Part shown: in pieces, positions 1-64,000 of the stretch
Layout of the letters: every line of letters starts with the position of its first letter
How positions within the stretch are numbered: the stretch's first letter is position 1
From: Bryobacterales bacterium
GTDB taxonomy: Bacteria; Acidobacteriota; Terriglobia; Bryobacterales; UBA6623
Assembly: GCA_965213745.1 (NCBI GenBank)
Contig: CBDBZZ010000025.1
Coordinates: 87,995 to 151,994, forward strand
Direction: 5' to 3'
Length of the DNA stretch: 64,000 nt
Made by a program: the position numbers and the translations under genes
Notes under the pieces: generated by a model
The model's database searches: none
The model's input: only the letters and a program-made list of their open reading frames with translations
Told to the model about the DNA's origin: nothing

Positions 1-921
1 CGCAAGCCCGACATAGACCGAGGGCCCCCAAAGCGCGATCTGGGACATGATGAACTGGTCGGCCGCCAGCGCCTCGGGGGTGGCGCTACGGGCCAGCTTG
101 ATCGCTGCGATGATGTAGATCGCCATGCCTGCCAAGGTGGCACCGGTCGTGCCGATGGGGATGGAGCGCTGGGGGTCCTTCAAGTCGCCCGACAAGCCGA
201 GCCCCGCAATCATGCCCGTGAATGCCGGAAAGCAGGTCGCGAAGACAACTCCGAAGCTGTCGGGGCTATCGATCGTTGCGGCAATGTTCATGCCGTCCGG
301 CTTAATCTCGTCCGGCGCCGCACCAAACAGGAAGGCCGCAATGGAGCATGCAAGGACAACGCAGACGGCGTACAAGCCCCGAACGCCGAGGTCGGCCCCC
401 CTAGTGAGTATCAGCACGACGAGCAGTACGGTGCTCGGCAAGCTGATCCAACGGGGATCCTGAGAGATCCCGTAGGCGGCGGCCCATTCCAGGACAGGCT
501 GAAACGCCTCCGCGAAGGCCACCAAATAGAAGGCGATCGAGACCGCCTGCGACAGGTACAGCGCGATACCGATCGACCCGCCGATTCTAGGACCGAACGA
601 ACGGCTGATAATGAAGTACGCGCCGCCGCCGGCCACGCGCCGGTTCGTCGCGATCTCCGACACCGCCAGGACGGTCGGGATCGTGACCAAGTGTGCCAGC
701 AGAATCATCACGAGCGTGCCGCCGAGGCCTATGTGCCCGACTGCGTAGCCGAAGCGCAGAAAGAGGATCGCCCCGAGAATCGTGCTCAGCGACGTGAGGA
801 AGACGGGTGCCGTCCCGAACCCGTGGCCAGGGCGAGGTGCTTTCCGGGCACCCGAAGCGGTGGATTGCGCAGGGGCGGAGCCCCTCTGCTCGCTTTCCGG
901 TGGCCCCTGCTGTTCCATCAT
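1..921 (-). CDS. APC-superfamily permease, SLC12 cation:chloride cotransporter-like (first 307 codons; 3' end lies beyond window start)
   Basis: Absent from the ORF track because it runs off the window. Reverse translation from ATGATG (916-921) gives MMEQQGPPESE...FGTAPVFLTSLSTILGAILFLRFGYAVGHIGLGGTLVMILLAHLVTIPTVLAVSEIATNRRVAGGGAYFIISRSFGPRIGGSIG, an SLC12/APC TM1-TM3 signature. The frame stays open to nt 1. Confidence 0.7.
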   Translation of the reverse strand, partial: MMEQQGPPESEQRGSAPAQSTASGARKAPRPGHGFGTAPVFLTSLSTILGAILFLRFGYAVGHIGLGGTLVMILLAHLVTIPTVLAVSEIATNRRVAGGGAYFIISRSFGPRIGGSIGIALYLSQAVSIAFYLVAFAEAFQPVLEWAAAYGISQDPRWISLPSTVLLVVLILTRGADLGVRGLYAVCVVLACSIAAFLFGAAPDEIKPDGMNIAATIDSPDSFGVVFATCFPAFTGMIAGLGLSGDLKDPQRSIPIGTTGATLAGMAIYIIAAIKLARSATPEALAADQFIMSQIALWGPSVYVGLA

Positions 922-927
922 TGCTCC

Positions 928-1968
928 TTAAGGCCGACAGACGTCACGGCCAAAGGCCCCCCAGAGCCGCGTCCCCAGCGGCCCATCGCTGACCCCTAGC
1001 GGGATGCTCGAGGACCGCAGGTGCAGATCCCGTTGCGGAAACGGGATCTCGATATCCTCGCGCTTGAAGGCCTTGAAGACGGCAAAGTAGAGTTCGCTCG
1101 CGATCACACGCGGCGTCGTGACCTGCCTGGTGGTCCACACGCGCAGTTCAAAGTCCAGGGAACTCTCCCCGAATCCCGTGAAGATTACGTCCGCCGGAGG
1201 CTCGTTGAGCACATCGGGGTGGCTTGCGGCCACCTCCAACAAAATGCGACGCACACCGTCCGGGTCCGAGCCGTACGACACGCCCAGCGGCACGTTGATC
1301 CGCACGCGGCGGTCGTTGGCAGTCCAGTTCGTCACTCGTCCGTCTGTAAACTCCGAATTGGGCACAATCATGACGACATTGTTGTTCGTCCGAATCCAAG
1401 TGCTTCGGATCCCTATGTGGACGATGTCTCCGAGAAGATCGTTGATTTCGATGCGGTCTCCAACTCGAACTGGTCTCTCGATAAGAAGGATCAAGCCGGA
1501 CGCGAAGTTCTTGGAAATGGTCTGGAGTCCCAATCCGATTCCAATGCCAAGCGCACCGCTAAACAGAGCCAGGCTGGTCAAGTCCAGTCCGAGCAAGTTC
1601 AGGCCAACGAAAAGGCCGAGGCAGGCAATCGTATAGCCAATGCCGCGCTGCACCAAGAACTTCTGACCTTCGTCCCACTGAGTCCGATCCAGCACCTTGG
1701 AGCGCAGGATGCGGCCCACGGTGCTCGCAGTGAACCACACGAGGCCAAGATAGGCCACAACATAGCCAATGGATTCGGGGGTGAGGTTGACGTTGCCTAT
1801 CGCGAAGATCGGCCTGGACCACAGCGCCAAGAGGCGGCTCTTCAATTCGGGATAGAGTGCTCCGAGGAGGAGCGGCTGGAAATGCCACAGCCCCGCCAGC
1901 ACAATGCATGCAAATCCGAACAACCCAAACTTGAAGGTGACCGACCGGCTCATGGCGGTATGCCTCAT
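928..1968 (-). CDS. MscS-family mechanosensitive ion channel
   Basis: 346-aa ORF with N-terminal hydrophobic helices followed by the MscS beta-domain signature LILLIERPVRVGDRIEINDLLGDIVHIGIRSTWIRTNNNVVMIVPNSEF. Its stop lies 6 nt from the permease start on the same strand. Confidence 0.85.
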   Translation of the reverse strand: MRHTAMSRSVTFKFGLFGFACIVLAGLWHFQPLLLGALYPELKSRLLALWSRPIFAIGNVNLTPESIGYVVAYLGLVWFTASTVGRILRSKVLDRTQWDEGQKFLVQRGIGYTIACLGLFVGLNLLGLDLTSLALFSGALGIGIGLGLQTISKNFASGLILLIERPVRVGDRIEINDLLGDIVHIGIRSTWIRTNNNVVMIVPNSEFTDGRVTNWTANDRRVRINVPLGVSYGSDPDGVRRILLEVAASHPDVLNEPPADVIFTGFGESSLDFELRVWTTRQVTTPRVIASELYFAVFKAFKREDIEIPFPQRDLHLRSSSIPLGVSDGPLGTRLWGAFGRDVCRP

Positions 1969-2296
1969 CCTACCTCATCGTGCCCTTTTCCACGAATCAT
2001 CTCCAAGCCGGCTCTGACCTAAGCACAGCTCAAACCGGGGCTCAAGGCGCAAAGCACTCACAATGTGGCCCTCGGGTGCGGACCACGCAGGCCGCTGCAA
2101 ACTCACGCGGTGACTCACGCACATGCCCACACCGCCGGAACGAGGCAGCTTCTCCCCTCGGTCGCCCCTCGCGACATGATCGACTCCGGAGCCCACCTGC
2201 GACGGCCACATGCCCGACAAGCCTCCCCGGGCTCACCAACAGCACCTTTGGCAGCCCCACTACGCAAGCAGCGCTCGTGCGGTCTGCCGACCCACA

Positions 2297-2402
2297 CCCT
2301 GATTCCCGGGTAAGGATTCCGGTTGCTAGACGAAACGTGTTTGTGCTGTCATGATTTAGGAGGCCCTCCGGGGTGTCCGGGGTATTGCACCTCGGGAGTG
2401 CC
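2297..2402 (+). mobile_element. IS1380-like element, left-end fragment (~105 bp)
   Basis: CCCTGATTCCCGGGTAAGGATTCCGG...ATTGCACCTCGGGAGTGCC aligns with the left ends of the copies at 53028, 54834 and 57086. Homology stops where the IS630 terminus TACTGACCGG begins (2403). Confidence 0.6.
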
Positions 2403-3078
2403 TACTGACCGGTGCAAAAGTCGTGTCCTCAGAATGCAGGCAGGAATAGACTTGCAGTCTGCCTATCGAAAGAAGGCTCGCGACTGACCCGCCGCTGGAC
2501 CAAGACCCCTAGCAGTTCCACCGGATTGACTGGCGGCGAGTAGGCCGGCTGAAAATACAGATCTACCGCGGCTTGGTTCGCTTCCAGCCACTCCCGGATT
2601 GTCCGTGTGCGGTGCATCCTGCAGTTGTCCACCACCAGCAGAATCTTCCGATCCGCTTCCTCCGCGATCCGCTCCGAAAACTCCCGGAAGACCTCCGCGG
2701 TGGCAGGGCCTTCCCACACCCTGTCCTCGGGCTGGCCCTCCGGGCTGCTGGCCGTCAGCCGGTGGAGGCGGAAGCGCCCGCTGGCGACCCGTACGATGGG
2801 GGTCTGTCCGCGGAGGCCCCCAGAGCGTCCGAACACGCTCTGCGCAGCCAAGCCGGACTCGTCGGCGCAGGCGATCAGAGCTCCCCACTCCTGGGCACGG
2901 CGAAGGATCTTAGGGGACTTTGGGGCTTCCCACCTGATCTACGACGACGGTGCGGATCCAGGCGACGTACCGGTCTGTCCCTTGACGCGGTCGTCCCGTT
3001 CTTTTTCGATCTCGCAGGTTCTTCATGCCTCCCAGGAAAACCACGTTTTTTCGAACCTCGAACTTCTGGCCTACAGTA
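2403..3078 (-). mobile_element. IS630-family element (subtype A), internally deleted and frame-broken copy
   Basis: Minus-strand frames give transposase pieces: EVFREFSERIAEEADRKILLVVDNCRMHRTRTIREWLEANQAAVDLYFQPAYSPPVNPVE (2429-2851), and the HTH part in another frame. Both closely resemble the intact copy at 17551-18584. Termini are TACTGACCGGTGCAAAAGTCG (2403) and ...GGCCTACAGTA (3078). This copy is about 360 bp shorter than the intact one. Confidence 0.75.
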
Positions 3079-3185
3079 AGGCTTGGAAAATAAAAATCTT
3101 TCTTTTTCCATGCTCATCGTGGACAACAAAGCCACTCAGCAGATCAATCGACGAAAGGATTCCAGGGACACGAATTTTGATGCGA

Positions 3186-4775
3186 TCAGTAATAGCGCGT
3201 AGACAAGCTTTTTTTTGCTTGGGGTTTTTGGGCATGGTCTCCGAAGAATTCCTGATACGCCTTTTCAATCCGCCGTATTTCCCCAGCGGTTAGAGCCGCG
3301 AACTCTTTTTCGCGACCGCGCTGTGAGAGCTTGCCCTTATTCTGGTCGAGAAAACGAAAAAGGAGTTCGGCCAAGCGCGTCGGCATGTCCACGATCCGGC
3401 GCAGTTCTGCACGGAACGCATCGGCCCGCCGGAGGAAGTCGGCCTCCTCCGGCAAGTCCACTTCGATGGTCCGCTGGACGCAGCCATAGAGAAACTCGGC
3501 CTGCTTCGTCGCGTCGAAGAAACGGTAGAAGTCGCCCGTGTCGCCGAGCACGCGCACATTACCGGTCTCGGTCGGTTCCCAGGAGACAGCGGGAAGCAGC
3601 CTGCGTGAATAGTCCTCCAGCGAGGTGCGGTAATCGCTGATCCGTGCCAGGATCGCCGCCGACACAGGAAACACCATGCCAGGCGGCGCGAATCCGCGCC
3701 GCGCCAGCACATGGTGGATCAGATAGCGGTGCAATCGACCGTTTCCATCCTCGTAAGGGTGGACATAGACAAAGCCGAAAGCCAACGACGCAGCTTCCAG
3801 TACTGCATCGAGAGTTCCACCAGCCCGTTGATCGAAGGCGATCATCCCGCCCACCAGCCCGGGCAAATCCTCCGGCCGTGCATTGATATGGTCCGGGAGC
3901 GGTATGCCCGTCGTGCGGTCATGCTCGCCGACGAAGCCTCCTTCGCTTCGCAGTCCGAGATGCACGAACCGGTCGTCCCCGATCACGATGCGTTGCAGAC
4001 GGTCCAACTCCTCGGCGTCGAGCGCCCGTCGACCTGCTTCCCCCAAGGCCCGTCCCCAGCGCTGGATGCGGTCATGCGCGCCACCTTGACTCTCAATTGA
4101 GAAGCTGGCCTTCGAGTCCTTCAGGAGCAGGAAGGCAGCCGTACGCGCCATTAGGTCGCGTGGAACAGCAGCTGCGGCTTCTTGTGCCGCCGTTTCTAGA
4201 CCGAGACTTTGGAAACGCTGGAGGGCCTCGGTGCGGTACACAAGCGGGCAAAAAGCCGGAGTGCCGGGAAGATTGTTCTTGACCTTGTGCCGAGATGACG
4301 TCTCGGCACCGCGGCCGTACTGCAGCTTCGGATCAACAACCGGCGCGTACGCGCCCCGCGCAGCATTGGGCAGGTCCAGGCGACGCGAAGTCAGCCACTC
4401 GTAGAGAAACCAAATTCTGCGCGCGTAGCCTCCGGTCGGTGTGTTGCGCACGATCCGTTCAATCGGCTCCGCCTTTATTTTGAGGAACAGGCGCTTGAGG
4501 ACCGCTAGGTCAAGGCCTTCGTACTTCAGGGCGAACCTTAGATGTCCCTCAAGCGTCGGGGGCGGCGTATGGCGGGGCGAATAGATGCGCCATCCGTCCC
4601 GGTCCAAGATCCTGTGCCGACTGCCCGTGGCACAGAGCGCTCGAGGCAGGGGGACACGCAGGCCATAGGCGTCAATCAGGGCTGCGTAACCTGCCGGAGC
4701 TGCCGGTTCAGGCAGCCTGCGCTCGTGAAAAACGGTAATTTCCCGTGAAAAACAATGTCCACTGGCATGATTCAT
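3186..4775 (-). CDS. Fic/DOC-family protein (probable AMPylase), 529 aa
   Basis: Canonical Fic motif HPYEDGNGRLHR (aa 339-350, nt 3726-3761). An upstream SFSIES (aa 224-229, nt 4089-4106) resembles the [ST]xxxE[GN] inhibitory helix. Confidence 0.85.
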   Translation of the reverse strand: MNHASGHCFSREITVFHERRLPEPAAPAGYAALIDAYGLRVPLPRALCATGSRHRILDRDGWRIYSPRHTPPPTLEGHLRFALKYEGLDLAVLKRLFLKIKAEPIERIVRNTPTGGYARRIWFLYEWLTSRRLDLPNAARGAYAPVVDPKLQYGRGAETSSRHKVKNNLPGTPAFCPLVYRTEALQRFQSLGLETAAQEAAAAVPRDLMARTAAFLLLKDSKASFSIESQGGAHDRIQRWGRALGEAGRRALDAEELDRLQRIVIGDDRFVHLGLRSEGGFVGEHDRTTGIPLPDHINARPEDLPGLVGGMIAFDQRAGGTLDAVLEAASLAFGFVYVHPYEDGNGRLHRYLIHHVLARRGFAPPGMVFPVSAAILARISDYRTSLEDYSRRLLPAVSWEPTETGNVRVLGDTGDFYRFFDATKQAEFLYGCVQRTIEVDLPEEADFLRRADAFRAELRRIVDMPTRLAELLFRFLDQNKGKLSQRGREKEFAALTAGEIRRIEKAYQEFFGDHAQKPQAKKSLSTRYY

Positions 4776-5507
4776 GCTTTTTATATTACTAAGTCAGCGA
4801 TGCTGCACCAAGACTTGCAATTCTGTGATTCATGATACCTATGTTCAGTTCGGCATGGACTTCCAGTCCAAAAGTCTAGTCCCTGTGAAATTTTGTTTCC
4901 GGGTACGCCGTCCGGTTCGGTGCCCGCCCTGCCCGCTCGAGGCTGGAACATGGCCAAAGCCACCAGTCTCGCGACGCGCAAACGGTGGACTATCTGTAGG
5001 GATGGAGCGTGGCATGGTCCAGAACACCGCAAATGGTTTGGTCCCGGCCAAGCAACTCGAGGAGCAACCCTGCCATTCCCCCTGCGGCGAGGCCCCCCAC
5101 ACCGGCGCTCGGCGACCGCGTCGCTCAGATGCTCGCTGCCAGCCGCGCTCCCGCACGAGGTGCGATCACGGTACGGGCCAGACTACCCCAGCAGCGCTCC
5201 GCACCTCCGGCCGTGACCGGCAACCAGCAGGAAAACAGCGCATCGCCGGATCCGCTGCAATCCATTGGCGAACCATTCTCGGACAGGGACAGGACCCGTT
5301 GCGCCGGACAACCTCACTTCGATCCTTGCGTGGAATCCAGACCGCCCAAGCAAACGGTCGCCGCCTTTCGCCAGAACGCTCACGCCCGGTGCGGCGTCGG
5401 CAACCCAGCGCCCATGATTACTCTGGCTATCTCGCGGCGCAGCCAACGGACATCCATGCCACCAGCCTCCCCGGCAAGATCCTCGAGAGACGCACGTTGT
5501 CTTGACT

Positions 5508-6320
5508 CTATAGCCCACGCAGCAGTCGGCGCACCTGGGAAGCGGGCTCCGAATCCAGCCGGCGGTTCGGGCTGGCCAGATAGCGCTCCAGGAGCTGGCG
5601 CGCTCGAGAGTAGTAGCTCCGGCGTTTCGCTTGCACCCACGCCTTGGCGGCGGCCAACCACACATCGGGATTCTCCGGCTCTCGGGACAGGGCGTCCTCA
5701 AACAGTGCATCACTGGGCTGCACCTTCCCTCGGCGGGCCAGGAATCCTGCGTAAGTCAACTGATAGCCGATGTTCGCCGGCTCGAGCTGCCGGGCAAGAC
5801 CGTATTTCTCCTCAGCGCGAGCGAAGTCCTCAGCTTGCTCAAAACAGGCACCCCACGCATGTGCGCCGCGGGCCGAATCGAGACGTTCGATCTCACCCGC
5901 GAGCCTCCTCGCCTCGTCCTTCTGCCCGCCGACGAAGCCGGGTGCCTCCAGATGAAACCGGTGCAGGGCCTCGAGAGCATCCAGGTTCGTGCCGTCGAGT
6001 TCGACCGCCTCCTGAAATGCCTGCCGCACTTGTTTCGCCAAGGGGGCGGCCTGAAGCCGCCGGAGGCCCGTCATCTGGTTCGCCCGCCGTCCGATCGCAC
6101 GGCCGAGCCACAGCTTGTAGGTCGCGTTGGTGGGATCCTCCCCCAAGGCACGCTCAAATGCCCCTTGGGCCTTCCGGTACTCCTCGGCCGCATAGAGTCG
6201 CAGCCCCTCGTTCCAGTCTGTCGCGCCGGGCGATTGGGCCGACGGCAACGAGCTGCCCACCCCGACGAGGAGGCACGCAATCGCCAAGTGCCCCAAGTGC
6301 CGAGTGGTAGCGCTGATCAT
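5508..6320 (-). CDS. secreted TPR-repeat protein
   Basis: 270-aa ORF with a signal-like N-terminus (LGHLAIACLLVGVGSS). It is followed by repeated helical A/Y/L-rich ~34-aa units, e.g. EEYRKAQGAFERALGEDPTNATYKLWLGRA and FARAEEKYGLARQLEPANIGYQLTYAGFL. Confidence 0.6.
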   Translation of the reverse strand: MISATTRHLGHLAIACLLVGVGSSLPSAQSPGATDWNEGLRLYAAEEYRKAQGAFERALGEDPTNATYKLWLGRAIGRRANQMTGLRRLQAAPLAKQVRQAFQEAVELDGTNLDALEALHRFHLEAPGFVGGQKDEARRLAGEIERLDSARGAHAWGACFEQAEDFARAEEKYGLARQLEPANIGYQLTYAGFLARRGKVQPSDALFEDALSREPENPDVWLAAAKAWVQAKRRSYYSRARQLLERYLASPNRRLDSEPASQVRRLLRGL

Positions 6321-6608
6321 CCTGCAATTCTAAACCGCATACTCGGATGTGTCGCTACCGACAGGCTTTTTGCAAACACAGTTACGCACATCGACTGTCG
6401 GATCCGCGAGTCTTTCTGCGGAGAGCTGCCGCTCGCCGTGAGCAGATTGATGCACGGTTCGGGCGACAACTCGGAAGGAGCTGCTGATAGGCGAGATTCG
6501 CCTGCCCCGCAGGCGTGGTTCCGACGGTCGGCCCGGCGGAGGCACAGCCGGCGCACTGCCGTGGCGGTGCCGAAACTCGGTGGAATTGACGGGGCCGGCG
6601 GCTGGGAA

Positions 6609-7037
6609 TCAGCCGCCGGGGTCGCTGGCCACCACAGCGAGGGTCTCGTTCGGGCACAGACGGAAGTTTCCCATTGCCTGCCTCAGGTTTCGGTACCCCA
6701 GCAGTCGCAGGATTAAGACCGCCAGGTGCGCGAGCCCCTCCGGCACCCACGGCAGCGACCTCTTTCGCGCTAGGCACGGATCTCCGGCCCGCTTCACGTC
6801 CCGCCCGGAATACATCTTCTTCCTTCTTCCACCGCCCCTCAGCACAGTCGCCGTCACTGCCGCAAAGCGCTTCCGGCAGTCGCGGCAGCGGTATGGCATG
6901 CGCGGGTGCGCCGCATCGGATTGGACGCGCTGGGGCTGACAATGCAGGCATACTAGGCCGTCCGGCCACTCCAGCGATAAAGAGTACAATCTCACTGGGC
7001 CTTCGCAGTCGGCGCGCATGCCGACGCTAGGTGCCAT
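6609..7037 (-). pseudogene. IS1595-family transposase, N-terminal zinc-ribbon remnant
   Basis: LEWPDGLVCLHC...YRCRDCRKRFAAVTATVL is the paired-Cys ribbon typical of ISXO2/IS1595 transposase N-termini. No DDE domain follows in any frame. Confidence 0.45.
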
Positions 7038-7085
7038 TCAGGCTGGAACCTAAAACTTCCCGCAGGCGAATCGGCTGGAGGAACC

Positions 7086-8132
7086 ATGCGTCCGATTACC
7101 CGCAGAAAAGCGATGGCGACCGCGATCGCCGGCGTCGCGAGCGCCACCCAAGTCTCGGCGCAGAAGCAGCTCGGCGCTGCGATCGTCGGCACATCCCATT
7201 CCCATGCCTTGGGGCATCTGGAGTCTATCCGCGACTCGCAGAACTACCACTTCGTTGCTGCGGCAGAGCCAAACTCGAAGCTCCTGGAGCAAGCCCGAGC
7301 CAATCCCCGCTGGGCGGGAGTGCGCTGGGCCACGGTCGAGGAGATCCTCGCCGACGAGACAGTCGATGTGGTCTGCGTCGAAATGGATCCGTTCGATGCC
7401 CTGCCCTACTCGCTAGCTGCCGTACGGGCCGGCAAGCACACCAAGATCGACAAGCCGCCGGGAGTGAACCTCGGGCTGCTGGAGCGCATCTACAGCGAGG
7501 CCCGGAGTCGGAACGTGGTCGTGCAGATCGGATACGTCTACCGCTACAACCCAGCGTTCCGGCTGGCGCGCCGCGCCCTCGACGAACGCTGGCTCGGGCC
7601 GATTCGATCGGCCTCTTGCCAGATGAATGACATGCAGACACCCGAAAGCCGCAAGCGCCTAGACCGCTATCCCGGCGGGCAGATGTATGAGATCTGCTGT
7701 CACATGATCGACGCCTTGATCTGGCTCATGGGGCCTCCGCACCGCGTTAGCTCCGTGCTGAGACAATCCAAACCCGGACAGGATCAGTTCGAGGACGATG
7801 TGATCGGGACGTTCGAGTTCGACTCTGCGGTAGCGACTGTCAAAAGCCACACCCGCGACGGGGAGCGACACTTCTACCTGTTCGGCGAGTGCGGGTCGAT
7901 CCAGATCGACGACCCGGACAGGCCTAGGGTGCGCTTGGTCCTCAGCGAACCGCACGGAGGATTCCGGGCCGGCAGTCAAGAGGTGGATGTGGGGCCCTCA
8001 AGACGCTACCTGCCGGACTTCGACGACTTGGCCGGGGCGATCCGCGAGCAGCGCTGGGTGGAGCACTTCACGCCGGAGCACGACCTCGCCGTGCAGCGGG
8101 CATTGCTGCAAGCGTGCGGCATGGGAGTCTAG
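7086..8132 (+). CDS. Gfo/Idh/MocA-family oxidoreductase with Tat signal
   Basis: 348 aa. Twin-arginine leader MRPITRRKAMATAIAGVASATQVSA, Rossmann-type N-domain (GAAIVGTSHSHA), and KIDKPPG in the position of the family EKP motif. Confidence 0.8.
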   Translation: MRPITRRKAMATAIAGVASATQVSAQKQLGAAIVGTSHSHALGHLESIRDSQNYHFVAAAEPNSKLLEQARANPRWAGVRWATVEEILADETVDVVCVEMDPFDALPYSLAAVRAGKHTKIDKPPGVNLGLLERIYSEARSRNVVVQIGYVYRYNPAFRLARRALDERWLGPIRSASCQMNDMQTPESRKRLDRYPGGQMYEICCHMIDALIWLMGPPHRVSSVLRQSKPGQDQFEDDVIGTFEFDSAVATVKSHTRDGERHFYLFGECGSIQIDDPDRPRVRLVLSEPHGGFRAGSQEVDVGPSRRYLPDFDDLAGAIREQRWVEHFTPEHDLAVQRALLQACGMGV

Positions 8133-8332
8133 CCGGCACCGGCTGCCGCCCGCCTCTGCGCTGCGGAGAGCGCAACAGGACGATAATCGAAGAGCATGAG
8201 CCCCGGCTCGCCCGACGGACTCGCTTGGAGCAGCCCGGCCCAGAGTTCCTGTTGCCGATAGCCGACTCCAGAATCGGCGGAACCGTTGCAGCCTCACGCC
8301 GAGCGCCCTTGGCTGATGAGAGCGATTACCCA

Positions 8333-9355
8333 ATGCCGAAACTATTCGCCGCAATAGCGGCTACCACGGCGATCTTCGCCTCGTGCGGCGCGCCGCACGA
8401 ACCTCCGCAAGCAAACAGCGAATCCCGAGAATTCGGCTCATGGACAACTGTCGCGACGACGGGCAACCCTACTGCACGGCATGAGGCCGCGATGGTGGCC
8501 CACGGAGGCAAGGGCTATCTGCTCGGCGGTCGGGGCGTAAAGCCCGTCGAAGAATTCGATCCGGCCACCAACACGTGGCGCGCACTGCGGCCGACCCCCC
8601 TCGAGATGCACCACTTCCAGCCCGTCTCTTACGGAGACCGCATCTACGTCATGACGGCGATGAGCGGAGCATACCCGAAGGAGGTGCCTCTCGAGACCAC
8701 CTATACCTACGACCCGGCCCAGGATACTTGGGAAAAGGGTGCCGCGATTCCTGCCGGGCGACGGCGCGGAGGCGCTGGAACCGTCGTGCATGACGGCAAG
8801 ATCTACATTGTGGCCGGAATCATAGACGGGCATACCAGCGGGACTGTGGCATGGTTCGACGAGTTCGATCCCGCCACCGGCTCGTGGCGGGTGCTGCCAG
8901 ACGCCCCGCACGCCCGCGATCACTTCTCGGCCGTGGTGTGGGGGGAGCGGCTGTACTGCATCGGGGGCCGGGACACGAGCTACCACGAGCCGGACAACTT
9001 CACAGCGTTCTTCGCGAAGGTTGTCCGCGAAGTCGATGTCTACGACTTTGCGGCGGGTACCTGGACGACATTGGAGGAGCCGTTGCCGGTTGGCACTGCG
9101 GCCGGAGGCCTCGCGGCCCTCGATGGATGCATCTACTACGCCGGCGGCGAGACGGCCCAACGGGAGGCCCACTCGGAAACTTATCGTCTCGATCCTCGTA
9201 CAGGAGTGTGGCAATTGGAAGGTTCGCTGCAGAGGGGGCGGCACGGCGGCGGTGCAGCGGTGCTCGACGGGAGGATCTACTTTGCCGTCGGCAGCGGCAA
9301 CCGCGGCGGAGGCCCGGAACTTGATTCCACCGAAGTCTTCGACCCGGCAAACTGA
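8333..9355 (+). CDS. Kelch-repeat beta-propeller lipoprotein
   Basis: Start set at ATG 8333 inside ORF 8114-9355, exposing a lipobox signal MPKLFAAIAATTAIFASC. Repeated blades are visible: GGKGYLLGGRG, DRIYVMTA, DGKIYIVAGI, GERLYCIGGRD, DGCIYYAGGE, DGRIYFAVGSG. Confidence 0.75.
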   Translation: MPKLFAAIAATTAIFASCGAPHEPPQANSESREFGSWTTVATTGNPTARHEAAMVAHGGKGYLLGGRGVKPVEEFDPATNTWRALRPTPLEMHHFQPVSYGDRIYVMTAMSGAYPKEVPLETTYTYDPAQDTWEKGAAIPAGRRRGGAGTVVHDGKIYIVAGIIDGHTSGTVAWFDEFDPATGSWRVLPDAPHARDHFSAVVWGERLYCIGGRDTSYHEPDNFTAFFAKVVREVDVYDFAAGTWTTLEEPLPVGTAAGGLAALDGCIYYAGGETAQREAHSETYRLDPRTGVWQLEGSLQRGRHGGGAAVLDGRIYFAVGSGNRGGGPELDSTEVFDPAN

Positions 9356-9439
9356 TGGCCCGCCTCACCGTGCCGGTTCCATGGACCGTGGTCCCGACGG
9401 AGCCCAAGCGCAGCTAGCGGCCCGGTGTTTGGGGCAATC

Positions 9440-9960
9440 TGGAGAACCAAGCATACTTCCGGGTGGTGCTGCGTGTCGGTTACGCCCAGAGGGTCGACCC
9501 AAGCTGCCCAAGCTCCTCCTTGACGCACAGACAGCGAAGAGCCGATCCCCGAAACTGGGTTCGCCCACTGGCTAACGTTGGTCCGCTCGAAAACCATTTC
9601 CGTCGGGTTCAGCTCCGGGCTGTACCGCGGCAGCGGCAGCGCCACATTCTCCGGGACCTCCAGCCTCTTCGCCTTGCACCAACCGCAGCCGTCCTGCACC
9701 ACCACCGTCCGCGCTCCCGGCACCACCGCCGCGCCGATCGCCCGCAGATGCATGTTCATGCCAGCGGTGCCGACCGGGCCGATGCAGGTTCTGGTGCGAC
9801 CTGTTCCGTCCAGCATGTTGCATGGCAGGGCGTAGTGGTGCAATACATAGTCGAAGTCGTACGAATCGTTGATGTCGCGTGCAAGTGCGTCGAGCTGCCA
9901 GCCAAACCGCATGTTGTGCTGCTGGCCAGCGGTGCCGCCTCAATAGATCCCGGTCAGCGA
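9440..9960 (-). pseudogene. IS630/Tc1-mariner-type DDE transposase, C-terminal remnant
   Basis: MNMHLRAIGAAVVPGARTVVVQDGCGWCKAKRLEVPENVALPLPRYSPELNPTEMVFE matches the C-terminal catalytic region. The N-terminal half is missing, and the remnant abuts a low-GC patch (9961-10400). Confidence 0.55.
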
Positions 9961-10637
9961 TAACGCACTCTTCTTCTGGAAATTCTGCGAAATGCAAAAG
10001 CTTGCAGCATGCCCAATGGAAAGATATATTTTCCTTCTTGCGCTTCAATATTGATATTTGAAATTAAGCGTGTATAGTCAAAAATTTCGCGATCGATAGC
10101 GGCGTTATTATACTCGCAACTGCATTATTGAGGCCGATTTTGATTTGGAAATGTCGATGCATGTAACACCAGAATCGCCAGCGACTGTGCTGTCGATTTT
10201 CGAGAACAATCCAAAAGCTATGCACAATCCAAACAAAGCATATTCATTTACTGTCGCTTATAAGTTGAGAAAATTGACCTTCACCTTGCAGGTTCCCGGC
10301 AGGATTCTGCTTTTTACAACCATCTTTTGATCATCCGAAATGTCGAAGATCGGCCGGATTAGGATTGGTCTAACGAACTAGACCTCGGCTCCGCGTATCA
10401 CGCGACCAATCGAGTCGGCGACAACCACACGGAGTTTGCCAACCTGCCACTGGGCCAGAACAGTCATGAAGACCGTTCCCACGCCAGCCGCAGGCTGCTG
10501 CCATCGGCAAGATCGGTTGTGCTCGGGCGCACTAGGTTCAGCTTCCCTGCAGCCCCAGACGGCTCGACTGGGAGCGGAGATTCCACCCACCGTTCCGACA
10601 CCTCCCTGCTTGCCTCGCCGCGGGCCACAGCGACCAA

Positions 10638-12167
10638 GTGGCTACAATTCACCGAGGAGCACACGGAATGCTTAGGAACTCCCGCCGAATTTCACCTGCT
10701 TGGCTCGCTTGCTGCCTCGGGGCGACCGTCGTTTGCTGTGCCTTCGGCTCCGAGCGAAATCAGCGAGCCCCCAACATCGTCTTCATCCTGGCCGACGACC
10801 TCGGCTGGCGGGATACGGCTGTTTACGGCAGCCACTTCTACGAGACACCCAACATCGACGCCCTAGCTCGGCGAGGGATGCTCTTCACCAACGCCTACGC
10901 CGCTGCAGCTATCTGCTCCCCCACCAGAGCCAGCATCCTCACCGGCCTCCATCCCGCCCGGATCGGCATCACGACCGCCAGCGGCCATCTGCAGCGGGAG
11001 GTGCTGGCCAAGCAGCTCCGCCGCAAGGGCGCGAAGAACCAAGCGGCGTTGGTGGCCGATAGCGTCACGCGCCTGAAGCTCGAGTACTTCACGCTGGCCG
11101 AGGCGCTCCAAGGGGCGGGCTACCGCACAGGCCACTTCGGCAAGTGGCACCTCGGCCGCAAGCCCTACGACGCATTGCACCAGGGCTTCGACCTCGACCT
11201 GCCAGGCTTTCCCGGCCCCGGGCCGTCAGGCGGCTACCTCGGTCCGTGGTCGTTCTGGAACGGGCAGGGGCGGGCAGGCGAACACATCGAGGACCGCATG
11301 GCAGCGGAAGCCTCGAAGTTCATGCACGAGCACCGCGACCGCCCCTTCTTCCTCAACTACTGGGCCTTCTCGGTCCACGCTCCGATTCAAGGCAAGCCGG
11401 AGCTGGTCGACAAATACCGCGGAAAGGCCAACCCGGACCATCCCCAACGCAATCCGATCAACGGCGCGATGGTCGAGAGCCTGGACGACGCCGTCGGCAC
11501 ATTGGTCGCCACGCTCGACGAACTCGGCATCGCCGACGACACAATCATTGTCTTTTTCTCGGACAACGGTGGCATGGTCCACCGTTTCGACGGGGGCTCA
11601 GCCGTGACGAGCAACGCGCCGCTACGCAGCGGCAAGTCGTCGATCTACGAGGGTGGAGTTCGCGTACCGCTGATCGTCGTCTGGCCGGGAGTCACCGCCC
11701 CGGGCTCGCGTAGCGACGAGATCGTCCAGAGCATCGACTTCTACCCGACTCTCATTGAGATGACGGGCATACCTAGCGAGCAGCACCAAGAGATCGACGG
11801 CACGAGCATCGTGCCTGCCTTGCAGGGAGGCACAATCGACCGCGGAGCCGTCTTCGTCCATGCCCCGCACTACACGCCGGCCACACTGCATCGTCCCAGC
11901 ACATCGGTGCGGCAGGGCCGCTGGAAACTGATCCGGTTTTACTGCGACGGACCGCAGCAAGCGGATCGCTTTGAACTCTACGACCTTGAGCGCGACATCG
12001 GCGAGGAGCACGACCTGGCCGCTCGGGAACCCAGCGTCGTAGCAGGCCTGAAGCGACTCATCGCAGGCTTTCTCCAGGAAACCAGGGCGGTGATTCCGCA
12101 ACCCAACCCGGCCTATGAGGAGGGCTTGAGCCCGTTTCCTAACGGGCCCGCCCGCAAGGCTGGCTAA
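10638..12167 (+). CDS. formylglycine-dependent sulfatase (arylsulfatase A family)
   Basis: 509 aa with a signal peptide, PNIVFILADDLGW, and the active-site CSPTRASILTG (C-x-P-x-R). The true start may be the internal ATG at 10668 (MLRNSRRISPAW). Confidence 0.9.
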   Translation: MATIHRGAHGMLRNSRRISPAWLACCLGATVVCCAFGSERNQRAPNIVFILADDLGWRDTAVYGSHFYETPNIDALARRGMLFTNAYAAAAICSPTRASILTGLHPARIGITTASGHLQREVLAKQLRRKGAKNQAALVADSVTRLKLEYFTLAEALQGAGYRTGHFGKWHLGRKPYDALHQGFDLDLPGFPGPGPSGGYLGPWSFWNGQGRAGEHIEDRMAAEASKFMHEHRDRPFFLNYWAFSVHAPIQGKPELVDKYRGKANPDHPQRNPINGAMVESLDDAVGTLVATLDELGIADDTIIVFFSDNGGMVHRFDGGSAVTSNAPLRSGKSSIYEGGVRVPLIVVWPGVTAPGSRSDEIVQSIDFYPTLIEMTGIPSEQHQEIDGTSIVPALQGGTIDRGAVFVHAPHYTPATLHRPSTSVRQGRWKLIRFYCDGPQQADRFELYDLERDIGEEHDLAAREPSVVAGLKRLIAGFLQETRAVIPQPNPAYEEGLSPFPNGPARKAG

Positions 12168-12302
12168 GCAGCGGCAGCCCGCGCTGTCCGAGCCGACGGG
12201 CTTTGCGGGCCGGGACCGGTTCGCTACAAGTGCTCGTGCGGACGCCGGGGAACGGAAGGCATCGTTAGCTTCCCCTCAGCTCAGCCAGAAGCCGCAGCAG
12301 CC

Positions 12303-13256
12303 TCAGGAGCGCCGCAGCCCTGCCCGTTCCATGGCGACAGACATGCGCTCATAACAGATCCTCGCTGTGGCGATCGGCTGGTAGTCGTCTTGGCGATGGA
12401 CCTGGGAGCTGACTTCGACATTCGCGAAGCCCCCGTAACCCCGGGCCCGGAGGAAGCGAAAGAGTTCAACGTAGTCTGTCGAGCCTTCGCCAGGAAGCAC
12501 GAAGCGGTGTCCTCCAGACATTCGCTTAGCGTCCTTCAAGTGCAGATAGGGACATACGGGCAGCAGCCTCTCCAGAGATCCGGCGAGGTCCAATCCCGCC
12601 AGCCAGAGATGGCTGTAGTCATACGTGCAACGCAAGTAGGGGCTGCCGACCTGCTCAATCAGCCAGATGCTGCGCTCGGCATTATTGACCGCATGGCCCA
12701 CATGAGGCTTGAAGCAAATGACGGTGCGGCCAGAGGCCGCAATCATGGTCCACTCGCCAACTTCCTCAACCAACTCGTATTTCACGGCCTCCCACTCGTT
12801 GGGTTTGCGGCCCAGCACAGTTTCCAGCAAGGGTGGATCATCAGGAGCTAGGTCGACCCCGAGTTCGACCGCCCGCCGAGCCCGGTCGAGATTCTCCGCT
12901 CGGGACTGGATGGGATCCACCGCCCGCAAGGTCTCGAGCAGCGCCGGCACTTGCAGGCTGTGGTCGGTGAGCATGCCTCGGAGCGTCGCACGGTCGTGCG
13001 CCGACAAGAGCCGGGGCTCCGCAGGCCAATCCGGCATGATGGCGAGCTCCACGCCGTCGTAGCCAGTCCGGGCAATCAATTCCAGTGCGTCACCGGTCGA
13101 CAACATCCAGAGACCGTACGTACCAAAGCTCAAACCAACTGGCTTCGGGGCAGCAGCGAGGCCTGGGGCCACCGCCAAACCACCGAGAAAAGCACGCCGC
13201 GACGGAACTGCCCTTGCCCGGGGCTCTGGCTTCTGAGGAAAACTGCAAATGGCCAT
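12303..13256 (-). CDS. sugar phosphate isomerase/epimerase (xylose-isomerase-like TIM barrel), Tat-exported
   Basis: ORF 12303-13424. Start moved to ATG 13256 so that the Tat motif SRRAFLGGLAVAPGLAAAP is N-terminal. TIM-barrel-family pattern: GYDGVELA, ICFKPHVGH, YLHLKD. Confidence 0.65.
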   Translation of the reverse strand: MAICSFPQKPEPRARAVPSRRAFLGGLAVAPGLAAAPKPVGLSFGTYGLWMLSTGDALELIARTGYDGVELAIMPDWPAEPRLLSAHDRATLRGMLTDHSLQVPALLETLRAVDPIQSRAENLDRARRAVELGVDLAPDDPPLLETVLGRKPNEWEAVKYELVEEVGEWTMIAASGRTVICFKPHVGHAVNNAERSIWLIEQVGSPYLRCTYDYSHLWLAGLDLAGSLERLLPVCPYLHLKDAKRMSGGHRFVLPGEGSTDYVELFRFLRARGYGGFANVEVSSQVHRQDDYQPIATARICYERMSVAMERAGLRRS

Positions 13257-13533
13257 GGCGCTAGCTGCCCGTTGTGCTGTATCCGTTCCAATGATAGGCG
13301 TGCAGCGCTCGGCGATCCCCGCTCGTGCTTCTGCCAAGGCAACTCCGGGCCGTGTCTGCCAGACCCAAGCCTGCTCCCCGTCGAACCGGAATCCGCGCTC
13401 AAGGATTGGATGCCGGTGTGGCAAGGCCGATATCGATGCGAACCCGAATTACCTGCTGCCGATCAAGACGATTGCTGCCGCAATGCCGCAATTTCACGAC
13501 CAAACACCATTCGAGTCCTCCGATAATGAAGCA

Positions 13534-14095
13534 TCATTCGGGCAGCCCAGTCTTCTCGGGCTCCCGGGCGAACGGGTATTTGGGCCTTCCGCCTTCACCA
13601 AGCCCGAGGCTGTCGTGCGAGAGCTCGCAGCTTGCCACGCACTGACTCGGATGCTCGAACGGTTCGGTTTGCGCCTCCACGAAACGGTGTTCGAACAACC
13701 ATTGGCCAGCGTCGGGTGGGCCGTCGTGCCACCAATCGTCGCCGATCAAGTAGCAGACAGGCATGCGTGTCTGCTCAGCCGCCACAGCGCTACAGAACCC
13801 GATCGTGTTCTGGCCCGGCTCCGGCCCTTCCGCGACGCCGTCGTTGATGTAAGGTCCGTGACACCTGATACCCATCCGCTCATCTCGAGCATCGCCGCTG
13901 GTGTATTGACCTCGGCAACGCAGGCATCGCATGTCAGGACCAATCAAGTGGACCTGCCACTTCGCAGACAACAGACGCTCTCACGACTCCACGAAAACGC
14001 CGCCGTCGATCAACGGAAAGCAGTTTGCGTAGGCGAGGTGATCGAAAAACATGCAGAGAATATCCGCTCTAGTATACGCTTATCTGCGCCAGTCT
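13534..14095 (-). pseudogene. ThiF/E1-like adenylyltransferase, C-terminal remnant with in-frame TGA
   Basis: Reads ...ADILCMFFDHLAYANCFPLIDGGVFVES*ERLLSAKWQVHLIGPDMRCLRCRGQY...NTIGFCSAVAAEQT. The partner-loop PLIDGG and the CxxC are as in ThiF/MoeB-like E1 enzymes. TGA at 13981-13983. The Rossmann GxGxxG part is absent. Confidence 0.4.
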
Positions 14096-14258
14096 TCGTA
14101 GTATGCTAGATATTCCCTACAGTTACACGGATTTCCTCCCTGCCAACAGGTGACGCAGACACCTTCCCATACGCTCCAGTTCCTTTTCTCGTGTTGATAA
14201 TAGTGTTGCCAAAACGGAGCGTCCGGGCTATCCTCGCATGCATGAACACCGGGCATGC

Positions 14259-14420
14259 ATGAATACCGGGAAACGCACCGCCAGGGTCAGGACCCACCTG
14301 ACCAAGTGCGCCGTCGACGCGCTGCAACCTGCCGAGAAGTCCTGGATTGCCTAGGACGACCGGCTCACCGGCTTCGGTTGTCGCGTGCAGCCCTCGGGGC
14401 TCAAGTCCTTCAGGCAGAGA
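14259..14420 (+). pseudogene. tyrosine integrase (DUF4102-type N-terminus), remnant with in-frame TAG
   Basis: MNTGKRTARVRTHLTKCAVDALQPAEKSWIA*DDRLTGFGCRVQPSGLKSF matches the arm-binding N-terminus of P4-like integrases (..D..l.GFGlRv.psG.ksf). TAG at 14352-14354. No catalytic domain follows. Confidence 0.5.
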
Positions 14421-14424
14421 GCTT

Positions 14425-15753
14425 TACGCTCGTCGGCATTTCTGACTTCCAGACGCCCCGAGAGTTTTCGCAACACGGAAATGATCTCCGTGCGGTGGGC
14501 AGCAAATTCTTCGGGCAGAGCAAGAGTGTCGTCCCGGATCGCCACCCGAAGACAGTTCTGTATCCCCCCGGTCCTCGATATAACCTTCCGCCTGCCCTTC
14601 CGCCTGCAAGTGGTCGAAAAATGTCCGCGACTTGTCGAACTCGAAGGTTGTCGTTCCTCCGCCGTCACGGATTACTGGAAGCTGCGCGAACCGATGCAAT
14701 GCGACTACGCCGAAGAGGACTCCGGTATGATTCTCGATCTAGCGTTGAAGGTTCTTGGCAAACTTTTCGTAGCTCTCCCTCGTGACCACCGTCAGTGTAT
14801 TCAGGTCAAAGCCGCGCAAGCACTGTCCGTCCTGATTGACGCAAAGACGCAGCCCGTCCGATGGTCTGGCGTCGCTCGCGCTCGGTCTGAATGTCGCGCA
14901 GCGCCGAATGGGAGAAGATGAATTTGGGTGGCTCGTCGAGACTGAGCAACCTTTCCTTGTCCCCCATGATGAGATTGCAGGCGCACTCGGCCTTGTCGCG
15001 ATTGGCCTGGGTGTTCTCGGCGGTGTCCGTCCATCCACCTTTCCTGTCTATCGAGAAGTAACCGTCGTAGACCTCCTCGGCGGCGGCCGCGAGGTCCACT
15101 TCTGTGAACAGGGACTGGTAGTCGGGGTGCTGCGCGAGCCGTCGGTACTCCTCCTCGAACACTCGAGGATAATCGCCCTTGACAGCGTTGCCAGCCTCGT
15201 CTTAGCGGCGGTAACGCTCCACTGTGTCGACGAAAAAAGGCTGAGCACCTTGATTCCCTGCGGGCGCAGCCGTTTTTCCTTGTTGAGGTGCTCGCGAATG
15301 GTTCGCCGGATCATCTGGCTTTGGATGGCAGCGGCGTCCATGTCGCCCCGGACCTCGCCCTCCCGGAGAAACCACTCGCCACCCGGCACGCGGAGTTCGA
15401 CGAGCGTGGTTCCCCTCCCAACCCGGATTTCGCCGACACGGCAGTCTCGATAGACGGCGCGGCCGGTTGTCTGTTCAAGATCGTCTCCGTCCTGAACCGA
15501 CCTTTCCGCACGCCGCACCCATCCCGAGATTTCGACATTGAGTTCGACTTTGGCGTTGATGACGCCGCGTTTGTTGCTCGTGGACATCAAGGAGGACATA
15601 GGGCCGATCGCCGGCGTCCTTGACAGTCGCAGACGCCACTTCGATCTGCTTGACCAGCTTGCGCTCGTCGGTATCGGCGGTATCCAGACGGTAGACCATA
15701 TGGTACTTGTCGACATGCGTTGCCGAGTAGCGCAGCGTGCAGAGCGGGTTCAT
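14425..15753 (-). pseudogene. type III restriction enzyme Res subunit, C-terminal two-thirds in at least 4 frames
   Basis: Fragments: PLCTLRYSATHVDKYHMVYRLDTADTDERKLVKQIEV; IKVLSLFFVDTVERY (frame switch); FEEEYRRLAQHPDYQSLFTEVD...YFSIDRKGGWTDT...NLIMGDKERLLSLDEPPKFIFSHSALR. These are blocks I recognise from Res helicase-nuclease subunits. The N-terminal helicase part is missing. Confidence 0.55.
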
Positions 15754-15861
15754 CGCATCAAGCGCTTGCGTCCACCGCCTGCAACTGGAAGTCGAGATCG
15801 GGCTCGAAACGGAGCTTCATCATGCCGTAGTGTCTCTCGACTACGTTACCGCACCATGCGG

Positions 15862-16074
15862 TCAAGCAAACATCAACCGCTCGCCCTTCGGCTGCGGGAC
15901 CGGCCGTTCCAGCTCCTGCGCTCGCTCGACCCAGAACTGCATGGCGTCCTTGACATTCCGCAACGCAGTTTCTTGGTCGTCGCCGTGCGCCATGCATCCG
16001 GGCAACTCGGGAACCTCGGCGATGAATGCCTGGTCCTCGTTGCTCCAGTAGAGGATGATCTCGTACCTGTGCAT
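15862..16074 (-). CDS. hicB: HicB-family antitoxin
   Basis: 70 aa from ATG 16074: MHRYEIILYWSNEDQAFIAEVPELPGCMAHGDDQETALRNVKDAMQFWVE, the HicB/UPF0150 fold signature. The start overlaps the hicA stop. Confidence 0.8.
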   Translation of the reverse strand: MHRYEIILYWSNEDQAFIAEVPELPGCMAHGDDQETALRNVKDAMQFWVERAQELERPVPQPKGERLMFA

Positions 16075-16319
16075 CAGTCGTCCCATCCCAGCCTGTATTT
16101 CAGAATGAGCTGCCGAACCTGCTTCACCTGATAGGGGTTGGCGTGTCTGGCGCGACTTTGCAGATTGACTATTTCCACGATACCCTCCTTGTCGAAAAGG
16201 TGGTGGCTTCCGCGTATGCGCTGCTCGAATCCGAGATACCCCATTAGGGCTCGCAGATCGGAGAAACGGATGTCCGCGTCCGCCCGTCCCCGAATGTATT
16301 GTCTGCAACAGTCGCTCAT
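16074..16319 (-). CDS. hicA: HicA-family mRNA interferase toxin
   Basis: 81 aa: DIRFSDLRALMGYLGFEQRIRGSHHLFDKEG...NPYQVKQVRQLI. This is the YcfA/HicA motif with the GSHH catalytic His region. Confidence 0.8.
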   Translation of the reverse strand: MSDCCRQYIRGRADADIRFSDLRALMGYLGFEQRIRGSHHLFDKEGIVEIVNLQSRARHANPYQVKQVRQLILKYRLGWDD

Positions 16320-16329
16320 GCCGGTTCAT

Positions 16330-16560
16330 GAGCCGTCATCCTCAACCCGTCGGCATCACAGGCTTCGCATGTTGCCGAGGCCGCGCTGCTTGTAGAACCT
16401 CGGCGAGGTTCGTCTTGGCGATGTCGTCGACGAAGGCGCTGTCGCGAAAGACGACGGTGCTCTCACCGGCAGGCGCGAGCGCATCATGCCCGTCAGCGAT
16501 GTCCGTGCCTCAATGTGGGCCAGCAGAGCCTCGACATCGGTAAGCTGGCGCTGCACTGTC
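16330..16560 (-). pseudogene. DNA methyltransferase (type III Mod-like) extreme C-terminal tail remnant
   Basis: Across one frameshift the minus strand reads ...QLTDVEALLAHIEARTSLTG / ...GESTVVFRDSAFVDDIAKTNLAEVLQ. This resembles the ..vvFrDsaF.dd..KtN tail seen at the end of Mod/PglX-type methylases. Memory-based assignment only. Confidence 0.3.
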
Positions 16561-16614
16561 AGGACATGACGCGACCAAACTCTCCATGCTTTTCAGCGCG
16601 TTCACGCGGAGAAG

Positions 16615-17511
16615 CTAGACGGGGCTCTCCTCGCGGTCCAGTTTCCGGAAGGTTCCGCCTCCGCCGCAAAGTCCGGTGCTGTACTTCTCGTCATACGCTT
16701 CTCGCCTCTGTGGCAGGACGTAGCGCAGCGGTGCATAGGCAGCGAAATTCAGACAGCGGATTTCCGAATTGATTTCGTGGATCAGGGGAAACTCTCCCGC
16801 AAGATCGACATCCGGCTTCACGTTGATCAGCGTCAGGCACTCCGGGAAGCGGCTGGTCTCGCGATCTCCATATTGTTTTTGTGAATGATGGAGGGAATGG
16901 ACGATTGTGAGACGGTCGAGCAGCGTAAAATAATCGAAATTCAGCCTGTCGACGAGCCGGAACGGCGTACGCTCGGCCTCATCCAGTTCAAGCCAACGGT
17001 TGAACTGCTTCTGCGCCAATCGGGTCGTGCTGTCGATACTGGACAGGCCATAGCATGCCAGCGCCGTGTCGTCGACCTCGGTGGCGAAGGGCGCATCGAA
17101 CCACGCACCGAGGCGCTCGCATTCTTCGGGCATTTCGGGTGCCTGAATCAAGTTGAGCGGATTGCCCGGTACGAGACCGAGCCCGTCGGTGCTGAACGAA
17201 AATGACACCAGCAGGGCCTGCCCCGCGCCGCCATCGCTGTTACGCACCACAATCGCCCCCTGCGGAATCACCCGTCCCGCACGATGCCCAAACAGGTCGG
17301 GTTCGGCACCGTCCGCCGGCAGCAAGAGCCGCGCACCGGTCACTTGCCAAGTTTCCAGCAAGTTCCTCGAATGCAAAGAGCGACAGCGTTCGGGAAGCGA
17401 GGTCGACCCGGTTGCCGACCCTGAGCCAGGGGCGGACAATACTGATCGCGTCAAAAACCGTGCCCCTGGAATCCCTTTTTCGATTGATTTTTGAGTGAAT
17501 TTATTGTACAT
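16615..17511 (-). CDS. hypothetical protein, 298 aa, no recognisable motif
   Basis: Uninterrupted ORF with coding-like composition. It lies between the Mod tail and the IS630-A left end (17551). The N-terminal codons fall in AT-rich sequence, so the 5' end may have been reshaped by the IS. Confidence 0.5.
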   Translation of the reverse strand: MYNKFTQKSIEKGIPGARFLTRSVLSAPGSGSATGSTSLPERCRSLHSRNLLETWQVTGARLLLPADGAEPDLFGHRAGRVIPQGAIVVRNSDGGAGQALLVSFSFSTDGLGLVPGNPLNLIQAPEMPEECERLGAWFDAPFATEVDDTALACYGLSSIDSTTRLAQKQFNRWLELDEAERTPFRLVDRLNFDYFTLLDRLTIVHSLHHSQKQYGDRETSRFPECLTLINVKPDVDLAGEFPLIHEINSEIRCLNFAAYAPLRYVLPQRREAYDEKYSTGLCGGGGTFRKLDREESPV

Positions 17512-17550
17512 TATTAGTATGATAAAAAAAATTATTCTTTCTCCTATGCC

Positions 17551-18584
17551 TTACTGAAGACCAGAATTTCAAGGTCCGAAAAAACGTGGTCTTGCAGTTC
17601 ATGGGAAGAAAGTCAGTGGCCCAGATAAAGTCCTGCGTCTCTTGCTCCATACGCACGATCTATCGTTGGACCTCACGCTTCTGTCCAAGAGGCATGGAGA
17701 ACCTGCGGGATCGCCAAAGAACGGGACGACCGCGCCAAGGGACAGACCGGCACGTTGCTTGGATTCGCATCGTTGTCGGAGACCAAGACCCCGCTCAAGG
17801 CCCATGCGAGTTCGCTTGGCGGACCGCGCAGCGAGTGCGCCAAGCCTTGGGGGAGAAGTTCGGCAGCGTCTTGAGCGCCTCCCCGGTGCGCCGGATCCTG
17901 CGGCGGCTCCAGCTCCCGCCGCAGCGGCCCCAGCGGCGCGCTACCCAGTACGAGCCCGCTGACGTGCAGCGCTGGCAAGACCCAGAGTTTCCCAAGCTCC
18001 TACGCCGTGCCCGGGAGTGGGGAGCCCTGCTCGCCTGCGCCGACGAGTCCGGCCTGACTGCGCCGAGCGTGTACGAGCGCACCTGGGGCCTCTGCGGTCG
18101 GCCCCCCGTCGGGCGGGTGGCCAGCGGACGCTTCCGCCTCCACCGGCTGGCGGCCAGCAGCCCGGAGAGCCAGCTCGAGGACAGGGTGTGGGAAGGCCCT
18201 GTCACGGCGGAGGTCTTCCGGGAGTTCCTCCAGCAGCTCGCGGAGGAAGCAGACCGGAAGATCCTGGTAGCGGTCGACAATTGCAGGATGCACCGCGCCC
18301 GGACAATCCAGGAGTGGCTGGCGGCGGACCAAGCCGCAGCAGAGCTGTGTTGGCAGCCGGCCTACTCGCCGCAAGTCAATCCGGTGGAACTGCTAGGGGC
18401 CTTGGTCCAGCGGCGGGCCAGTCGCAAGCTGAGCAAGACCGCAGCACAGCTTCGCGACAACCTGGAAGCTGCTTGCCAGTCTTTGCCCGGAGTTCCGGAA
18501 CAGGTGCGGGCCTTCTTGCGAGAGGCAGACTGCCAGTCTATTCTTGCCTGTATTCTGAGGACACGCCTTTTGACGCGATCTGTA
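17551..18584 (+). mobile_element. IS630-family element (subtype A), apparently full length (1034 bp)
   Basis: Termini are TACTGAAGACCAGAATTTCAAGG (17551) and ...CCTTTTGACGCGATCTGTA (18584), with TA at both ends. It contains the only uninterrupted transposase ORF in the window. Confidence 0.75.
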
Positions 18585-18635
18585 TCGACCACGCGATCGG
18601 TGCCTGTGTTGGGAACGATCCTCATCGCATCCTGA
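17586..18635 (+). CDS. IS630-family transposase (HTH + DDE)
   Basis: 349 aa: ...IRTIYRWTSRF...NLRDRQRTGRPRQ (HTH), ...LLACADESGL...DNCRMHRARTIQEWL...QPAYSPQVNPVE (D, D, E region). The ORF has no stop inside the element and reads about 50 nt into flanking DNA. Confidence 0.8.
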   Translation: MVLQFMGRKSVAQIKSCVSCSIRTIYRWTSRFCPRGMENLRDRQRTGRPRQGTDRHVAWIRIVVGDQDPAQGPCEFAWRTAQRVRQALGEKFGSVLSASPVRRILRRLQLPPQRPQRRATQYEPADVQRWQDPEFPKLLRRAREWGALLACADESGLTAPSVYERTWGLCGRPPVGRVASGRFRLHRLAASSPESQLEDRVWEGPVTAEVFREFLQQLAEEADRKILVAVDNCRMHRARTIQEWLAADQAAAELCWQPAYSPQVNPVELLGALVQRRASRKLSKTAAQLRDNLEAACQSLPGVPEQVRAFLREADCQSILACILRTRLLTRSVSTTRSVPVLGTILIAS

Positions 18636-19030
18636 CGGCCCAGGGGCCGACGGTCCCGACGCCGGTGTTGCGGAACTCGCCGGTGATCCTCGTCATGACG
18701 GCGAGTCCGCAGTCCGCATGTGGCCGCAGCGGCGGCGAGGAAGGCGTCCGGCACGTGATCGTCGAGCGCCTCGCCGAGCCGGCGCTTGTCCTCCTTGATC
18801 CGTGCGCACGCACGGTCGTCGGCCAGAGTCCACGCGACGATGCAGTCCTCGAGCAACTCGTCGAGAAGATCGTGGAATCGGTCGGCGAGGCCGCACCGAC
18901 ATCGGCCGAGGGCCAGACGGCCGATGCCGTCGAGCACTCCCCAGACGGTGGTCTACGCGAGACCGAGGCCATCGACGACGATCAAGGCGAGGTAGGCGGC
19001 GACCCGCGGTTCGGACCGCGGCCGCATCAT
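18585..19030 (-). pseudogene. hypothetical gene, 3'-truncated by IS630-A and carrying an in-frame TAG
   Basis: High-GC3 frame from ATGATG (19025-19030): MMRPRSEPRVAAYLALIVVDGLGLA*TTVWGVLDGIGRLALG...DRFHDLLDELLEDCIVAWTLADD.... TAG at 18953-18955. The frame runs straight into the IS terminus. Confidence 0.35.
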
Positions 19031-19101
19031 TTTGGAGACGACGTTCTGCTCAGGACTATGCACATCAGCTGTATGTCGTCAACCCATTGATTTCAATACC
19101 T

Positions 19102-19694
19102 ATGACAGGTTGTGATGGGCATTGGCTCGTTTTATGTTCGTACTCGGAAGCCACTGGGAATGTTGGTGGTTTCCCTTGGGGACAACGGCAATCAACCGGG
19201 TCTCCGTGGGGCACCGATGCGTTCCTGCAATGGCCGCAACGAGGAGAACACCGCCTTGGGAATCCGCACCCATATGGACTGGGTGCCCGATGGAAGTCCG
19301 TCTTCGATCCCGAGTTGTGGTGGCAGGGGCTCGTCGCCGCGACTGCGGGAGCGGTCTTGATGGCGATCCTCGCCTGCGCGGTGGCGCTGGCGTGCGACAC
19401 ACCGGGCATGACTGGTACGCGGCGGCGAGGATCACGGTCGCGGATCTCCTGATCGGCACCGGCTTCGACGCGGACGCACCGATCGAATACCGCAACGCGG
19501 ACGGCGTCGTCGAGACCATCAGCCGTTACGGCCTGACCGTCACGTTCGAGGCCCGGTGGGCGCGGGAGGACATCCTGGAGGCGGCCTGGGACGGGGCAAC
19601 ACTGGGTGCGCTTTCCGGGTTCGGCGGTGCGATGCTGTGTTTCGTGCTGCTCTGGAGATTCATGAGTGATCGCGGGACTCGGCACTCCGAGTAA
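19102..19694 (+). pseudogene. hypothetical membrane protein, one frameshift
   Basis: Two high-GC3 frames join near 19410: ...FDPELWWQGLVAATAGAVLMAILACAVALACDTPG / HDWYAAARITVADLLIGTGFDADAPIEYRNADGVVETISRYGLTVTFEARW...LGALSGFGGAMLCFVLLWRF. There are two predicted TM segments. Divergent from 18585-19030. Confidence 0.4.
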
Positions 19695-20303
19695 CACGGC
19701 GTGCTTTGGTGATCGACCAACTCGGAGCGGCAGGAATTTGCGCCAGATCGCAACTGATTAAATCACTCAATATCTGGAAGGTAAATTACACGGTTTTTCT
19801 TCCAAGAAATGAGATCTATCTATGGATAAATATCCCTGCTAAAAGGAGTTTTACCGCAAGAAAATACCATGATCTCCTGGTGCTCTTGGAACTCTTCAAA
19901 GGCTTCTTCGCTTGATTCCGATGACACAAGATGTTGAACGGATTTGCAGGTTTGAGGGTTCAAGGCACGGGTTTCGGTTGTGCAGCAGCAGACAGGCACT
20001 TTTGTAGCTGCCGAGTCCGGTTGGTCCCGACACCACCGAGTTATCACCGACTTCTAGTTCGCGGCGTTCTGAGATCGACAATTGGCTGCCGCTTTCCTCG
20101 GCCATTGCAAGCTCCGGTGTTCGCGATGCGAACCACCAACGGTCCTGGGACCTAACCAAAAGACAGCGTCCGCCCCGCGCACGCCTGTGTCGACCAGCCA
20201 CAGCATCACCCCGCGGCGAATGCAGAACCAGTTCGAGCCAAAGCTTGCCTTGCGGAGGATTGCCGGCCCGCGGGGACCCTCAGCTACACTCATCAACGGA
20301 CCT

Positions 20304-22074
20304 ATGCTCCGTGCGTACCTTTCCATGATCGCGCTGCCTCTGCTCCTTGCACCAGCTCTGGCTGAGCAAACCAGCCGACCCAATATCGTCTTGATCGTGA
20401 CCGACGACCAAGGGTGGTGGGACCTTGGCATGCGCGGCAACGAGCACATCCACACTCCCAGCCTAGACCGGCTCGCCAGCGAAGGGGTCGAGCTGACGCG
20501 CTTCTATGTGGAGCCGGTCTGCGCCCCGACTCGCGCTGGGCTTATGACCGGCCGCCACTACCTCCGCACGGGCCTGTACAACACCCGCTTCGGAGGCGAC
20601 ACCCTCCACCTCGACGAAATCACGCTTGCGGAGGCTCTGCGGAACGCGGGTTACCGCACGGGCATGTTCGGCAAGTGGCACTTAGGCGAATACCGTCGAT
20701 TCCACCCCGAGCAGCGTGGATTCGACGAGGCACTGTTCTTCTCGGCGGGCCACACAGAAAGGTACTGGGAGCCCGACTTCCTCCTGCAGAGAGGCAGCCC
20801 TGTGCATGCCCGGGGCCATATCACCGACCTGCTCACCGATGCGGCGGAGACTTTCATCCGCACGCGGGGCAGCGGCCCGTTCTTTCTCTACCTGGCCTAC
20901 AACGTGCCGCACGCCCCGCTCTTCGTGTCCGACCAGCTGCACGAGAAGTACCCGCGCTCAGGGGCTCGATTCGCAGACCGCCAGAATCTACGGCCTGATC
21001 GAGCAATTGGACGCAGCGGTCGGACGCCTGCTGCGGACACTGGACGACGAAGGGCAGCACGAAAACTCGCTCGTGATCTTCATGAGCGACAACGGAGGCG
21101 TGAGCCGGCACTACAGAGCCGGCCTGCGGGGCGGCAAGGGTTCGGTCTACGAAGGCGGTGTGCGCTCACCCTTCTTCGCACGCTGGCCCGGCAAGTTCGA
21201 AGCCGGCCGCAAAACGGCGGCGCGGGCGACACATCTGGATTTGTTCCCGACTCTGGCAGAGATAGCCGAAGCGGAGACACCGAGCGACAGGGCTCTCGAC
21301 GGCCGCAGCCTGCTGCCGCTGCTCACCGGAGAGACCGACGAGAGCCCCCACCCGCGGCTGTTCCATATCTGGGATCGGCACAGGCCGAGCCTGAAGTCGC
21401 GGTGGGCGGTGGCTGGCCCTCGGTACAAGCTTGTGGGCGACGAGCTGTACGACCTCCGGAACGACTCCGGGGAGCAGCGCGACATCGCCGCCGAGGCACC
21501 GGACATAGCCGCCCAACTCAGGCGGGAGTTCACCGAGTGGCTTACGGACGTGACCGCTGGACAGACCTTCGAACCGCTGCCCATTCCCGTCGGGGACCCA
21601 CGGGAGAACCCTGTTGACCTGCTGCCGAGCTGGGCCCGCCACAAAGGCCGGCACGCGAGCGTGGTCCATCCGTATCACCGCGGGCCCACCGAGCCGGCAG
21701 CGCTCGGAGAGCAAGCGGCGGAAGACTCAACCGTCTACACCTTCGGCGCGTACTATTGGGACACCATCGAGGGGTGGCGGGAACCTGGCGAGACGGTTGC
21801 GTGGAAACTCGACATCGAGGCGTCCGGCACCTACGACATCACCCTGGTCTACGGCTGCGACCTCACGGATGCCGGAGGGGAGTACAGGGTGCGAGTGGGA
21901 GACCAAGCCATCGCGGGCAAGGTGCATCCAACAACGGGGCGAAGCTTTTTCGAGGCCCGCCGCATCGGCTCTGTGCGGCTGGGAGCGGGTCCGGCGGTGC
22001 TCCGGGTGGCAGTAGTCTCCGCATCAGGTCGGGACCTGATGGCCCTGAACCGCGTGCGGCTTGAACGGCGCTAG
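20304..22074 (+). pseudogene. sulfatase with C-terminal beta-sandwich-like extension, single frameshift
   Basis: Signal peptide, PNIVLIVTDDQGWWD, active-site CAPTRAGLMTG. The frame is lost at about 20950 (AAGTACCCGCGCTCAGGGG; removing one C restores ...HEKYRAQGLDSQTARIYGLIEQLD...). It resumes in ORF 20716-22074 (MSDNGG...GGKGSVYEGGVRSP). Confidence 0.8.
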
Positions 22075-22261
22075 GGCCGATCGCAGCACGGTCGGCTCGT
22101 ACAAATCACCCCGGTGCGGTCGAAAGCTAGGGCGTGTTCACGCCAATGCAGGGCATCGACGATGAGTGCGAAGAGGATGAATCCCCGGTCGCACGCCCAA
22201 GGCGCGAATCGCGTACTGACCGGACCAAAATCCGTGTCGACGAAATCCACTTTTCGCTTGT

Positions 22262-23305
22262 CATAATCGGTCCGTTTGAAGTACATTATTTGCATGGATA
22301 TTCGAACCATAATTTCCTTCCCAAGACTTTTAAAATACCAGCGGTATAAGGTCCGCAAAAAAGCGATTCTGTATCTCAGGGATGGAGAGAGCATTGCCGA
22401 AGCTGCGGCGAGGTTCTCCGCCGCAACACACATCTCGAAGCGCTGGACCGCCCGCTATGCTCTGGGTGGATGCGGGAATCTCCAGGATCGCCAGAGAACC
22501 GGCAGGCCGCGGCAGGGGACCGCCGAGCACGCCGACTGGACCTATGCCGCGGTGGTCGACAAACCCCCGCGCAGGGCCAGTTCGCGTGCGTGCTGGGGAC
22601 CGTGCAGCGGGGCCGCCGGGCCTGGCTGGACAGGGGCAGCCTCGCGCTCGGCCTCCGCCCGGGGCGGCGGAGCCTGCGGCGGCTCGGGCTCCTCCCGCAG
22701 CGGCCCCGGCGGCGGGCCTGCCGCTCCAGGCCCGGCAACGGACGGCGCTGGCAGGAGCGGGAGTTCCCCGCAAGCGCCCGGCGCGGACGAGTCCGGCCCC
22801 GCTTCCCGCTGCGTCCCGAGGCGGACCTGGGGAGGGCGGGGCCCACACGCGGTTCCGCCGGCCCAGGCGGGCCGCGAGCAGCCCGGACGGCGGGCTCCAC
22901 GCCACGGGGCCTGAGGGCCGGGCAACCGCCGGAACATGCCGGGGATTCCTGGAGCAGCTCGTCCGGGAGATTCCCCCGCAAGCGCTGCCGGTCGCGGACC
23001 GCGGCAGTCTGCCCGCGGCAGCCGCAATCCGGGAGTGGCTGGCGGAGAACGCGGCGGAGATCGAGCTCCTTCGTCAGCCGGCCTGCTCGCCGGAGGTGAA
23101 TCCTGCGGAACTGCCGCGGGCGTTGGTCCAGCGCAGGGCAAGTCGCTTGGGCCGCAAGACGCAAGCGCAGCCCCCCGCCAACTTGGAAGCCAACCTGGCA
23201 AACTTGGCAAGCGTCGCCGGAACGGGGGCGGTCGTTCCGGCGCGAAGCGGACTGCCGGTATATTCTCGCCGGCACTCTCGGGTTGCGGCTTTTGGCCCGG
23301 TCAGT
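22262..23305 (+). mobile_element. IS630-family element (subtype A-like), heavily degraded
   Basis: N-terminal HTH ...AILYLRDGESIAEAAARFSAATHISKRWTARY...NLQDRQRTGRPRQ. The C-terminal ...IREWLAENAAEIELLRQPACSPEVNPAE is in another frame. Right end GGCCCGGTCAGT resembles the subtype A terminus. Confidence 0.6.
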
Positions 23306-23519
23306 CCCGCCGCCGGGCCGCTGGGTGCCTGCCGGCCCCGGCTGGCAGTGGTCCGCCAGGGTTCGCCGCGGCGAGCTCCGCGCTCCGCCGGTGGGGGGCG
23401 GCTCGGGGAGCGGCCGGGGCGGGCTGCGGCGGGGGGCGGGGCAGCTAGCTGGACGTGACCCCCAGCGGTTCCCGGCCCCAGTTCGCCCGCCCCCAGGTGC
23501 CGACTGCAGCAGTGGCAGC

Positions 23520-23651
23520 CGCAGGGAGGGTCCCTTCCTGGCCTTTATTCCCTTCAGGGGCGCTCTGCCAGTTGAGGTGCTGTGCTTCGCGGGCAGTATC
23601 GGCGACATCGGCATCCGAGAAGATGCCTACGCTCCGTAGCGCGGACTCGCC
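23520..23651 (+). mobile_element. possible IS5-family right-end remnant
   Basis: Ends ...GGACTCGCC immediately before CTAG (23652-23655), like the half-site CACGCC-CTAG at 26203-26212. The frame ...CASRAVSATSASEKMPTL loosely resembles the fRriATRYeK tail of IS5 transposases. Weak. Confidence 0.3.
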
Positions 23652-23934
23652 CTAGGCGCGGTGGAGCGGGTGCAACTAGCTGGGACCCAAGGGCTTGCGG
23701 GCGCACCTGGCGCAGGCCGCCGCACGGGGTGCCGCGCTGCCTGCGCGGCTCAAGCCCGGGACGGGAAGGCTGGCCGGCGCGGCCCAGGCCCCCGCGCCGG
23801 CCCAGGCCTCGCGGCGAGCCCCCCGCTCGAACTGCCCGCCAACGCCCCCGGCCAGGCCTTGCCGAGCGCTCGCACCGAAGCCTCCCGGAGGCACGTTCGG
23901 AGCGGTCGGGCGCGGTTGGCTGTAGGATGCGGCC

Positions 23935-26074
23935 ATGCAGACCTCGGTTCTCAGTGTTGCGCTTGGAGCGGGAGCGGTCGCCGGCCTCGCGACGGGCCCG
24001 CCCGCCGGCCCCCGCCCAAGAAGCCCTTGCCTCGGCAGCGGCCACGACTCGCGACGCCCGCTCCCGCTCCCACACCCCGCTGCCCTTGGACCGCCAGGTC
24101 TCGGCAGCGGGGGTCCGGAACCGCGACGACCTCCGGGCGTTTGTCCGGACCGCCGCACAGTACGCCTTCGGAGCGACCTGGACTCCGGTGGCCCCGGCCC
24201 CGGCCCCGGACAGGGCGGAAGAGTTCGACAGGGTCCGGCGCGCTTTCCACGAGGACGCCCGCTGGAACCGCGGCCAGGTCCATATCTACGTGCATAGCAG
24301 CACGGTGCGCGGGGAGGATGCCAGAACCTTCGTCCACCCGCCGGAGAGTGCGCTGGAAGGCGGCTACCGGGGCCCCCTGATCGACCGGTTCGGCAACGAC
24401 TACTTCAAGGAAACCGAACGGATCGTCACGCAGTTCGGCGGCGGCTACGTGTACTACTCCGCGCCGAGCCCGCTGACGGGCGCCGACGAGCTGAAGGTCG
24501 GCTACGTCCTGCCCCTCGACTGGAACGGAACTCCGGCCGTCATCGGCGCCGGCCTGCACGAGCAGGATGTGCCGGGCGCGTGCTATCCCGGCGCAGTCAA
24601 CGCCCGGAGCTTGGCGGCCGACCCGACGCCGGACCGCTTGCAGGCGTTGGTGCGCTGCGCCGCCTATCGGGTCGGAGCCGGAGGCCTGCTCGCCGCGCGC
24701 GAGCTGGCACTCGATGCGCGCTGGAACGCCGGTGCAATCTACGCTTTCGGCAGCGACCTCGCGGGAGCGCAGGTGTATTCCGGCATCGCCCCCGAGAGGA
24801 ACGGTGAGCCGAGCGAAATCGGCGGCCCAGCGGCGAAGCTCGCCGGTCGGCAGGACGGGCTCGCGGTGGCGGCGGCGTTCGGGGAGTCCTTCCTCTACTA
24901 CGAGCACGAGAACCCCGAGACGGGTGCGCCCCAGCGCAAGGTCGCGTTCGTGAAACGGGTGCTGGCGCAGGGCGCACCGATTCTGGTCGGCTCCGGCTAC
25001 TACCTCGCAGACGGCGTGTCGGTTGCCGACGCCGGTCTGCCGGCGTGCGCGGACAGGGCGGTCGCGGCGAGCGCGATCAACACGCAGGAGGACCTCCAAG
25101 CCTTCGTGCTATGCGCGCGGGACGACGCGGCGCGGCACGGCGCGGAGGAGGCGGCTCAAGGGTTCAACTTCTCCCCGTATTGGAGGTCCCGGCCTTAGTA
25201 CCTGTATGTGAGTCGGCTCCCCTGGTCCGGCCTCTCGGATCCTATCCCCTTGTTCGACACCCGCCTCGCGGTTGTCTGGCAGGACCCGGCAAGCCGCTCG
25301 GTCGATCCGCTCCTGGAGCTCTTCAAAATCGACCTCGTCGAGGAGTTCGGCCGCTCCTTCTTTTCCGAGGAAGCCCGCCTCGCACGGGATTTCGGCGGAG
25401 GCTGGATCTATTCCGCCGGCCGGACCGAGTACAAGGCGTGGCGCACCGCGGTGATCGACGACTGGGACGGAGCGCCCGCGGTGATCGGGGCGGCCATCGC
25501 TCCTCGCCACCTGCCCGGAAACTGCGCTCCGGGGCAGGTCAACGCGGGATTGGTCGCAGCCGCAGCGAGTCCCGAACTCCTGATGGATTTCGTGCGGTGC
25601 GCCGCGCACCGGATCGCGGGGGACGGCTATTCCGCGATCCCCGCACTGACGAGCGATCCGCGATGGAGCAGCGGATCGGTGTACGTCTTCGCAATGGACC
25701 GCTCGGGCATCCAGGTTTTCTCCGGCAATCCCGTCCGGGTCAACGGCAGCCAGTTGCAGGAGTGGGGCGATCCCCTGGCACCGTCCGGGCCGTTTCGCGG
25801 GAGGGACGTGATCAGCGCGGCGGACGCCTTCGGGGAGTCCTTCCTGTACTACAACGCCTTCAACCCGGAAACCGCTCGGACCCAGCGGAAGGTGGCGTTC
25901 TTGAAGCGCGTCGCGGCTCAGGGAGTTCCCGTGCTGATCGGAGCGGGGTACTACCTTGCGGACGGAGACGACCCGAACCACGGGCGAAGCGATTTCGGGC
26001 GCGTCGGTGACAGCTACTGGCCGCTCCAGGGATCGGCCGGCGGGAACGCTTCGAGGGCCAGTTCGTCCCATTGA
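23935..26074 (+). pseudogene. secreted four-module sCache_2-like protein, decayed paralogue
   Basis: Paralogue of 26852-28744. The signal peptide MQTSVLSVALGAGAVAGLATGP is in a different frame from the body: there is a 1-nt insertion near 23995 and an extra ~70-nt insert. TAG at 25196-25198 and a scrambled start of module 3 follow. Modules 3-4 continue in ORF 25208-26074. Confidence 0.8.
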
Positions 26075-26194
26075 GGGGAAACGGCACCCGGGCAGACGCC
26101 GCGCCGTCACGCAGAGCCGGAATGCGAGCCGATCCCGCTGACGGGAGGACGGATGACTAGCGATCCTCTACGGACCGGGACATCGTTTCGCTAG

Positions 26195-26208
26195 GGCGTG
26201 GACACGCC
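26195..26208. repeat. 14-bp palindrome GGCGTGGACACGCC flanked on both sides by CTAG
   Basis: The sequence CTAG-GGCGTGGACACGCC-CTAG (26191-26212) sits exactly at the junction of the two duplicated units. Its left half matches the IS5-like terminus AGCGTGCCCACAC at 28950. Confidence 0.7.
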
Positions 26209-26299
26209 CTAGGCGAGGTGGAGCGGGTGCAGCTAGCTGGAGCAAAGGGGCCTCAGGGCGCAACTGGCGCAGGCCGCTGCGCGGAGCGCCGTGCTGTCT

Positions 26300-26480
26300 T
26301 CAACTGCTCAAGCACGTGACTGGAATGTTGGCCGTTGTGGGCGATCCGCCCGTGGCCCCGGACAACAGCGCCGCCGAGCGGGCCGTGAGGGCCCGGTGAT
26401 CGCGCGCGCCACACCAGATCTGGAGCGAGCGGCGCGGCCGACACCGAACTGACCGGACTGCTGCACACGGTCTACGGCAC
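26300..26480 (+). pseudogene. transposase C-terminal remnant (IS66-like)
   Basis: ...LLKHVTGMLAVVGDPPVAPDNSAAERAVRAR* then, frame-shifted, ..SGASGAADTELTGLLHTVYG. The P.DNN.AER.lR..v motif is characteristic of IS66-type transposase C-termini. Confidence 0.4.
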
Positions 26481-26851
26481 TCCACCCCAGCAGGCCCCGC
26501 CCCCTACACTTGGTCGCAGGCCTCTCGCGAGGCCTGTGGCCGCCACGGCGGCCAGTCGCCGTGCCTGAACCGGTGGCTGCTTTGGACGCTTGACGCCGCA
26601 CGCCAGCAGGCGCTGGCCCGCTGGCCAGGCAGCTTGCCCACACGGCTCACCGCAAGCCCGCCAGCGCCTCTCTCGGATCCCCCGGCAGCGCCCCTCGCTG
26701 GCGCGGCCTAGGTCCCCCGCGCCTGTCCAGGCCTCGCGACTATCCACCCACTCGGCCTGCCATCCTTGCCGATAGGCTTGCACCGGAGCATCCTGGAGGC
26801 CCCGGAGGCGCGTTCGGAGCGGTCGGTCGCGGTTGGCTGTAAGATGTAGCC

Positions 26852-28744
26852 ATGAAGACTTCGGTTCTCAGTATTGCGCTTGGGGTGGGAGCGGTCGCCA
26901 GTATCGCGACGGGCCCGTCCTTGGTCCACGCCCAAGAAGCCCTTGTCTCGGCAGCGGGAATCCGGAATCGCGATGACATCCAGGCGTTTGTCCATGCCGC
27001 CCGCCAGTACGCACTGGCAAACGGGTTCGAAGAGGCCCGGCGCGCTTTCAACGAGGACGCACGCTGGAACAGCGGCCAGTTCTATGTATTCGTGGACGGC
27101 AACACGGTGCGCGGGGAGGATTCCAGAACATTCGTCTACCCGCCGGAGAATTCGCTGGAAGGCGGCTACTGGGGCCCGCTGATCGACCGGTTCGGCAACG
27201 ACTACTTCAAGGAAACCGAACGGATCGCCACGCACTTCGGCGGCGGCTACGTGTACTACTCCGTGCTGAACCCACTGACGGGCGCCGACGAACTGAAGGC
27301 CGGCTATGTCCTGCCCATCGACTGGGACGGAACTCCGGCCGTCATCGGTGCCGGCATTTACGAGCAGGATGTGCCGGGCGCGTGCTACCCCGACACAGTC
27401 AACGCACGGAGCTTGGCGACGGATCCGACGCCGGATCGCTTGCAAGCGTTGGTGCGCTGCGCCGCCTATCTGGTCGAAGCCAGAGGCTTTTTTGCCATGA
27501 ACGCACTGGTGCTCGATTCTCGCTGGAACGACGGTTCAATCTACGCTTTCGGCAGCGATCTCGCGGGAGCGCAGGTGTATTCCGGCATCGCCCCCGAGAG
27601 GAACGGTGAACCGAGCGAAATCGGTGACCTAGCGGAGAAGTTCCTCGGTCGGGACGTGCTCGCGGTGACAGCGGCGTTCGGTGAATCCTTCCTCTACTAC
27701 GAGCACGAGAACCCCGAGACGGGTGCGACCCAGCGCAAGGTCGCGTTCGTGAAACGGGTGCTGGCGCAGGGCGTACCGATTCTAGTCGGCTCTGGCTACT
27801 ACCTCGCAGACGGCGTGTCGGTTGCCGACGCCGGTCTGCCGGCGTGCGCGGACAAGTCGGTCTCGGCGAGCGCGATCAACACGCAAGAGGATATCCAAGC
27901 ATTCGTGCTATGCGCACGAGACTACGCGGCACGGCATGGCGCGGAGGAGGCAGCTCGATCGTTTCGCGATGACCCACATTGGAAGTCCGGGCCCTATTAC
28001 CTGTATGTGAATCGGATCCCCGAGCCCGGTGCCGAGACATTCACCCTCGTGCATGTCCTCCGGGAGCGGGAAGGCCTCTCGTTCGGTCCGCTCTTGGATG
28101 TCTTCAACAACGACTTCTTTCTTGAGGAAGCCCGCCTCGCACGGGATTTCGGCGGAGGCTGGATCTACTACTCCTTCTTGAATCCGGCTTCCGGCCGGGC
28201 CGAGTATAAGGCGTCGTACAACGCGGTGATCGACGACTGGGACGGAGCGCCTGCGGTGATTGGGGCGGGCATTTATCCTCACCACCTGCTCGGAAACTGC
28301 GATCCGGAGCAGGTCAACGCGACATTGGTCGCATCCGAAGCGAAACCCGAGTTCCTGGTGGAGTTCGTGCGATGCGCCGCACACCAGCTCGAGGGGAACG
28401 GCTATTTCGCGACTCCCGAACTGACGGGCGATCCGCGATGGAGCAGCGGATCGGTGTACATCTTCGCAATGGATAGCTCGGGCATCCAGGCTTTTTCCGG
28501 CAATCCCGTCCGGGTGAACGGAAGACAGTTGCAGGAGTGGAGCGATCCCCTGTCACCGTCCGGGCCGTTTCGCGGAAGGGACGTGATCAGCGCGGCGGAC
28601 GCATTCGGAGAATCCTTCCTTTACTACAACGCCTTCAATCCGGAAACCGCTCGGACACAGCGGAAGGTGTCGTTCTTGAAGCGCGTCACTGCTCAGGGAG
28701 TTCCCATCCTGATCGGATCGGGGTACTACCTTCCGGACAAATAG
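26852..28744 (+). CDS. secreted protein of four tandem sCache_2-like modules (A-B-A-B), no TM or output domain
   Basis: 630 aa with signal peptide MKTSVLSIALGVGAVASIATGPSLVHAQE. Each ~150-aa module ends in a Cache-type strand pattern: GGGYVYYSVLNPLTGADELKAGYVLPIDWDGTPAVIGAGIY; FGESFLYYEHENPETGATQRKVAFVKRVLAQGVPILVGSGYY; GGGWIYYSFLNPASGRAEYKASYNAVIDDWDGAPAVIGAGIY; FGESFLYYNAFNPETARTQRKVSFLKRVTAQGVPILIGSGYY. Confidence 0.8.
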   Translation: MKTSVLSIALGVGAVASIATGPSLVHAQEALVSAAGIRNRDDIQAFVHAARQYALANGFEEARRAFNEDARWNSGQFYVFVDGNTVRGEDSRTFVYPPENSLEGGYWGPLIDRFGNDYFKETERIATHFGGGYVYYSVLNPLTGADELKAGYVLPIDWDGTPAVIGAGIYEQDVPGACYPDTVNARSLATDPTPDRLQALVRCAAYLVEARGFFAMNALVLDSRWNDGSIYAFGSDLAGAQVYSGIAPERNGEPSEIGDLAEKFLGRDVLAVTAAFGESFLYYEHENPETGATQRKVAFVKRVLAQGVPILVGSGYYLADGVSVADAGLPACADKSVSASAINTQEDIQAFVLCARDYAARHGAEEAARSFRDDPHWKSGPYYLYVNRIPEPGAETFTLVHVLREREGLSFGPLLDVFNNDFFLEEARLARDFGGGWIYYSFLNPASGRAEYKASYNAVIDDWDGAPAVIGAGIYPHHLLGNCDPEQVNATLVASEAKPEFLVEFVRCAAHQLEGNGYFATPELTGDPRWSSGSVYIFAMDSSGIQAFSGNPVRVNGRQLQEWSDPLSPSGPFRGRDVISAADAFGESFLYYNAFNPETARTQRKVSFLKRVTAQGVPILIGSGYYLPDK

Positions 28745-28949
28745 TCCACGGGCGACTCGATTTCGCGGACTTCCGGCCGACCTAGGGCCGGCCGGCGGGG
28801 ACGGTTCGATGGCAAGTTCGTCCAATTGACGGGAAACGGCACCCGGGCAGACGCGGCGCCAGTCACGCAGAGCCGGAATGCGGGCCGACCCGCTGGCGGG
28901 AGGGCGGACGCCTAGCGATCCTCTACGGACCGGGACATCGTTTCCCTAG

Positions 28950-29440
28950 AGCGTGCCCACACTACTGCGCATGGTCATATTCTCAACTGCGGATGCAACT
29001 CACGAAGCACAGCACGAACGCATTGCACCGTACCTTGCGGTGCAGCGTGGCAATGTCCGGGGGGCGAACCCGCCAGTGCTCAACGCCATGCTGTATGTGG
29101 TCGAACATGGCTGCAAATGGCGCGGCTTCCCGAATCGGTTTGGCAAATGGCGCACCATCTACCTGCGGATGCATCGCTGGTCGCAGAATGGCGTGCTGGA
29201 CCGGGTCTTCGAACAGTTGCAACGAGAGCAGATCGTGCGGATCAAGCTGGAAGCGGTGTCGCGGGACAGCACCATGGTCCAGCGGCATCCCGACGGGACG
29301 GGGGCGCTCAAAGAACGGCCCGCAATCCATCGGCCGCTCCCGCAGCGGTTGGACCACCGAGTTGCATAAGGTCGCCGCGGATGTGCGCGCCACCATCCCG
29401 TTCTCGCTCTCACCGGTTCAGGCCCACGACGCACCGGAAG
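28950..29440 (+). mobile_element. IS5-family (IS427/IS5-group-like) element, left half only
   Basis: Starts after CTAG (28946-28949) with AGCGTGCCCACAC. The ORF gives ...NPPVLNAMLYVVEHGCKWRGFPNRFGKWRTIYLRMHRWSQNGVLDRVF (DUF4096-type N-domain). A second frame gives ...KNGPQSIGRSRSGWTTELHKVAAD...SLSPVQAHDAPE. It is then cut off. Confidence 0.7.
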
Positions 29441-29442
29441 AT

Positions 29443-29882
29443 GGGATCGTGTCGGACCCGTTCTGCGGGTGTGCCACGGCCTGTATTGCGGCGCAGCGGC
29501 TACATCGTCAGGGGGTCGGGACCGCTATCAGCCCGCAGGCGGCTAAGCTTGTGCGCCAGCGGATGCGGGACGAACTCCGGCTGTTCCACCACGGGGCGCA
29601 TAGGCCCAAGATACCGGCGCGTACGGACGTGGGACGGCTCCCGCGCTGCAACCGCCGGGAGAACTGGACGCTGCTCTACGGGGAGCAAGGGGGCCCTGCG
29701 CGGGTTGTGCGGCGCACTTCGCACCGCGCCGCCTGGAGGTAGACCGCATCATCGCACGGGCGAAGGGCGGCACCGACCATCTGAGTAACCTGCAACTCCT
29801 CCGGGGAGCGTGCAACCGGCAGAAGGGCGAGCGGGGCATGGACTACTTGTGGAGCAAGCTCCGGCTCGGGGCCGCAGCGTGA
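29443..29882 (+). pseudogene. DNA methyltransferase C-terminus fused to degenerate HNH nuclease domain (remnant, frameshifted)
   Basis: IVSDPFCGCATACIAAQRLHRQGVGTAISPQAAKLVRQR is the motif-I-like DPF.GsGTT..AA..l.R..iG.e block. After a frameshift comes LYGEQGG / CAGCGAHFAPRRLEVDRIIARAKGGTDHLSNLQLLRGACNRQKG. This is an HNH pattern in which the first His is replaced (DRII for DHII). Confidence 0.55.
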
Positions 29883-29927
29883 GGGGGGGCACCATGACGG
29901 ACCGGACGAAACCCCCGGCGGCCGGTT

Positions 29928-30059
29928 ATGCGGGTCAAGCGACACAGCTACCAGCCGAGCAAAGCGGAACTGGAGGAGCCGATCGTACTGCCGGCCGGCA
30001 CGACGCCCGAGGATCTGGGGCGGGCGGCGGTCATGCCCGTCACCGTCGTTGAGGAGTGA
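29928..30059 (+). CDS. small hypothetical protein (43 aa)
   Basis: MRVKRHSYQPSKAELEEPIVLPAGTTPEDLGRAAVMPVTVVEE. Not in the ORF track (under 60 aa). It is followed immediately by a strong hairpin. Confidence 0.3.
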   Translation: MRVKRHSYQPSKAELEEPIVLPAGTTPEDLGRAAVMPVTVVEE

Positions 30060-30066
30060 CGCTTCC

Positions 30067-30103
30067 GGGTCCGGGGTCGGAGCGGGCCGCCCCCGGACCC
30101 TTT
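30067..30103 (+). terminator. putative intrinsic terminator
   Basis: Perfect 10-bp stem GGGTCCGGGG (30067-30076) / CCCCGGACCC (30091-30100) with a 14-nt loop, followed by TTT. Confidence 0.45.
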
Positions 30104-30239
30104 CGGCACTTTGGTATATGATTCCCCAAGATAGCGTCTCGGTCGGTGCCGAGTCTACCTCGATTGCCAGGCCTTCGGGCAGACTAGCAAGCTAGGCTGC
30201 CATCTGAGCGATTCGGTCGTTGGCTTTGGACGGATTCGT

Positions 30240-31420
30240 CTACCGTCCGAACACGATCGCCTCCCGCTCGAACAGGCGGGCGGTCAGTAGGAGCAGCGCC
30301 ACGGCACCGATGCCAGATGCGAGCGCCGCGCTTAGGTAGGAGGAAGGAGCGAACGCAGCCCCGCGAATGATGCCGTTGATCAGGATGTGCTGGCCGAGCG
30401 CCGGAGCGGCAAGTTTCCAAACCGCCTGCTCGACGGGTTCGCCCAAAGTGAGTATCGTCGGCACCATGGCCGCAAAGATCAGGAACGAAGTGTAGGTTTG
30501 CGCTTCCTTGTAGGATCGCACGAGCGTGGCGACTGCCATCTGGAACGCTGCGAACAGAGGGGCCACAGGCAAGACCGCCGCAAGCAAGCCGACAATCTCG
30601 GTAGGCCCTAGGCGGATACCTACCCCAAGCCCGTGCAGGGGTGCGAAGTCTAGCACGAGCCGAATCGACGCGATCGTCAGCATGGCGCCGGCGGAGGAGA
30701 ACGCCGTCGCAGCGAGCCATTTGCCCCCGCGATGGACAGGCGCGGGACCGGATTGATCAGGAGCGGCTCAAGCGAGCGGCGCTCGCGCTCGCCAGCCGTC
30801 GAGTCGATAGCGATCTAGAGCCCGCCGGCGAAGACTGCGATCAATAGGAACATCGGTATGAACGCGAACGTCATCGCCGCCCGTTCCCGGCTTGTGGACA
30901 GCTCGACCGTCTCGATCCGAACGGGCCGAATCACCTCTGGACTGACACCGCGGACGATCAGCCTCTGCTGGGCGAGTTGCCGGCTGTACGCCTCAATCAG
31001 GCGCCGCAGTCGACCGACGGTCGATCCCGTACCCATGTCCGCGCTGTCAACGACGAGGCGCACTTCGGCCGTCTTCGCCGCAGCAAACCGCTGCCCGAAG
31101 TCGTCCGGGATGACCAGCACGAAATCGGCGATGCCTTCGCGGACCTCGGCAATGGGATGGGCACTCGCAGGCCCGACCGCGACTCCCGGCTGCTGTTCCA
31201 GCCATTCGATCAGCGCCGACGCATGCTCGGCCCCGACCACCGGCACGGTTAGAGACTGAGCGCGTTCCATCCGGTCCGACGCCGTGTTCAACGCAAAGAG
31301 GATCATCACCGGAGCGACAGCCAGCGGCAACAGAGCGGAGAGAATCGAGCGGCGGTCGCGGATGCCATCGAGCAGTTCCTTGCGGAACACAACCCCAAGC
31401 GTCGGAAGCAGGCGTTTCAT
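30240..31420 (-). pseudogene. ABC-2 type transporter permease (NatB-like), in-frame TAG plus frameshift
   Basis: MKRLLPTLGVVFRKELLDGIRDRRSILSALL...IPMFLLIAVFAGGL*IAIDSTAGERERRSLEPLLINP... TAG at 30815-30817 sits just before the conserved AIDstAGEkErgtLE block. The C-terminal TM region is in ORF 30240-30683 after a frameshift near 30720. Confidence 0.75.
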
Positions 31421-31485
31421 GCGTCAGGTCCGCGATCCCCGGTCAGCTCCACAAAGGCGTCTTCCAGGTCTGCCCTGCCCGTCGC

Positions 31486-32139
31486 TCAGTGCAATTTGTC
31501 GGGCGTGCCGCTTGCGGTCACCACGCCGCCCGCCACGATCACGATCGAATCGCTCAGCTCCGCGACCTCCCGCATGATGTGGCTTGAGAAGACAACGCAC
31601 TTTCCCGCGTCCCGGAGTTGGCGGATCGCGCCGCGGATCGCCCTTGCGCTCATGACGTCGAGACCGAGCGTCGGCTCGTCCAGCAGCACATGCTGCGGCC
31701 CGTGCGCGAGGGCACGCCCCAAGGCCACTTTCGTGCGCTCCCCCTGCGAGAAGCCCGCCGCCCTTCGGTCCATGATTGCGTGCATCCCAAGCAGTTCGGC
31801 CAGCTCCGTGCAACGCACGTCCACATCGCTCCCGCGCAGGCGCGTGAAGTACCGTATGTGCTCCCGCGCTGTCAGTCGCGCGTAGGTGCCGCGGGATTCG
31901 GGCAACACCCCGCAGAGAGCCCGCGCAGCGAGCGGATCCCTCGTGACATGAACGCCATCCACCGAGACGCGCCCCGCGTCGGGCCTGACCAGTCCATAGA
32001 TCGTGCGCAACGTGGTAGTCTTACCGGCACCGTTCGGCCCCAACAGGGCCGTGACTTGACCGTCCCGCGCCGCGAACGAGACCCCGTTCACGGCTTCGAC
32101 CTCGCCGAACCGCTTGCGGATTCCGTCGACCTCGATCAT
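31486..32139 (-). CDS. ABC transporter ATP-binding protein (ABC-2/NatA-like)
   Basis: Start at ATG 32139: MIEVDGIRKRFGEVEAVNGVSFAARDGQVTALLGPNGAGKTTTLR (Walker A), FSQGERTKVALGRAL (signature), LLDEPTLGLD (Walker B). Confidence 0.85.
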   Translation of the reverse strand: MIEVDGIRKRFGEVEAVNGVSFAARDGQVTALLGPNGAGKTTTLRTIYGLVRPDAGRVSVDGVHVTRDPLAARALCGVLPESRGTYARLTAREHIRYFTRLRGSDVDVRCTELAELLGMHAIMDRRAAGFSQGERTKVALGRALAHGPQHVLLDEPTLGLDVMSARAIRGAIRQLRDAGKCVVFSSHIMREVAELSDSIVIVAGGVVTASGTPDKLH

Positions 32140-33631
32140 GGCGTTTCGGTCACGGCCGAGCCCGCATGCGTCACGAAGAACGGTGGCCGCCGCAACTCTT
32201 GCACACATTGGGCATCGAGTGTGGCGGGCTCCGCCTCGCGGAAGAAATCGGCGATCAGCTCAGGCACGCAACCCGCGGCGGAGACGCCGTGGCTGACGCC
32301 CGGGACGGTGATGTGGCGGGCATGGGGAAGCCTTCCGCCAGGGCGTCGCCCCCCCAGCGCGGCGGCGTGACAGGATCGAGTCCGACCGAGAGAACGAGAG
32401 CGGGCACATCCGACCGAACCGGTTCGCGATAGTTCTCCGCGATGGCACCCCGAGGCCACTCCGCGCAGACTTCTCCCCATCTCCTGGCAAGCGTATCCCC
32501 CAGAAACGTGCCAGCTCCCCTCAATCGGCTCTCGCGGGCGTCGATCCAGGCCAGATCTTCGGCGCAGACCACAGAAAAGAACAGGTCCCAGTCGAATCCC
32601 AGTTCCTCCGGCTGGCCGTCTCCGGCCAGAGCCAAGGCCAGCAAGCCTCCCGCGTTCCCGCCAACCGCCTAGTCGATCAGGAGGGGGAGCATGGAGGCCA
32701 TCTCGGGAACGTAGAGCCACCGCTGGATCAGCCCCGCAGCAAACTCGCTGCTCAATTGAAACTCCACATCGACACCGGTTCTCGGATGCTTCGTAGTGGC
32801 AAGCATCGGCTGGCGCTCTAGCCACGCGGAGAATCTGACCCGAAGGCCAGGGAACCGATTCCGGCAAGGGTCCTCCTGCTCACAGGCATCGAACATCAGA
32901 TCCAGCGCCCGCTGCCCGTCTTCGGGGAACGAAAGAGGCAGTTTCATCCGGAGCGGCACCGAGCTGTCGAACGCAGCACTCCGGACATGCTCGCCATGGC
33001 GGCGTAGGTAGACCAGCGCTGCCCGAGTGCCATACGAGCCTCCCCAGAGATTGACCGTCGAATAGCCAAGCCGCGCGCGCACCTCATCAAGATCGTCCAT
33101 TGCAATCGGTGTCGTATAGAGCCTCAGGTCGGCGTCGTAGCGCTCCCGGCACCGGCGCACGGTCTGGATGAAGTACCGAGGGCTCATCAGGAGCGCGAGG
33201 TCGTCCGCATCCACTTCGCAGCGCAACCCGTTGGAATCGCCGGTGCCTCTCTGATCGACAAAGACGAGATCGCGCTGTCGCCGCACGCGGCGGAACGCCT
33301 CAGCGAGCACGGAACTCAACTGCGCCGCACCCTGACCGGGGCCTCCGGCCAGGACGAATACAGGATCGGGACGGGCGTCCGGGGCCAGAGCGGGAAACAC
33401 GACGACCTTCAAGTCGATCACGCGTCCCGATCCCCATTCCCGGTCCTCGAATACGGCCACCCAGCCACACCGTGCGTCCGGGAGCCCCTCCTCGGGCTCA
33501 CATGCCTCGAGCGCGGCCCGGCGCTCGACTGGTTCTGGCGGCCAGCCTCAGCCAAGCTGCAAGCCGATCGAAGCCGCAAGGACCAGCCCGCAGGTAAGGA
33601 GGGCGACGGGGCGACTTAGTCCAACCCGCAT
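32136..33631 (-). pseudogene. secreted alpha/beta hydrolase (TAP-like / S33 family), two nonsense codons and one frameshift
   Basis: MRVGLSRPVALLTCGLVLAASIGLQLG*GWPPEP... (TGA 33548-33550), ...VFVLAGGPGQGAA...NLWGGSYGTRAAL (nucleophile elbow GxSxG)...LPLLID*AVGGN (TAG 32669-32671). A frameshift near 32330 precedes ...HARHITVPGVSHGV. The stop overlaps the start of the ABC ATPase gene. Confidence 0.7.
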
Positions 33632-33650
33632 CACGCTACGCTCGCCCCGC

Positions 33651-36119
33651 CTAGAAGTCGTCAAGGTCAAGGCGCCTTCCTTGGTTGAGATCGAGAAAGG
33701 AGTCGGTAGTAACGTCAAGGCTGCCGCCTGCCGCAAGCTCGGTCTTGAACTCGGAGCCCGCATAACGGACGATGAGGGGCTTGCCGAGCTGCGACTCGAT
33801 ACGCGCGTTAACGAGCCGCATGCCCCGCCACTCGATGGCTACCGTGTAGCCACCCCGCGCCCGCAGGCCCTCGATCCGCCCATCCGGGAGCGCGCTCGGC
33901 AGCGCCGGGAGCAGGGAAAGGAAACCAGCCTGGCCATTCTGTACCGCGCTCTCCCGCAACGGCGCACCGTAGGGGTCGTGGCTTTGCAGCAACATCTCCG
34001 CAATTCCCGCTGTTGCGCCGAAATTGCCGTCGATCTGAAAGGGCGGATGGGCGTCGAAGAGGTTCGGATACAGTCCTCCTCGACGTCCGTCTAGATTCCG
34101 TGCCGTCTCGCCGGGCACCGGTGCCAGCAGGTTCCCGAGAATCCTGTAGGCGTGATCCCCGTCGAGCAGCCGGGCCCAGAAATTCACCTTCCAGCCCATG
34201 GACCAGCCGGTCGCCCCGTCGCCCCGGAACTCGAGCGACTTGCGGGCCGCGGCGAACAGATCCGGCGTTCCGTAAGGCGTGATCTCGACACCCGGGTGCA
34301 GGCCGAAGAGGTGCGAAACGTGCCGGTGCTTGTTATCGGGATCGTCGACGTCCTCCAGCCATTCCTGCAACTGCCCGAGACGGCCGATCCGGTTCGGCGC
34401 GATCCGGGCGCGGACCTCGCCTAGGCGCTCGCGCAGCTCCGCGTCGACTCCGAGCACGGTGGCGGCGGCCATCGTATTGCCGAACAGGTTGCGGATGATC
34501 TGGTGATCCATGGTCGGGCCCATGACCAGCCCGCCGTTCTCCGGGGAATTGCTCGGTCCTACGATCAGCCATTCGCCGTCCGGGGATTGAACGAGCGTGT
34601 CGAGGAAGAACTCCGACGCGCCCCGCAGGAGCGGGTACGCGGTCTTGCGCAAGAAGCGCTCGTCGCCGCCGTACAGATAATGCTGCCAGAGGTGCTGGCA
34701 GAGCCAAGCGCCGCCCGTGGGCCAGATGCCGTGGTTCGAATGGTTGATCGGCGCAGTGCCACGCCACAGGTCGAAGTTATGGTGGAGCACCCAGCCGCGA
34801 GCCCCATAGTGCTCGCGGGCCGTCTCGGTGCCCGCCTCGGCGACTTCGCGGAGCGCTTCGAACAACGGCCCGTGCGTCTCCGGCAAGTTCGTGGCCTCCG
34901 CCGGCCAGTAGTTCATCTCGGTATTGATGTTGACGGTGTACTTGCTCTCCCAAGGAGGCTGGTCGGAGTCGTTCCAGATGCCCTGTAGATTGGCGGGCTG
35001 GCACTTCCCGCGGCTCGACGCGATGAGGAGATACCGCCCGTACTGGAAGAGGAGTGCAAGGAGTTGAGGGTCCGACCTCCCGGCGAATCGCTCGATGCGC
35101 TCGTCCGTAGGCTCGTCGGCCGCCAATGTCCGGCCGAGGTCCAGATGCACTCTCTGGAACAGTGCCTGATGGCTGAGCTCATGTTCGCGCCGGAGTTCCG
35201 CGTACGGTATGTCGCGCGCCTGCTCAAGGACGGCTAGGTTGCGCTGGGCCGGATCGGCGGAAACATCGCGAAAACTGACGAAGTTCGTGGCTCCGGCTAG
35301 CAGGAGCGTCGCCTCGCTGGCACCTTCGACCCGCAACCGCCCTCCGTCGAAGGATACGCTCCCGTCAGTAAGGGCGGCGAGCCGGGCCTCGAAGCGGATT
35401 GCTCCGTCCTCGACCCGTCCTGCCATGCGCAGGACACCGCCGTCTTCGGCAAGCGCACCCACTGGATGAGAACTCCGTAGGCCCGCGGCGAAAGACAACT
35501 GCCGGGTGCCGCTAGCCGTGAGCCGCGCGACGAGAACCTGTCGGGGAAAGCTCGAGAAGACCTCGAGGCGGTGCAACGCCCCCTCGGCCGCGAAATCAAC
35601 GAGCGCAACGGCATCGTCTAGGTCCAGGGATCGCCTATAGCCGCTGATCGCCCCCTCGTCCAGGCCCGTCCTGGTCAGGATCAGGTCACCGAAGGTTTGG
35701 TAGGCCTTTTGGCGCAGGGGCACGCTCATGAAGCGTTCCATGGCCAGGGATTCCGCCTGATCCTGCTTGCCTTCGGCGAGCAACGACCGGATGCGCCCCA
35801 AATATCCCTGTGCGCCGGGATTGGCGTAGCTGTGGGGCCCGCCTTGCCACACGGTGTCCTCGTTGAACTGAATCCGCTCGCTTAACGTTCCACCGAAGAC
35901 CATCGCCCCTAGGCGGCCATTGCCGACCGGCAGCGCTTCGACCCAGCGCTCCGCGGGGCGGCGGTACCAGAGTTCGAGAGGGGTGGATGCGGGCCGGTCT
36001 CCGCAGGCGGGCACACCGAGGCAGGCTGCTGCGGAAGCGAGAAATCCCCGGCGGTCGAGAAGGTGGGGCATTTCGAAGACGGACATTGCGCTTCCCGCCA
36101 TGCGAGGTCTGCGTCTCAC
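33651..36119 (-). CDS. glycoside hydrolase family 95 (alpha-L-fucosidase-like)
   Basis: 822 aa with Tat-like leader ([19 protein letters not shown]). Motifs: [77 protein letters not shown]. Confidence 0.85.
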
Positions 36120-36123
36120 GCGA

Positions 36124-37778
36124 TCAATGCCGCACGGTGAGGGTCGGCTCCCCGTTCAACGCTCGAGCGAGACTGTCCAGTTCCGGTCCGACGCTGTAAC
36201 CGAGAATCTCCTCAAACAATCTGTGGTCCAATTCGCGCCGGACCGCGTCATCCGCTATGTAGGCGAAACCCTGGAGGCGCTTGGCATGGAGATCCTCGCA
36301 TACTTGGCGGGCCGCCTGCGCCTGTGCGTCGGACAGGGCGTCGACGTCGATGACTCGCAAGCCGCGTGCGACCTCGTGCGGGAGAGCGCTCCGCCCCAAG
36401 TAAGGCCGATTCGACGAAAGGATTTGCAGCAGCAGGCCGGGAGTGCTGTTCAGCCACAGGCAGAGCGCCTCCTCCTTTCCGCGGGTCGGCCGCTTGGGCA
36501 GCAGCGTAATCCACGACCGGACTCCGAGCATCGCCTCATGCGTGACGACGGCCGCTAGGCGCTGGGGTGCATGGCGCAGTTGGCGAGCGAGATGCAATCG
36601 CCCCGCCTTGGCTAGCATCAGGGAGTGGGCGTTCGCGTCGCGATCGGCCCGTTCGCGGAGCCGCACGTTCACCACCGCTCCGAGCGACGTGATCCTCTTG
36701 TGGCTGTGGTGCCAGATCGCAGGATGGCCCGCACGCGTCGGATCGTCCGTGGCCACGATGTCGAACAGCCCTTGCTTCGCGTTCTTGATCTGCATCTCGT
36801 AAGGGCCGAGCTCGCAGACCGCCGACAGGCTCGCGATCGGCACGCGGACGGCGCGACCGCCGACCTGCCAGGTACCCTCGCTGGCCAGACGAATGGCGGT
36901 CTCCACCAGGCGTCCCTGTCAGAATGTCGCGTGGACCCACGGGCTTGTGTCTAGCCGGGTCTGTTCGACGGGCAGCACCTCGCCCCATGCCTCCGCCCTG
37001 AACGCGATCTCGGCAGGACCGCCGTCGGATCCCGCTGCCGCCAGCAGCGCCCGCGTGACCGCCATCGCGTCAATCGGCTCGTCCGGATTCCGCCGCAGGT
37101 TGACGAACCGCGTCACTGGCTCTCGCCTTGCCCTCGCTCCGTTCCTCCGCGTCGCCACTACCAGCGCCTCGGCGATCCGCGTCGATTCCGAGAACGACAC
37201 AAAGCTCCGCCCGGGCAGCCCGCCCCACGCCGGCCGGTTGCGGCTGTCGTGGCTCCCCACTACCCACTCTACGTCAAAGTCCTCCAGCAGCATCGCCCGG
37301 ACGGGCACCCAGCGGCTGCCGGTCAGCGCCGTCGCAGGCAGCACCAGTGCGACTCGCCCGCCCAGCCTCACCCGCTCGCAGGCCAGCACCGCGAAGGCCG
37401 AGCCAAGGCCTGCGTACAGGCTGGCGGGCGTCCCGCTCAAGATGCGCCGCAGCGTCTCCCTCATGACGTGCGCGTCCGCCCGCGCCAGCGCCGAGCCGAA
37501 GATCGAGTTCCAGTCGCTGTTCTCCGCCGTGCCCGGCCCCCCGCCCACGTGTAAGGCGGGTTGGCGACCACTAGGTCGCAGTTGCGTGGCATGTAGGCGT
37601 CGTAGGCCCGCTCGCCCCGGCCCGTCACGCGCCCGGGATCGCGGCCCTTCTCGGATGAATAGGGGCAGGTACTGCGCCACGCCGCGGCTGGGCGTCTTGT
37701 CCAGAAAGTCCAGCCTCCCCAGATACGCCTGGCCGCCGCGCACATCGCGCGGCATCCAGTACAGCGGCATGTTGGCGA
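36124..37778 (-). pseudogene. N6-adenine DNA methyltransferase with C-terminal target-recognition domain (type IIG / TaqI-like), 5'-truncated
   Basis: NCDLVVANPPYTWAGG (motif IV NPPY) is in the 37461-37793 frame, with a frameshift near 37560 into ORF 36919-37812. A single in-frame TGA (36919-36921) joins it to ORF 36124-36906 (...LCLWLNSTPGLLLQILSSNRPYLG...). The 5' end is cut by the IS630-B terminus at 37779. Confidence 0.6.
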
Positions 37779-38835
37779 TACTGATTTTGCCATAAGTCAT
37801 TGCAAGGAACAACCAGAAACAGTCTAGGCGCAGTCGGCCTCGCGGAAGAACCCCTGCACCTTGGTGGGGTCGGCCTCCAGGGCTCGCAGGGCCTCCTCCC
37901 AGCGCTCCCGGAGCTAGCGGACTGTCCGGACCAGCAGCTTCCCCACCCGGCGCTGGACGACCGACCGGACTTGCTCCGCAGGGTTCAATTCCGGAGAGTA
38001 CGCCGGCAACAGATGAATCTCCACCGGTGCCTCGGTCCGCTCCTTCCAGGCTTCTAGAGGCTTGGATGTGTGGATGCTGTGGCGGTCCACTAGCACGTGA
38101 ATCGGTCTAGCCTCCGTCCGGTCCGGAATCTGCTGCAGGAACTGTTCCAACGTGGCTGCGGTGGCGGTTCCGGCATGGATCCTGGAATAAATTGCTCCCG
38201 CGGGGCTGCTCGCGGAGAGCCTGTTCAGCCGGAACCGCTCCCCCGTTGGCTGGACGACAGGCGTCCGGCCCCGGGGACCCCACGGAGTGCCCCGGTGGGA
38301 GTGCGAGGTCCTGCCGGCCTCGTCGGCCCAGAGCAGCAGGGCTCCCTGCTCCTGCGCGCGCTGGACGAGGGCGGGGTAGGTGACTGCGATCCCAGTCCGC
38401 ACCGCGTCGGCGTTCTGCTGGGAGGACCGGAACTGAGGGCGCTGCGGAGTGAGGCCGAGACGCCGCAGGACCCTGCGCACCGTCGACAGGGACAGTTTGA
38501 CTGGGAACTGGTCGAGGATCCCTGGCCGGACAATTTTCAGCGCCCGGTAGGCGAACTCGAACTGGAGCTGATCGGGGGATTTGTCCCGCAGAGTTGCGAG
38601 GATCAGCTGCATTGGGTCGGGGGAGAGGCAGGGAGGGCGTCCCGGTTTGGGTTGATGTCCGAGAGCCTGGAATCCACAGCAGGCATAGAGACAAATCCAG
38701 GTGCGGATTGTGCGGATGCCGATACCGAATTCCTTGGCCAGGGCTTGGATGGATTTGCCGTGGCGAGCTTGGATCACGACCAGCTTCCTAAGGGGAGGTC
38801 GGGACCGATGGGGAATGCGTCGGAATTCACGAAAT
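37779..38835 (-). mobile_element. IS630-family element (subtype B), copy 1, 5'-truncated, transposase with in-frame TAG
   Basis: Outer terminus TACTGATTTTGCCATAAGTCATTGCAAGG (37779). Transposase reads ...RKLVVIQARHGKSIQALAKEFGIGIRTIRTW...LLWADEAGR...VDRHSIHTSKPLEAW...LPAYSPELNPAE...VRTVR*LRERW. TAG 37914-37916 corresponds to CAG 41477-41479 in copy 2. Homology to copy 2 ends at about 38835. Confidence 0.75.
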
Positions 38836-39494
38836 TCTGGAAGTCGCACGCCAGCATCACCCGCGGCGCGGGCGCCTCCTCCCCCGCCGCACGGGGCACC
38901 GCGGCTAGGCCGAGCCGCTCCAGCTGCGGCACGAGGCCCTGCCAGAGTTCGGCCGCCAGGCCCGGATCGATCGGCTTGTGCATGCACAGCAGCGGTGCCC
39001 GCCCCAAGCCTGCACCCAGTAGCTCGCCGCCGCCGGCAGCGCCAGGCGCTCCCGCGAGACGCAGGGCCGGGCCCAGTGGCCTTGCCCGCTGTAGGTCTGG
39101 ACATGCCCGTCGCCCAGCAAGGTGGCGGTCAGGCCGGGCTCCTCGGCGGCCCCAGCCTCCGGCAGCGCCCCGAGCTAGGCCTGCACGGCAGCCGCGTCGG
39201 CGGTCAGTTGGCGCAGCTTGCGCCGCAGCGTGGGGGCGGTGGCCTGCAGCTGTTCCGGGTTGCGGACCCGCGCCAGCAGCAGGAGCACGGAGCGCAGGCG
39301 GTCGGCGTGCTGCAGCAGGGCCGGCACGGCCGTCAACACGCCGCCGTGCCGCACGCCCCGCGCCGGGACGAAGCTCGGCTCCCGTTCGCCCAGCCCGCCC
39401 AGGCTCGCCGCCACGTTTATAATAAATAGCTGGATGCCTAGGACGCGGGATTCCGGCCGTAATCGTATCAGCGAACGCGCCAAGCGGGAACAGC

Positions 39495-40259
39495 TTGCGT
39501 GGAACCGGTGGGGGGGGGGGGGGGTGGAGGGCGAGAAGCCTTTATAAACGAGTACTAGGCTATAGAGGTCGAGAACACTATTTCGCAAGCGAGCGAAACG
39601 GACTGATCAAGCGTGCGCTGTCCGGAAGCGAGGCGAAGAGTCATCGTTACTTGGAGCTTGGTTCCGCAACGTACACGCGCTGGTTGCAGAAGAATCAGAT
39701 CGCACCGGATCTTTTGATCTGTATCAACATTTCCGCCTCCGAGCTGAAAAGGGGATAAGCTTCTGGAAACGGTGCCTTCCTCCAGCCGAACTTTCTGCTC
39801 ATGGATGCGCATTCGCTCGCTTTCCCGGACCAGACCTTCGATGTTGTTTACGGGGAGAGCATTTTACACCATCTCGATTTCAGTCACGCTATCAGTGAAA
39901 TCGAGCGGGTGCTCAAGGTCGGAGGCCTGATGGTTTTTCGAGAGCCTATCGCGATGAATCCTGTCGCCAAACTGGTCCGAATCCTGACGCCTGCAGCCAG
40001 AACAGTTGACGAATGGCCTCTGGACCGAAGGGATCTTGGCGTCCTGCACGAAACCTTCGACTGCACGTATCAATTCGAGCAGTTGTTCTCTGTCCTTGGC
40101 GCGGCCATCTCCAGTCCATTCTTCAGGAATTCGAAGAACTTTGTAATGTACGCTTTTTTTCGTCTTGATAGGAGCATCTTTGACTGGTTTCCCGGCATCC
40201 GTCCCTACGCCCGAGCCGTTGCTGTCTTCGGCCGGAAGAGACCGCGGTCAAGCACTTAG
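39495..40259 (+). pseudogene. class I SAM-dependent methyltransferase, in-frame TAA, 5' end eroded
   Basis: ...SHRYLELGSATYTRWLQKN...LICINISASELKRG*ASGNGAFLQPNFLLMDAHSLAFPDQTFDVVYGESILHHLDFSHAISEIERVLKVGGLMVFREP. Motif I is degenerate (LELGSAT) and post-I/II/III motifs are present. TAA at 39756-39758. It lies in a low-GC segment. Confidence 0.6.
39510..39524 (+). repeat. G15 homopolymer
   Basis: Fifteen consecutive G bases counted in ...AACCGGT-G15-TGGAGGGCG, at the 5' edge of the low-GC cargo segment. Confidence 0.9.
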
Positions 40260-40390
40260 AAAAGCCGTGCTGTGAGACCCTAGTATCCTCCTTGAGCGAG
40301 CGCAGATCATTCAGAATTAGCCAAGACTCTCGCGGTAACGTACACCCGGTTGGTAACATGCATCCGGTTCAAGATACCATCCACGGCAGT

Positions 40391-41615
40391 TACTGGTTTT
40401 GCCAAAAGTAATTGCAGGTCTGGCCGTTTTCAACCTCTCAGTAGCTCTCCGCATCGACACGCACATAAACTGGTCTATAGATGTTTTTATCTGAGACATT
40501 ACCGCATGGAATCTCCCTGTGATTCCTGCTCTTATCAATTCGTGAAGTTTCTAACATTTCCCGACTTCCTACGCATTCCCCATCGGTCCCGACCTCCCAT
40601 TAGGAAGCTGGTCGTGATCCAAGCCCGCCACGGCCAAGCTCTCCAAGCCTTGGCCCAGGAATTCGGCATCGGCATCCGCACAATCCGCACCTGGCTTTGG
40701 CTCTATGCCTGCTATGGATTCCAGGCTCTCGGACATCAACCCAAGCCGGGACGCCCTCCCTACCTCTCCCACGACCAAACGCAGATAATCCTCGCAACTC
40801 TGCGGGACAAATCCCCCGACCAGCTCCAGTTCGAGTTCGCCTACCGGTCGCTGCAAATTGTCCGGCAATGGATCCTCGACCAGTTCCCAGTCCAACTGTC
40901 CCTGTCGACGGTGCGCAGGGTCCTGCGGCGTCTCGGCCTCACCCTGCAGCGCCCTAAGTTCCGGGCCTCCCGGCAGAACGCCGCCGCGGTGCGGACTGGG
41001 AGCGCAGCAACCTACCCCGCCCTCGCCCAGCGTGCGCAGGAGCAGGGAGCCCTGCTGCTCTGGGCCGACGAGGCCGGCAGGACCTCGCACTCCCCCCGGG
41101 GCACTCCGTGGGACCCCCGGGGCCGGACGCCTGTCCTCCAGCCCACGGGGGAGCGGTTCCCGGCTGCACAGGCTCTCCGCGAGCAGCCCCTCGGGAGCAA
41201 TTTATTCCAGGATCCATGCCGGAACCGCCACCGCAGACACGTTGGAACAGTTCCTGCAGCAGATTCCGGACCAGACGGAGGCTAGACCGATTCACGTGCT
41301 AGTGGACCGCCACAGCATCCACACATCCAAGCATCTAGAAGCCTGGCAGAAGCGGACCGAGGGGCCGGTGGAGATGCATCTATGGCCGGCGTGCTCTCCG
41401 GCATGGAACCCTGCGGAGCCAGTCCGGTCGGGAGTTCCAGCGCCGGGTGGGGAAGCTGCTGGTCCGGACGGTTCGCCAGCTCAGGGAGCGCTGGGAGCAG
41501 GCTCTGCGAGCCCTGGAGGCCGACCCCACCAAGGTGCCAGGGTTCTTCCGCGAGGCCGCCTTGCGCCTAGACTGTTGCTGGTCGCACTCTGCAAGGACTT
41601 ATGGCAAAGTCAGTA
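40391..41615 (+). mobile_element. IS630-family element (subtype B), copy 2, both termini present (1225 bp), transposase with two frameshifts
   Basis: Termini TACTGGTTTTGCCAAAAGTAATTGCAGG (40391) and ...GCAAGGACTTATGGCAAAGTCAGTA (41615). The transposase is spread over ORFs 40350-41285, 40858-41616 and 41447-41641. Confidence 0.8.
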
Positions 41616-41759
41616 ATTCCCTTAGCGTGAACACGCCCTAGGCAGGGCGACGCCTGGGACCACCAATCTTCTCTCGCAGGCGCGCAGTGCGGAGGTGCTG
41701 CGACGGGCGGCACGTGTATCTACGACGCCATCCGCATCGCTGCCGGTCCTCCCGGAGCA

Positions 41760-42080
41760 AGCTTCTGAGAGGACCGAAGGCAGCCCGAAAAACCAACGAG
41801 CCATCGCGACAGCACAGGCCGCAGCCCATGTTCTTGGAGGAGTCCATGCAAAGGTTATGGCCTCTCCAGTATCTTCGCGTAGGCCGCAATCCGCGAAGCC
41901 CGCGAACCGCAGCCGAGTTCCGTGGTATTGGGCGGCCTTGCGGAATTCCATAGTGTGCAGCACGCCCAGTCCGTCAAAGAAGCCCGCGGTGACCGTGGCA
42001 CCGTCCTCGTCGTCCGGATGGGCCACGATGTGCAGCACGCGGAAAGGGCTGGCGAGACACCGCAGCGCCTGCAGCAGGCC
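41760..42080 (-). pseudogene. PIG-L/LmbE-family deacetylase, N-terminal remnant
   Basis: ...FRVLHIVAHPDDEDGATVTAGFFDGLG...FRKAAQYHGTRLRFAGFADCGL matches the AHPDDE zinc-binding signature. The remainder does not align. Confidence 0.4.
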
Positions 42081-42193
42081 TACCGCCCCGTCGTCGTAGG
42101 GCAGCAGTTCCTGTCCAGCCAGCTACTGGCAGACCTAGCGGACCTAGAATCGCAACGCGCCCCGCCGAATCCGGGAAAATTCGATAAATTACT

Positions 42194-42621
42194 TTATTTT
42201 CTTGCGGTTATGGTGATTTCAATGCGCGCTTGGCCGACAAGGCTAGCGACTGCCACCGTCGTCCGAGCGGGCGGATCCCTCGGAAAATACTCCCTGAAGA
42301 TCGCGCTCATCTGGCTGAACAGCGAGATGTCGGTGAGGTAGACCTTGGCATCCACCACGTCGGAGAAGTCGTAGCCGGCGGCCTTAAGGATGAGCCCCGA
42401 TGCGACGAAACGTCTGATGGACCTCTTCTTCGAATGCTTCGGGATACGCGCCGGTCTGCAGTTCAGAACCCGTTTGGCCGGCGCAGTACAGGGTGTCGCC
42501 GACGATCACACCCGGGCTGAACGGCAGGCCGGGCCCGGAACTCCGGCGGATAGACGATCCCCTTCTCGGCACCCCAGGCCGCCGTGGCAGCTAGCAGCAG
42601 AATCGGAATGGCTCGTCGCAT
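42194..42621 (-). pseudogene. RidA/YjgF-family protein with signal peptide, two frameshifts
   Basis: MRRAIPILLLAATAAWGAEKGIVYPPE / GPGLPFSPGVIVGDTLYCAGQTGSEL...EEEVHQTFRRIG / LILKAAGYDFSDVVDAKVYLTDISLFSQMSAIFREYFPRDPPARTTVAVASLVGQARIEITITARK. One shift lies in a GGGG run (about 42390). Confidence 0.7.
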
Positions 42622-43467
42622 GACGCTCACCTCCTCTCTACCAGCAATCGTAGTCCATAGCCGCGACGCACCTAATGATCCGCCGATGCGGATTCCGGTT
42701 CACCCTTGCAGGCGTCGCCGACCATGCGGGGTGAGGCTTCAGCTATGTGGCGGCACTGCCGATTTTCCGCAAACTGAAGGAACCTGCCCCAGCTTTGCGG
42801 CAGGGCAGGAGCGGGCGGCGGGGTCCGTCGGCTCCGCGATCCAAGCACTTCCGGGGCGGTGGCGGTCCCTCAAGGTGCCCGCCGACCGTATCGGAGCGAA
42901 GCATGCAGATGGGTATTGGTCATTGACGCCGACTGCACGAAACCCCGCACTTCGGCCAGCAATCCAGCAATCCGCCAGGGGATATCCATTACCGCCACTG
43001 ACCGGGATCGCCACGGCTGAAACCATGAGACTTCACGATGCATGGAAGCTCCGGATGGTTCTCCTGTTGTTTGGCCCACTTTGGAAGGCTGCTAGACCTG
43101 GAACTGGAGTTCGTTGGAGATACTCCTGCCGATCCGGAAACCGCCGAGGGGCCGGGGAGACGAGCCATCGCCAGATTCTCCCGCACGGCCGCCCGGCTAC
43201 GCCGAGCTCGTCCCAGTCGAATTAGTGTTCGCCGTGGACGGAATGTGGCCGCACTTGTACTCTGCAGCCGGAATGTCGATTGCCCGGGGCAGCTTCTTCG
43301 GCCTATGCGACGGTATGTCATGGAGCAAGCGGGCAAGCGCGGATACGATGTGCTTGATCTGGCGTGGCAAGCGAATAGGTAGACGGTGCCCTCCAGTTTC
43401 GAACTCCTGGACATGGCGGGTGACGAATCCCCCCGGACGACACTTGCGAGCAGGACCGGCCGGCCCA

Positions 43468-43691
43468 GGCGAGGCCACCCCTGGACGATCTTCCCGGGGA
43501 CATCCCTCAGGCGGAAGTCCCCGCCGCTGCGGCGGTAGATCAGCTTCGTGTGGTCCAGGCCCAGCAAGTGCAGGGCCGTGGCGTGTAGGTCGTGCGGAGT
43601 GACGGGGTTTTCGACTGCCCTGTAGCCGGAATTCGTCTGTGGTCCCGTACGTGCAGCCCCCGGCGGATGCCACCGCGGCCAGTAGGATCGA
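43468..43691 (-). pseudogene. DUF1501-family protein, C-terminal remnant
   Basis: ...[20 protein letters not shown] / [50 protein letters not shown] matches the C-terminal block of DUF1501 proteins (GG..gG.vyG.TDe.G...venpv...DlhATil..lGid). Confidence 0.55.
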
Positions 43692-43699
43692 ACACCCCG

Positions 43700-43945
43700 G
43701 CGGGTTGTGGTAAACACACGGAGTGATGTCGGCCTCTGCCGCCCAAGGTAGTAGTTGTGCGACGGGCCGCACGCCAGAGCTTGGTAACCCTTGAGAAGCT
43801 CCAGCGCGTAGCACTCCTCAAGCGAGTACAGGCCCTTCCGTCCAAACCCTCTGCTGTGGAGGATCAGCGTCGTCGGCAAGCGGGCTGTCCGGCCGATTCC
43901 GTCGTAGTACGGATGAATCGTCGCGAACTGCTTCGGACACCCTCA
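43700..43945 (-). pseudogene. Fic-domain remnant
   Basis: [61 protein letters not shown]. Fic core motif with N->I ([12 protein letters not shown]). It is fused without a gap to the DUF1501 remnant. Confidence 0.55.
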
Positions 43946-43954
43946 GCAGTACAA

Positions 43955-44331
43955 GTTCGCATACGCACTGGGGACTGCCCAGACTGTGCGGATGGCTTGT
44001 TGGCAGAAATTCCACGTGTGCCTCAGCGTGTGGACCGTACGCCGGATTTTGCGGCTGCTGGGACTAACTCCGCAGCGGCCGAAGCCGGCGCACCGGGCGG
44101 CACTGTCCGGAGCAAGTGCAGCGTTGGAAGAAGAGGATTTCCTCGGCTGTCGAGACGGGCCCAGGAGTTAGGGGCCACTCTTCTGTTTGTAGACCAGTCG
44201 GGCATCGACTCCCAAAGCGTGCAGGGTCAGATGTGGGGCGTGAGGGGGCGCACACCCGCGGTGCGTGTGGCACAGGCGCGGTTTCGGTGGAACCTGCTGG
44301 CCGTGATCAGTCCGGACGGTCAGCTGTATGC
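43955..44331 (+). pseudogene. IS630-family transposase internal fragment
   Basis: YKFAYALGTAQTVRMACWQKFHVCLSVWTVRRILRLLGLTPQRP... / ...AQELGATLLFVDQSGIDSQSVQGQMWGVRGRTPAVRVAQARFRWNLLAVISPDGQLYA, in two frames. It ends where the solo terminal repeat begins. Confidence 0.6.
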
Positions 44332-44365
44332 TACTAATTTTCTCAAAAGTAATTGCAAGCAACCC
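44332..44365 (+). repeat. solo IS630-type terminal repeat
   Basis: TACTAATTTTCTCAAAAGTAATTGCAAGCAACCC is the inverse of the MITE right end GGTTTGCTTGCAATTACTTTTGGCAAAATTAGTA. Confidence 0.7.
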
Positions 44366-44505
44366 ACCCCTCGGCGGCCAGCAGCGCAAGGCGCACTCGG
44401 AACACCTCGCCGGAGGCGGGAGCGGACTCGCACGCACCGTACGTCGCAGAGCGGCGAGCTCCGCGGCCCGGACCTCCATGGAAGGGGCGCGGCGCATGCC
44501 ATAAT

Positions 44506-44599
44506 TACTGATGTTTTCATAAGTAATTGCACGAAAAGGCTCCGCAAGCCATTGATTCTATTGGTGGTTTGCTTGCAATTACTTTTGGCAAAATTAGTA
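44506..44599 (+). mobile_element. 94-bp IS630-derived MITE, copy A
   Basis: TACTGATGTTTTCATAAGTAATTGCACGAAAAGG...GGTTTGCTTGCAATTACTTTTGGCAAAATTAGTA. The imperfect terminal inverted repeats share the TACTnAT..TTT.C.A.AAGTAATTGCA core. TA is present at both ends. Near-identical to 52646-52739. Confidence 0.8.
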
Positions 44600-44621
44600 T
44601 ATTTAATTGCATGATATTACA

Positions 44622-47418
44622 CTAGCGGGCGGTTACCCAAATCGGGCTCGACCAAGCCATCTGTCCGTCTGCCTGCTGCACGCGGACATAGTAGTGCCGC
44701 TCTCCGGCTTGGGGCTCCTTGTCCACGAAGCGGAACTCCACCCCGGCCCCTGGTCTTGGGAGCGTGTACACGAAGTCCTGGCCGCGAATAACGTCCACCT
44801 GCCGTACGGGAGCCGTGCCCAGGATCTTCACGCGCAGCTCGAAATCCTCGGCGACTCCCGGCACGATATCGCCTTGGAGGTACTCCCGCCGGCGGAGCGC
44901 ATCCGGTAGTCGAGGACGATGTTGTCGGTCGCCGCGTAGTTGTGGCGCTTGCGCATGGCGTCGAGGAGTCCCTCCCTCGTGAACTCCTCCGCGATGGTGC
45001 AGGAGAACGAAATGTGCGTCGAGAGGTGGTCCGAAGCTGGCCTGGACCCCGAGCTTGTAGCCTTTGGCCCATGCGTTCCACACATAGCCCTTCGGGCGAA
45101 AGCCGCCCGCTTGGTTGGTGACGTCGATTTCCGTCGCCGCCCGCGGGGCACCCTCGTATTCCGCCGACACGCGATCCCCCTGGTAGATCTCGACCAATGG
45201 CTCGACCTCCGGGTCGTTGTCGCGCCAATCGGTGCCCATGCCGGTGGCGGGCGTGTGGGGGATCGAGATGCCTCGGTAGCGCCTGAGATAGTCGAAGAGG
45301 CCGACGGCGGCGCTGGACGACTCCCTCTCGTTCGGCTGGTCCGGAAACGTCGGGATTGCCGCGGCGGGGCAAAAAATATGTTGCGGTGCCCGTTGTGGGT
45401 AGCCGACGCCCCGCTCGTAATCCGTATAAGGGCACGAATCGGCCCGGCACGTGGAAGACATCCACGCGCTGTTGCAGCAGCCAATTGATGTACTCGAGAT
45501 TCGGCCCGCCGGCGTTGTGGTGCTCGCTCATCCCGAGATAGTCCAGCTCCGCCACATCAAGGGCGTACCTGTAGGTGTCGTTCTGCGCCCCGTCGTTGTT
45601 GCCGTCCCCGGAGTATTCGGTGTGCCGATGCGTGTCTCCGCGGTAGACCCGATAGGTCCGGCCCTCCGACTTGATGACGTAGTTGCGCACCCGGGCCACA
45701 TCCTCGCGCTCGTTCGGGTGCTTCGGGAAGATCCGCAGCTCGTCGTGCGGCCGGTCCTGCAGGCGCGCTTCGTAGACAGGCCCGTCCAGGGCGGGCAGTC
45801 GGGCTGCGAACACCTCGCCCTGTTCGTAGAGGTAGTCGTCATAGATTCTGTTGTCCGTGGCCCAAGCGGTGTAGAGAGCGCCGTCCGGAGCGGCCGAGAA
45901 ACCGAAACCAGCGTCCGAGCGCCCCGCCGTGGCCGGCAGCGGCAAAGGCAGACTCCACCGCCTGCCGTCAAAGGCCGTGGCATACGTTTCCCATGCCGCC
46001 CGGTGCGACGCCGCCGTGTGCGGGACCTCGCGCTGCCGCAGATGACGATGCCGAAACAGAGCCCAGACGCGTCCGTCACGGTCCGTCCGTAGCCGCGGGA
46101 AGTCGTTGAATCCCCGCAAGTCCTCCGGCAAGGACTGCTCGAAGCCGCGCTGCGGCTGCTTCCAGCCGCCTTCGTCGTAGACCGCCACGCCGATCCGGCG
46201 GGTCTGGTACAGCTGGGTGGCAGGACGGTTCAGCAAGAACCCGGTGTCCTTGCCCCACTGCGTGCCACTCTCGTTCCAGGCCGCCCAGAGGCGGCCCTCC
46301 GCGTCGCAGACCAAGCTGGGATAGGCTTCGTAGCGCGCCGTGGCGGCCACCGCCTCGACCGCAGACCAAGCTCCAGCGGCGAACTTCCGCATGCGGATGT
46401 CGTAGTCGTTGTTCTCGTAGGTTTCCCAGGCAACATACACCGCGCCCCGTGCGTCCGCGGCGATCGCCGGGTGCCAGTTGTCCGCCGGCGACTGCGAGAC
46501 CCGTTCCTCCTCCGACCAAGCTCCGCCCTCCCAGCGACGGGCCAGGATGGCGGAGCGCTTCTCGCGAAAGCCCTGCCAAGCTAGCCACACGCGACCCAGC
46601 GCGTCTGTTGCCAAGGCTTGGTGGATGTCGGGCTGCAGCGCGGTCGTGAGTCGCTCGGCAGGGGACCACGTTTCCCCGTCGAACATCCGCGCAAAGAGGT
46701 CGAAGTTCCCTTCCCGCTGGTCCGCCCAGACGGCCACGACACCTCCGTAACCGTCCCGGGCCAAGCGGACGTAGTACGCATCGGAAGGCCCGGCCGTGAG
46801 TTCCTGAATCTCTCCGAAGGCCTGCCCGTCGAAGCGCCGGACGAACACGTGGTTGGCCCAATCGCGGTAGCCGATCCAGGCCACCCAGTAGCTGCCGCCC
46901 GGCTCGGCCGCGATATCCGCGAATCCGTTGTGGAAGCCGGGGCTCGAGGCGGAGCGGAGATTGGCCGAGCGCTCCACTACGGCCGCGCCCCCCAGGTAAA
47001 ACCGCCGCAAACCAGCGGGCTGTTCCGACAGGCGAAAGGACAAATGCCCGCTGACGGTCTCAAGGTCGACGCGGGCATCGCCCTGAGCCTCGACCGAAAG
47101 GATCAGGCCCGGAGTATAGAGGTAGTCCGGCACCGGCGCCGACGGCTCGGGCTCCCAGTTGCGATAGGCGAACTTGCGGCCCGGCGTGGTCGCAAGCTTC
47201 CACGAGGACTCGCCGATCTCGTCCGCCCGGCGCGGACGCCAGCTGCGCAGGGCGGTCAACCGCCCGCCCGCCACTCGCGCCGAGCCGTCCCAGGCGGTCG
47301 GCTCGGCATCCGTCAGGCCGAACCGGACCCGAAACGTGTGCTCCGCGGCATCGCAGGGCCACGGGCAGACGGCGATGACGGCAGCCCAGAAAGCGAAGCG
47401 GTGCGAGACGAAGCGCAT
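44622..47418 (-). pseudogene. secreted beta-propeller + PHP/CehA-like metal-dependent hydrolase, at least 4 frameshifts in the C-terminal third
   Basis: Start ATG 47418 (MRFVSHRFAFWAAVIAVCPW). Repeated blades: YWVAWIGYRDWANHVFVRRFDGQAFGE, VVAVWADQREGNFDLFARMFDGETWSP, RVWLAWQGFREKRSAILARRWEGGAWSE, AVYVAWETYENNDYDIRMRKFAAGAWSA. Then YRGDTHRHTEYSGDG (metal-binding HxH). After ...FHVPGRFVPLYG the sequence alternates between the three minus frames (ORFs 44617-, 44622-45461, 44828-45484). Confidence 0.65.
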
Positions 47419-47543
47419 GACCCTCCCAGGATAGAACGACCTCGGCCATCTCCCGGGGGATTGACCCGGTTGAGGCCGGCCAACCGTAGCGATGTCTCTG
47501 CCCGGGACCCTCACCGCTGTTTCGGTGGGATATCGCACCACAC

Positions 47544-48520
47544 TTGGTCGAGTTGTTTGGGCAATACCAGTTCGTCACCATCACCGGCCTGCGGCAGTCC
47601 GGCCAAATCACCCTCTGTCGGGCAGCGTTCCCCGCCCTGCGGTACGTGAAGTTTGAAGCGCTCGACCAACGCGACTTCGCATCGACCGCTCCGAGGCGGC
47701 TCCTTGTCGGACTCGGCACCGGTGTCATTCTCGACGCGACCCAGCGCGCTCCGGAGTTGCTCTTTTACCTCCAAGCGCTAGCCGACGAAATCGGGGGCAA
47801 TAGCCTCTTCGTGCCGACGGGAAGCGAGCAGTTCGGCTTGGCGCACCAGATTGGCCAATCGCTCGCCGGACGAACCGCGCTGCTCTGCCTGCTGCCGTTC
47901 CCACTCTCCGAATCGCAGGGCATGGGAGCCCCCGCCAATGTGGCCGATATCCTCTACTCCGGCTTCTATCCGAGGATCCATGACCGGGGCCTGGTCCCAA
48001 CGCACGTACTCGGCGACTACGTCGAGACGCATGTCGAGCGCGACGCCCGCCAACTAGGTGAGATCCGCACCATCACGAGCTTTCGGCGGTTCGTGCGCTT
48101 GTGCGCCGGGTGGGCAGGGCAGCTTGCGAACCCCTCCGCGCTGGGGGCAGATGCCGGGGTGTCCCACACAACCGCTCGGCCCTGGCTGACGATCCTGAGG
48201 TCAGCCACATCGCATTCCTCCTGCCTCCGTTCCACGCCCACACCGCGGCCGACATCCCAATCTGTCCCGCTACCGAGATGCTCGGGGCTCGAATGCGACC
48301 CACTGCTGCCTACGCCTCGAGGACTCGCCGCCGTGGATGCGAAGGCAGTAGCCAACTTCGCCGCGGACTACTTTCCGGCGCTAGGCAAAGTCGCCGACCT
48401 ATTGCTCGAGATCGCTGAGCGCGCCGTGGTCTACGGCGGCACCGAACGACAGCCCCGCCAGCAAGGCGAGTTGGTCCCCCTGCAGAACTACGGCCAGCTT
48501 CTGGACGAGTATCGGCACGC
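47544..48520 (+). pseudogene. AAA_14/DUF4143-type ATPase, degenerate Walker A and frameshifted
   Basis: ...VTITGLRQSGQITL (in place of GpRQsGKTTL), ...VILDATQRAPELL...FVPTGSEQFGLAHQIGQSLAGRTALLCLLPFPLSE...GFYPRIHD...VETHVERDARQLGEIRTITSFRRFVRLCAGWAGQLANPSALGADAGVSHTTARPWLTIL. The frame is then lost (EVSHIAFLLPPFH is in another frame). The 3' limit is approximate. Confidence 0.6.
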
Positions 48521-48582
48521 GGGGGCGAAAGCCCTCCGGGAGCTAGGAACGGCCCCGCGCGCAGTGACGATTGCTGCCGGAC

Positions 48583-51500
48583 CTAGAACCCGATGCGCAG
48601 GCCCAGCCGGAAGACCCGATGGTCGTTGCCGTCGCGCCCTGTGTTGGCCATGCCGCCGACGACGCCGAACTCGCTGCTGGCGACGTTCGAATTCGGATTC
48701 GCGAAGTGGGGCGTGTTGGAGAGGTTCAAGGCCTCCGCCCGGAACTGGACATTGATCCGCTCGGTGGGCTGGAACTTGCGGAAGACGCCCATGTCCACAT
48801 TGATGAGCCCCGGACCGCGCAGCACGTTCGATCCGCAGGTGCCGAACCGCGGCGTTCCGCCCTGGTCGTCAGGGTCGGCGAGCGTGAAAGGGTCCCACCA
48901 GCCGTCGGGCGAGCCGAGCTTCCGGGGCGCCGCCAAGCAGTCCGCCACTTGGCCCGAGGCGGCACTGTTCACCGAACCCGTCGGCGCTGTCGGCGTAGAG
49001 GGCCGCCCGGTGTACATGGACGCCAAGGCATTGACCTGCCACCCGCCCAGAACCGCCGCCGCCACGCCGCTCTGGGCGAAGCTCTTGCCTTTGCCGAAGG
49101 GCAGCTCGTAGGCGTTCGAGACCACGAAATTGTGCCGGATGTCCTGGTTCAGCGGGCCGTAATTCCGGCCGTAGTGCTGCGGGTGCCGGATCCGGGGCTG
49201 CGCCGTGGCGCTCTCGGAGGCAAAGCCGCGGCCGTGCGCCCACGTGTAGGAGAGGTTGAACTGGTGCCCCACGCGGCTGCGCCGGGTCAGCCTGAGCTGC
49301 AGAGAATCGTACTTCGGCGTCCCGAGCATGCCCCAGAACAGCGTCGAGGCCGTCCGGCCGTAGAGTTGCCTGAGCCGGCGGCCGGCGTTGCCCTCGCCGA
49401 TCTCGCCCCAGTTCGCCTCAAGCCGCGAGCTCTGGCGCGTGGACCGGGTGGCGACATAGCCCGCCGTGCCGATCCACGAGCCCCACTGCTTCTCCAGCGT
49501 GAAGTTCCACGACTGGATGTAGCCGCGCTTGTAGTTCTCGTCCGCGGTCGCGACATTGGCGGTCAGGGGCATTTCGATCCGCTCGGTTTCCGGGATCGGA
49601 GGGATGGCCGGGAAGCCCTGCTCGAGCGTCGTCGCGTAGGACCGCGAGTTCGGGGCCGGAAGGCGCTGGGAGAACTGCGTCGGCAGGTTGCCCCGCAAGT
49701 CGCGGCCCAGATTGAACGGATCGTAGGTGAGGCCGTAGCCGGTGCGCAGGACCATGGTGTCCGTCACGCGCCAAGCGACGCCGACGCGGGGCGCGAACTG
49801 CCGCTTGCTCTGCGGCAGGCCGCAGTTCCGCGGCACCGAACCGATCCCGCAGACCAGCATGATGTTCTCGTCGATGTCGAAGCGCTCCAAGCCGCGGTTG
49901 GGCCGCACCGGGAACGGGTAGTACTCCCACCGCGTGCCGTAGGAGAGGGTCAGGTTGGGGCGCACCTGCCAGCGATCCCGGATGTAGAGGGAGTACTGGC
50001 GCGAGCGCGTCTGCAGGTTCTTCCCGTTGAGAAAGTTCCGGGCGGCTTCCCGCGGCAGGCCCAGCATGAACGAGGCGATCGCGTTGTACTCGTTAGTCCT
50101 AGTGTCCGCTCTGCTCGTGGTGTTGTTGCGGAACCGGAAGCCGCCCGCCGGGGCGTCGCCGCCCGGGAAGTTCGCCACCTCCTGGTTGATGTGCGTCAAG
50201 AACGTGTCGGTGCCGAAGCGGATCTCGTGGCTGCCCTTGGTCCAGTTGCCGTTGGCCACGATCTGGTGCAGGTAGTCGTGCCCGATGAAGGGCGAGGTGG
50301 CTTGGTAGCCGAGGTTGCCGAAGCCGCCGTCGAAGCGCATCCGCGGCATCCCGCCGTAGAACGAACCCGCGGACCCGGGCACGCCGTCGCCGTTCGTGCC
50401 CGGGATGCCGAGCACGTCCAGCCCGATCCGCTGGTCCAAGTTGCCGGCGAAGGCGTTGCTGTCCACCAAGGTCGAGCCGAAGTACGCGTCGAACACAAGG
50501 TTCGCCGAGGCGACGTAGGTCGTCGAGATCGTGCCGCTGTAGGTCGGGCCGAAGCCGTTGTCGGTGCGGAAGTTCGTGGGATGCACTGAAATGCCGGACA
50601 GGTTGCCGAACGCCCCCGGGTTGACCTGGTCGTAGTAGAAGAAGCTCAGCCGGGCGAACATCGTCCAGCGGTCGGTGATATTGAAGTTCGCCTTGCTGTC
50701 GATCTGGTGGCGGTCGAAGGCGTAGGTGATGCCGGCCAGCTTGTTGCGGTTCAAGCCTAGGGCCCCGACACCGGGCCGGTCGGGCAGGCTCCAGTCAGGA
50801 TCGTCCGCGAGGATGCGGCTGACCCGCGAGACACGCGGTTCCGGGATCAGGTTGTTCGGGAACGCGGTGCGGTTGGCCTCGTCGCCGACGGCTGCGGAGA
50901 GCGGGTCGAAGATCGGCAGCGGGGAGCCGGAGAAATCCCCGCCCCGCATCGCCCGCGTCGGCACTTTGATGAAGCGCGTCGCGTTGGAACGCTCGGCGGT
51001 GCGCTCGTAGCTCACGAAGTAGAACGCCCTGTTCTTCTTGATGGGGCCGCCGACCGTGCCGCCGATTTGGTTGTAGATGAACTTGGGCTTGGCGTTGTCG
51101 CGGTCGCTGAAGTACGGATAGGCCTGGAGATGCTGGCTGTTATGGTACCAGAACGCCGACCCGTGGACCTCGTTGGTGCCGCTCTTGATCTGGAGGTTGA
51201 TCGCGGCCCCGCCGGCCAAGCCCTGCTCGGCGTCGAACGAACTGCTCACCACGTTGACGACCTCGATCGACTCGAGGGCGGGGTTGATGCCCGTCATGTG
51301 CGTGAGGTTCGGGTTGTAGCTTGACGCGCCGTCGATGCGCACGTTGTTGGTCTGCTCGTTGGTGCCGTTGACCGAGAAGCGCACGGCCCGGGTCGGATTG
51401 GCCGGCACGGAATGCGCGTTGCGCGGGGGCGAGAAGCCCGGGAGCGTTTGGAGCAGCATCTGGTAGTTGCGCCCGAGCGGCACGGGCACATTCTGCAGTT

Positions 51501-51948
51501 CGTTGGTGCCAACCTCCGCCCGCACCTCGGCGCGGTCAGTTTGCAGACGCGCGGAGGAGGCGCTAACCTCGATCACCTCGGTGACCTCGCCGATCTGGAG
51601 GTCGACATCCACGCGGGTGACGTTGTTGACGCCAACGGCTACACCGGTCTCCGTATGCGTGCGGAAGCCGTCGGACCGGACCTCGATCCGATAACTCCCG
51701 GTGGCTACGGTCGAAAAGCTGAAAGCACCGGCCGCGTTCGATTCTCCCGAGCGAGTCGACCCCGTCCCTACGTTCGTGATCGTGACCTGGGCGCCGGGTA
51801 TGACGGCTCCCGTGCCGTCGGAAACATTGCCAACGATGCTGCCGTACAGGATCTGAGCGGCACCGCGTTCGGGAGCGAACGCGATCAGCAGCGGAAGGGC
51901 GATGAGGCTTGCGACGAGGTTCCAGTTGGGAGCGTTGTTGCGTGTCAT
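48583..51948 (-). CDS. TonB-dependent-receptor-like giant outer-membrane protein with CarboxypepD_reg N-domain
   Basis: Start set at ATG 51948 (MTRNNAPNWNLVASLIALPLLIAFAPERGAAQ). SIVGNVSDGTGAVIPGAQVTITNVGTGSTRSGESNAAGAFSFSTVATGSYRIEV is the carboxypeptidase-regulatory-like fold. A plug-like region follows (NGTNEQTNNVRIDGAS), then a long beta-barrel ending ...RLGLRIGF with terminal Phe. Confidence 0.85.
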   Translation of the reverse strand: MTRNNAPNWNLVASLIALPLLIAFAPERGAAQILYGSIVGNVSDGTGAVIPGAQVTITNVGTGSTRSGESNAAGAFSFSTVATGSYRIEVRSDGFRTHTETGVAVGVNNVTRVDVDLQIGEVTEVIEVSASSARLQTDRAEVRAEVGTNELQNVPVPLGRNYQMLLQTLPGFSPPRNAHSVPANPTRAVRFSVNGTNEQTNNVRIDGASSYNPNLTHMTGINPALESIEVVNVVSSSFDAEQGLAGGAAINLQIKSGTNEVHGSAFWYHNSQHLQAYPYFSDRDNAKPKFIYNQIGGTVGGPIKKNRAFYFVSYERTAERSNATRFIKVPTRAMRGGDFSGSPLPIFDPLSAAVGDEANRTAFPNNLIPEPRVSRVSRILADDPDWSLPDRPGVGALGLNRNKLAGITYAFDRHQIDSKANFNITDRWTMFARLSFFYYDQVNPGAFGNLSGISVHPTNFRTDNGFGPTYSGTISTTYVASANLVFDAYFGSTLVDSNAFAGNLDQRIGLDVLGIPGTNGDGVPGSAGSFYGGMPRMRFDGGFGNLGYQATSPFIGHDYLHQIVANGNWTKGSHEIRFGTDTFLTHINQEVANFPGGDAPAGGFRFRNNTTSRADTRTNEYNAIASFMLGLPREAARNFLNGKNLQTRSRQYSLYIRDRWQVRPNLTLSYGTRWEYYPFPVRPNRGLERFDIDENIMLVCGIGSVPRNCGLPQSKRQFAPRVGVAWRVTDTMVLRTGYGLTYDPFNLGRDLRGNLPTQFSQRLPAPNSRSYATTLEQGFPAIPPIPETERIEMPLTANVATADENYKRGYIQSWNFTLEKQWGSWIGTAGYVATRSTRQSSRLEANWGEIGEGNAGRRLRQLYGRTASTLFWGMLGTPKYDSLQLRLTRRSRVGHQFNLSYTWAHGRGFASESATAQPRIRHPQHYGRNYGPLNQDIRHNFVVSNAYELPFGKGKSFAQSGVAAAVLGGWQVNALASMYTGRPSTPTAPTGSVNSAASGQVADCLAAPRKLGSPDGWWDPFTLADPDDQGGTPRFGTCGSNVLRGPGLINVDMGVFRKFQPTERINVQFRAEALNLSNTPHFANPNSNVASSEFGVVGGMANTGRDGNDHRVFRLGLRIGF

Positions 51949-52645
51949 GGTGGATATCCCTTCTGGGCCGGATGCGGCCGCGCCGGACCTAGGAAAAGGG
52001 AAGCGGCGGCAACTGGCGATGCTCCGCAGGTCCGCCGCGAGAGCCCTGATCCCCGATCCAACCGGCGCAAGCATAGCATACAGGCGGAGCAGACTCAGCA
52101 CGGACCCGCCGCGCCACGGAGACCCCGGTGCGGATAGAGCGTCCGCGAGATCGACGCTCCTCCGGGCGGCCTGGAGGGCCCTGGGCCCAGGCTCCCGGGA
52201 ATCTGTAGCGCAACAGCGGGGGGATCTGTCGCGCACATCCTCCCAAAGACCAAGCCAAGGTGCTCAGCAAAGCCTTGATGCGCGGTCAGCCCTGCTCGGC
52301 GAGCTCCTGCGTCCCAGGTAGGATCCGGCGACGAGGCCCGGACTCGGCGTGCGCCGAGGCCAAACAGCCCCTCGCGCACCGCCTGGCATTGGAACGGCGC
52401 TGGGTTCACGGCAGTCGCTCCCGGAGGGTCCATCGGGACCATGCTGGCCTGGAAGTCGTGGGTGACGACTAACGGCATTTCGGCCCCGAATGCCTCGCAC
52501 GCCCTCCGCGTGAGCTGCGCACAGGCACTCGAGGCTGCGCCCGGCCAGCGCCTCGAATGCCCGGTCCGTCACGGGACGCTTCGGCGTGTCGGTAGTGACC
52601 AGGGTCGGGTAGAGGTCGAAGCCGAACCCTTCAGCCTCGGCGACT

Positions 52646-52739
52646 TACTGATGTTTTCGTAAGTAATTGCACGAAAAGGCACCGCAAGCCATTGATTTTT
52701 GTGGAGGGTTGCTTGCAATCACTTTTGGCAAAATTAGTA
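52646..52739 (+). mobile_element. 94-bp IS630-derived MITE, copy B
   Basis: Same orientation and length as copy A. It differs at a handful of positions plus an ~11-nt central patch. It truncates a minus-strand gene fragment (…VAEAEGFGFDLYPTLVTTDTPKRPVTDRAFEALAGRSLE...). Confidence 0.8.
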
Positions 52740-53027
52740 TACCCGCGACGGTCGTGCGCTCCTTCGCACGCTCCCGAAAAACTCCACCTCCGAAGCTTGG
52801 CCAATGCCTGAGCTGAAGCTCCCCAGATCGGTTTTGGGGCATTGGTGGGGGGCATCGGTGGGAGGACATTGAACGAGTTCGATTTCGTGGGCGATGCCCG
52901 CGACTCCGATCACCGCTCTTTCCCGAGCCCAGCCCGCCGACTCCAAGAGCGCGAAGGCCAGTTTGGCATGCGCACCGACATGGGCGGCCGATTCCAGCGG
53001 AAGCTTGAGGGAATCTCGCCCTCAGCA

Positions 53028-54725
53028 ACCCTGATTCCCGGATAAAAATTCCGGCACCAGCCGGAACGTATTGTGTTACAATAGTTTAGACGGTCTTCGG
53101 GGTGTTCGCGGATTGCACCTCGGGGGTGCCTCTCGATTTTTTTGGAGGCCTCCTGGCCCCTGTCCCCCGACAGTGCTCCCACCCTGGCTTACGGCGTCTG
53201 CGACGACGACTTGACGGGCCTAGCCGGGCTCGGCGTGGTGGCCCAGCTGGCCCGGTTCCTCGGGCTGCCCGAGCAGCTGGCCGCGTCGGTCCGTCTCCAG
53301 CGCCGCCGGCGCGGTGGCAGCGATGCGCAGATGCTGCTGGCGCTGATCTACGCGGCCTGCGCCGACGGGGGGCACCTCACCGCGGTCGACGCCCTGGGGG
53401 CCGATGAGGTCGCCCGGCAAACGTGCGGGCTGCGGGCCGGGCCCGCCAGCCGGCGGCTCGGCGAATACTTGCAGCGGATGAGCGAAGCGGCCCTGGAGGG
53501 GTTGCGGGAATGCGCGCGGCTGGTCAGCCGGCGGCTGGGGCCGCTGGGGGCGCAGGCGTGCGGGCAGCGGTGGGGCTACGTCCCGGTGTGCGGGGACGGC
53601 CCGGGGATCGAGGTGGAGGGCAAGCTGTGCGAGAACGCCGGGCGCGGCTACCACGGCGAGAAGCAGTCCTGGCTGCACTCGGTGTGCGTGGGGGTGGCGT
53701 GGGTCAGCGCCCGGTTGAACGCGGGCGGCACGGATGTGCGGGGGGATGGGCGGGAGCAGCTGGACCAGGATGTGGCGCCTTGGCTGACCGGGCGGCAACC
53801 GGTGGGGCTGCGGGCCGACAGCGCGGACTCCTGCCAGGATCTGGTGAGCTCCTGCCGGCGGAAGAGCTGGGATTACTCCGGGAGCGTGACCGATCCGCGC
53901 CAAAAGGCCCCGATTCTGCGCCTGGCGGCTGCGAGGGGGTTGCGGGAGGACGAGGGGGAGCCCCTGGACGCGGCGGGGAAGGAGCGGGCGCTCGTGGTGG
54001 CGTAACCGGCCGACCCGCTGGCCGGAGGAGCAGGTGTACGGGGTGATCCGGCGCGACTGGGACGGGGAGCAGCGGCTGCTGGAGCCGGTGTGCATGGTGA
54101 TTCCGGTGAGCCACGACCGGCTGCCGGTGGCGGAGCTGGGGCGGCGGCATCGCGGCCAGCAGGGGCAGGAGCATGCGTTCCAGGGGCCGCTGACGGACTT
54201 GGGGCTGCATCATCCGCCGTGCCGCTCGCACGCGGCGAATCAGGGGTTCTACCTAGGCGGGCAGATCGCGCAGCTGCTGCTGCGGCTGCTGCAGTACCAG
54301 GCGCTGCCGTCCGAGGCGCGGCAGCACGGGCTGCGGCCGCTGATCCGGTACTTTGTGTGCAGCGTGGGGCGGCTGACGCGCAGCGCGCGGCGGCTGCGGC
54401 TGCTGTGCAGCAGGAGCAACCTGTGGTTGGACTGGCTGCTGCCCGCGGGGAGCCGGATGGAGCCGGGCTAGGGCTGGGCCGGCGCGGCCGGAGCCGCGCC
54501 GAGCCCAGCGGCAGGGGACCGACGCGGAGCTCGCGAGGGGATCGGTGCGCCCGGAGCCGGGGGCACCGCGGCCGCGGTGCGTGCGCAGGCCGGCACAGGG
54601 CGCTTGCGGGGGTGCCCAAGTCGCTCGGCGACGGGCTGCGGGGCCCGCGCCGGGCTCTCCGGGCTCTCCGCTCAAGCCCTACGCCCCCCAACCGCCATTT
54701 CGGGAAATTAACCGGGAATCTAGGG
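53028..54725 (+). mobile_element. IS1380-family element, copy A (~1.7 kb, both ends), transposase interrupted
   Basis: Ends CCCTGATTCCCGGATAAAAATTCCGG / CGGGAAATTAACCGGGAATCTAGGG (inverted). Transposase: ...LTGLAGLGVVAQLARFLGLPEQL...MLLALIYAACADGGHLTAVDALGADE...GRGYHGEKQSWLH...VGLRADSA... ends at TAA 54003-54005. It continues after a frame change as ...HRGQQGQEHAFQGPLTDLGLHHPPCRSHAANQGFYLGGQIAQLLL...LRPLIRYFVCSVGRLTRSARRLRL. Confidence 0.75.
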
Positions 54726-54833
54726 CACGGGCTGCGGCCGCTGATCCGGTACTGCGTGTGCAGCGTGGGGCGGCTGACGCCCAGTGGGCGGCGGCTGCGG
54801 CGGCTGTGCAGCAGGAGCAACCTGCGGCGGGAC
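54726..54833 (+). mobile_element. IS1380-like internal (transposase 3') fragment
   Basis: GGGCACGGGCTGCGGCCGCTGATCCGGTACTGCGTGTGCAGCGTGGGGCGGCTGACG... matches 54325-54440 of copy A. It is wedged between the right end of copy A and the left end of copy B. Confidence 0.65.
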
Positions 54834-55150
54834 CCCTGATTCCCGGGTAAAAATTCCGGTCACCATTTGGAACATGTTTGTATTATAATGATTTATATGG
54901 TCCTCCGGAGTGTCCGCGGATCGCACCTCGGGGGTGCCTCTCGATTTTGTGGAGGCCCCCTGACCCCTGTCCCCCGCCAGTGCTCCCACCCTGGCTTACG
55001 GCGTCTGCAACGACGACCTGACGGGCCGGGCCGGGCTCGGCGTGGTGGCCCGGCTGGCCCGGTCCCTCGGGCCGCCTCCAGCGCCGCCGGCGCGGCGGCA
55101 GCGCTGGGCAGAGGCTGCGGGCGCTGCTCCACGCGGCAGCGCCCGCGAAA
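54834..55150 (+). mobile_element. IS1380-family element, copy B, left ~300 bp only
   Basis: CCCTGATTCCCGGGTAAAAATTCCGG...GCTCCCACCCTGGCTTACGGCGTCTGCAACGACGACCTGACGGGCC aligns with the left ends of copies A and C. Homology fades after about 55150. Confidence 0.65.
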
Positions 55151-55209
55151 CCCACCTCGCCCTGCGCGTCGTTTTGCGGTCCTGCAGCGGACCGCACCTC
55201 GGACCGCCT

Positions 55210-55950
55210 CTACGCCGTGCCGCCCCCCGCCGCCGCGTCCAGGCCGCGCAGAGCGATCTCCTGGGCGCGCATCCCGAACTTCCGCACTTTACCGGCCACC
55301 GTCAGCGGGAAGCCGTCGGCGAAGCGGATGTGCTCAGGAACCTGGCAGTGCGCGATCCGCCCCCGGCAGAACTCGCGGCCGCCCTGCTCGGAGGCTGTCG
55401 CTCCGTCGCGGAGCTTGCTCCCAGCGAGGACCTTCCCTCCGAGGCGCTCGTCCGGAACGCCGACGACGTGAACATCGGCGACCCCGGGATGCTGGTGGAG
55501 GAACTCCTCGATCTCGCGGGGGTGGATGTTCTCGCCGCCCCGGATGAGCATCTCCCCGGCCCGGCCGGTGATCCGGAAGTTGCCGTCTTCTCGCATGGTG
55601 GCGAGGTCGCCGGTGCGGAGCCAGCCGCCGGCGTCCCCCGCCCGGGCCGTGCTCTCCGGGGCCTTGTCGCACCCCTGCGTCACGAGGTGCCCGCGGGCCG
55701 GCAACTCCCCCTGCGGGCCCCCCGAGACCGTCTCCCCGCTCTCGGGTTCGCCGACCTGGACCTCCGCGCAAGGCATCGCCCGCCCCACCGCCGCGGTGCG
55801 GACCTCCAGCGCCTCGCCGCGCAGGCTCTGCGGGCTCGCCGGCGCAGCCTCCGTCCGCCCGCAGGCGCTGGCCAGCTCTTCGCCAGGCCTGGCCCGGACC
55901 CCGCGCTTCCTCCCTGCGACGGGCCACGGGGAGCCCGCCCTGCTGCCCGT
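55210..55950 (-). pseudogene. AMP-dependent acyl-CoA synthetase/ligase, C-terminal ~245 codons
   Basis: ...ACGRTEAAP...TAAVGRAMPCAEVQVGEPESGETVSGGPQGELPARGHLVTQG...GGWLRTGDLATMREDGNFRITGRAGEMLIRGGENIHPREIEEFLHQHPGVADVHVVGVPDERLGG...GKVRKF. No N-terminal AMP-binding core is present. Confidence 0.65.
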
Positions 55951-56029
55951 GCGGAGGCTGGACGCGTCGCAGCGGGCCAAGCCGGGATGGGCGCGCTGCG
56001 CAACGAACATCGCGGGCCCGCCGTGGATT

Positions 56030-56150
56030 GGCGGGCCGGTCTTTGCCGGGAGTTCCGCAACAGGCGCCCGCCTGTCCTCGAGAGGCGGACTGCCAGTCTG
56101 TTCCTGCCTGCCGCTGCCGCGCCTGCGGTGCCGGTCGGCACCTCGCCTAC
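56030..56150 (+). mobile_element. IS630 subtype A right-end remnant
   Basis: GGTCTTTGCCGGGAGTTCCGCAACAGG...GAGGCGGACTGCCAGTCTGTTCCTGCC aligns with 18478-18560 of the intact copy. Confidence 0.5.
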
Positions 56151-56243
56151 GGGCCGGGCCGCCGGGTGCGGCGGCTGCCGGCGGCGGAGGGCGCGCGCCC
56201 CGCGGAGTGGTACACTGAGCGGGCCCGGGGGGCGCGCAACGGG

Positions 56244-57074
56244 ATGTCTGGAACGCTGGCGACGGCCGTCCTGGAGGAGCGCGAGGCGGCTCCGCCGCCG
56301 CCGGTGGACTACCCGTGCTCGGACGGGCTGCCGATGGCGGACAGCGACTGGCAGAACCGGGCGATGGCCGAGGCCCAGGCCGCCCTGCGGCTGCACTTCG
56401 CGGACCGGCGGGAGCGGGTCTACGTGGCCTGCGACACGTTCGTGTACTACCGGGAGGGGGATGCGGGGGCGCGGGTGGCCCCGGACGTGTTCGTGGTGCG
56501 GGGGGTGTCGGGGGAGAACCGCAAGTCGTACCGCGTGTGGCGGGAGGGGCCGGTGCCGCAGTGGGTTCTGGAGGTGGCGTCGGAGGCGACGGTGCGGCGG
56601 GACCTGGCAGCGAAGAAGAAGCTGTACCGGCGGCTGGGGGTGCGGGAGTACTGGCAGTTCGACCCGACGGGGGAGACGCTGGGGCGGCTGCGGGGGGCGC
56701 GGCTGGAGGGCTGGGCGCTGCGGGGGGGCCGCTACGAGCCGCTGGAGACCACGGCGGAGGGCGCGGCGTGGAGCGCGGTGCTGGGGCTGGGGCTGGAGGT
56801 GCAGGGGGAGTTGCTGCGCTTCCGGGACCCGGCCACGGGCCTGCTGCTTCCGATCCTGGAGGAAGAGGCCCGGGCCCGCCAGGAGGCGCAGCGGGAGCGG
56901 GATGCCGCGCAGCGGGAACGGGATGCTGCGCAGCGGGAACGGGATGCTGAGGCGCGCCTGCGCCGCGCCGCGCAGGGGGAGCGGGACGCCGAGGCGCGGA
57001 AGCGGCGTGCGCTGGAAGCCGAGCTCGCCGCGCTGCGGGCGCAGCGGGCAAAGTCGGACGGTGAGCCATCCTAG
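56244..57074 (+). CDS. Uma2-family (DUF820) endonuclease with C-terminal charged coiled-coil repeat
   Basis: Start ATG 56244: MSGTLATAVLEE...YPCSDGLPMADSDWQNRAM...VYVACDTFVYYREGDAGARVAPDVFVV...YRVWREGPVPQWVLEVASEAT...DLAAKKKLYRRLGVREYWQFDP. This is the PD-(D/E)xK-like Uma2 pattern. The tail is QRERDAAQRERDAAQRERDAEARLRRAAQGERDAEARKRR. Confidence 0.75.
   Translation: MSGTLATAVLEEREAAPPPPVDYPCSDGLPMADSDWQNRAMAEAQAALRLHFADRRERVYVACDTFVYYREGDAGARVAPDVFVVRGVSGENRKSYRVWREGPVPQWVLEVASEATVRRDLAAKKKLYRRLGVREYWQFDPTGETLGRLRGARLEGWALRGGRYEPLETTAEGAAWSAVLGLGLEVQGELLRFRDPATGLLLPILEEEARARQEAQRERDAAQRERDAAQRERDAEARLRRAAQGERDAEARKRRALEAELAALRAQRAKSDGEPS
56886..56948 (+). repeat. 3 x 21-bp tandem repeat inside the Uma2 gene
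   Basis: GCGCAGCGGGAGCGGGATGCC / GCGCAGCGGGAACGGGATGCT / GCGCAGCGGGAACGGGATGCT, encoding (AQRERDA)x3. Confidence 0.85.
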
Positions 57075-57085
57075 AGCGCCTTGCC

Positions 57086-58502
57086 GCGGAAGAGCCCCCG
57101 ATTCCCGGGTAAGAATCCGGTTACCAGCCGGAACGTGTTTGTGTTGCAATGATTTAGACGGTCCTCCGGGGTGTCCGCGGATTGCACCTCGGGGGTGCCT
57201 CTCGATTTTGTGGAGGCCCCCTGTCCCCCGCCAGGGCTCCCACCCTGGCGTACGGCGTCTGCAACGACGCCTGGACGGGCTCGGTGTGGTGGCCCGGCTG
57301 GCCCGGTTTCTCGGGCTGCCCGAGAAGCTGGCTGCCTCGGTCCGCCGCGGGCGCGGTGGCAGCGCTGGGCAGAGGCTGCTGGCGCTGCTCTACGCGGCCT
57401 GCGCCGGCGGGGGGCACCTCCACGCGGGCGACGCTCTGGGGGCCGATGACGTCGCCCGGCAAACGTGCGGGCTGCGGGCCGGGCCCGCCAGCCGGCGACT
57501 CGGCGAACACCTGCAGCGGATGCACGAGGCGGCCCTGGAGGGCTTGCGGGAGTGCGCACGGCTGGTCAGCCGGCGGCTGGGGCCGCTGGGGGCGCCGGCG
57601 TGCGGGCAGCGGTGGGGCTCCGTGCCGGTGTTCGGGGACGGCACGGGGATCGAAGTGGAGGGCCAGCTGTGCGAGAACGCCGGGCGCGGCTACCACGGCG
57701 AGCAGCAGTCCTGGCTGCCCTCGGTGTGCGGGGGAGCGGCGTGGGTCAGCGCCCGGCTGAACGCGGGCGGCACGGATGTGCAGGGGGATGGGCGGGAGCA
57801 ATTGGACCGGGATGCGGCACCCTGGCTGACAGGGCGGCAGCCGGTGGGGCTGCGGGCCGCCAGCGCGGACTCCTGCAAGGAGCTGGTGAGCTCCTGCCGG
57901 CGGCGGGGCTGGGATGATTCCGGGAGCGTGACCGATCCGCGCAGAAAAGCCCCAATTCTGCGCTTGGCGGCCGCGATGGGGTTGCGGGAGGACGAGGGGG
58001 AGCCCCTGGAGCGGCGGGCCAGGAGCGGGTGCTCGCGGGGGCGTACCGGCCGACCCGGGGGCTGGAGGAGCCGGTGTGCGGGGTTCTCCGGCGCGACGGG
58101 GACAGGGAGCAGCGGCTGCTGGTGCCGGTATGCACGATGATTCCGGTGAGCCGCGAGCGGCTGCCGCTGGCGGAGCTGGGGCGGCGGCACCGCGGCCAGC
58201 AGGGGCCGGAGCCTGCGTTCCAGGGGCCGTTGACGGACTTGGGCTGGCATCATCCGCCGTGCCGCTCGCATGCGGCGCATCAGGGTTTCTATCTGGGCGG
58301 GCAGATCGTGCAGCTGCTGCTGCGGCGGCTGCCGGACCAGGCGCAGCGGCTGCGGGGCGGGGTAGGCCGGCGCAGGGCACCTGCGGGGGTGCCCAAGTCG
58401 CTCGGCGACAGGATGAGGGGCCCACGCCGGGTACGCCGGGTTCCCCGCTCAAGCCCTACGGCCCCGCAACCCCCATCTCGGGAAATTATCCGGGAATCTA
58501 GA
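57086..58502 (+). mobile_element. IS1380-family element, copy C (both ends, ~280 bp shorter, transposase degraded)
   Basis: Left end CCCCGATTCCCGGGTAAGAATCCGG, right end GGGAAATTATCCGGGAATCTAGA. Transposase blocks as in copy A (LLALLYAACAGGGHLHAGDALGADD, GRGYHGEQQSWL, VGLRAASADS, HRGQQGPEPAFQGPLTDLGWHHPPCRSHAAHQGFYLGGQIVQLLL), with frame changes and a deleted 3' part. Confidence 0.7.
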
Positions 58503-59203
58503 TTAGTAAGGGCAAGATCACTCGGGTCGCCCCCAGCGACCGGGCCCGGGGCGCTTCCGGCTACTCTGCAGGGTATGGGCCCGCCGGCTGCCAAGCCTGC
58601 GGAGCTCACTCGATCCGCACTGACCCCGAGGACAACGTGTGGGTGACCGACGCAGGCGGACACGTTGTTTCGAAGCTTGATCCCGGGGGCAAGGTCCTCT
58701 TGCAGTTGGGCGAGCCTGGGGTCGCCGGCACGGATCGGAGCCATTTCCACCTGCCGACCGATGTGGCGTTCGCCCCGAACGGCGACATGCACGTGAGCGA
58801 CGGATACGGCAGCGCCCGGGTCATGAAGTTCACCAAGGAGGGCCGCTACCAGCTGGAATGGGGCCGGCGAGGAACCGGGCCGGGCTAGTTCGGGTTGCCG
58901 CACAACCTTGCGGTCGAAGCCGCGGGCCGCGGCTACGTAGCCGATCGCGACAACAGCCGGATCCAAGTCTTCGACGCTGACGGGAAATTCCTAGACCAGT
59001 GGCGGGATGTCGGTGGCGTCTCCTCGCTGTTTCTGACCGAGAGCCAGCGGCTCTGGACCGGCGGGATGCTACGCGCCCTCGCCGGCAAGGTCGCGTTGGG
59101 ATTGCCCGGCACCTCGGGTGCCCACAGCACCACGGTTGCGCGGACAGGAGACGTGTTCTTGGCCCAGCTCAGCGGCTCAGTCCAGCGCTTCGCGCCCCAG
59201 TGA
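58503..59203 (+). pseudogene. NHL-repeat beta-propeller protein, 5'-truncated by IS1380 copy C and carrying an in-frame TAG
   Basis: ...GAHSIRTDPEDNVWVTDAGGHVVSKLDPGGKVLLQLGEPGVAGTDRSHFHLPTDVAFAPNGDMHVSDGYGSARVMKFTKEGRYQLEWGRRGTGPG*FGLPHNLAVEAAGRGYVADRDNSRIQVFDADGKFL. TAG 58886-58888 replaces the Q of the conserved GxGQF..PH blade motif. Confidence 0.7.
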
Positions 59204-59507
59204 GAACACCCCAACGCACCAAACCGACATCCGGCTTGCCGTCCGATCTCGGAATCTGGTGTAATCCCTAGGCGTACATCTCGAGAAGAAGACCGCGGGG
59301 CAGCGGGCTCGGGATGCAACGAGCCGAGAATCAGCGCATGGTTCCGGGCTGTCGCTCCTGCCTACAGGCAAGGCCGCGAGTCCACCGATCGCACCAGACC
59401 GCCCCCGCCTCTGGGATTAGGCAACGGTGAAACTCGCTGAGACTCGTTGGTCCGCCGGGCAGGTCTCCGCGCCGATTCCTGTCAAGTCCCTTCGCTATCC
59501 TACTCCT

Positions 59508-62228
59508 ATGGATTTTGGTGAGACATCCTGCAGAGTCCGTTTGGCTCTGTTCACGATAGCGGTGCTGGCCTGCGCGGGCGTCCCCGGCACTCTGCAGGCC
59601 CAGCAGCCGAGCGACGCCGGCTCGGCGGCAGCCGATCAGGAGAAGCCCACCGCTCCAGAGACCCCAGCTGCGGCGGCGAACGCAGACGCTTCCGCCGAGA
59701 GCGGAGCTGCCGCCCAGCGGACCAACCTCAATCTCCTCGGCCAGGAGGACACGCGCTCAGGAGAGGCCCGCCGCAACGAAAACGTCCAATTCAACCTGGT
59801 CGATACGAACACTCTGCAGGAATTGAATATCCGGCTCGGCGCGACCGCAACGATCGTCACGGACTTCCAGCCCGACCGAGACTACTACGGAGCAGAATAC
59901 GGTCGCAGAGCGCGGCCAAACTTGCACCTGCCTCCTGCCCGCGGCCAGGGCCTGCACGGCAACGTTTTCGCGACCCACGGCAACAGCGTCCTCTCGGCCA
60001 GGTCGTTCTTCCAGTTCGGCGAGGTTCAGCCGGCCAACGAGAACCGCTACGGCTTGCGCCTGACGGGCCCCGCTGGGGGCGGCACCCGCTTCAGCATCAA
60101 TGCCTCCCAGCAGAAGATCCGCGGCCAAGTCAACGGCAATGTCTTGGTGCCTCTGCCCGACGAGCGGACCCCGCTGCTGATCGACCCGTCCAGCGGCGAG
60201 CGCACGGACGACGCGACGCGAGCGATCGTCGACCAGCTGCTCGCGGCCTATCCGGCGGAACTGCCTAACCGCACAGACATCGACCCTCGGGCGCTCAACA
60301 CCAACGCCCCGCAGCGGGTGGACACGGACTCGGTCAACCTCCGCCTCGACCAGGACCTGGGCGGGGGCAAGCTGGGCCTGGGCTATGTCTTCACCTCTCA
60401 GAGCGTCGACGCGTTCCAGCTCGTGCGCGGCGCGAATCCGGACACCGAGATCAAGAACCACAGGCCCCGCGTCACGTGGACGAAAGCATGGTCGCCGCGC
60501 ACCGTGACCAACTTCTCGGGCGGCTTTGACCGCGTAGGCTCGCTGCTGATCCCGGAGCCCGACAACTTCGGGCCCACAGTGGGGGTGTCGAACGCCATCG
60601 CCGGCCAGGGACCCTCGCCGCTAATCCCTGTGGACCGGGCCCTGAACACGTACCGAGCCGCCGGCCAAGTGTCGCGCACCAGCGGCAGCCACAGCATCAG
60701 GGCCGGCTTCCATCTCGGGCGCGTTCAGCTCAACGGCGTCGAGCAGCAGGCGATCCGGGGCAACACCCAGTTCTCCGACAACTTCGGCAACGACGCGATC
60801 ACAAACTTCCGTCTTGGACGGCCCACGCGGCTGCTCAAGACCGTCGGCAGCTTCCACCGCGGCTTCCGCCAGTGGGTCAGCCAACTCTACGCGGCGGACA
60901 CCTGGAAGCCGCTGCCGGACCTGACGCTGAATTTCGGGCTGCGCTACGAGCTGGTCACCCCGCCCCGGGAAGTCAACGAGTTTGAGACGCTGCCCTACGG
61001 CTGCGACTGCAACAACTTCGCTCCGCGGTTCGGCTTCGCCTACCGCCTGAACGACCGCTGGGGCACGCTCCGCGGTGCCTACGGCGTGTCGTACGGCGAG
61101 ATCTACCCTGTCACCTACAGCCAGTACCGGATCAACGCTCCCAATGTCGTGCGGCTGGTGGTGCTGCAGCCCCGGCTGACCGACATCATCAGCGGCGCGG
61201 CGTTCGCCAACGTCACGCCGGGCTCGCGGTCCACGCTGTTCGACATCGCCAACAACCTCGTGGAACCCTACAGCCACCAGTACAGCATGAGCTGGGAGTT
61301 CGGGCTATCGCGGACGACCAACCTGCAGCTGGGCTATGTCGGCAGCCGCACGCACAAGGTGTTCCAGGCTTGGTTCCTCAACCGCGGCGAGCGGCCCCAA
61401 GGCGTGCCCGTGACGGTTCGCACCACGAATGTGCGCCGGGCGGACTCGCGCTACAACGATGTCCTGCGCTTGCACAACGCTTCGCGGGCGTATTTCGACG
61501 CGGCTCGGGCCGCGCTGGTGATCCGCGACCTGCAGGGCTTCACCGTCGATGCCGCCTACTGGTTCAGCAAGTCGATCGATCTCGGGAGCGACTACACCAA
61601 CACGATGAACGGCGGGGACGCCCGGCGGGCGGTCAGCCAGACGGCATACGAGATCCACTCGGACGTCAAGTCGCTCAGCTTCTTCGACCAGCCCCATTCG
61701 TTCCTGCTTCGGGCTGTGTACGAAACCCCCCAGGGCAGCGGCTGGGTGGGCCGACTGTTCGGGGCCTGGCAATTCTCGACGGTCACCCTGCTCAAGACGG
61801 GCACGCCGTTCACGGTGCAGACGGGTTCGGACGGTCCCGGCTTCGGCAATGTCGACGGAGCGATGGGCGACCGTCCCCACCTGCTTGACAACTCGATCCT
61901 CGGCAGTACGGTAGGTGATCCCGACACATCGAGGCAGACTCTGCGCCGGGAGGCCTTCGCGTTCCAGGCCGTAGGCGACTTGGCCGGCAGCCTCGGCTTG
62001 CGCACCTTCCGCAAAGGCAAGATCGCCAACGTCAACGCCAGCCTGTCGCGCAGCTGGGCTGTGGCTGGAGAGAACCGGCTAACGTTTCGGGCGGAGTCAG
62101 TCAATTTTTTCAACACGCCGCAGTTCGCCAACCCCAACTTCAACCTGACGTCGCCGAGCTTTGGCCGGATTACCAACACGCTGAACGACGGCCGTACGTT
62201 TCGGCTGACCTTGCAGTACGACTTCTAA
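59508..62228 (+). CDS. TonB-dependent-receptor-like outer-membrane beta-barrel protein with low-complexity N-terminal linker
   Basis: Start set at ATG 59508 (MDFGETSCRVRLALFTIAVLACAGVPGTLQA). About 45 aa of an A/P/E/S-rich linker follow, then NENVQFNLVDTNTLQELNIRLGATATIV... and a long barrel ending ...GRTFRLTLQYDF with terminal Phe. Confidence 0.8.
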   Translation: MDFGETSCRVRLALFTIAVLACAGVPGTLQAQQPSDAGSAAADQEKPTAPETPAAAANADASAESGAAAQRTNLNLLGQEDTRSGEARRNENVQFNLVDTNTLQELNIRLGATATIVTDFQPDRDYYGAEYGRRARPNLHLPPARGQGLHGNVFATHGNSVLSARSFFQFGEVQPANENRYGLRLTGPAGGGTRFSINASQQKIRGQVNGNVLVPLPDERTPLLIDPSSGERTDDATRAIVDQLLAAYPAELPNRTDIDPRALNTNAPQRVDTDSVNLRLDQDLGGGKLGLGYVFTSQSVDAFQLVRGANPDTEIKNHRPRVTWTKAWSPRTVTNFSGGFDRVGSLLIPEPDNFGPTVGVSNAIAGQGPSPLIPVDRALNTYRAAGQVSRTSGSHSIRAGFHLGRVQLNGVEQQAIRGNTQFSDNFGNDAITNFRLGRPTRLLKTVGSFHRGFRQWVSQLYAADTWKPLPDLTLNFGLRYELVTPPREVNEFETLPYGCDCNNFAPRFGFAYRLNDRWGTLRGAYGVSYGEIYPVTYSQYRINAPNVVRLVVLQPRLTDIISGAAFANVTPGSRSTLFDIANNLVEPYSHQYSMSWEFGLSRTTNLQLGYVGSRTHKVFQAWFLNRGERPQGVPVTVRTTNVRRADSRYNDVLRLHNASRAYFDAARAALVIRDLQGFTVDAAYWFSKSIDLGSDYTNTMNGGDARRAVSQTAYEIHSDVKSLSFFDQPHSFLLRAVYETPQGSGWVGRLFGAWQFSTVTLLKTGTPFTVQTGSDGPGFGNVDGAMGDRPHLLDNSILGSTVGDPDTSRQTLRREAFAFQAVGDLAGSLGLRTFRKGKIANVNASLSRSWAVAGENRLTFRAESVNFFNTPQFANPNFNLTSPSFGRITNTLNDGRTFRLTLQYDF

Positions 62229-62616
62229 GCGGTCGGCGGGCATAGGCGCACGGAGCAGCTTGGGGAGCGGCGAGCTGCACCTCACGCGCAGACACCGTCA
62301 GCCGCGTTTACGCTACGCACATTGAATCCGCCCGCGATGCGCACAGCCCTAGCGAGGGCCCCACCGTCTCCGTGCGCGTGTCGTGACATTCCGGCCCTGC
62401 AGCGGCACCCAGGCATCCTGACCGGTCTCCATCCGGTGATCGGCTGCACGCAGTCCCTCCGAGCCCTCAGCGGGCACCGGGTATGATATGAGGCCTAGCG
62501 GACGGTTGGACGAAGTTGCCCAGTCGGCAGGCCGCCGGCAAAACGGGGATTGCTAGTCGTGTACCCGTATGGACCGGATAGCTGATGAGGCGCTTTTCCC
62601 AGCGAATTCAAGGACA

Positions 62617-62621
62617 GGAGG
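62617..62621 (+). promoter_or_regulatory. Shine-Dalgarno sequence
   Basis: GGAGG lies 8 nt upstream of ATG 62630. Confidence 0.5.
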
Positions 62622-62629
62622 TTGAGTGC

Positions 62630-64000
62630 ATGACCACCAGCCGCAGAGGCTTCATGAGCGGAGCGGTTGGAGGTGCGGCCCTTGCAGCCGCGTCGGGCCG
62701 GCCGGCGAAATCGGCGCAGGTCAGGGCCAGCGACACGCTGAACATCGGCGTGGTCGGGTTCCGCGGGCGGGGCAGGGCTCACATCCGGGAGTTCGCGCGG
62801 ATGCCCGGTGTGCGCGTGGCCTATCTGTGCGATGTGGACGAGCGCCTGTTTCCGGACGCGGTGGCCGAAGTCGAGCAGCTGGGAGGCTACACGCCCCGGA
62901 CGGAAACCGACATTCGGAAGCTCTTGGAACGCGAGGACCTCGACGCGATTTCCATCGCCACGCCAGACCATTGGCACGCGCTGATGACGATCTGGGCCTG
63001 CCAGGCTGGCAAGGATGTCTATGTCGAGAAGCCCTGCTCCTACACGCTGTGGGAGGGGCGCAAGATGGTCGAGGCGGCGCGGAAGTACGGACGCATCGTC
63101 CAGGTCGGGCTGAACCGGCGGAGCAGCCTGCGCGTCCGCTCGGCAATCTCGTTCGTCCTCGGCGGCGAGTTCGGCACTGCCTACAGAGCCAAGGCCATTG
63201 TCTACCGCGGCCGGATCAACATCGGCCGCGTGGCAGAGTCCTCCATCCCCGAGGGGGTGAACTGGGACCTGTACCTCGGGCCGGCCCCCTATCGCGCTTT
63301 CACGATGAACCGCTTCCACTACGGCTGGCATTTTTTCTGGGACACATCCACGACCGAGATCGGCAACAACGGCGTCCACTACCTGGATGTGGTGCGGTGG
63401 GGCCTCGCCAAGAACGTGCATCCGGTCCGGATCCACTGCACGGGAGGTCAGTTTTTGGAGGACTCGGACTCCGAGGTGCCGAACGTCCAGGTGGGCACCT
63501 TCGAGTACGCCGACGGCACGCTGGCGGAGATCGATGCCACTACCCTCTACAGCCCCACCTTCGGAGGTGCCCGGATGGGAGCGTTCTTTTACACCGACCA
63601 GGGCTACGTTTCCTCGCCCAAGGACTGGACGGCGAACCGGGGGCAGTTCAGCCCCGGCGACCGCCCGGATCCACCATCGGGCGTATCCCTGCGAGCAACG
63701 AACCTCAGCTTTCCGAGGATCGAATACCCGGAGGGCCCGCTAATCCCAACGCTAGACGAGGAGGAGATGAGCCTCTTCCAGAACTTCGTGGACTGCGTGC
63801 GGTCGCGTCGGCGCGAAGAATTGCGCTGCGAGATCGAGGATGGCCACCTGTCGACCTCGCTCTGCCACTTGGCGAACATCTCGTTCCGTACTGGCCGCAA
63901 GCTCGTGTTCGATTCCGAGACCGAAATGTTTCCGGGAGACGAAGAAGCAAATCAGTGGCTGCGCCGCGAGTACCGCAAGCCTTACGTGGTCCCGGACCAA
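62630..64000 (+). CDS. Gfo/Idh/MocA-family oxidoreductase with Tat signal (3' end beyond window)
   Basis: Absent from the ORF track because it runs off the window. MTTSRRGFMSGAVGGAALAAASGRPAKSAQ (twin-arginine), LNIGVVGFRGRGRAHI (Rossmann), DAISIATPDHWHALMTIWACQAGKDVYVEKPCS (EKP motif). The frame stays open for 457 codons to nt 64000. The antisense ORF 62495-63436 is its shadow. Confidence 0.85.
   Translation, partial: MTTSRRGFMSGAVGGAALAAASGRPAKSAQVRASDTLNIGVVGFRGRGRAHIREFARMPGVRVAYLCDVDERLFPDAVAEVEQLGGYTPRTETDIRKLLEREDLDAISIATPDHWHALMTIWACQAGKDVYVEKPCSYTLWEGRKMVEAARKYGRIVQVGLNRRSSLRVRSAISFVLGGEFGTAYRAKAIVYRGRINIGRVAESSIPEGVNWDLYLGPAPYRAFTMNRFHYGWHFFWDTSTTEIGNNGVHYLDVVRWGLAKNVHPVRIHCTGGQFLEDSDSEVPNVQVGTFEYADGTLAEIDATTLYSPTFGGARMGAFFYTDQGYVSSPKDWTANRGQFSPGDRPDPPSGVSLRATNLSFPRIEYPEGPLIPTLDEEEMSLFQNFVDCVRSRRREELRCEIEDGHLSTSLCHLANISFRTGRKLVFDSETEMFPGDEEANQWLRREYRKPYVVPDQ

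Follow-up and report, generated by a model that had tools for sequence, protein, structure and literature searches.

Introduction

Short-junction duplications are known in Salmonella. Precise and nearly precise excision of Tn10 and Tn5 is a host-mediated deletion between short repeats within the inverted IS ends. Tandem duplications are reported to arise mainly by microhomology-mediated duplication in organisms across life (bioRxiv 10.64898/2026.02.28.708716). The locus analyzed here lies in a 64,000-nt stretch of DNA (the window, to which all positions refer), and it resembles microhomology-mediated and other short-junction duplications in that a short repeat recurs at the junction and at both outer boundaries, and in that the junction flanks derive from the opposite outer boundaries. 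It differs in the 2.6-kb unit, longer than is typical, and in a microhomology contributed by two inverted mobile-element termini, for which a near-palindromic core is required. As in IS-gene-IS-gene-IS arrays, each unit boundary is an IS terminus beside the target dinucleotide, but the flanking copies are inverted and the junction is without an IS body. As in Tn5/Tn10-type composite transposons, the passenger is framed by a single IS type in two inverted copies, but the right arm lacks its outer end and neither arm is still active. From nearly precise excision of the Tn10/Tn5 kind a short palindromic remnant between target duplications would be expected, independently of transposase; the remnant here is 16 bp long and known from sequence alone, and no documentation of nearly precise excision for IS5-family elements was found in the retrieved literature.

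Elements of the IS427 group are 832-865 bp long, with inverted repeats (IRs) of 13-21 bp, a 2-bp direct repeat and two overlapping ORFs, and a member of the group is capable of replicative transposition (PMC3281130). The window elements belong to the IS5 family and appear to resemble the IS427 group (IS1248, ISPpa2 and ISPaes1 of Paracoccus; PMC3281130), a subgroup assigned by architecture and not by curated match. The likeness lies in the size of the full-length relatives, their DUF4096 OrfA and DDE_Tnp_1 OrfB, their short terminal inverted repeats and their 2-bp (TA) target duplication. Unlike the published group, the window copies are remnants, namely a left end of 490 nt, a left end of ~75 nt, a right end of ~84 nt, a 20-nt stub and a 16-nt scar.

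Tandem units

Two homologous units lie head-to-tail on the forward strand, as the preliminary description of this DNA had proposed. Between TA dinucleotides, unit 1 spans 23655-26191 (23656-26190, or 2535 nt, between CTAGs) and unit 2 spans 26212-28946 (26213-28945, or 2733 nt, between CTAGs). When 23400-26260 was compared with 26150-29100 by BLASTN, the matches were collinear: 23639-23776 with 26196-26334 (80.7%), 23770-24041 with 26694-26957 (79.6%), 24098-24165 with 26945-27012 (84.1%), 24223-25222 with 27025-28021 (88.2%, E = 0) and 25357-26200 with 28114-28955 (85.1%, E = 0). A repeat search and a self-BLAST of the whole window concurred, and the latter gave no third copy of the Cache unit within the window. 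The units were 80-88% identical over promoter, gene and 3' tail (CDS 86.5%, 3' tail 87.5%, promoter 83.7%), and the upstream and tail strings quoted earlier were present in both.

The four CTAGs were located at 23652-23655, 26191-26194, 26209-26212 and 28946-28949, and the unit boundaries fell on these sites in the alignment, as had been claimed. Unit homology ended at IS termini at all three boundaries, with TA dinucleotides at 23653-23654 (left of unit 1) and 28947-28948 (right of unit 2). Divergence by deletion as well as substitution also held: besides the 12-20% divergence, a 359-nt segment of unit 2 (26335-26693, forward strand) is absent from unit 1. Because a short TGGC(C)G repeat bounds this segment, unit 1 has probably lost it by a microhomology deletion; in unit 1 the BLASTN alignments on either side overlap by 7 nt. 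The IS66-like fragment proposed for 26300-26480 was not recovered, as there was no Pfam match at E ≤ 10 and no NCBIfam transposase match, and tblastn against 72,556 plasmids gave chance matches only (E ≥ 1, unrelated genes).

Cache genes and age of the duplication

An intact gene in unit 2 (26852-28744, forward strand) encodes a secreted, sensor-like protein of 630 aa with four Cache-like modules, alternating in an ABAB pattern, and no membrane or output domain. The protein matched Pfam dCache_2 (E = 9e-24) and sCache_2 (E = 8e-23) at 84.5 and 81.4 bits, against gathering cut-offs of 26.5 and 25, and had 402 homologues at E ≤ 1e-10. A four-Cache-module gene had been described for each unit, and this holds for unit 2; the unit 1 copy (23935-26074, forward strand) matches Cache but is broken. 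Its pieces scored 24-30 bits against Pfam Cache models, near the cut-offs. Sequence comparison showed the reading frame of this pseudogene to be shifted by +1 near 24004 (3' of the signal peptide) and interrupted by an in-frame TAG at 25196-25198; the conserved YSFLNP motif has been lost, and the C-terminus is altered by a 7-nt indel near 25967.

Between the units dS was 0.19 and dN/dS 0.70, and because of this dS the duplication is considered old. Since dS from the units to their closest relatives exceeded 1, the event is also considered lineage-specific. The uniform 80-88% identity and the dN/dS are consistent with one segmental event and near-neutral decay thereafter. The unit 1 branch was accelerated, with a dN to the outgroup g1 of 0.308 versus 0.189 for unit 2. 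A single-unit allele was not found in a related genome, the closest Cache homologues being only 75% identical at the protein level. The closest relatives were non-syntenic, one with a tandem pair of its own and one with a single gene; in relatives L002 and L003 the context of the Cache gene was non-syntenic.

IS5-family remnants and their target

Four full-length relatives of the window elements measured 805-815 bp, and one of them (L001, 814 bp) was collinear with the window element. In L001, L122 and L123 a DDE_Tnp_1 OrfB lies downstream of the DUF4096 OrfA in another frame. The IRs of the relatives were 17-19 bp, starting with GGGCGTGTTCACAC or GGGCCTGTTAAC. The termini of the four followed TA-GGG(C/T)-(G/C)TGTT(C/A)AC, the left inverted repeat (IRL) of L001 being CTGTTAGC, and lineage termini read TA-GGGC-GTGTTCAC, in which positions 5-12 are nearly self-reverse-complementary. 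The flanks of the four relatives were CTAG/CTAG, TTAG/CTAG and CTAG/CTAA. Because TTAG/CTAG and CTAG/CTAA are explained only by duplication of TA with G...C ends, the target duplication, as read from these flanks, is TA, with G and C provided by the element ends; this corrects the earlier reading of CTAG as a 4-bp target duplication.

To the right of unit 2, the left ~490 nt of an IS5-family, IS427-like element were identified at 28949-29440 (forward strand) by Pfam, NCBIfam and alignment to L001. An IS5-like left end directly after the CTAG at 28946-28949 had been reported, and its alignment to the matching end of a full-length relative runs from its first bases onward. This remnant contains the IRL GAGCGTGCCCACAC and a DUF4096 OrfA, has a 1-nt deletion near the start and is truncated at ~29440, without the DDE part. 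Its OrfA matched Pfam DUF4096 (E = 2.8e-18) and NCBIfam transpos_IS5_3 (E = 1.6e-24, under the model cut-off because the protein is partial). The remnant was 77.6% identical in DNA to nt 13-494 of the L001 IS, its OrfA was 69% identical by tblastn, and its closest OrfA homologues were 75% identical. The place of the remaining element is taken at 29441-29882 (forward strand) by fragments of a DNA methylase C-terminus (N6_N4_Mtase, E = 7e-5) and an HNH nuclease (E = 3.7e-9).

To the left of unit 1, a remnant of ~75 nt at 23577-23652 (reverse strand) had been read as a possible IS5 right end. Its reverse complement aligned with 28946-29015 from CTAG inward over 54/70 nt (77%), with a score of 30 against 16.5 ± 2.4 for shuffled sequences (z = 5.6), and its peptide GIFSDADVADTAREAQH resembles VIFSTADATHEAQH. 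When it was taken for a right end, the alignment covered no more than the terminal 17 nt (z = 1.6). The remnant is accordingly an inverted left end with its terminus toward unit 1, and the alignments place the IS copies flanking the units in inverted orientation, both left ends toward the units. Terminal repeats alone are insufficient to tell a left from a right IS end.

Further left, a right-end remnant at 22130-22213 (reverse strand), with an outer flank of C-TA at 22127-22129, preserves about 84 terminal nt of an IS5-family, IS427-like element. Nt 761-817 of the L001 IS matched 22184-22128 at 82.5% (E = 9e-11) and OrfB aa 77-104 matched 22229-22149; the peptide ends in ...GFILFALIVDAL, after which comes the terminus GGCGTGAACACGCCC-TA. 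This element is interrupted at a TA by a decayed IS630-family element (22216-23304, forward strand; IRs CTGACCGGACCAAAA / CTGACCGGGCCAAAA; Pfam DDE_3 E = 1.6e-6, NCBIfam transpos_IS630 E = 4.9e-6), similar in DNA to an IS630 copy at 17442-18566. From the right end of the IS630-family element to the IS5-like left-end remnant runs GC-rich filler (23305-23576), with no similarity to the full-length IS and no Pfam match. The motif GCAGCTAGCTGGA (23443-23455), common to the unit starts, was considered as a third copy of a unit start and rejected as not significant (z ~2.4). An isolated IS427-like terminal stub of ~20 nt (TTAGCGTGAACACGCCC-TA) lies at 41623-41642 (forward strand), where it adjoins the TA-flanked end of a second-type IS630-family element. 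The region is a pseudogene-rich graveyard of IS elements.

Sequence of the junction

The junction between the units contains no IS body, only 16 bp of terminal sequence (GGGC-GTGGACAC-GCCC, 26194-26209; the scar), with TA on its left (26192-26193) and right (26210-26211). The 22-mer palindrome that it forms with its flanks, CTAGGGCGTGGACACGCCCTAG, occurred once in the window, with 0 expected from 100 shuffles. The scar corresponds to positions 1-12 of one terminus joined to positions 1-4 of another in reverse complement, the two termini overlapping on an 8-bp core. This core is near-palindromic and reads GCGGACTC at the left boundary, GTGGACAC at the junction and GTGCCCAC at the right boundary; the three copies are degenerate today, matching the 12-20% by which the units have diverged. 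Across the junction, C-TA-GGGC repeats the right boundary, the core comes next, and GCCC-TA-G repeats the left boundary, with no extra DNA.

The original suggestion that the junction 14-mer is IS-terminal sequence was upheld, the termini in the window and in the relatives L122 and L124 being GGGCGTG.../...CACGCCC and not unrelated to the 14-mer; with the right terminus at 22130-22145 the scar agreed at 13/14 positions. Other identities were considered for the scar and set aside. A MITE was rejected, since the scar holds 12 + 4 nt of IRs of 17-19 bp and has one copy in the window, and a pre-existing palindromic IS target was rejected because the full-length relatives show that the sequence belongs to the element. 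Staggered-cut footprints are shorter than 8 nt per end. A Tc1/IS630-style excision footprint was therefore rejected as the main reading, 8 nt per end being too long, and the termini of the adjacent IS630 copies are unrelated. No promoter or terminator was called at 26191-26212, where there is no T-run, and no tRNA gene or Rfam match was found in the scan.

Origin of the duplication

The duplication, how old it is, which IS remnants are present and how they are oriented, the TA target and what the scar is made of are all observed; a single-step exchange rather than passage through a central IS is inferred. A one-step, microhomology-mediated duplication between two inward-facing IS ends is favored, with a probability of about 0.5. 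The ancestral state would have been one unit between two IS427-like elements at TA sites, inverted and with left ends inward. Because positions 5-12 are near-palindromic, the same 8-bp GTGNNCAC would have stood as a direct repeat on both sides of the unit. Sister chromosomes that exchanged unequally, or slipped in replication, at this microhomology would duplicate the intervening DNA, possibly with the help of transposase nicking of both inside ends, and the resulting junction would join the C-TA-GGGC of the right-hand element, the common core and the GCCC-TA-G of the left-hand element, which is the scar at 26194-26209. Nothing requires a whole IS at the junction, as the 8-bp core common to any two termini would yield the scar in one step. 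In the aftermath selection did not preserve both copies, unit 1 gained a frameshift, a stop and deletions, and all IS copies decayed, one being split by the IS630-family insertion and one truncated by the methylase/HNH debris. Several points count against the one-step duplication. The microhomology is just 8 bp and imperfect in the present sequence, ~2.6 kb is long for replication-slippage-type events, the 14-16 bases fit a one-step junction and a collapsed central IS alike, and the 13/14 scar match to 22130-22145 is compatible with an origin from a whole IS. Because the right side of the element beyond unit 2 is lost, the ancestral arrangement can be only partly reconstructed.

The preliminary description had proposed an IS-unit-IS-unit-IS amplification whose central IS later collapsed. 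The bounding of the duplication by IS termini was upheld, but the flanking copies are inverted and not direct, which does not fit a simple amplification through homologous recombination of directly repeated IS copies. A full IS427-like copy, or two tail to tail, might nevertheless have stood between the units and been lost, which we consider possible though less probable than a single step. In the tail-to-tail form the repeated entity would be a whole composite, the unit with an IS on the reverse strand to its left and one on the forward strand to its right, and that composite would have to have been duplicated in tandem, or re-inserted alongside, by some unexplained step. The loss itself, akin to nearly precise excision, would proceed by slippage between the outermost GTGNNCAC cores, favored by the hairpin or long palindrome, and would leave a 16-bp, TA-flanked scar; TA-scar-TA is the expected look of an IS insertion site after interior deletion. 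Collapse of this kind is also consistent with the 13/14 identity of the scar to the right terminus of the outer left remnant, with the truncated termini at 22130-22213 and 41623-41642, which indicate that such elements do decay to stubs here, and with the replicative transposition of an IS427-group member (PMC3281130). A scan of the genome collection for the half pattern GGCGTGNNCACGCCCTAG gave 118 matches, among which the full 22-bp CTAG...CTAG palindrome appeared in four unrelated genomes (~0.5-1 expected), in favor of collapse. At least two events are required, however, and in a metagenome sample only 1/121 copies of the 16-nt palindrome was TA-flanked on both sides, so such scars are not generally enriched and would not be a common product.

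It is improbable that the duplication did not arise in situ and that a diverged Cache unit instead came on an IS-flanked composite transposon, inserted at a TA beside its paralogue, the scar being the leftover IS ends between the units. A passenger between inverted IS copies is the architecture of a composite transposon, the Cache gene is non-syntenic in L002 and L003, and the YTAR targets recreated by IS boundaries make insertion beside an existing IS end plausible. Against such an arrival, the non-coding flanks are as similar as the coding sequence (80-88%), no other known sequence (dS > 1) comes nearly as close to either unit as the units are to one another (dS 0.19), and the window holds no third copy. 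Least probable is an ordinary hairpin, such as a terminator-like stem unrelated to IS, or a tandem produced in assembly. Palindromes do tend to extend (in the metagenome sample, complementary flanking dinucleotide pairs made up 13% versus 6% expected), and the same palindrome was found between convergent long ORFs in three other genomes. The halves of this scar, however, match IS termini of the window and of the full-length relatives base for base, TA flanks included, and the stem has neither a T-run nor a terminator call. Differences of 12-20% with many indels and differing gene integrity are not producible by repeat collapse or expansion in assembly.

Significance and occurrence elsewhere

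The locus is a natural record of the capacity of IS ends, as opposed to an IS body, to set the breakpoints in a gene duplication, and the 16-bp scar still shows which sequences recombined. It is an ordinary example of mobile-element ends guiding rearrangement, a known kind of event, and its consequences are otherwise local: one decayed Cache copy, in a region that is one of many IS-ridden and pseudogene-rich stretches in the genome. A more general proposal is tentative and on balance unlikely, namely that the terminal 12 nt (GGGC + GTGTTCAC) may make any two ends competent to recombine, regardless of orientation or parent element, with TA-GGGCGTGNNCACGCCC-TA as the general scar. If so, TA-flanked 16-bp scars would mark nearly precise IS loss as well as IS-end-guided duplications and deletions of neighboring genes, and could reveal past IS activity where the elements are gone, for example at the identical 22-bp palindromes between convergent ORFs of unrelated genomes. 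If the scar proved recurrent, it could serve to flag IS copies that have since disappeared, but the sampling supports recurrence weakly.

The scar patterns were absent from the viral collection in two scans. In the genome collection, the half-pattern matches were mostly chance or unrelated repeats, and no full IS was found at these loci by tblastn with the IS proteins. The 118 matches included a conserved site specific to Comamonadaceae and a repeat from a Nannocystaceae MAG. At two loci (L007 and L008), short sequences were judged by eye to be candidate right-end remnants of a similar kind.

Tandem units and their boundaries

The two units, each with a promoter, a Cache gene and a 3' tail, were compared by BLASTN (23400-26260 vs. 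26150-29100). They were homologous in the same direction over five collinear segments, which paired 23639-23776 of unit 1 with 26196-26334 of unit 2 (80.7% identity), 23770-24041 with 26694-26957 (79.6%), 24098-24165 with 26945-27012 (84.1%), 24223-25222 with 27025-28021 (88.2%) and 25357-26200 with 28114-28955 (85.1%). The same pairs were recovered by a repeat search and by self-comparison of the whole window, neither of which returned a third copy of the unit in the window. Measured between the CTAG sites, unit 1 runs from 23656 to 26190 (2535 nt) and unit 2 from 26213 to 28945 (2733 nt). Their coding sequences are 86.5% identical, their 3' tails 87.5% and their promoter-proximal 5' parts 83.7%. 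The 22-mer at the junction, CTAGGGCGTGGACACGCCCTAG (26191-26212), occurred once in the window (0 expected from shuffles). The head-to-tail duplication proposed in the preliminary description was accurate and far above chance. That the arrangement is an assembly artefact is unlikely, since the units differ by 12-20%, with many indels and unequal gene integrity.

One segment is specific to unit 2 (26335-26693), and a short repeat, TGGC(C)G, borders it; its absence from unit 1 fits a microhomology deletion in that copy. The segment had been taken for an IS66-like transposase fragment, an identity that neither Pfam nor NCBIfam nor tblastn against plasmids supported. The motif GCAGCTAGCTGGA lies near both unit starts (23675-23687, in the form GCAACTAGCTGGG, and 26232-26244) and once left of unit 1 (23443-23455), where it is probably a chance copy (local alignment not significant, z about 2.4).

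Flanking IS elements and target duplication

A DUF4096 OrfA is encoded from 28949, to the right of unit 2 (Pfam E = 2.8e-18; NCBIfam transpos_IS5_3 E = 1.6e-24). Its nearest homologues whose DNA could be recovered belong to complete 805-815 bp elements (loci L001, L122, L123 and L124), in which OrfA is followed by a DDE_Tnp_1 OrfB. Positions 28960-29440 are 77.6% identical to the L001 element over its nt 13-494, and the first 60 nt were collinear with the left end of that element; the right-hand element (IS_B) therefore begins immediately 3' of CTAG, as had been proposed for an IS5-like left end. Size, two reading frames, short inverted repeats and a 2-bp duplication of these relatives agree with those published for the IS427 group of the IS5 family (PMC3281130). 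IS_B ends at about 29440, where DNA-methylase and HNH-nuclease fragments truncate it. These pieces (29441-29882; methylase C-terminal fragment, N6_N4_Mtase E = 7e-5, then HNH motif, E = 3.7e-9) resemble the remains of a gene of restriction-modification or homing type.

From outside to inside, the termini read TA / GGG(C/T) / (G/C)TGTT(C/A)AC, and the left inverted repeat of the L001 element is CTGTTAGC. Flanks of the four full-length relatives are CTAG/CTAG in two cases, TTAG/CTAG in one and CTAG/CTAA in one. The mismatched pairs imply that TA is duplicated within a YTAR target, and that the inner G and C come from the element. It is thus TA, rather than CTAG as first supposed, that is duplicated on insertion, and CTAG at the IS ends is part target and part element.

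The last 17 nt left of unit 1 also look like an IS terminus; termini alone carry no left/right information. The reverse complement of 23577-23655 aligned with 28946-29015 from the CTAG inward, with matches at 54 of the 70 aligned nt (a score of 30 vs. 16.5 ± 2.4 for shuffles), and a peptide-level stretch is common to this piece and the left end of IS_B. When the remnant was aligned as a right end, the match was limited to the terminal 17 nt (z = 1.6). The remnant, previously read as a possible right end, is by its interior alignment an inverted left end. The genuine right end of such an element was located at 22130-22213, inverted (82.5% identity to the last 57 nt of the L001 element, E = 9e-11), encoding ...GFILFALIVDAL with the terminus GGCGTGAACACGCCC-TA. 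Between the two pieces lie a decayed IS630-family element (22216-23304) and 270 nt of GC-rich DNA. The interior alignment and these pieces therefore make the left neighbour of unit 1 a broken copy of this type of IS, in inverted orientation. Both flanking elements face the units with their left ends.

Junction and proposed mechanism

When the termini were tabulated, the junction read TA / GGGC / GTGGACAC / GCCC / TA, so that the scar has the form TA-GGGCGTGNNCACGCCC-TA. It is made of positions 1-12 of a terminus, followed by positions 1-4 of a second one in reverse complement; equivalently, it is a pair of termini overlapped on positions 5-12. Terminal sequence does make up the junction, as first described, in a division of 12 + 4 nt with overlap on an 8-bp core. 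This core, GTGTTCAC, is self-reverse-complementary except for its two central bases, and any two ends, whatever their orientation, therefore have GTGNNCAC as a direct repeat. The core reads GCGGACTC at the left boundary and GTGCCCAC at the right, a decay that matches the divergence of the units.

An unequal exchange of sister chromosomes within the 8-bp core shared by two inward-facing left ends would give this junction in a single step. Such microhomology-mediated tandem duplications (mechanism reviewed in bioRxiv 10.64898/2026.02.28.708716) are recognized by microhomology at both ends and at the junction, with the flanks swapped, and the tabulated termini show the same signature in the window. 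This history is favored (probability about 0.5) because one event suffices and the inverted orientation fits. A central IS, assumed in the preliminary description, is accordingly not required for the junction. Collapse of such an IS, in either of two versions, is a less likely alternative. A whole IS may have stood between the units and been deleted later through slippage from one terminal core to the other; the scar matches the right terminus at 22130-22145 at 13 of 14 positions, in keeping with this version, but its usual route, recombination between direct flanking copies, clashes with the inverted orientation. Alternatively, a tail-to-tail pair of IS copies, placed between two composite units, could have collapsed in the same way, at the cost of a duplication of the composite that is itself left without explanation. 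All three histories yield an identical junction, which at 16 bases is too short to discriminate between them. The event is real, neatly interpretable and of known kinds, combining IS427-group remnants with a microhomology- or IS-end-mediated tandem duplication.

Cache genes and their relatives

The gene of unit 2 (26852-28744) is intact and encodes 630 aa with a signal-peptide-like N-terminus (dCache_2 E = 9e-24, sCache_2 E = 8e-23). The four Cache modules described earlier were visible in this protein and in internal DNA repeats, in an ABAB pattern. The copy in unit 1 is, judged from its sequence, a pseudogene: a 1-nt indel near 24004 puts the signal peptide out of frame with the mature part, an in-frame TAG stands at 25196-25198 (TAT in unit 2), the conserved YSFLNP motif is missing, and a 7-nt indel near 25967 alters the C-terminus. 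Between the copies, dS = 0.19, dN = 0.13 and dN/dS = 0.70 (Nei-Gojobori); dN to an outgroup was 0.31 for unit 1 vs. 0.19 for unit 2, which places the non-synonymous excess on the unit 1 branch. Non-coding parts diverged as much as synonymous sites. The entire unit was therefore copied once and has drifted since, without homogenization of the coding region by conversion.

The protein family is large, with 402 homologues at E ≤ 1e-10, in four-module (~630 aa) and longer (~980 aa) forms. Several are labelled Acidobacteriia or Bryobacterales; the nearest sequences are just 75% identical. Members, including P0122-P0240, are apparently secreted arrays of four or more Cache modules, without membrane anchor or output domain, and are frequent in MAGs carrying those labels. 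One related metagenome contig (L002) has a tandem pair of its own, made up of 632-aa Cache-array genes (2476-4374 and 4599-6497), with 86% identity confined to the coding sequence, dS = 0.46, dN/dS = 0.20 and no IS ends at the pair; another (L003) has one such gene (6001-7899). As dS between the window genes and those of both contigs exceeds 1, the duplication in the window is lineage-specific; among the sequences compared, an ortholog of the locus with a single unit was not found. Tandem duplication of a Cache-array gene seems to recur, and can stay under selection.

Occurrence of the scar sequence elsewhere

In the genome collection, the half pattern plus CTAG matched at 118 loci, most of them by chance. 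The full CTAG...CTAG palindrome was present in 4 of them (<1 expected), as the identical 22-bp CTAG-GGCGTGNNCACGCC-CTAG in unrelated genomes (L091 6115-6136, L113 2181-2202, L117 5794-5815 and L032 4306-4327). In three of these loci it separates long convergent ORFs exactly, the TAGs of both CTAGs serving as their stop codons; such palindromes could be hairpin terminators or, at permissive sites, IS scars. Among 121 occurrences of the bare 16-nt palindrome in a metagenome sample, only 1 had TA on both sides, and palindromes extended about twofold more than expected, a general tendency. Viral scans returned none of the scar patterns. That the scar is a general product of IS activity is at most weakly suggested.

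Surrounding sequence

The window is an IS graveyard, with IS630-family copies of two types, DDE_Tnp_1_4 remnants, a probably frameshifted sulfatase gene and the methylase/HNH debris; it held no tRNA or Rfam features. Type 1 of the IS630 family is represented by a complete-looking copy (17442-18566, +; 349-aa ORF, DDE_3 E = 1.5e-22, TA flanks, inverted repeats CTGATCGCGTCAAAA), a partial, inverted copy (about 2415-3191, -) and the decayed copy that interrupts the IS5-like element to the left of unit 1 (22216-23304, +). Type 2 forms an inverted pair (37779-39104, -; 40350-41615, +) with 92% identity over 1.06 kb. An isolated 20-nt IS427-like terminal stub, TTAGCGTGAACACGCCC-TA (41623-41642, +), lies 7 nt from the TA ending the right copy, which apparently inserted into, and destroyed, another IS427-like copy.

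Directly upstream of the IS cluster, overlapping ORFs at 20082-21617 and 20716-22074 match the N- and C-terminal halves of the Sulfatase domain, and 20082-22074 is probably a frameshifted sulfatase pseudogene; an intact sulfatase gene lies at 10638-12167. A 1.25-kb repeat (53029-54304 and 57096-58344, 88.5% identical; additional partial copies, including 54833-55147) is probably a further decayed IS family; one of its ORFs gave a weak DDE_Tnp_1_4 match (E = 1e-5), and DDE_Tnp_1_4 remnants lie at 53-58 kb. Its end segment of ~107 nt was found at 53028, 54834 and 57096, and also at 2296-2403, beside the IS630 copy at 2.3 kb. A 97-nt direct repeat (44505-44601 and 52645-52741, 92%) brackets two large genes, 44617-47541 and 48583-52236, the latter encoding a TonB-dependent-type outer-membrane protein, and an IS630-like ORF (43757-44611, DDE_3 E = 4.5e-5) adjoins its left copy.

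Follow-up and report, generated by a model that had tools for sequence, protein, structure and literature searches.

In prokaryotes, no family of extracellular sensor domains is larger than Cache, which has been treated almost entirely as the input part of membrane receptors. In chemoreceptors, such as those of V. parahaemolyticus (4EXO/2QHK, with pyruvate), PscD (5G4Y/5G4Z) and Adeh_3718 (4K08), a single sCache_2 module is placed outside the cytoplasm, between two transmembrane (TM) helices, and is coupled to a cytoplasmic signalling domain; in 4EXO, residues Y96, F98, F148 and K161 contact a short-chain carboxylate (PMC12415202). According to a 2026 preprint, over 90% of Cache domains occur in fusion with an output domain, and their stand-alone occurrence is "highly unusual" (PMC12889525). 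The same source describes the sCache_heme (Tll0287/DUF3365) proteins, exported, stand-alone haem-binding Cache domains without signalling modules: these consist of a single domain with a CXXCH haem-c motif, and redox roles have been proposed for them. Two other output-less groups have to be considered. The animal alpha2delta and Cachd1 proteins are extracellular, contain disulfides and carry four Cache modules, which are of the dCache_1 type and accompanied by a VWA domain. Periplasmic solute-binding proteins, orphan multi-copy families included, are exported, soluble and often unlinked to their partners, and fold as two-lobed Venus flytraps with one binding site.

The window analyzed here, a stretch of DNA of 64,000 nucleotides, contains an intact gene whose predicted product is an array of four Cache modules:

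26852..28744, forward strand: intact gene for a four-module sCache_2 protein of 630 aa, predicted to be exported, from the ORF list; ATG start, stop codon at 28742-28744
26852..26932, forward strand: Sec-type signal peptide covering residues 1-27, with a cleavage site predicted between VHA and QE; from hydropathy, pLDDT and family comparison
26936..27385, forward strand: module 1, type A, residues 29-178; pocket Y78 F80 Y96 Y136 V138 K149; Cys pair lost
27386..27847, forward strand: module 2, type B, residues 179-332; pocket Y231 F233 S244 Y283 H285 K296; Cys178-Cys203
27848..28300, forward strand: module 3, type A, residues 333-483; pocket Y383 Y385 H401 Y440 F442 K453; Cys332-Cys354
28301..28741, forward strand: module 4, type B, residues 484-630; pocket Y536 F538 S549 Y592 A594 K605, read from direct alignment to 2QHK/4EXO; Cys483-Cys508

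The Pfam sCache_2 profile (PF17200) matches the product in four stretches, with 81.4 bits, above the gathering score of 25. Pfam found no output domain, and Kyte-Doolittle hydropathy no TM-like window downstream of the signal peptide, in agreement with the initial annotation, which had proposed a stand-alone protein devoid of both TM helix and output domain. Because dN/dS against the L004 orthologue is 0.16, the gene is judged to be functional and under purifying selection. A promoter and terminator scan gave no signal beyond shuffle expectation.

The N-terminus, MKTSVLSIALGVGAVASIATGPSLVHA followed by QE, where the cleavage site was assigned by eye, holds the only strongly hydrophobic 19-residue window of the protein, as the proposal of a cleavable-looking signal peptide would have it; the second-best window scores 1.35 on the Kyte-Doolittle scale. 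Residues 1-27 are also the only long stretch of low confidence (pLDDT below 50) in the AF2 model, which reaches a pLDDT of 87 and a pTM of 0.88 overall. An N-terminal hydrophobic segment is found in 136 of 152 full-length family members, and an internal TM-like one in a single member of the same set. The predicted extracytoplasmic location is supported by the signal peptide, by the co-occurrence of paired cysteines described below and by the fusion partners of the family, all of which are periplasmic or extracellular domain types.

In the AF2 model, each module has a PAS-like alpha/beta secondary structure with a long N-terminal helix. Foldseek matches the model to 4EXO, 2QHK, 4K08 and 5G4Y (target-normalised TM 0.60-0.72, prob 1.00), so that the Cache-like character read earlier from the sequence holds both by profile, as sCache_2, and by fold. 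Single A modules had no match in the PDB by phmmer; the profile of the A-module family reached 4K08 with E=2e-7. The closest curated NCBIfam entry is the sensor kinase MctS, to use the name given by NCBIfam itself.

Modules 1 and 3 are 49% identical (E=1e-45, pairwise BLASTP) and modules 2 and 4 51% (E=6e-48), while cross-type pairs share 25-34% (E=1e-7 to 4e-16); because of this difference the A-B-A-B order is real and far above chance, and the suggested duplication of a two-module unit is borne out. The Cache-type motif reported at the C-terminal end of every module is seen in all four in the module alignment, and module 2 features the invariant stretch F264-x-G266-R267-D268. In the module trees, modules at the same position in different proteins resemble each other only slightly more than same-type modules at different positions do, both for type A (0.60 versus 0.54-0.56) and for type B (0.55 versus 0.44-0.45). 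The A-B duplication is older than the spread of the family, but for the 630-aa protein itself the signal is ambiguous.

The six cysteines of the protein, at positions 178, 203, 332, 354, 483 and 508, match exactly the GAC, RCAA, PAC, LCAR, GNC and RCAA motifs noted near the module boundaries. Each pair is made of a boundary cysteine and of one located 22-25 residues further on, within that module's first helix. Module 1 lacks both, the pair being kept there in most homologues. Across the family, paired cysteines are kept or lost jointly (co-occurrence 502 to 19), and modules 2-4 are probably each closed by a disulfide from the boundary cysteine to that of the first helix. The six cysteines form no CXXCH motif, and this sets the protein apart from sCache_heme, as do its four-module array and its predicted carboxylate-type pockets.

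The dCache_2 profile (PF08269) also matches the product in four stretches, with 84.5 bits. According to PMC4822843, dCache_2 is a duplicated sCache_2. Of the model's 298 positions, each stretch spans just 86-184, which correspond to one module, and reading the A-B pair as a dCache_2 double domain is therefore not supported.

With the chemoreceptor domains the protein shares Pfam family, fold and the Tyr/aromatic/Tyr/Lys contact residues (PMC12415202), and like them it is predicted to lie outside the cytoplasm, differing from them in its four tandem modules of two types, its signal peptide and Cys pairs, and in the lack of TM helices and output. The equivalents of 4EXO Y96, F98, F148 and K161 are Tyr, aromatic, Tyr and Lys in all four modules, so that the two Tyr and the Lys with which sCache_2 sensors of pyruvate and lactate contact the carboxylate are kept throughout; of 40 family members, at least 90% have the same residues. 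Pocket residues are generally conserved across sCache_2, and their conservation here may be partly structural. The two specificity positions, equivalent to H109 and W150, differ between types A and B. The equivalent of H109, a pyruvate contact in 4EXO replaced by Leu in lactate binders, is Y/S/H/S in modules 1-4; family-wide it is Tyr or Phe in A modules and Ser or Thr in B modules, His401 of module 3 being an exception. The W150 equivalent is V/H/F/A.

About 400 homologues were found, built of 2, 4, 6 or more modules and with arrays featuring from 2 to 13 sites. It had been envisaged that homologues routinely fused to transducers would mark the gene as truncated: none of 54 diverse representatives contains an MCP, HAMP, kinase, GGDEF or EAL domain, and no transducer fusion was found among the 120 best hits. 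The about 400 homologues have the architecture in full, without output and with the C-terminus conserved. On account of these relatives and of the low dN/dS, the gene is judged to be no truncation. The TM flanks and output domain of canonical Cache receptors are missing from the 630-aa protein, and output is likewise absent from the 54 relatives. In some relatives the A-B unit is fused to SBP_bac_5 (P0059, P0121 and P0137), FGE-sulfatase, Cu/Zn-SOD, cytochrome P460, LRR or fn3 domains, and the fused units retain pockets and cysteines.

Family members come from Bryobacterales/Acidobacteriota MAGs and from marine-sponge metagenomes, 36 of the 42 metagenome loci belonging to the Mediterranean sponge sets MKWU, LXNI and LXNJ; hardly any of the family is found outside sponge-associated material. 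A/B alternation is absent from the distant multi-sCache_2 arrays P0219 and P0215 and weak in P0266, and is therefore a trait of the sponge clade rather than of such arrays in general. Our literature search found no paper describing a four-Cache, output-less architecture, and database labels are only "hypothetical protein" or "cache domain-containing protein": the output-less multi-Cache family is undescribed.

The explanation that we favour, which we hold to have about an even chance of being correct, is that the protein is exported and stapled by disulfides, binds multivalently a ligand that bears a carboxylate, and does not signal by itself. The Sec pathway would export it to the periplasm, possibly further. 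Its four sCache_2 modules would be strung together rigidly, and modules 2-4 would each be stapled by one disulfide; the pTM of 0.88 over four domains is taken as a sign of such rigidity. The alternating A and B pockets would provide four putative sites, with two specificities, where a small anionic molecule bearing a carboxylate, or such a group on a larger molecule, could bind; the protein would capture, retain or tether this ligand outside the cytoplasm; in sister proteins, the A-B unit would carry its fused cargo to the ligand. Action by binding, not by signalling, is proposed because membrane anchor and output domain are absent. To our knowledge, every characterised sCache_2 ligand is a free small molecule held in a closed pocket, which would fit capture better than tethering.

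If so, the family would represent a second use of the Cache fold, in which a portable exported two-module unit is arrayed with its pocket kept, and is attached to periplasmic enzymes and binding proteins; "sensor" domains would here simply bind something outside the cytoplasm, and the identity of the ligand would reveal what a non-signalling Cache does. The family being essentially one of sponge-associated Acidobacteriota, it could lead to a metabolite, or a component of the matrix, on which that symbiosis centres. The proteins are soluble, which makes the family readily testable, and thermal-shift ligand screening is the established route for Cache domains. A more speculative extension, which we regard as unlikely, is that Cache arrays of 2 to 6 or more A-B modules serve, in a lectin-like manner, as a non-sensory targeting device specific to sponge symbiosis, with avidity for repeated carboxylate groups, for example those of an acidic, pyruvylated or uronic-acid polymer of the bacterial envelope or the sponge matrix; Cu/Zn-SOD, cytochrome P460, FGE-type enzyme, SBP and LRR/fn3 domains would then be held in place.

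The initial annotation had offered two functions, a binder or the partner of a separately encoded transducer. All-against-all ORF clustering around 53 loci revealed no neighbouring family present in more than 10 of them, and no transporter or sensor gene recurring beside the gene. Exact look-ups of P0001 and P0007 gave no database record, and gene context was accordingly taken from relatives. No conserved partner gene was found in these loci, and the evidence favours the binder. A related possibility, to which we assign a low probability, is that of a soluble co-receptor or solute-binding protein docking on an unlinked transporter, kinase, chemoreceptor or cyclase, thereby feeding uptake or signalling. 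The repeated fusion of the array to an ABC-type family-5 solute-binding domain and the intact pockets predicted in all four modules agree with this, and orphan multi-copy genes such as these may resemble orphan binding-protein families. However, the Cache-SBP_bac_5 fusions have no permease or ATPase genes adjoining them, neither a linked transporter gene nor a recurrent permease or ATPase neighbour was found, unlike for transporter-linked ABC, TRAP and TTT binding proteins, and delivery to a transporter would leave the Cu/Zn-SOD, cytochrome P460, FGE-sulfatase, LRR and fn3 fusions unexplained. We know of no binding proteins built as arrays of 2 to 13 sites. Instead of a two-lobed flytrap with one site, the protein features Cache/PAS-like modules with four putative sites, and it matches no SBP family in Pfam, SBP_bac_5 occurring only as a separate fused domain in relatives. 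Sensor-stimulating solute-binding proteins are, on the other hand, well documented (PMC8050422), which counts for a co-receptor.

The most recurrent neighbour is a sulfatase, found at 10 of the 53 loci. Some relatives are also fused to an FGE-sulfatase domain. As a specific partner the sulfatase was rejected: the flanks carry about 1 per 50 kb, equal to the background of the window (2 in 64 kb), and distances and orientations vary.

The near confinement to sponges, together with the LRR and fn3 fusions, would also suit a host-facing, eukaryote-like surface or secreted protein, making contact with sponge host proteins or matrix by analogy to alpha2delta and Cachd1; alpha2delta-1 and Cachd1 are the top whole-chain Foldseek matches, and the only multi-Cache, output-less ones. 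We consider this distinctly improbable. Whole-chain superposition is poor (TM 0.10-0.16, rmsd above 25 A), the sequence is closest to bacterial sCache_2 and not to a dCache_1/VWA architecture, Pfam finding no VWA domain, and beyond shared superfamily membership nothing points to direct homology. Crossing of the outer membrane is without evidence, and the conserved small-molecule pocket speaks for ligand binding.

IS elements and pseudogenes abound at this locus, where transposase fragments, a broken ABC-2 permease and a frameshifted sulfatase accompany a second copy of the gene:

23935..26074, forward strand: tandem paralogue, a pseudogene, upstream of the intact gene; frameshift and in-frame TAG, by tblastn

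That the intact gene is itself a functionless remnant, the sensor part of a receptor stripped of TM helices and output in a decaying region, is suggested by these surroundings and by the missing Cys pair of module 1, but is largely refuted, and most improbable, in view of its low dN/dS, of the about 400 equally output-less homologues with a conserved C-terminus, of the signal peptide kept and of the pocket residues intact in all four modules.

The decayed second copy reported next door was confirmed by tblastn with the intact orthologue P0007, to which it is 83% identical. Frame 1 holds a remnant of the signal peptide (23935..24000). The mature part follows in frame 2 (24098..26074), where an in-frame TAG at 25196-25198 replaces a Tyr of P0007. 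Pfam retrieves weak residual Cache matches from this copy, which is 87-88% identical in DNA to the intact gene, with a dN/dS of 0.70 and a dS of 0.19 between the two.

The four-Cache protein, predicted to be exported, is the product of one entry of the ORF list:

26852..28744, + strand: four-Cache gene, ATG start, 630 residues

Pfam returned sCache_2 (PF17200, 81.4 bits) and dCache_2 (PF08269, 84.5 bits), each over four stretches; the dCache_2 matches span only positions 86-184 of the 298 in the model, a single module per match. Modules M1 to M4 were cut at residues 29-178, 179-332, 333-483 and 484-630 and compared by pairwise BLASTP: M1 and M3 share 49% identity (E=1e-45) and M2 and M4 51% (E=6e-48), whereas all cross-type pairs range from 25 to 34%. 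The A-B-A-B order proposed in the initial annotation, with M1 and M3 as type A and M2 and M4 as type B, is therefore real. The sole strongly hydrophobic window is the N-terminus.

The AlphaFold2 model, obtained with 40 homologues as input, has a pLDDT of 87 and a pTM of 0.88, its only long disordered stretch being residues 1-27; because this pTM is high for a four-domain chain, the model implies that the modules are probably held in a defined mutual arrangement. In Foldseek searches of the PDB, single modules match the sCache_2 chemoreceptor sensor domains 4EXO, 2QHK, 4K08 and 5G4Y (target-normalised TM 0.60-0.72), and the A-type module profile reaches 4K08 from sequence alone, at E=2e-7. Foldseek found no solved PDB chain with the entire four-module arrangement; the whole-chain matches to alpha2delta-1, Cachd1 and PpsR have rmsd >25 A.

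Pyruvate in 4EXO is contacted by Y96, F98, H109, F148, W150 and K161, of which Y96, F148 and K161 bind the carboxylate, while the residue at H109 sets the choice between pyruvate and lactate (PMC12415202). These positions were mapped through direct alignments and module-to-module alignments.

Equivalents of the 4EXO pyruvate contacts in the four modules
Y96: M1 Y78, M2 Y231, M3 Y383, M4 Y536
F98: M1 F80, M2 F233, M3 Y385, M4 F538
H109: M1 Y96, M2 S244, M3 H401, M4 S549
F148: M1 Y136, M2 Y283, M3 Y440, M4 Y592
W150: M1 V138, M2 H285, M3 F442, M4 A594
K161: M1 K149, M2 K296, M3 K453, M4 K605

Each module keeps the Tyr, Tyr and Lys pocket positions in no fewer than 90% of 40 members. At the H109 equivalent, A modules of the family alignment have Tyr/Phe and B modules Ser/Thr; the position matching W150 varies most, and an F-x-G-R-D loop is invariant in B modules. 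Among curated NCBIfams the sensor kinase MctS comes closest, by a weak and partial match. Since another sCache_2 subgroup binds phosphorylated C3 compounds via a key Arg (PMC12395807), the most fitting description of the ligand class predicted from these residues is "small anionic, probably carboxylate-bearing".

Six Cys are present, at residues 178, 203, 332, 354, 483 and 508. Across the family, boundary and first-helix Cys occur together at 502 module starts and one alone at 19, most of the latter being mis-anchored regular-expression matches; modules without the pair, M1 included, lack both. This co-occurrence supports a putative intramodule disulfide in each Cys-pair module, and hence a probably oxidising, extracytoplasmic location of the family.

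A word-indexed search returned 402 homologues, the best 120 of which form two length classes: about 42 of 550-650 aa, with four modules, and about 73 of 900-1050 aa, with six, two Cys-less modules leading. These added Cache-like modules, the N-terminal ~330 residues of the ~950-1000-aa relatives P0009, P0018 and P0021, have neither Cys pair nor conserved Lys, and may be non-binding or bind a different ligand. Several genomes among the best 120 contribute two or three paralogues, to judge from contigs of identical length. When 1.84 billion cluster representatives were scanned exhaustively with HMMER, only 424 clusters matched, including two-module A-B proteins of ~330 aa and larger arrays. Tandem copies are known from this window and from another locus (L004, 9677-13987). 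At L006 (9875-14908), a 5-kb run of Cache-array ORFs with shifting frames may represent one very long array interrupted by frameshifts or assembly errors; at L017 (868-8877) two neighbouring Cache-array genes lie on opposite strands.

MCP, HAMP, histidine-kinase, GGDEF and EAL domains were found in none of 54 diverse representatives with lengths of 300 aa or more; among 152 full-length members, 136 have an N-terminal hydrophobic segment and only one an internal TM-like window. The output-less architecture reported in the initial annotation extends to these homologues, and a truncated receptor was rejected; a decayed receptor remnant, largely refuted, is extremely improbable. A-B units are instead found fused to the following:

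SBP_bac_5: P0059, P0121, P0137
FGE-sulfatase: three members reported, P0123 and P0124 among them
Cu/Zn superoxide dismutase: P0136
cytochrome P460: P0126
LRR: P0125
fn3: P0185
DUF192: one member

All these partners are extracytoplasmic domains, and the fused units retain all four Cys and the pocket residues, except for the poorly aligned A module of P0185.

These features agree with a multivalent, non-transducing binding protein that is exported; that it would work by binding, whether it captures, retains or tethers a carboxylate-bearing ligand, has in our judgement about an even chance of being right. The evidence on its sub-role is divided: targeting or tethering is favoured by the variable number of modules, by the enzyme and LRR/fn3 fusions and by pocket types that are each conserved from paralogue to paralogue, capture of free metabolites by the SBP fusions and by the precedent of a closed pocket in every characterised sCache_2 domain. 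A co-receptor serving an unlinked membrane partner is rather unlikely; clustering of all ORFs at 53 loci revealed no conserved neighbour of Cache-array genes. Sulfatase, the commonest neighbour (10 of 53 loci), was rejected as a specific partner, being only at background density, and the SBP_bac_5 fusion genes are orphans, with no permease or ATPase genes beside them. Named members, annotated "hypothetical protein" or "cache domain-containing protein", come from MAGs of Bryobacterales, Acidobacteriota, Terriglobia and, once, Rhodospirillales; 36 of 42 metagenome loci belong to the accession sets MKWU, LXNI and LXNJ, which are Mediterranean marine-sponge metagenomes (PMC5099237, PMC5649159). 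A host-facing, eukaryote-like protein is less probable still. The literature, with subscription journals covered incompletely, contained nothing tying Cache to sponge symbionts.

The decayed second copy, also claimed initially, was confirmed:

23935..26074: upstream paralogue, pseudogene (signal-peptide remnant 23935-24000 and body 24098-26074, in differing frames)

Besides the frame change, an in-frame TAG (25196-25198) stands where the intact 700-aa orthologue P0007 has Tyr. The paralogue shares 87-88% DNA identity with the intact gene (dS 0.19, dN/dS 0.70); between the intact gene and its L004 orthologue dN/dS is 0.16 (0.19/1.19). Purifying selection acts on the intact gene, not on the upstream paralogue.

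The Cache domain is well known, unlike the four-module output-less architecture. Over 90% of Cache domains occur in fusion with signalling modules, and the stand-alone class on record is the haem-binding sCache_heme group (PMC12889525); no other was found described in the literature. Unlike sCache_heme, the four-Cache protein has no CXXCH motif. The literature, again with incomplete coverage of subscription journals, gave no account of tandem output-less sCache_2 arrays. Distant arrays of this kind, with 4 to 13 canonical modules and 30-34% identity, are P0266, P0219, P0215 and P0201, two of them located as follows:

L056 6001-12300: P0201
L055 1657-3414: P0266

None of the four has further significant Pfam domains, and the N-termini of P0266, P0219 and P0215 resemble signal peptides. 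They lack Cys pairs, and A/B alternation is absent save a weak trend in P0266; tandem sCache_2 arrays therefore seem to have had more than one independent origin.

IS elements and pseudogenes abound around the four-Cache gene:

20082-22074: sulfatase, frameshifted, split across two overlapping frames
30240-31420: ABC-2 permease, broken in two, adjoining an intact ABC ATPase (31486-32208)
17586-18635, 22276-22914, 28953-29369, 37914-39104: IS-element sequences, with two IS630-like DDE_3 transposases, an HTH-only transposase fragment and an IS4/5 DUF4096 fragment

In 22000-24000 (71% G+C) both strands carry long, mutually overlapping ORFs with Pro/Arg/Gly-rich translations; except for a helix-turn-helix fragment, these seem to be artefacts of composition and not genes. 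G+C peaks at 54001-58000 (74-75%), with markedly positive GC skew; a 1032-aa ORF (55042-58140) is overlapped there by several long opposite-strand ORFs. Two ORFs, 44617-47541 (-, 974 aa) and 5009-6310 (+, 433 aa), have no Pfam match at E<=1e-5. A gene at 8114-9355 encodes Kelch repeats, more typical of eukaryotes, and one at 3186-4775 a Fic-domain protein; at L001 a Fic gene precedes the orthologous Cache gene by ~3 kb, hinting at partial synteny. Two large TonB-dependent-receptor-like outer-membrane barrels (48583-52236, -; 59427-62228, +; one with CarboxypepD_reg), similar to ones encoded close to the Cache genes of L002 and L003, a GH95 fucosidase (33651-36119) and a second sulfatase (10638-12167) fit an acidobacterial polymer-scavenging lifestyle.
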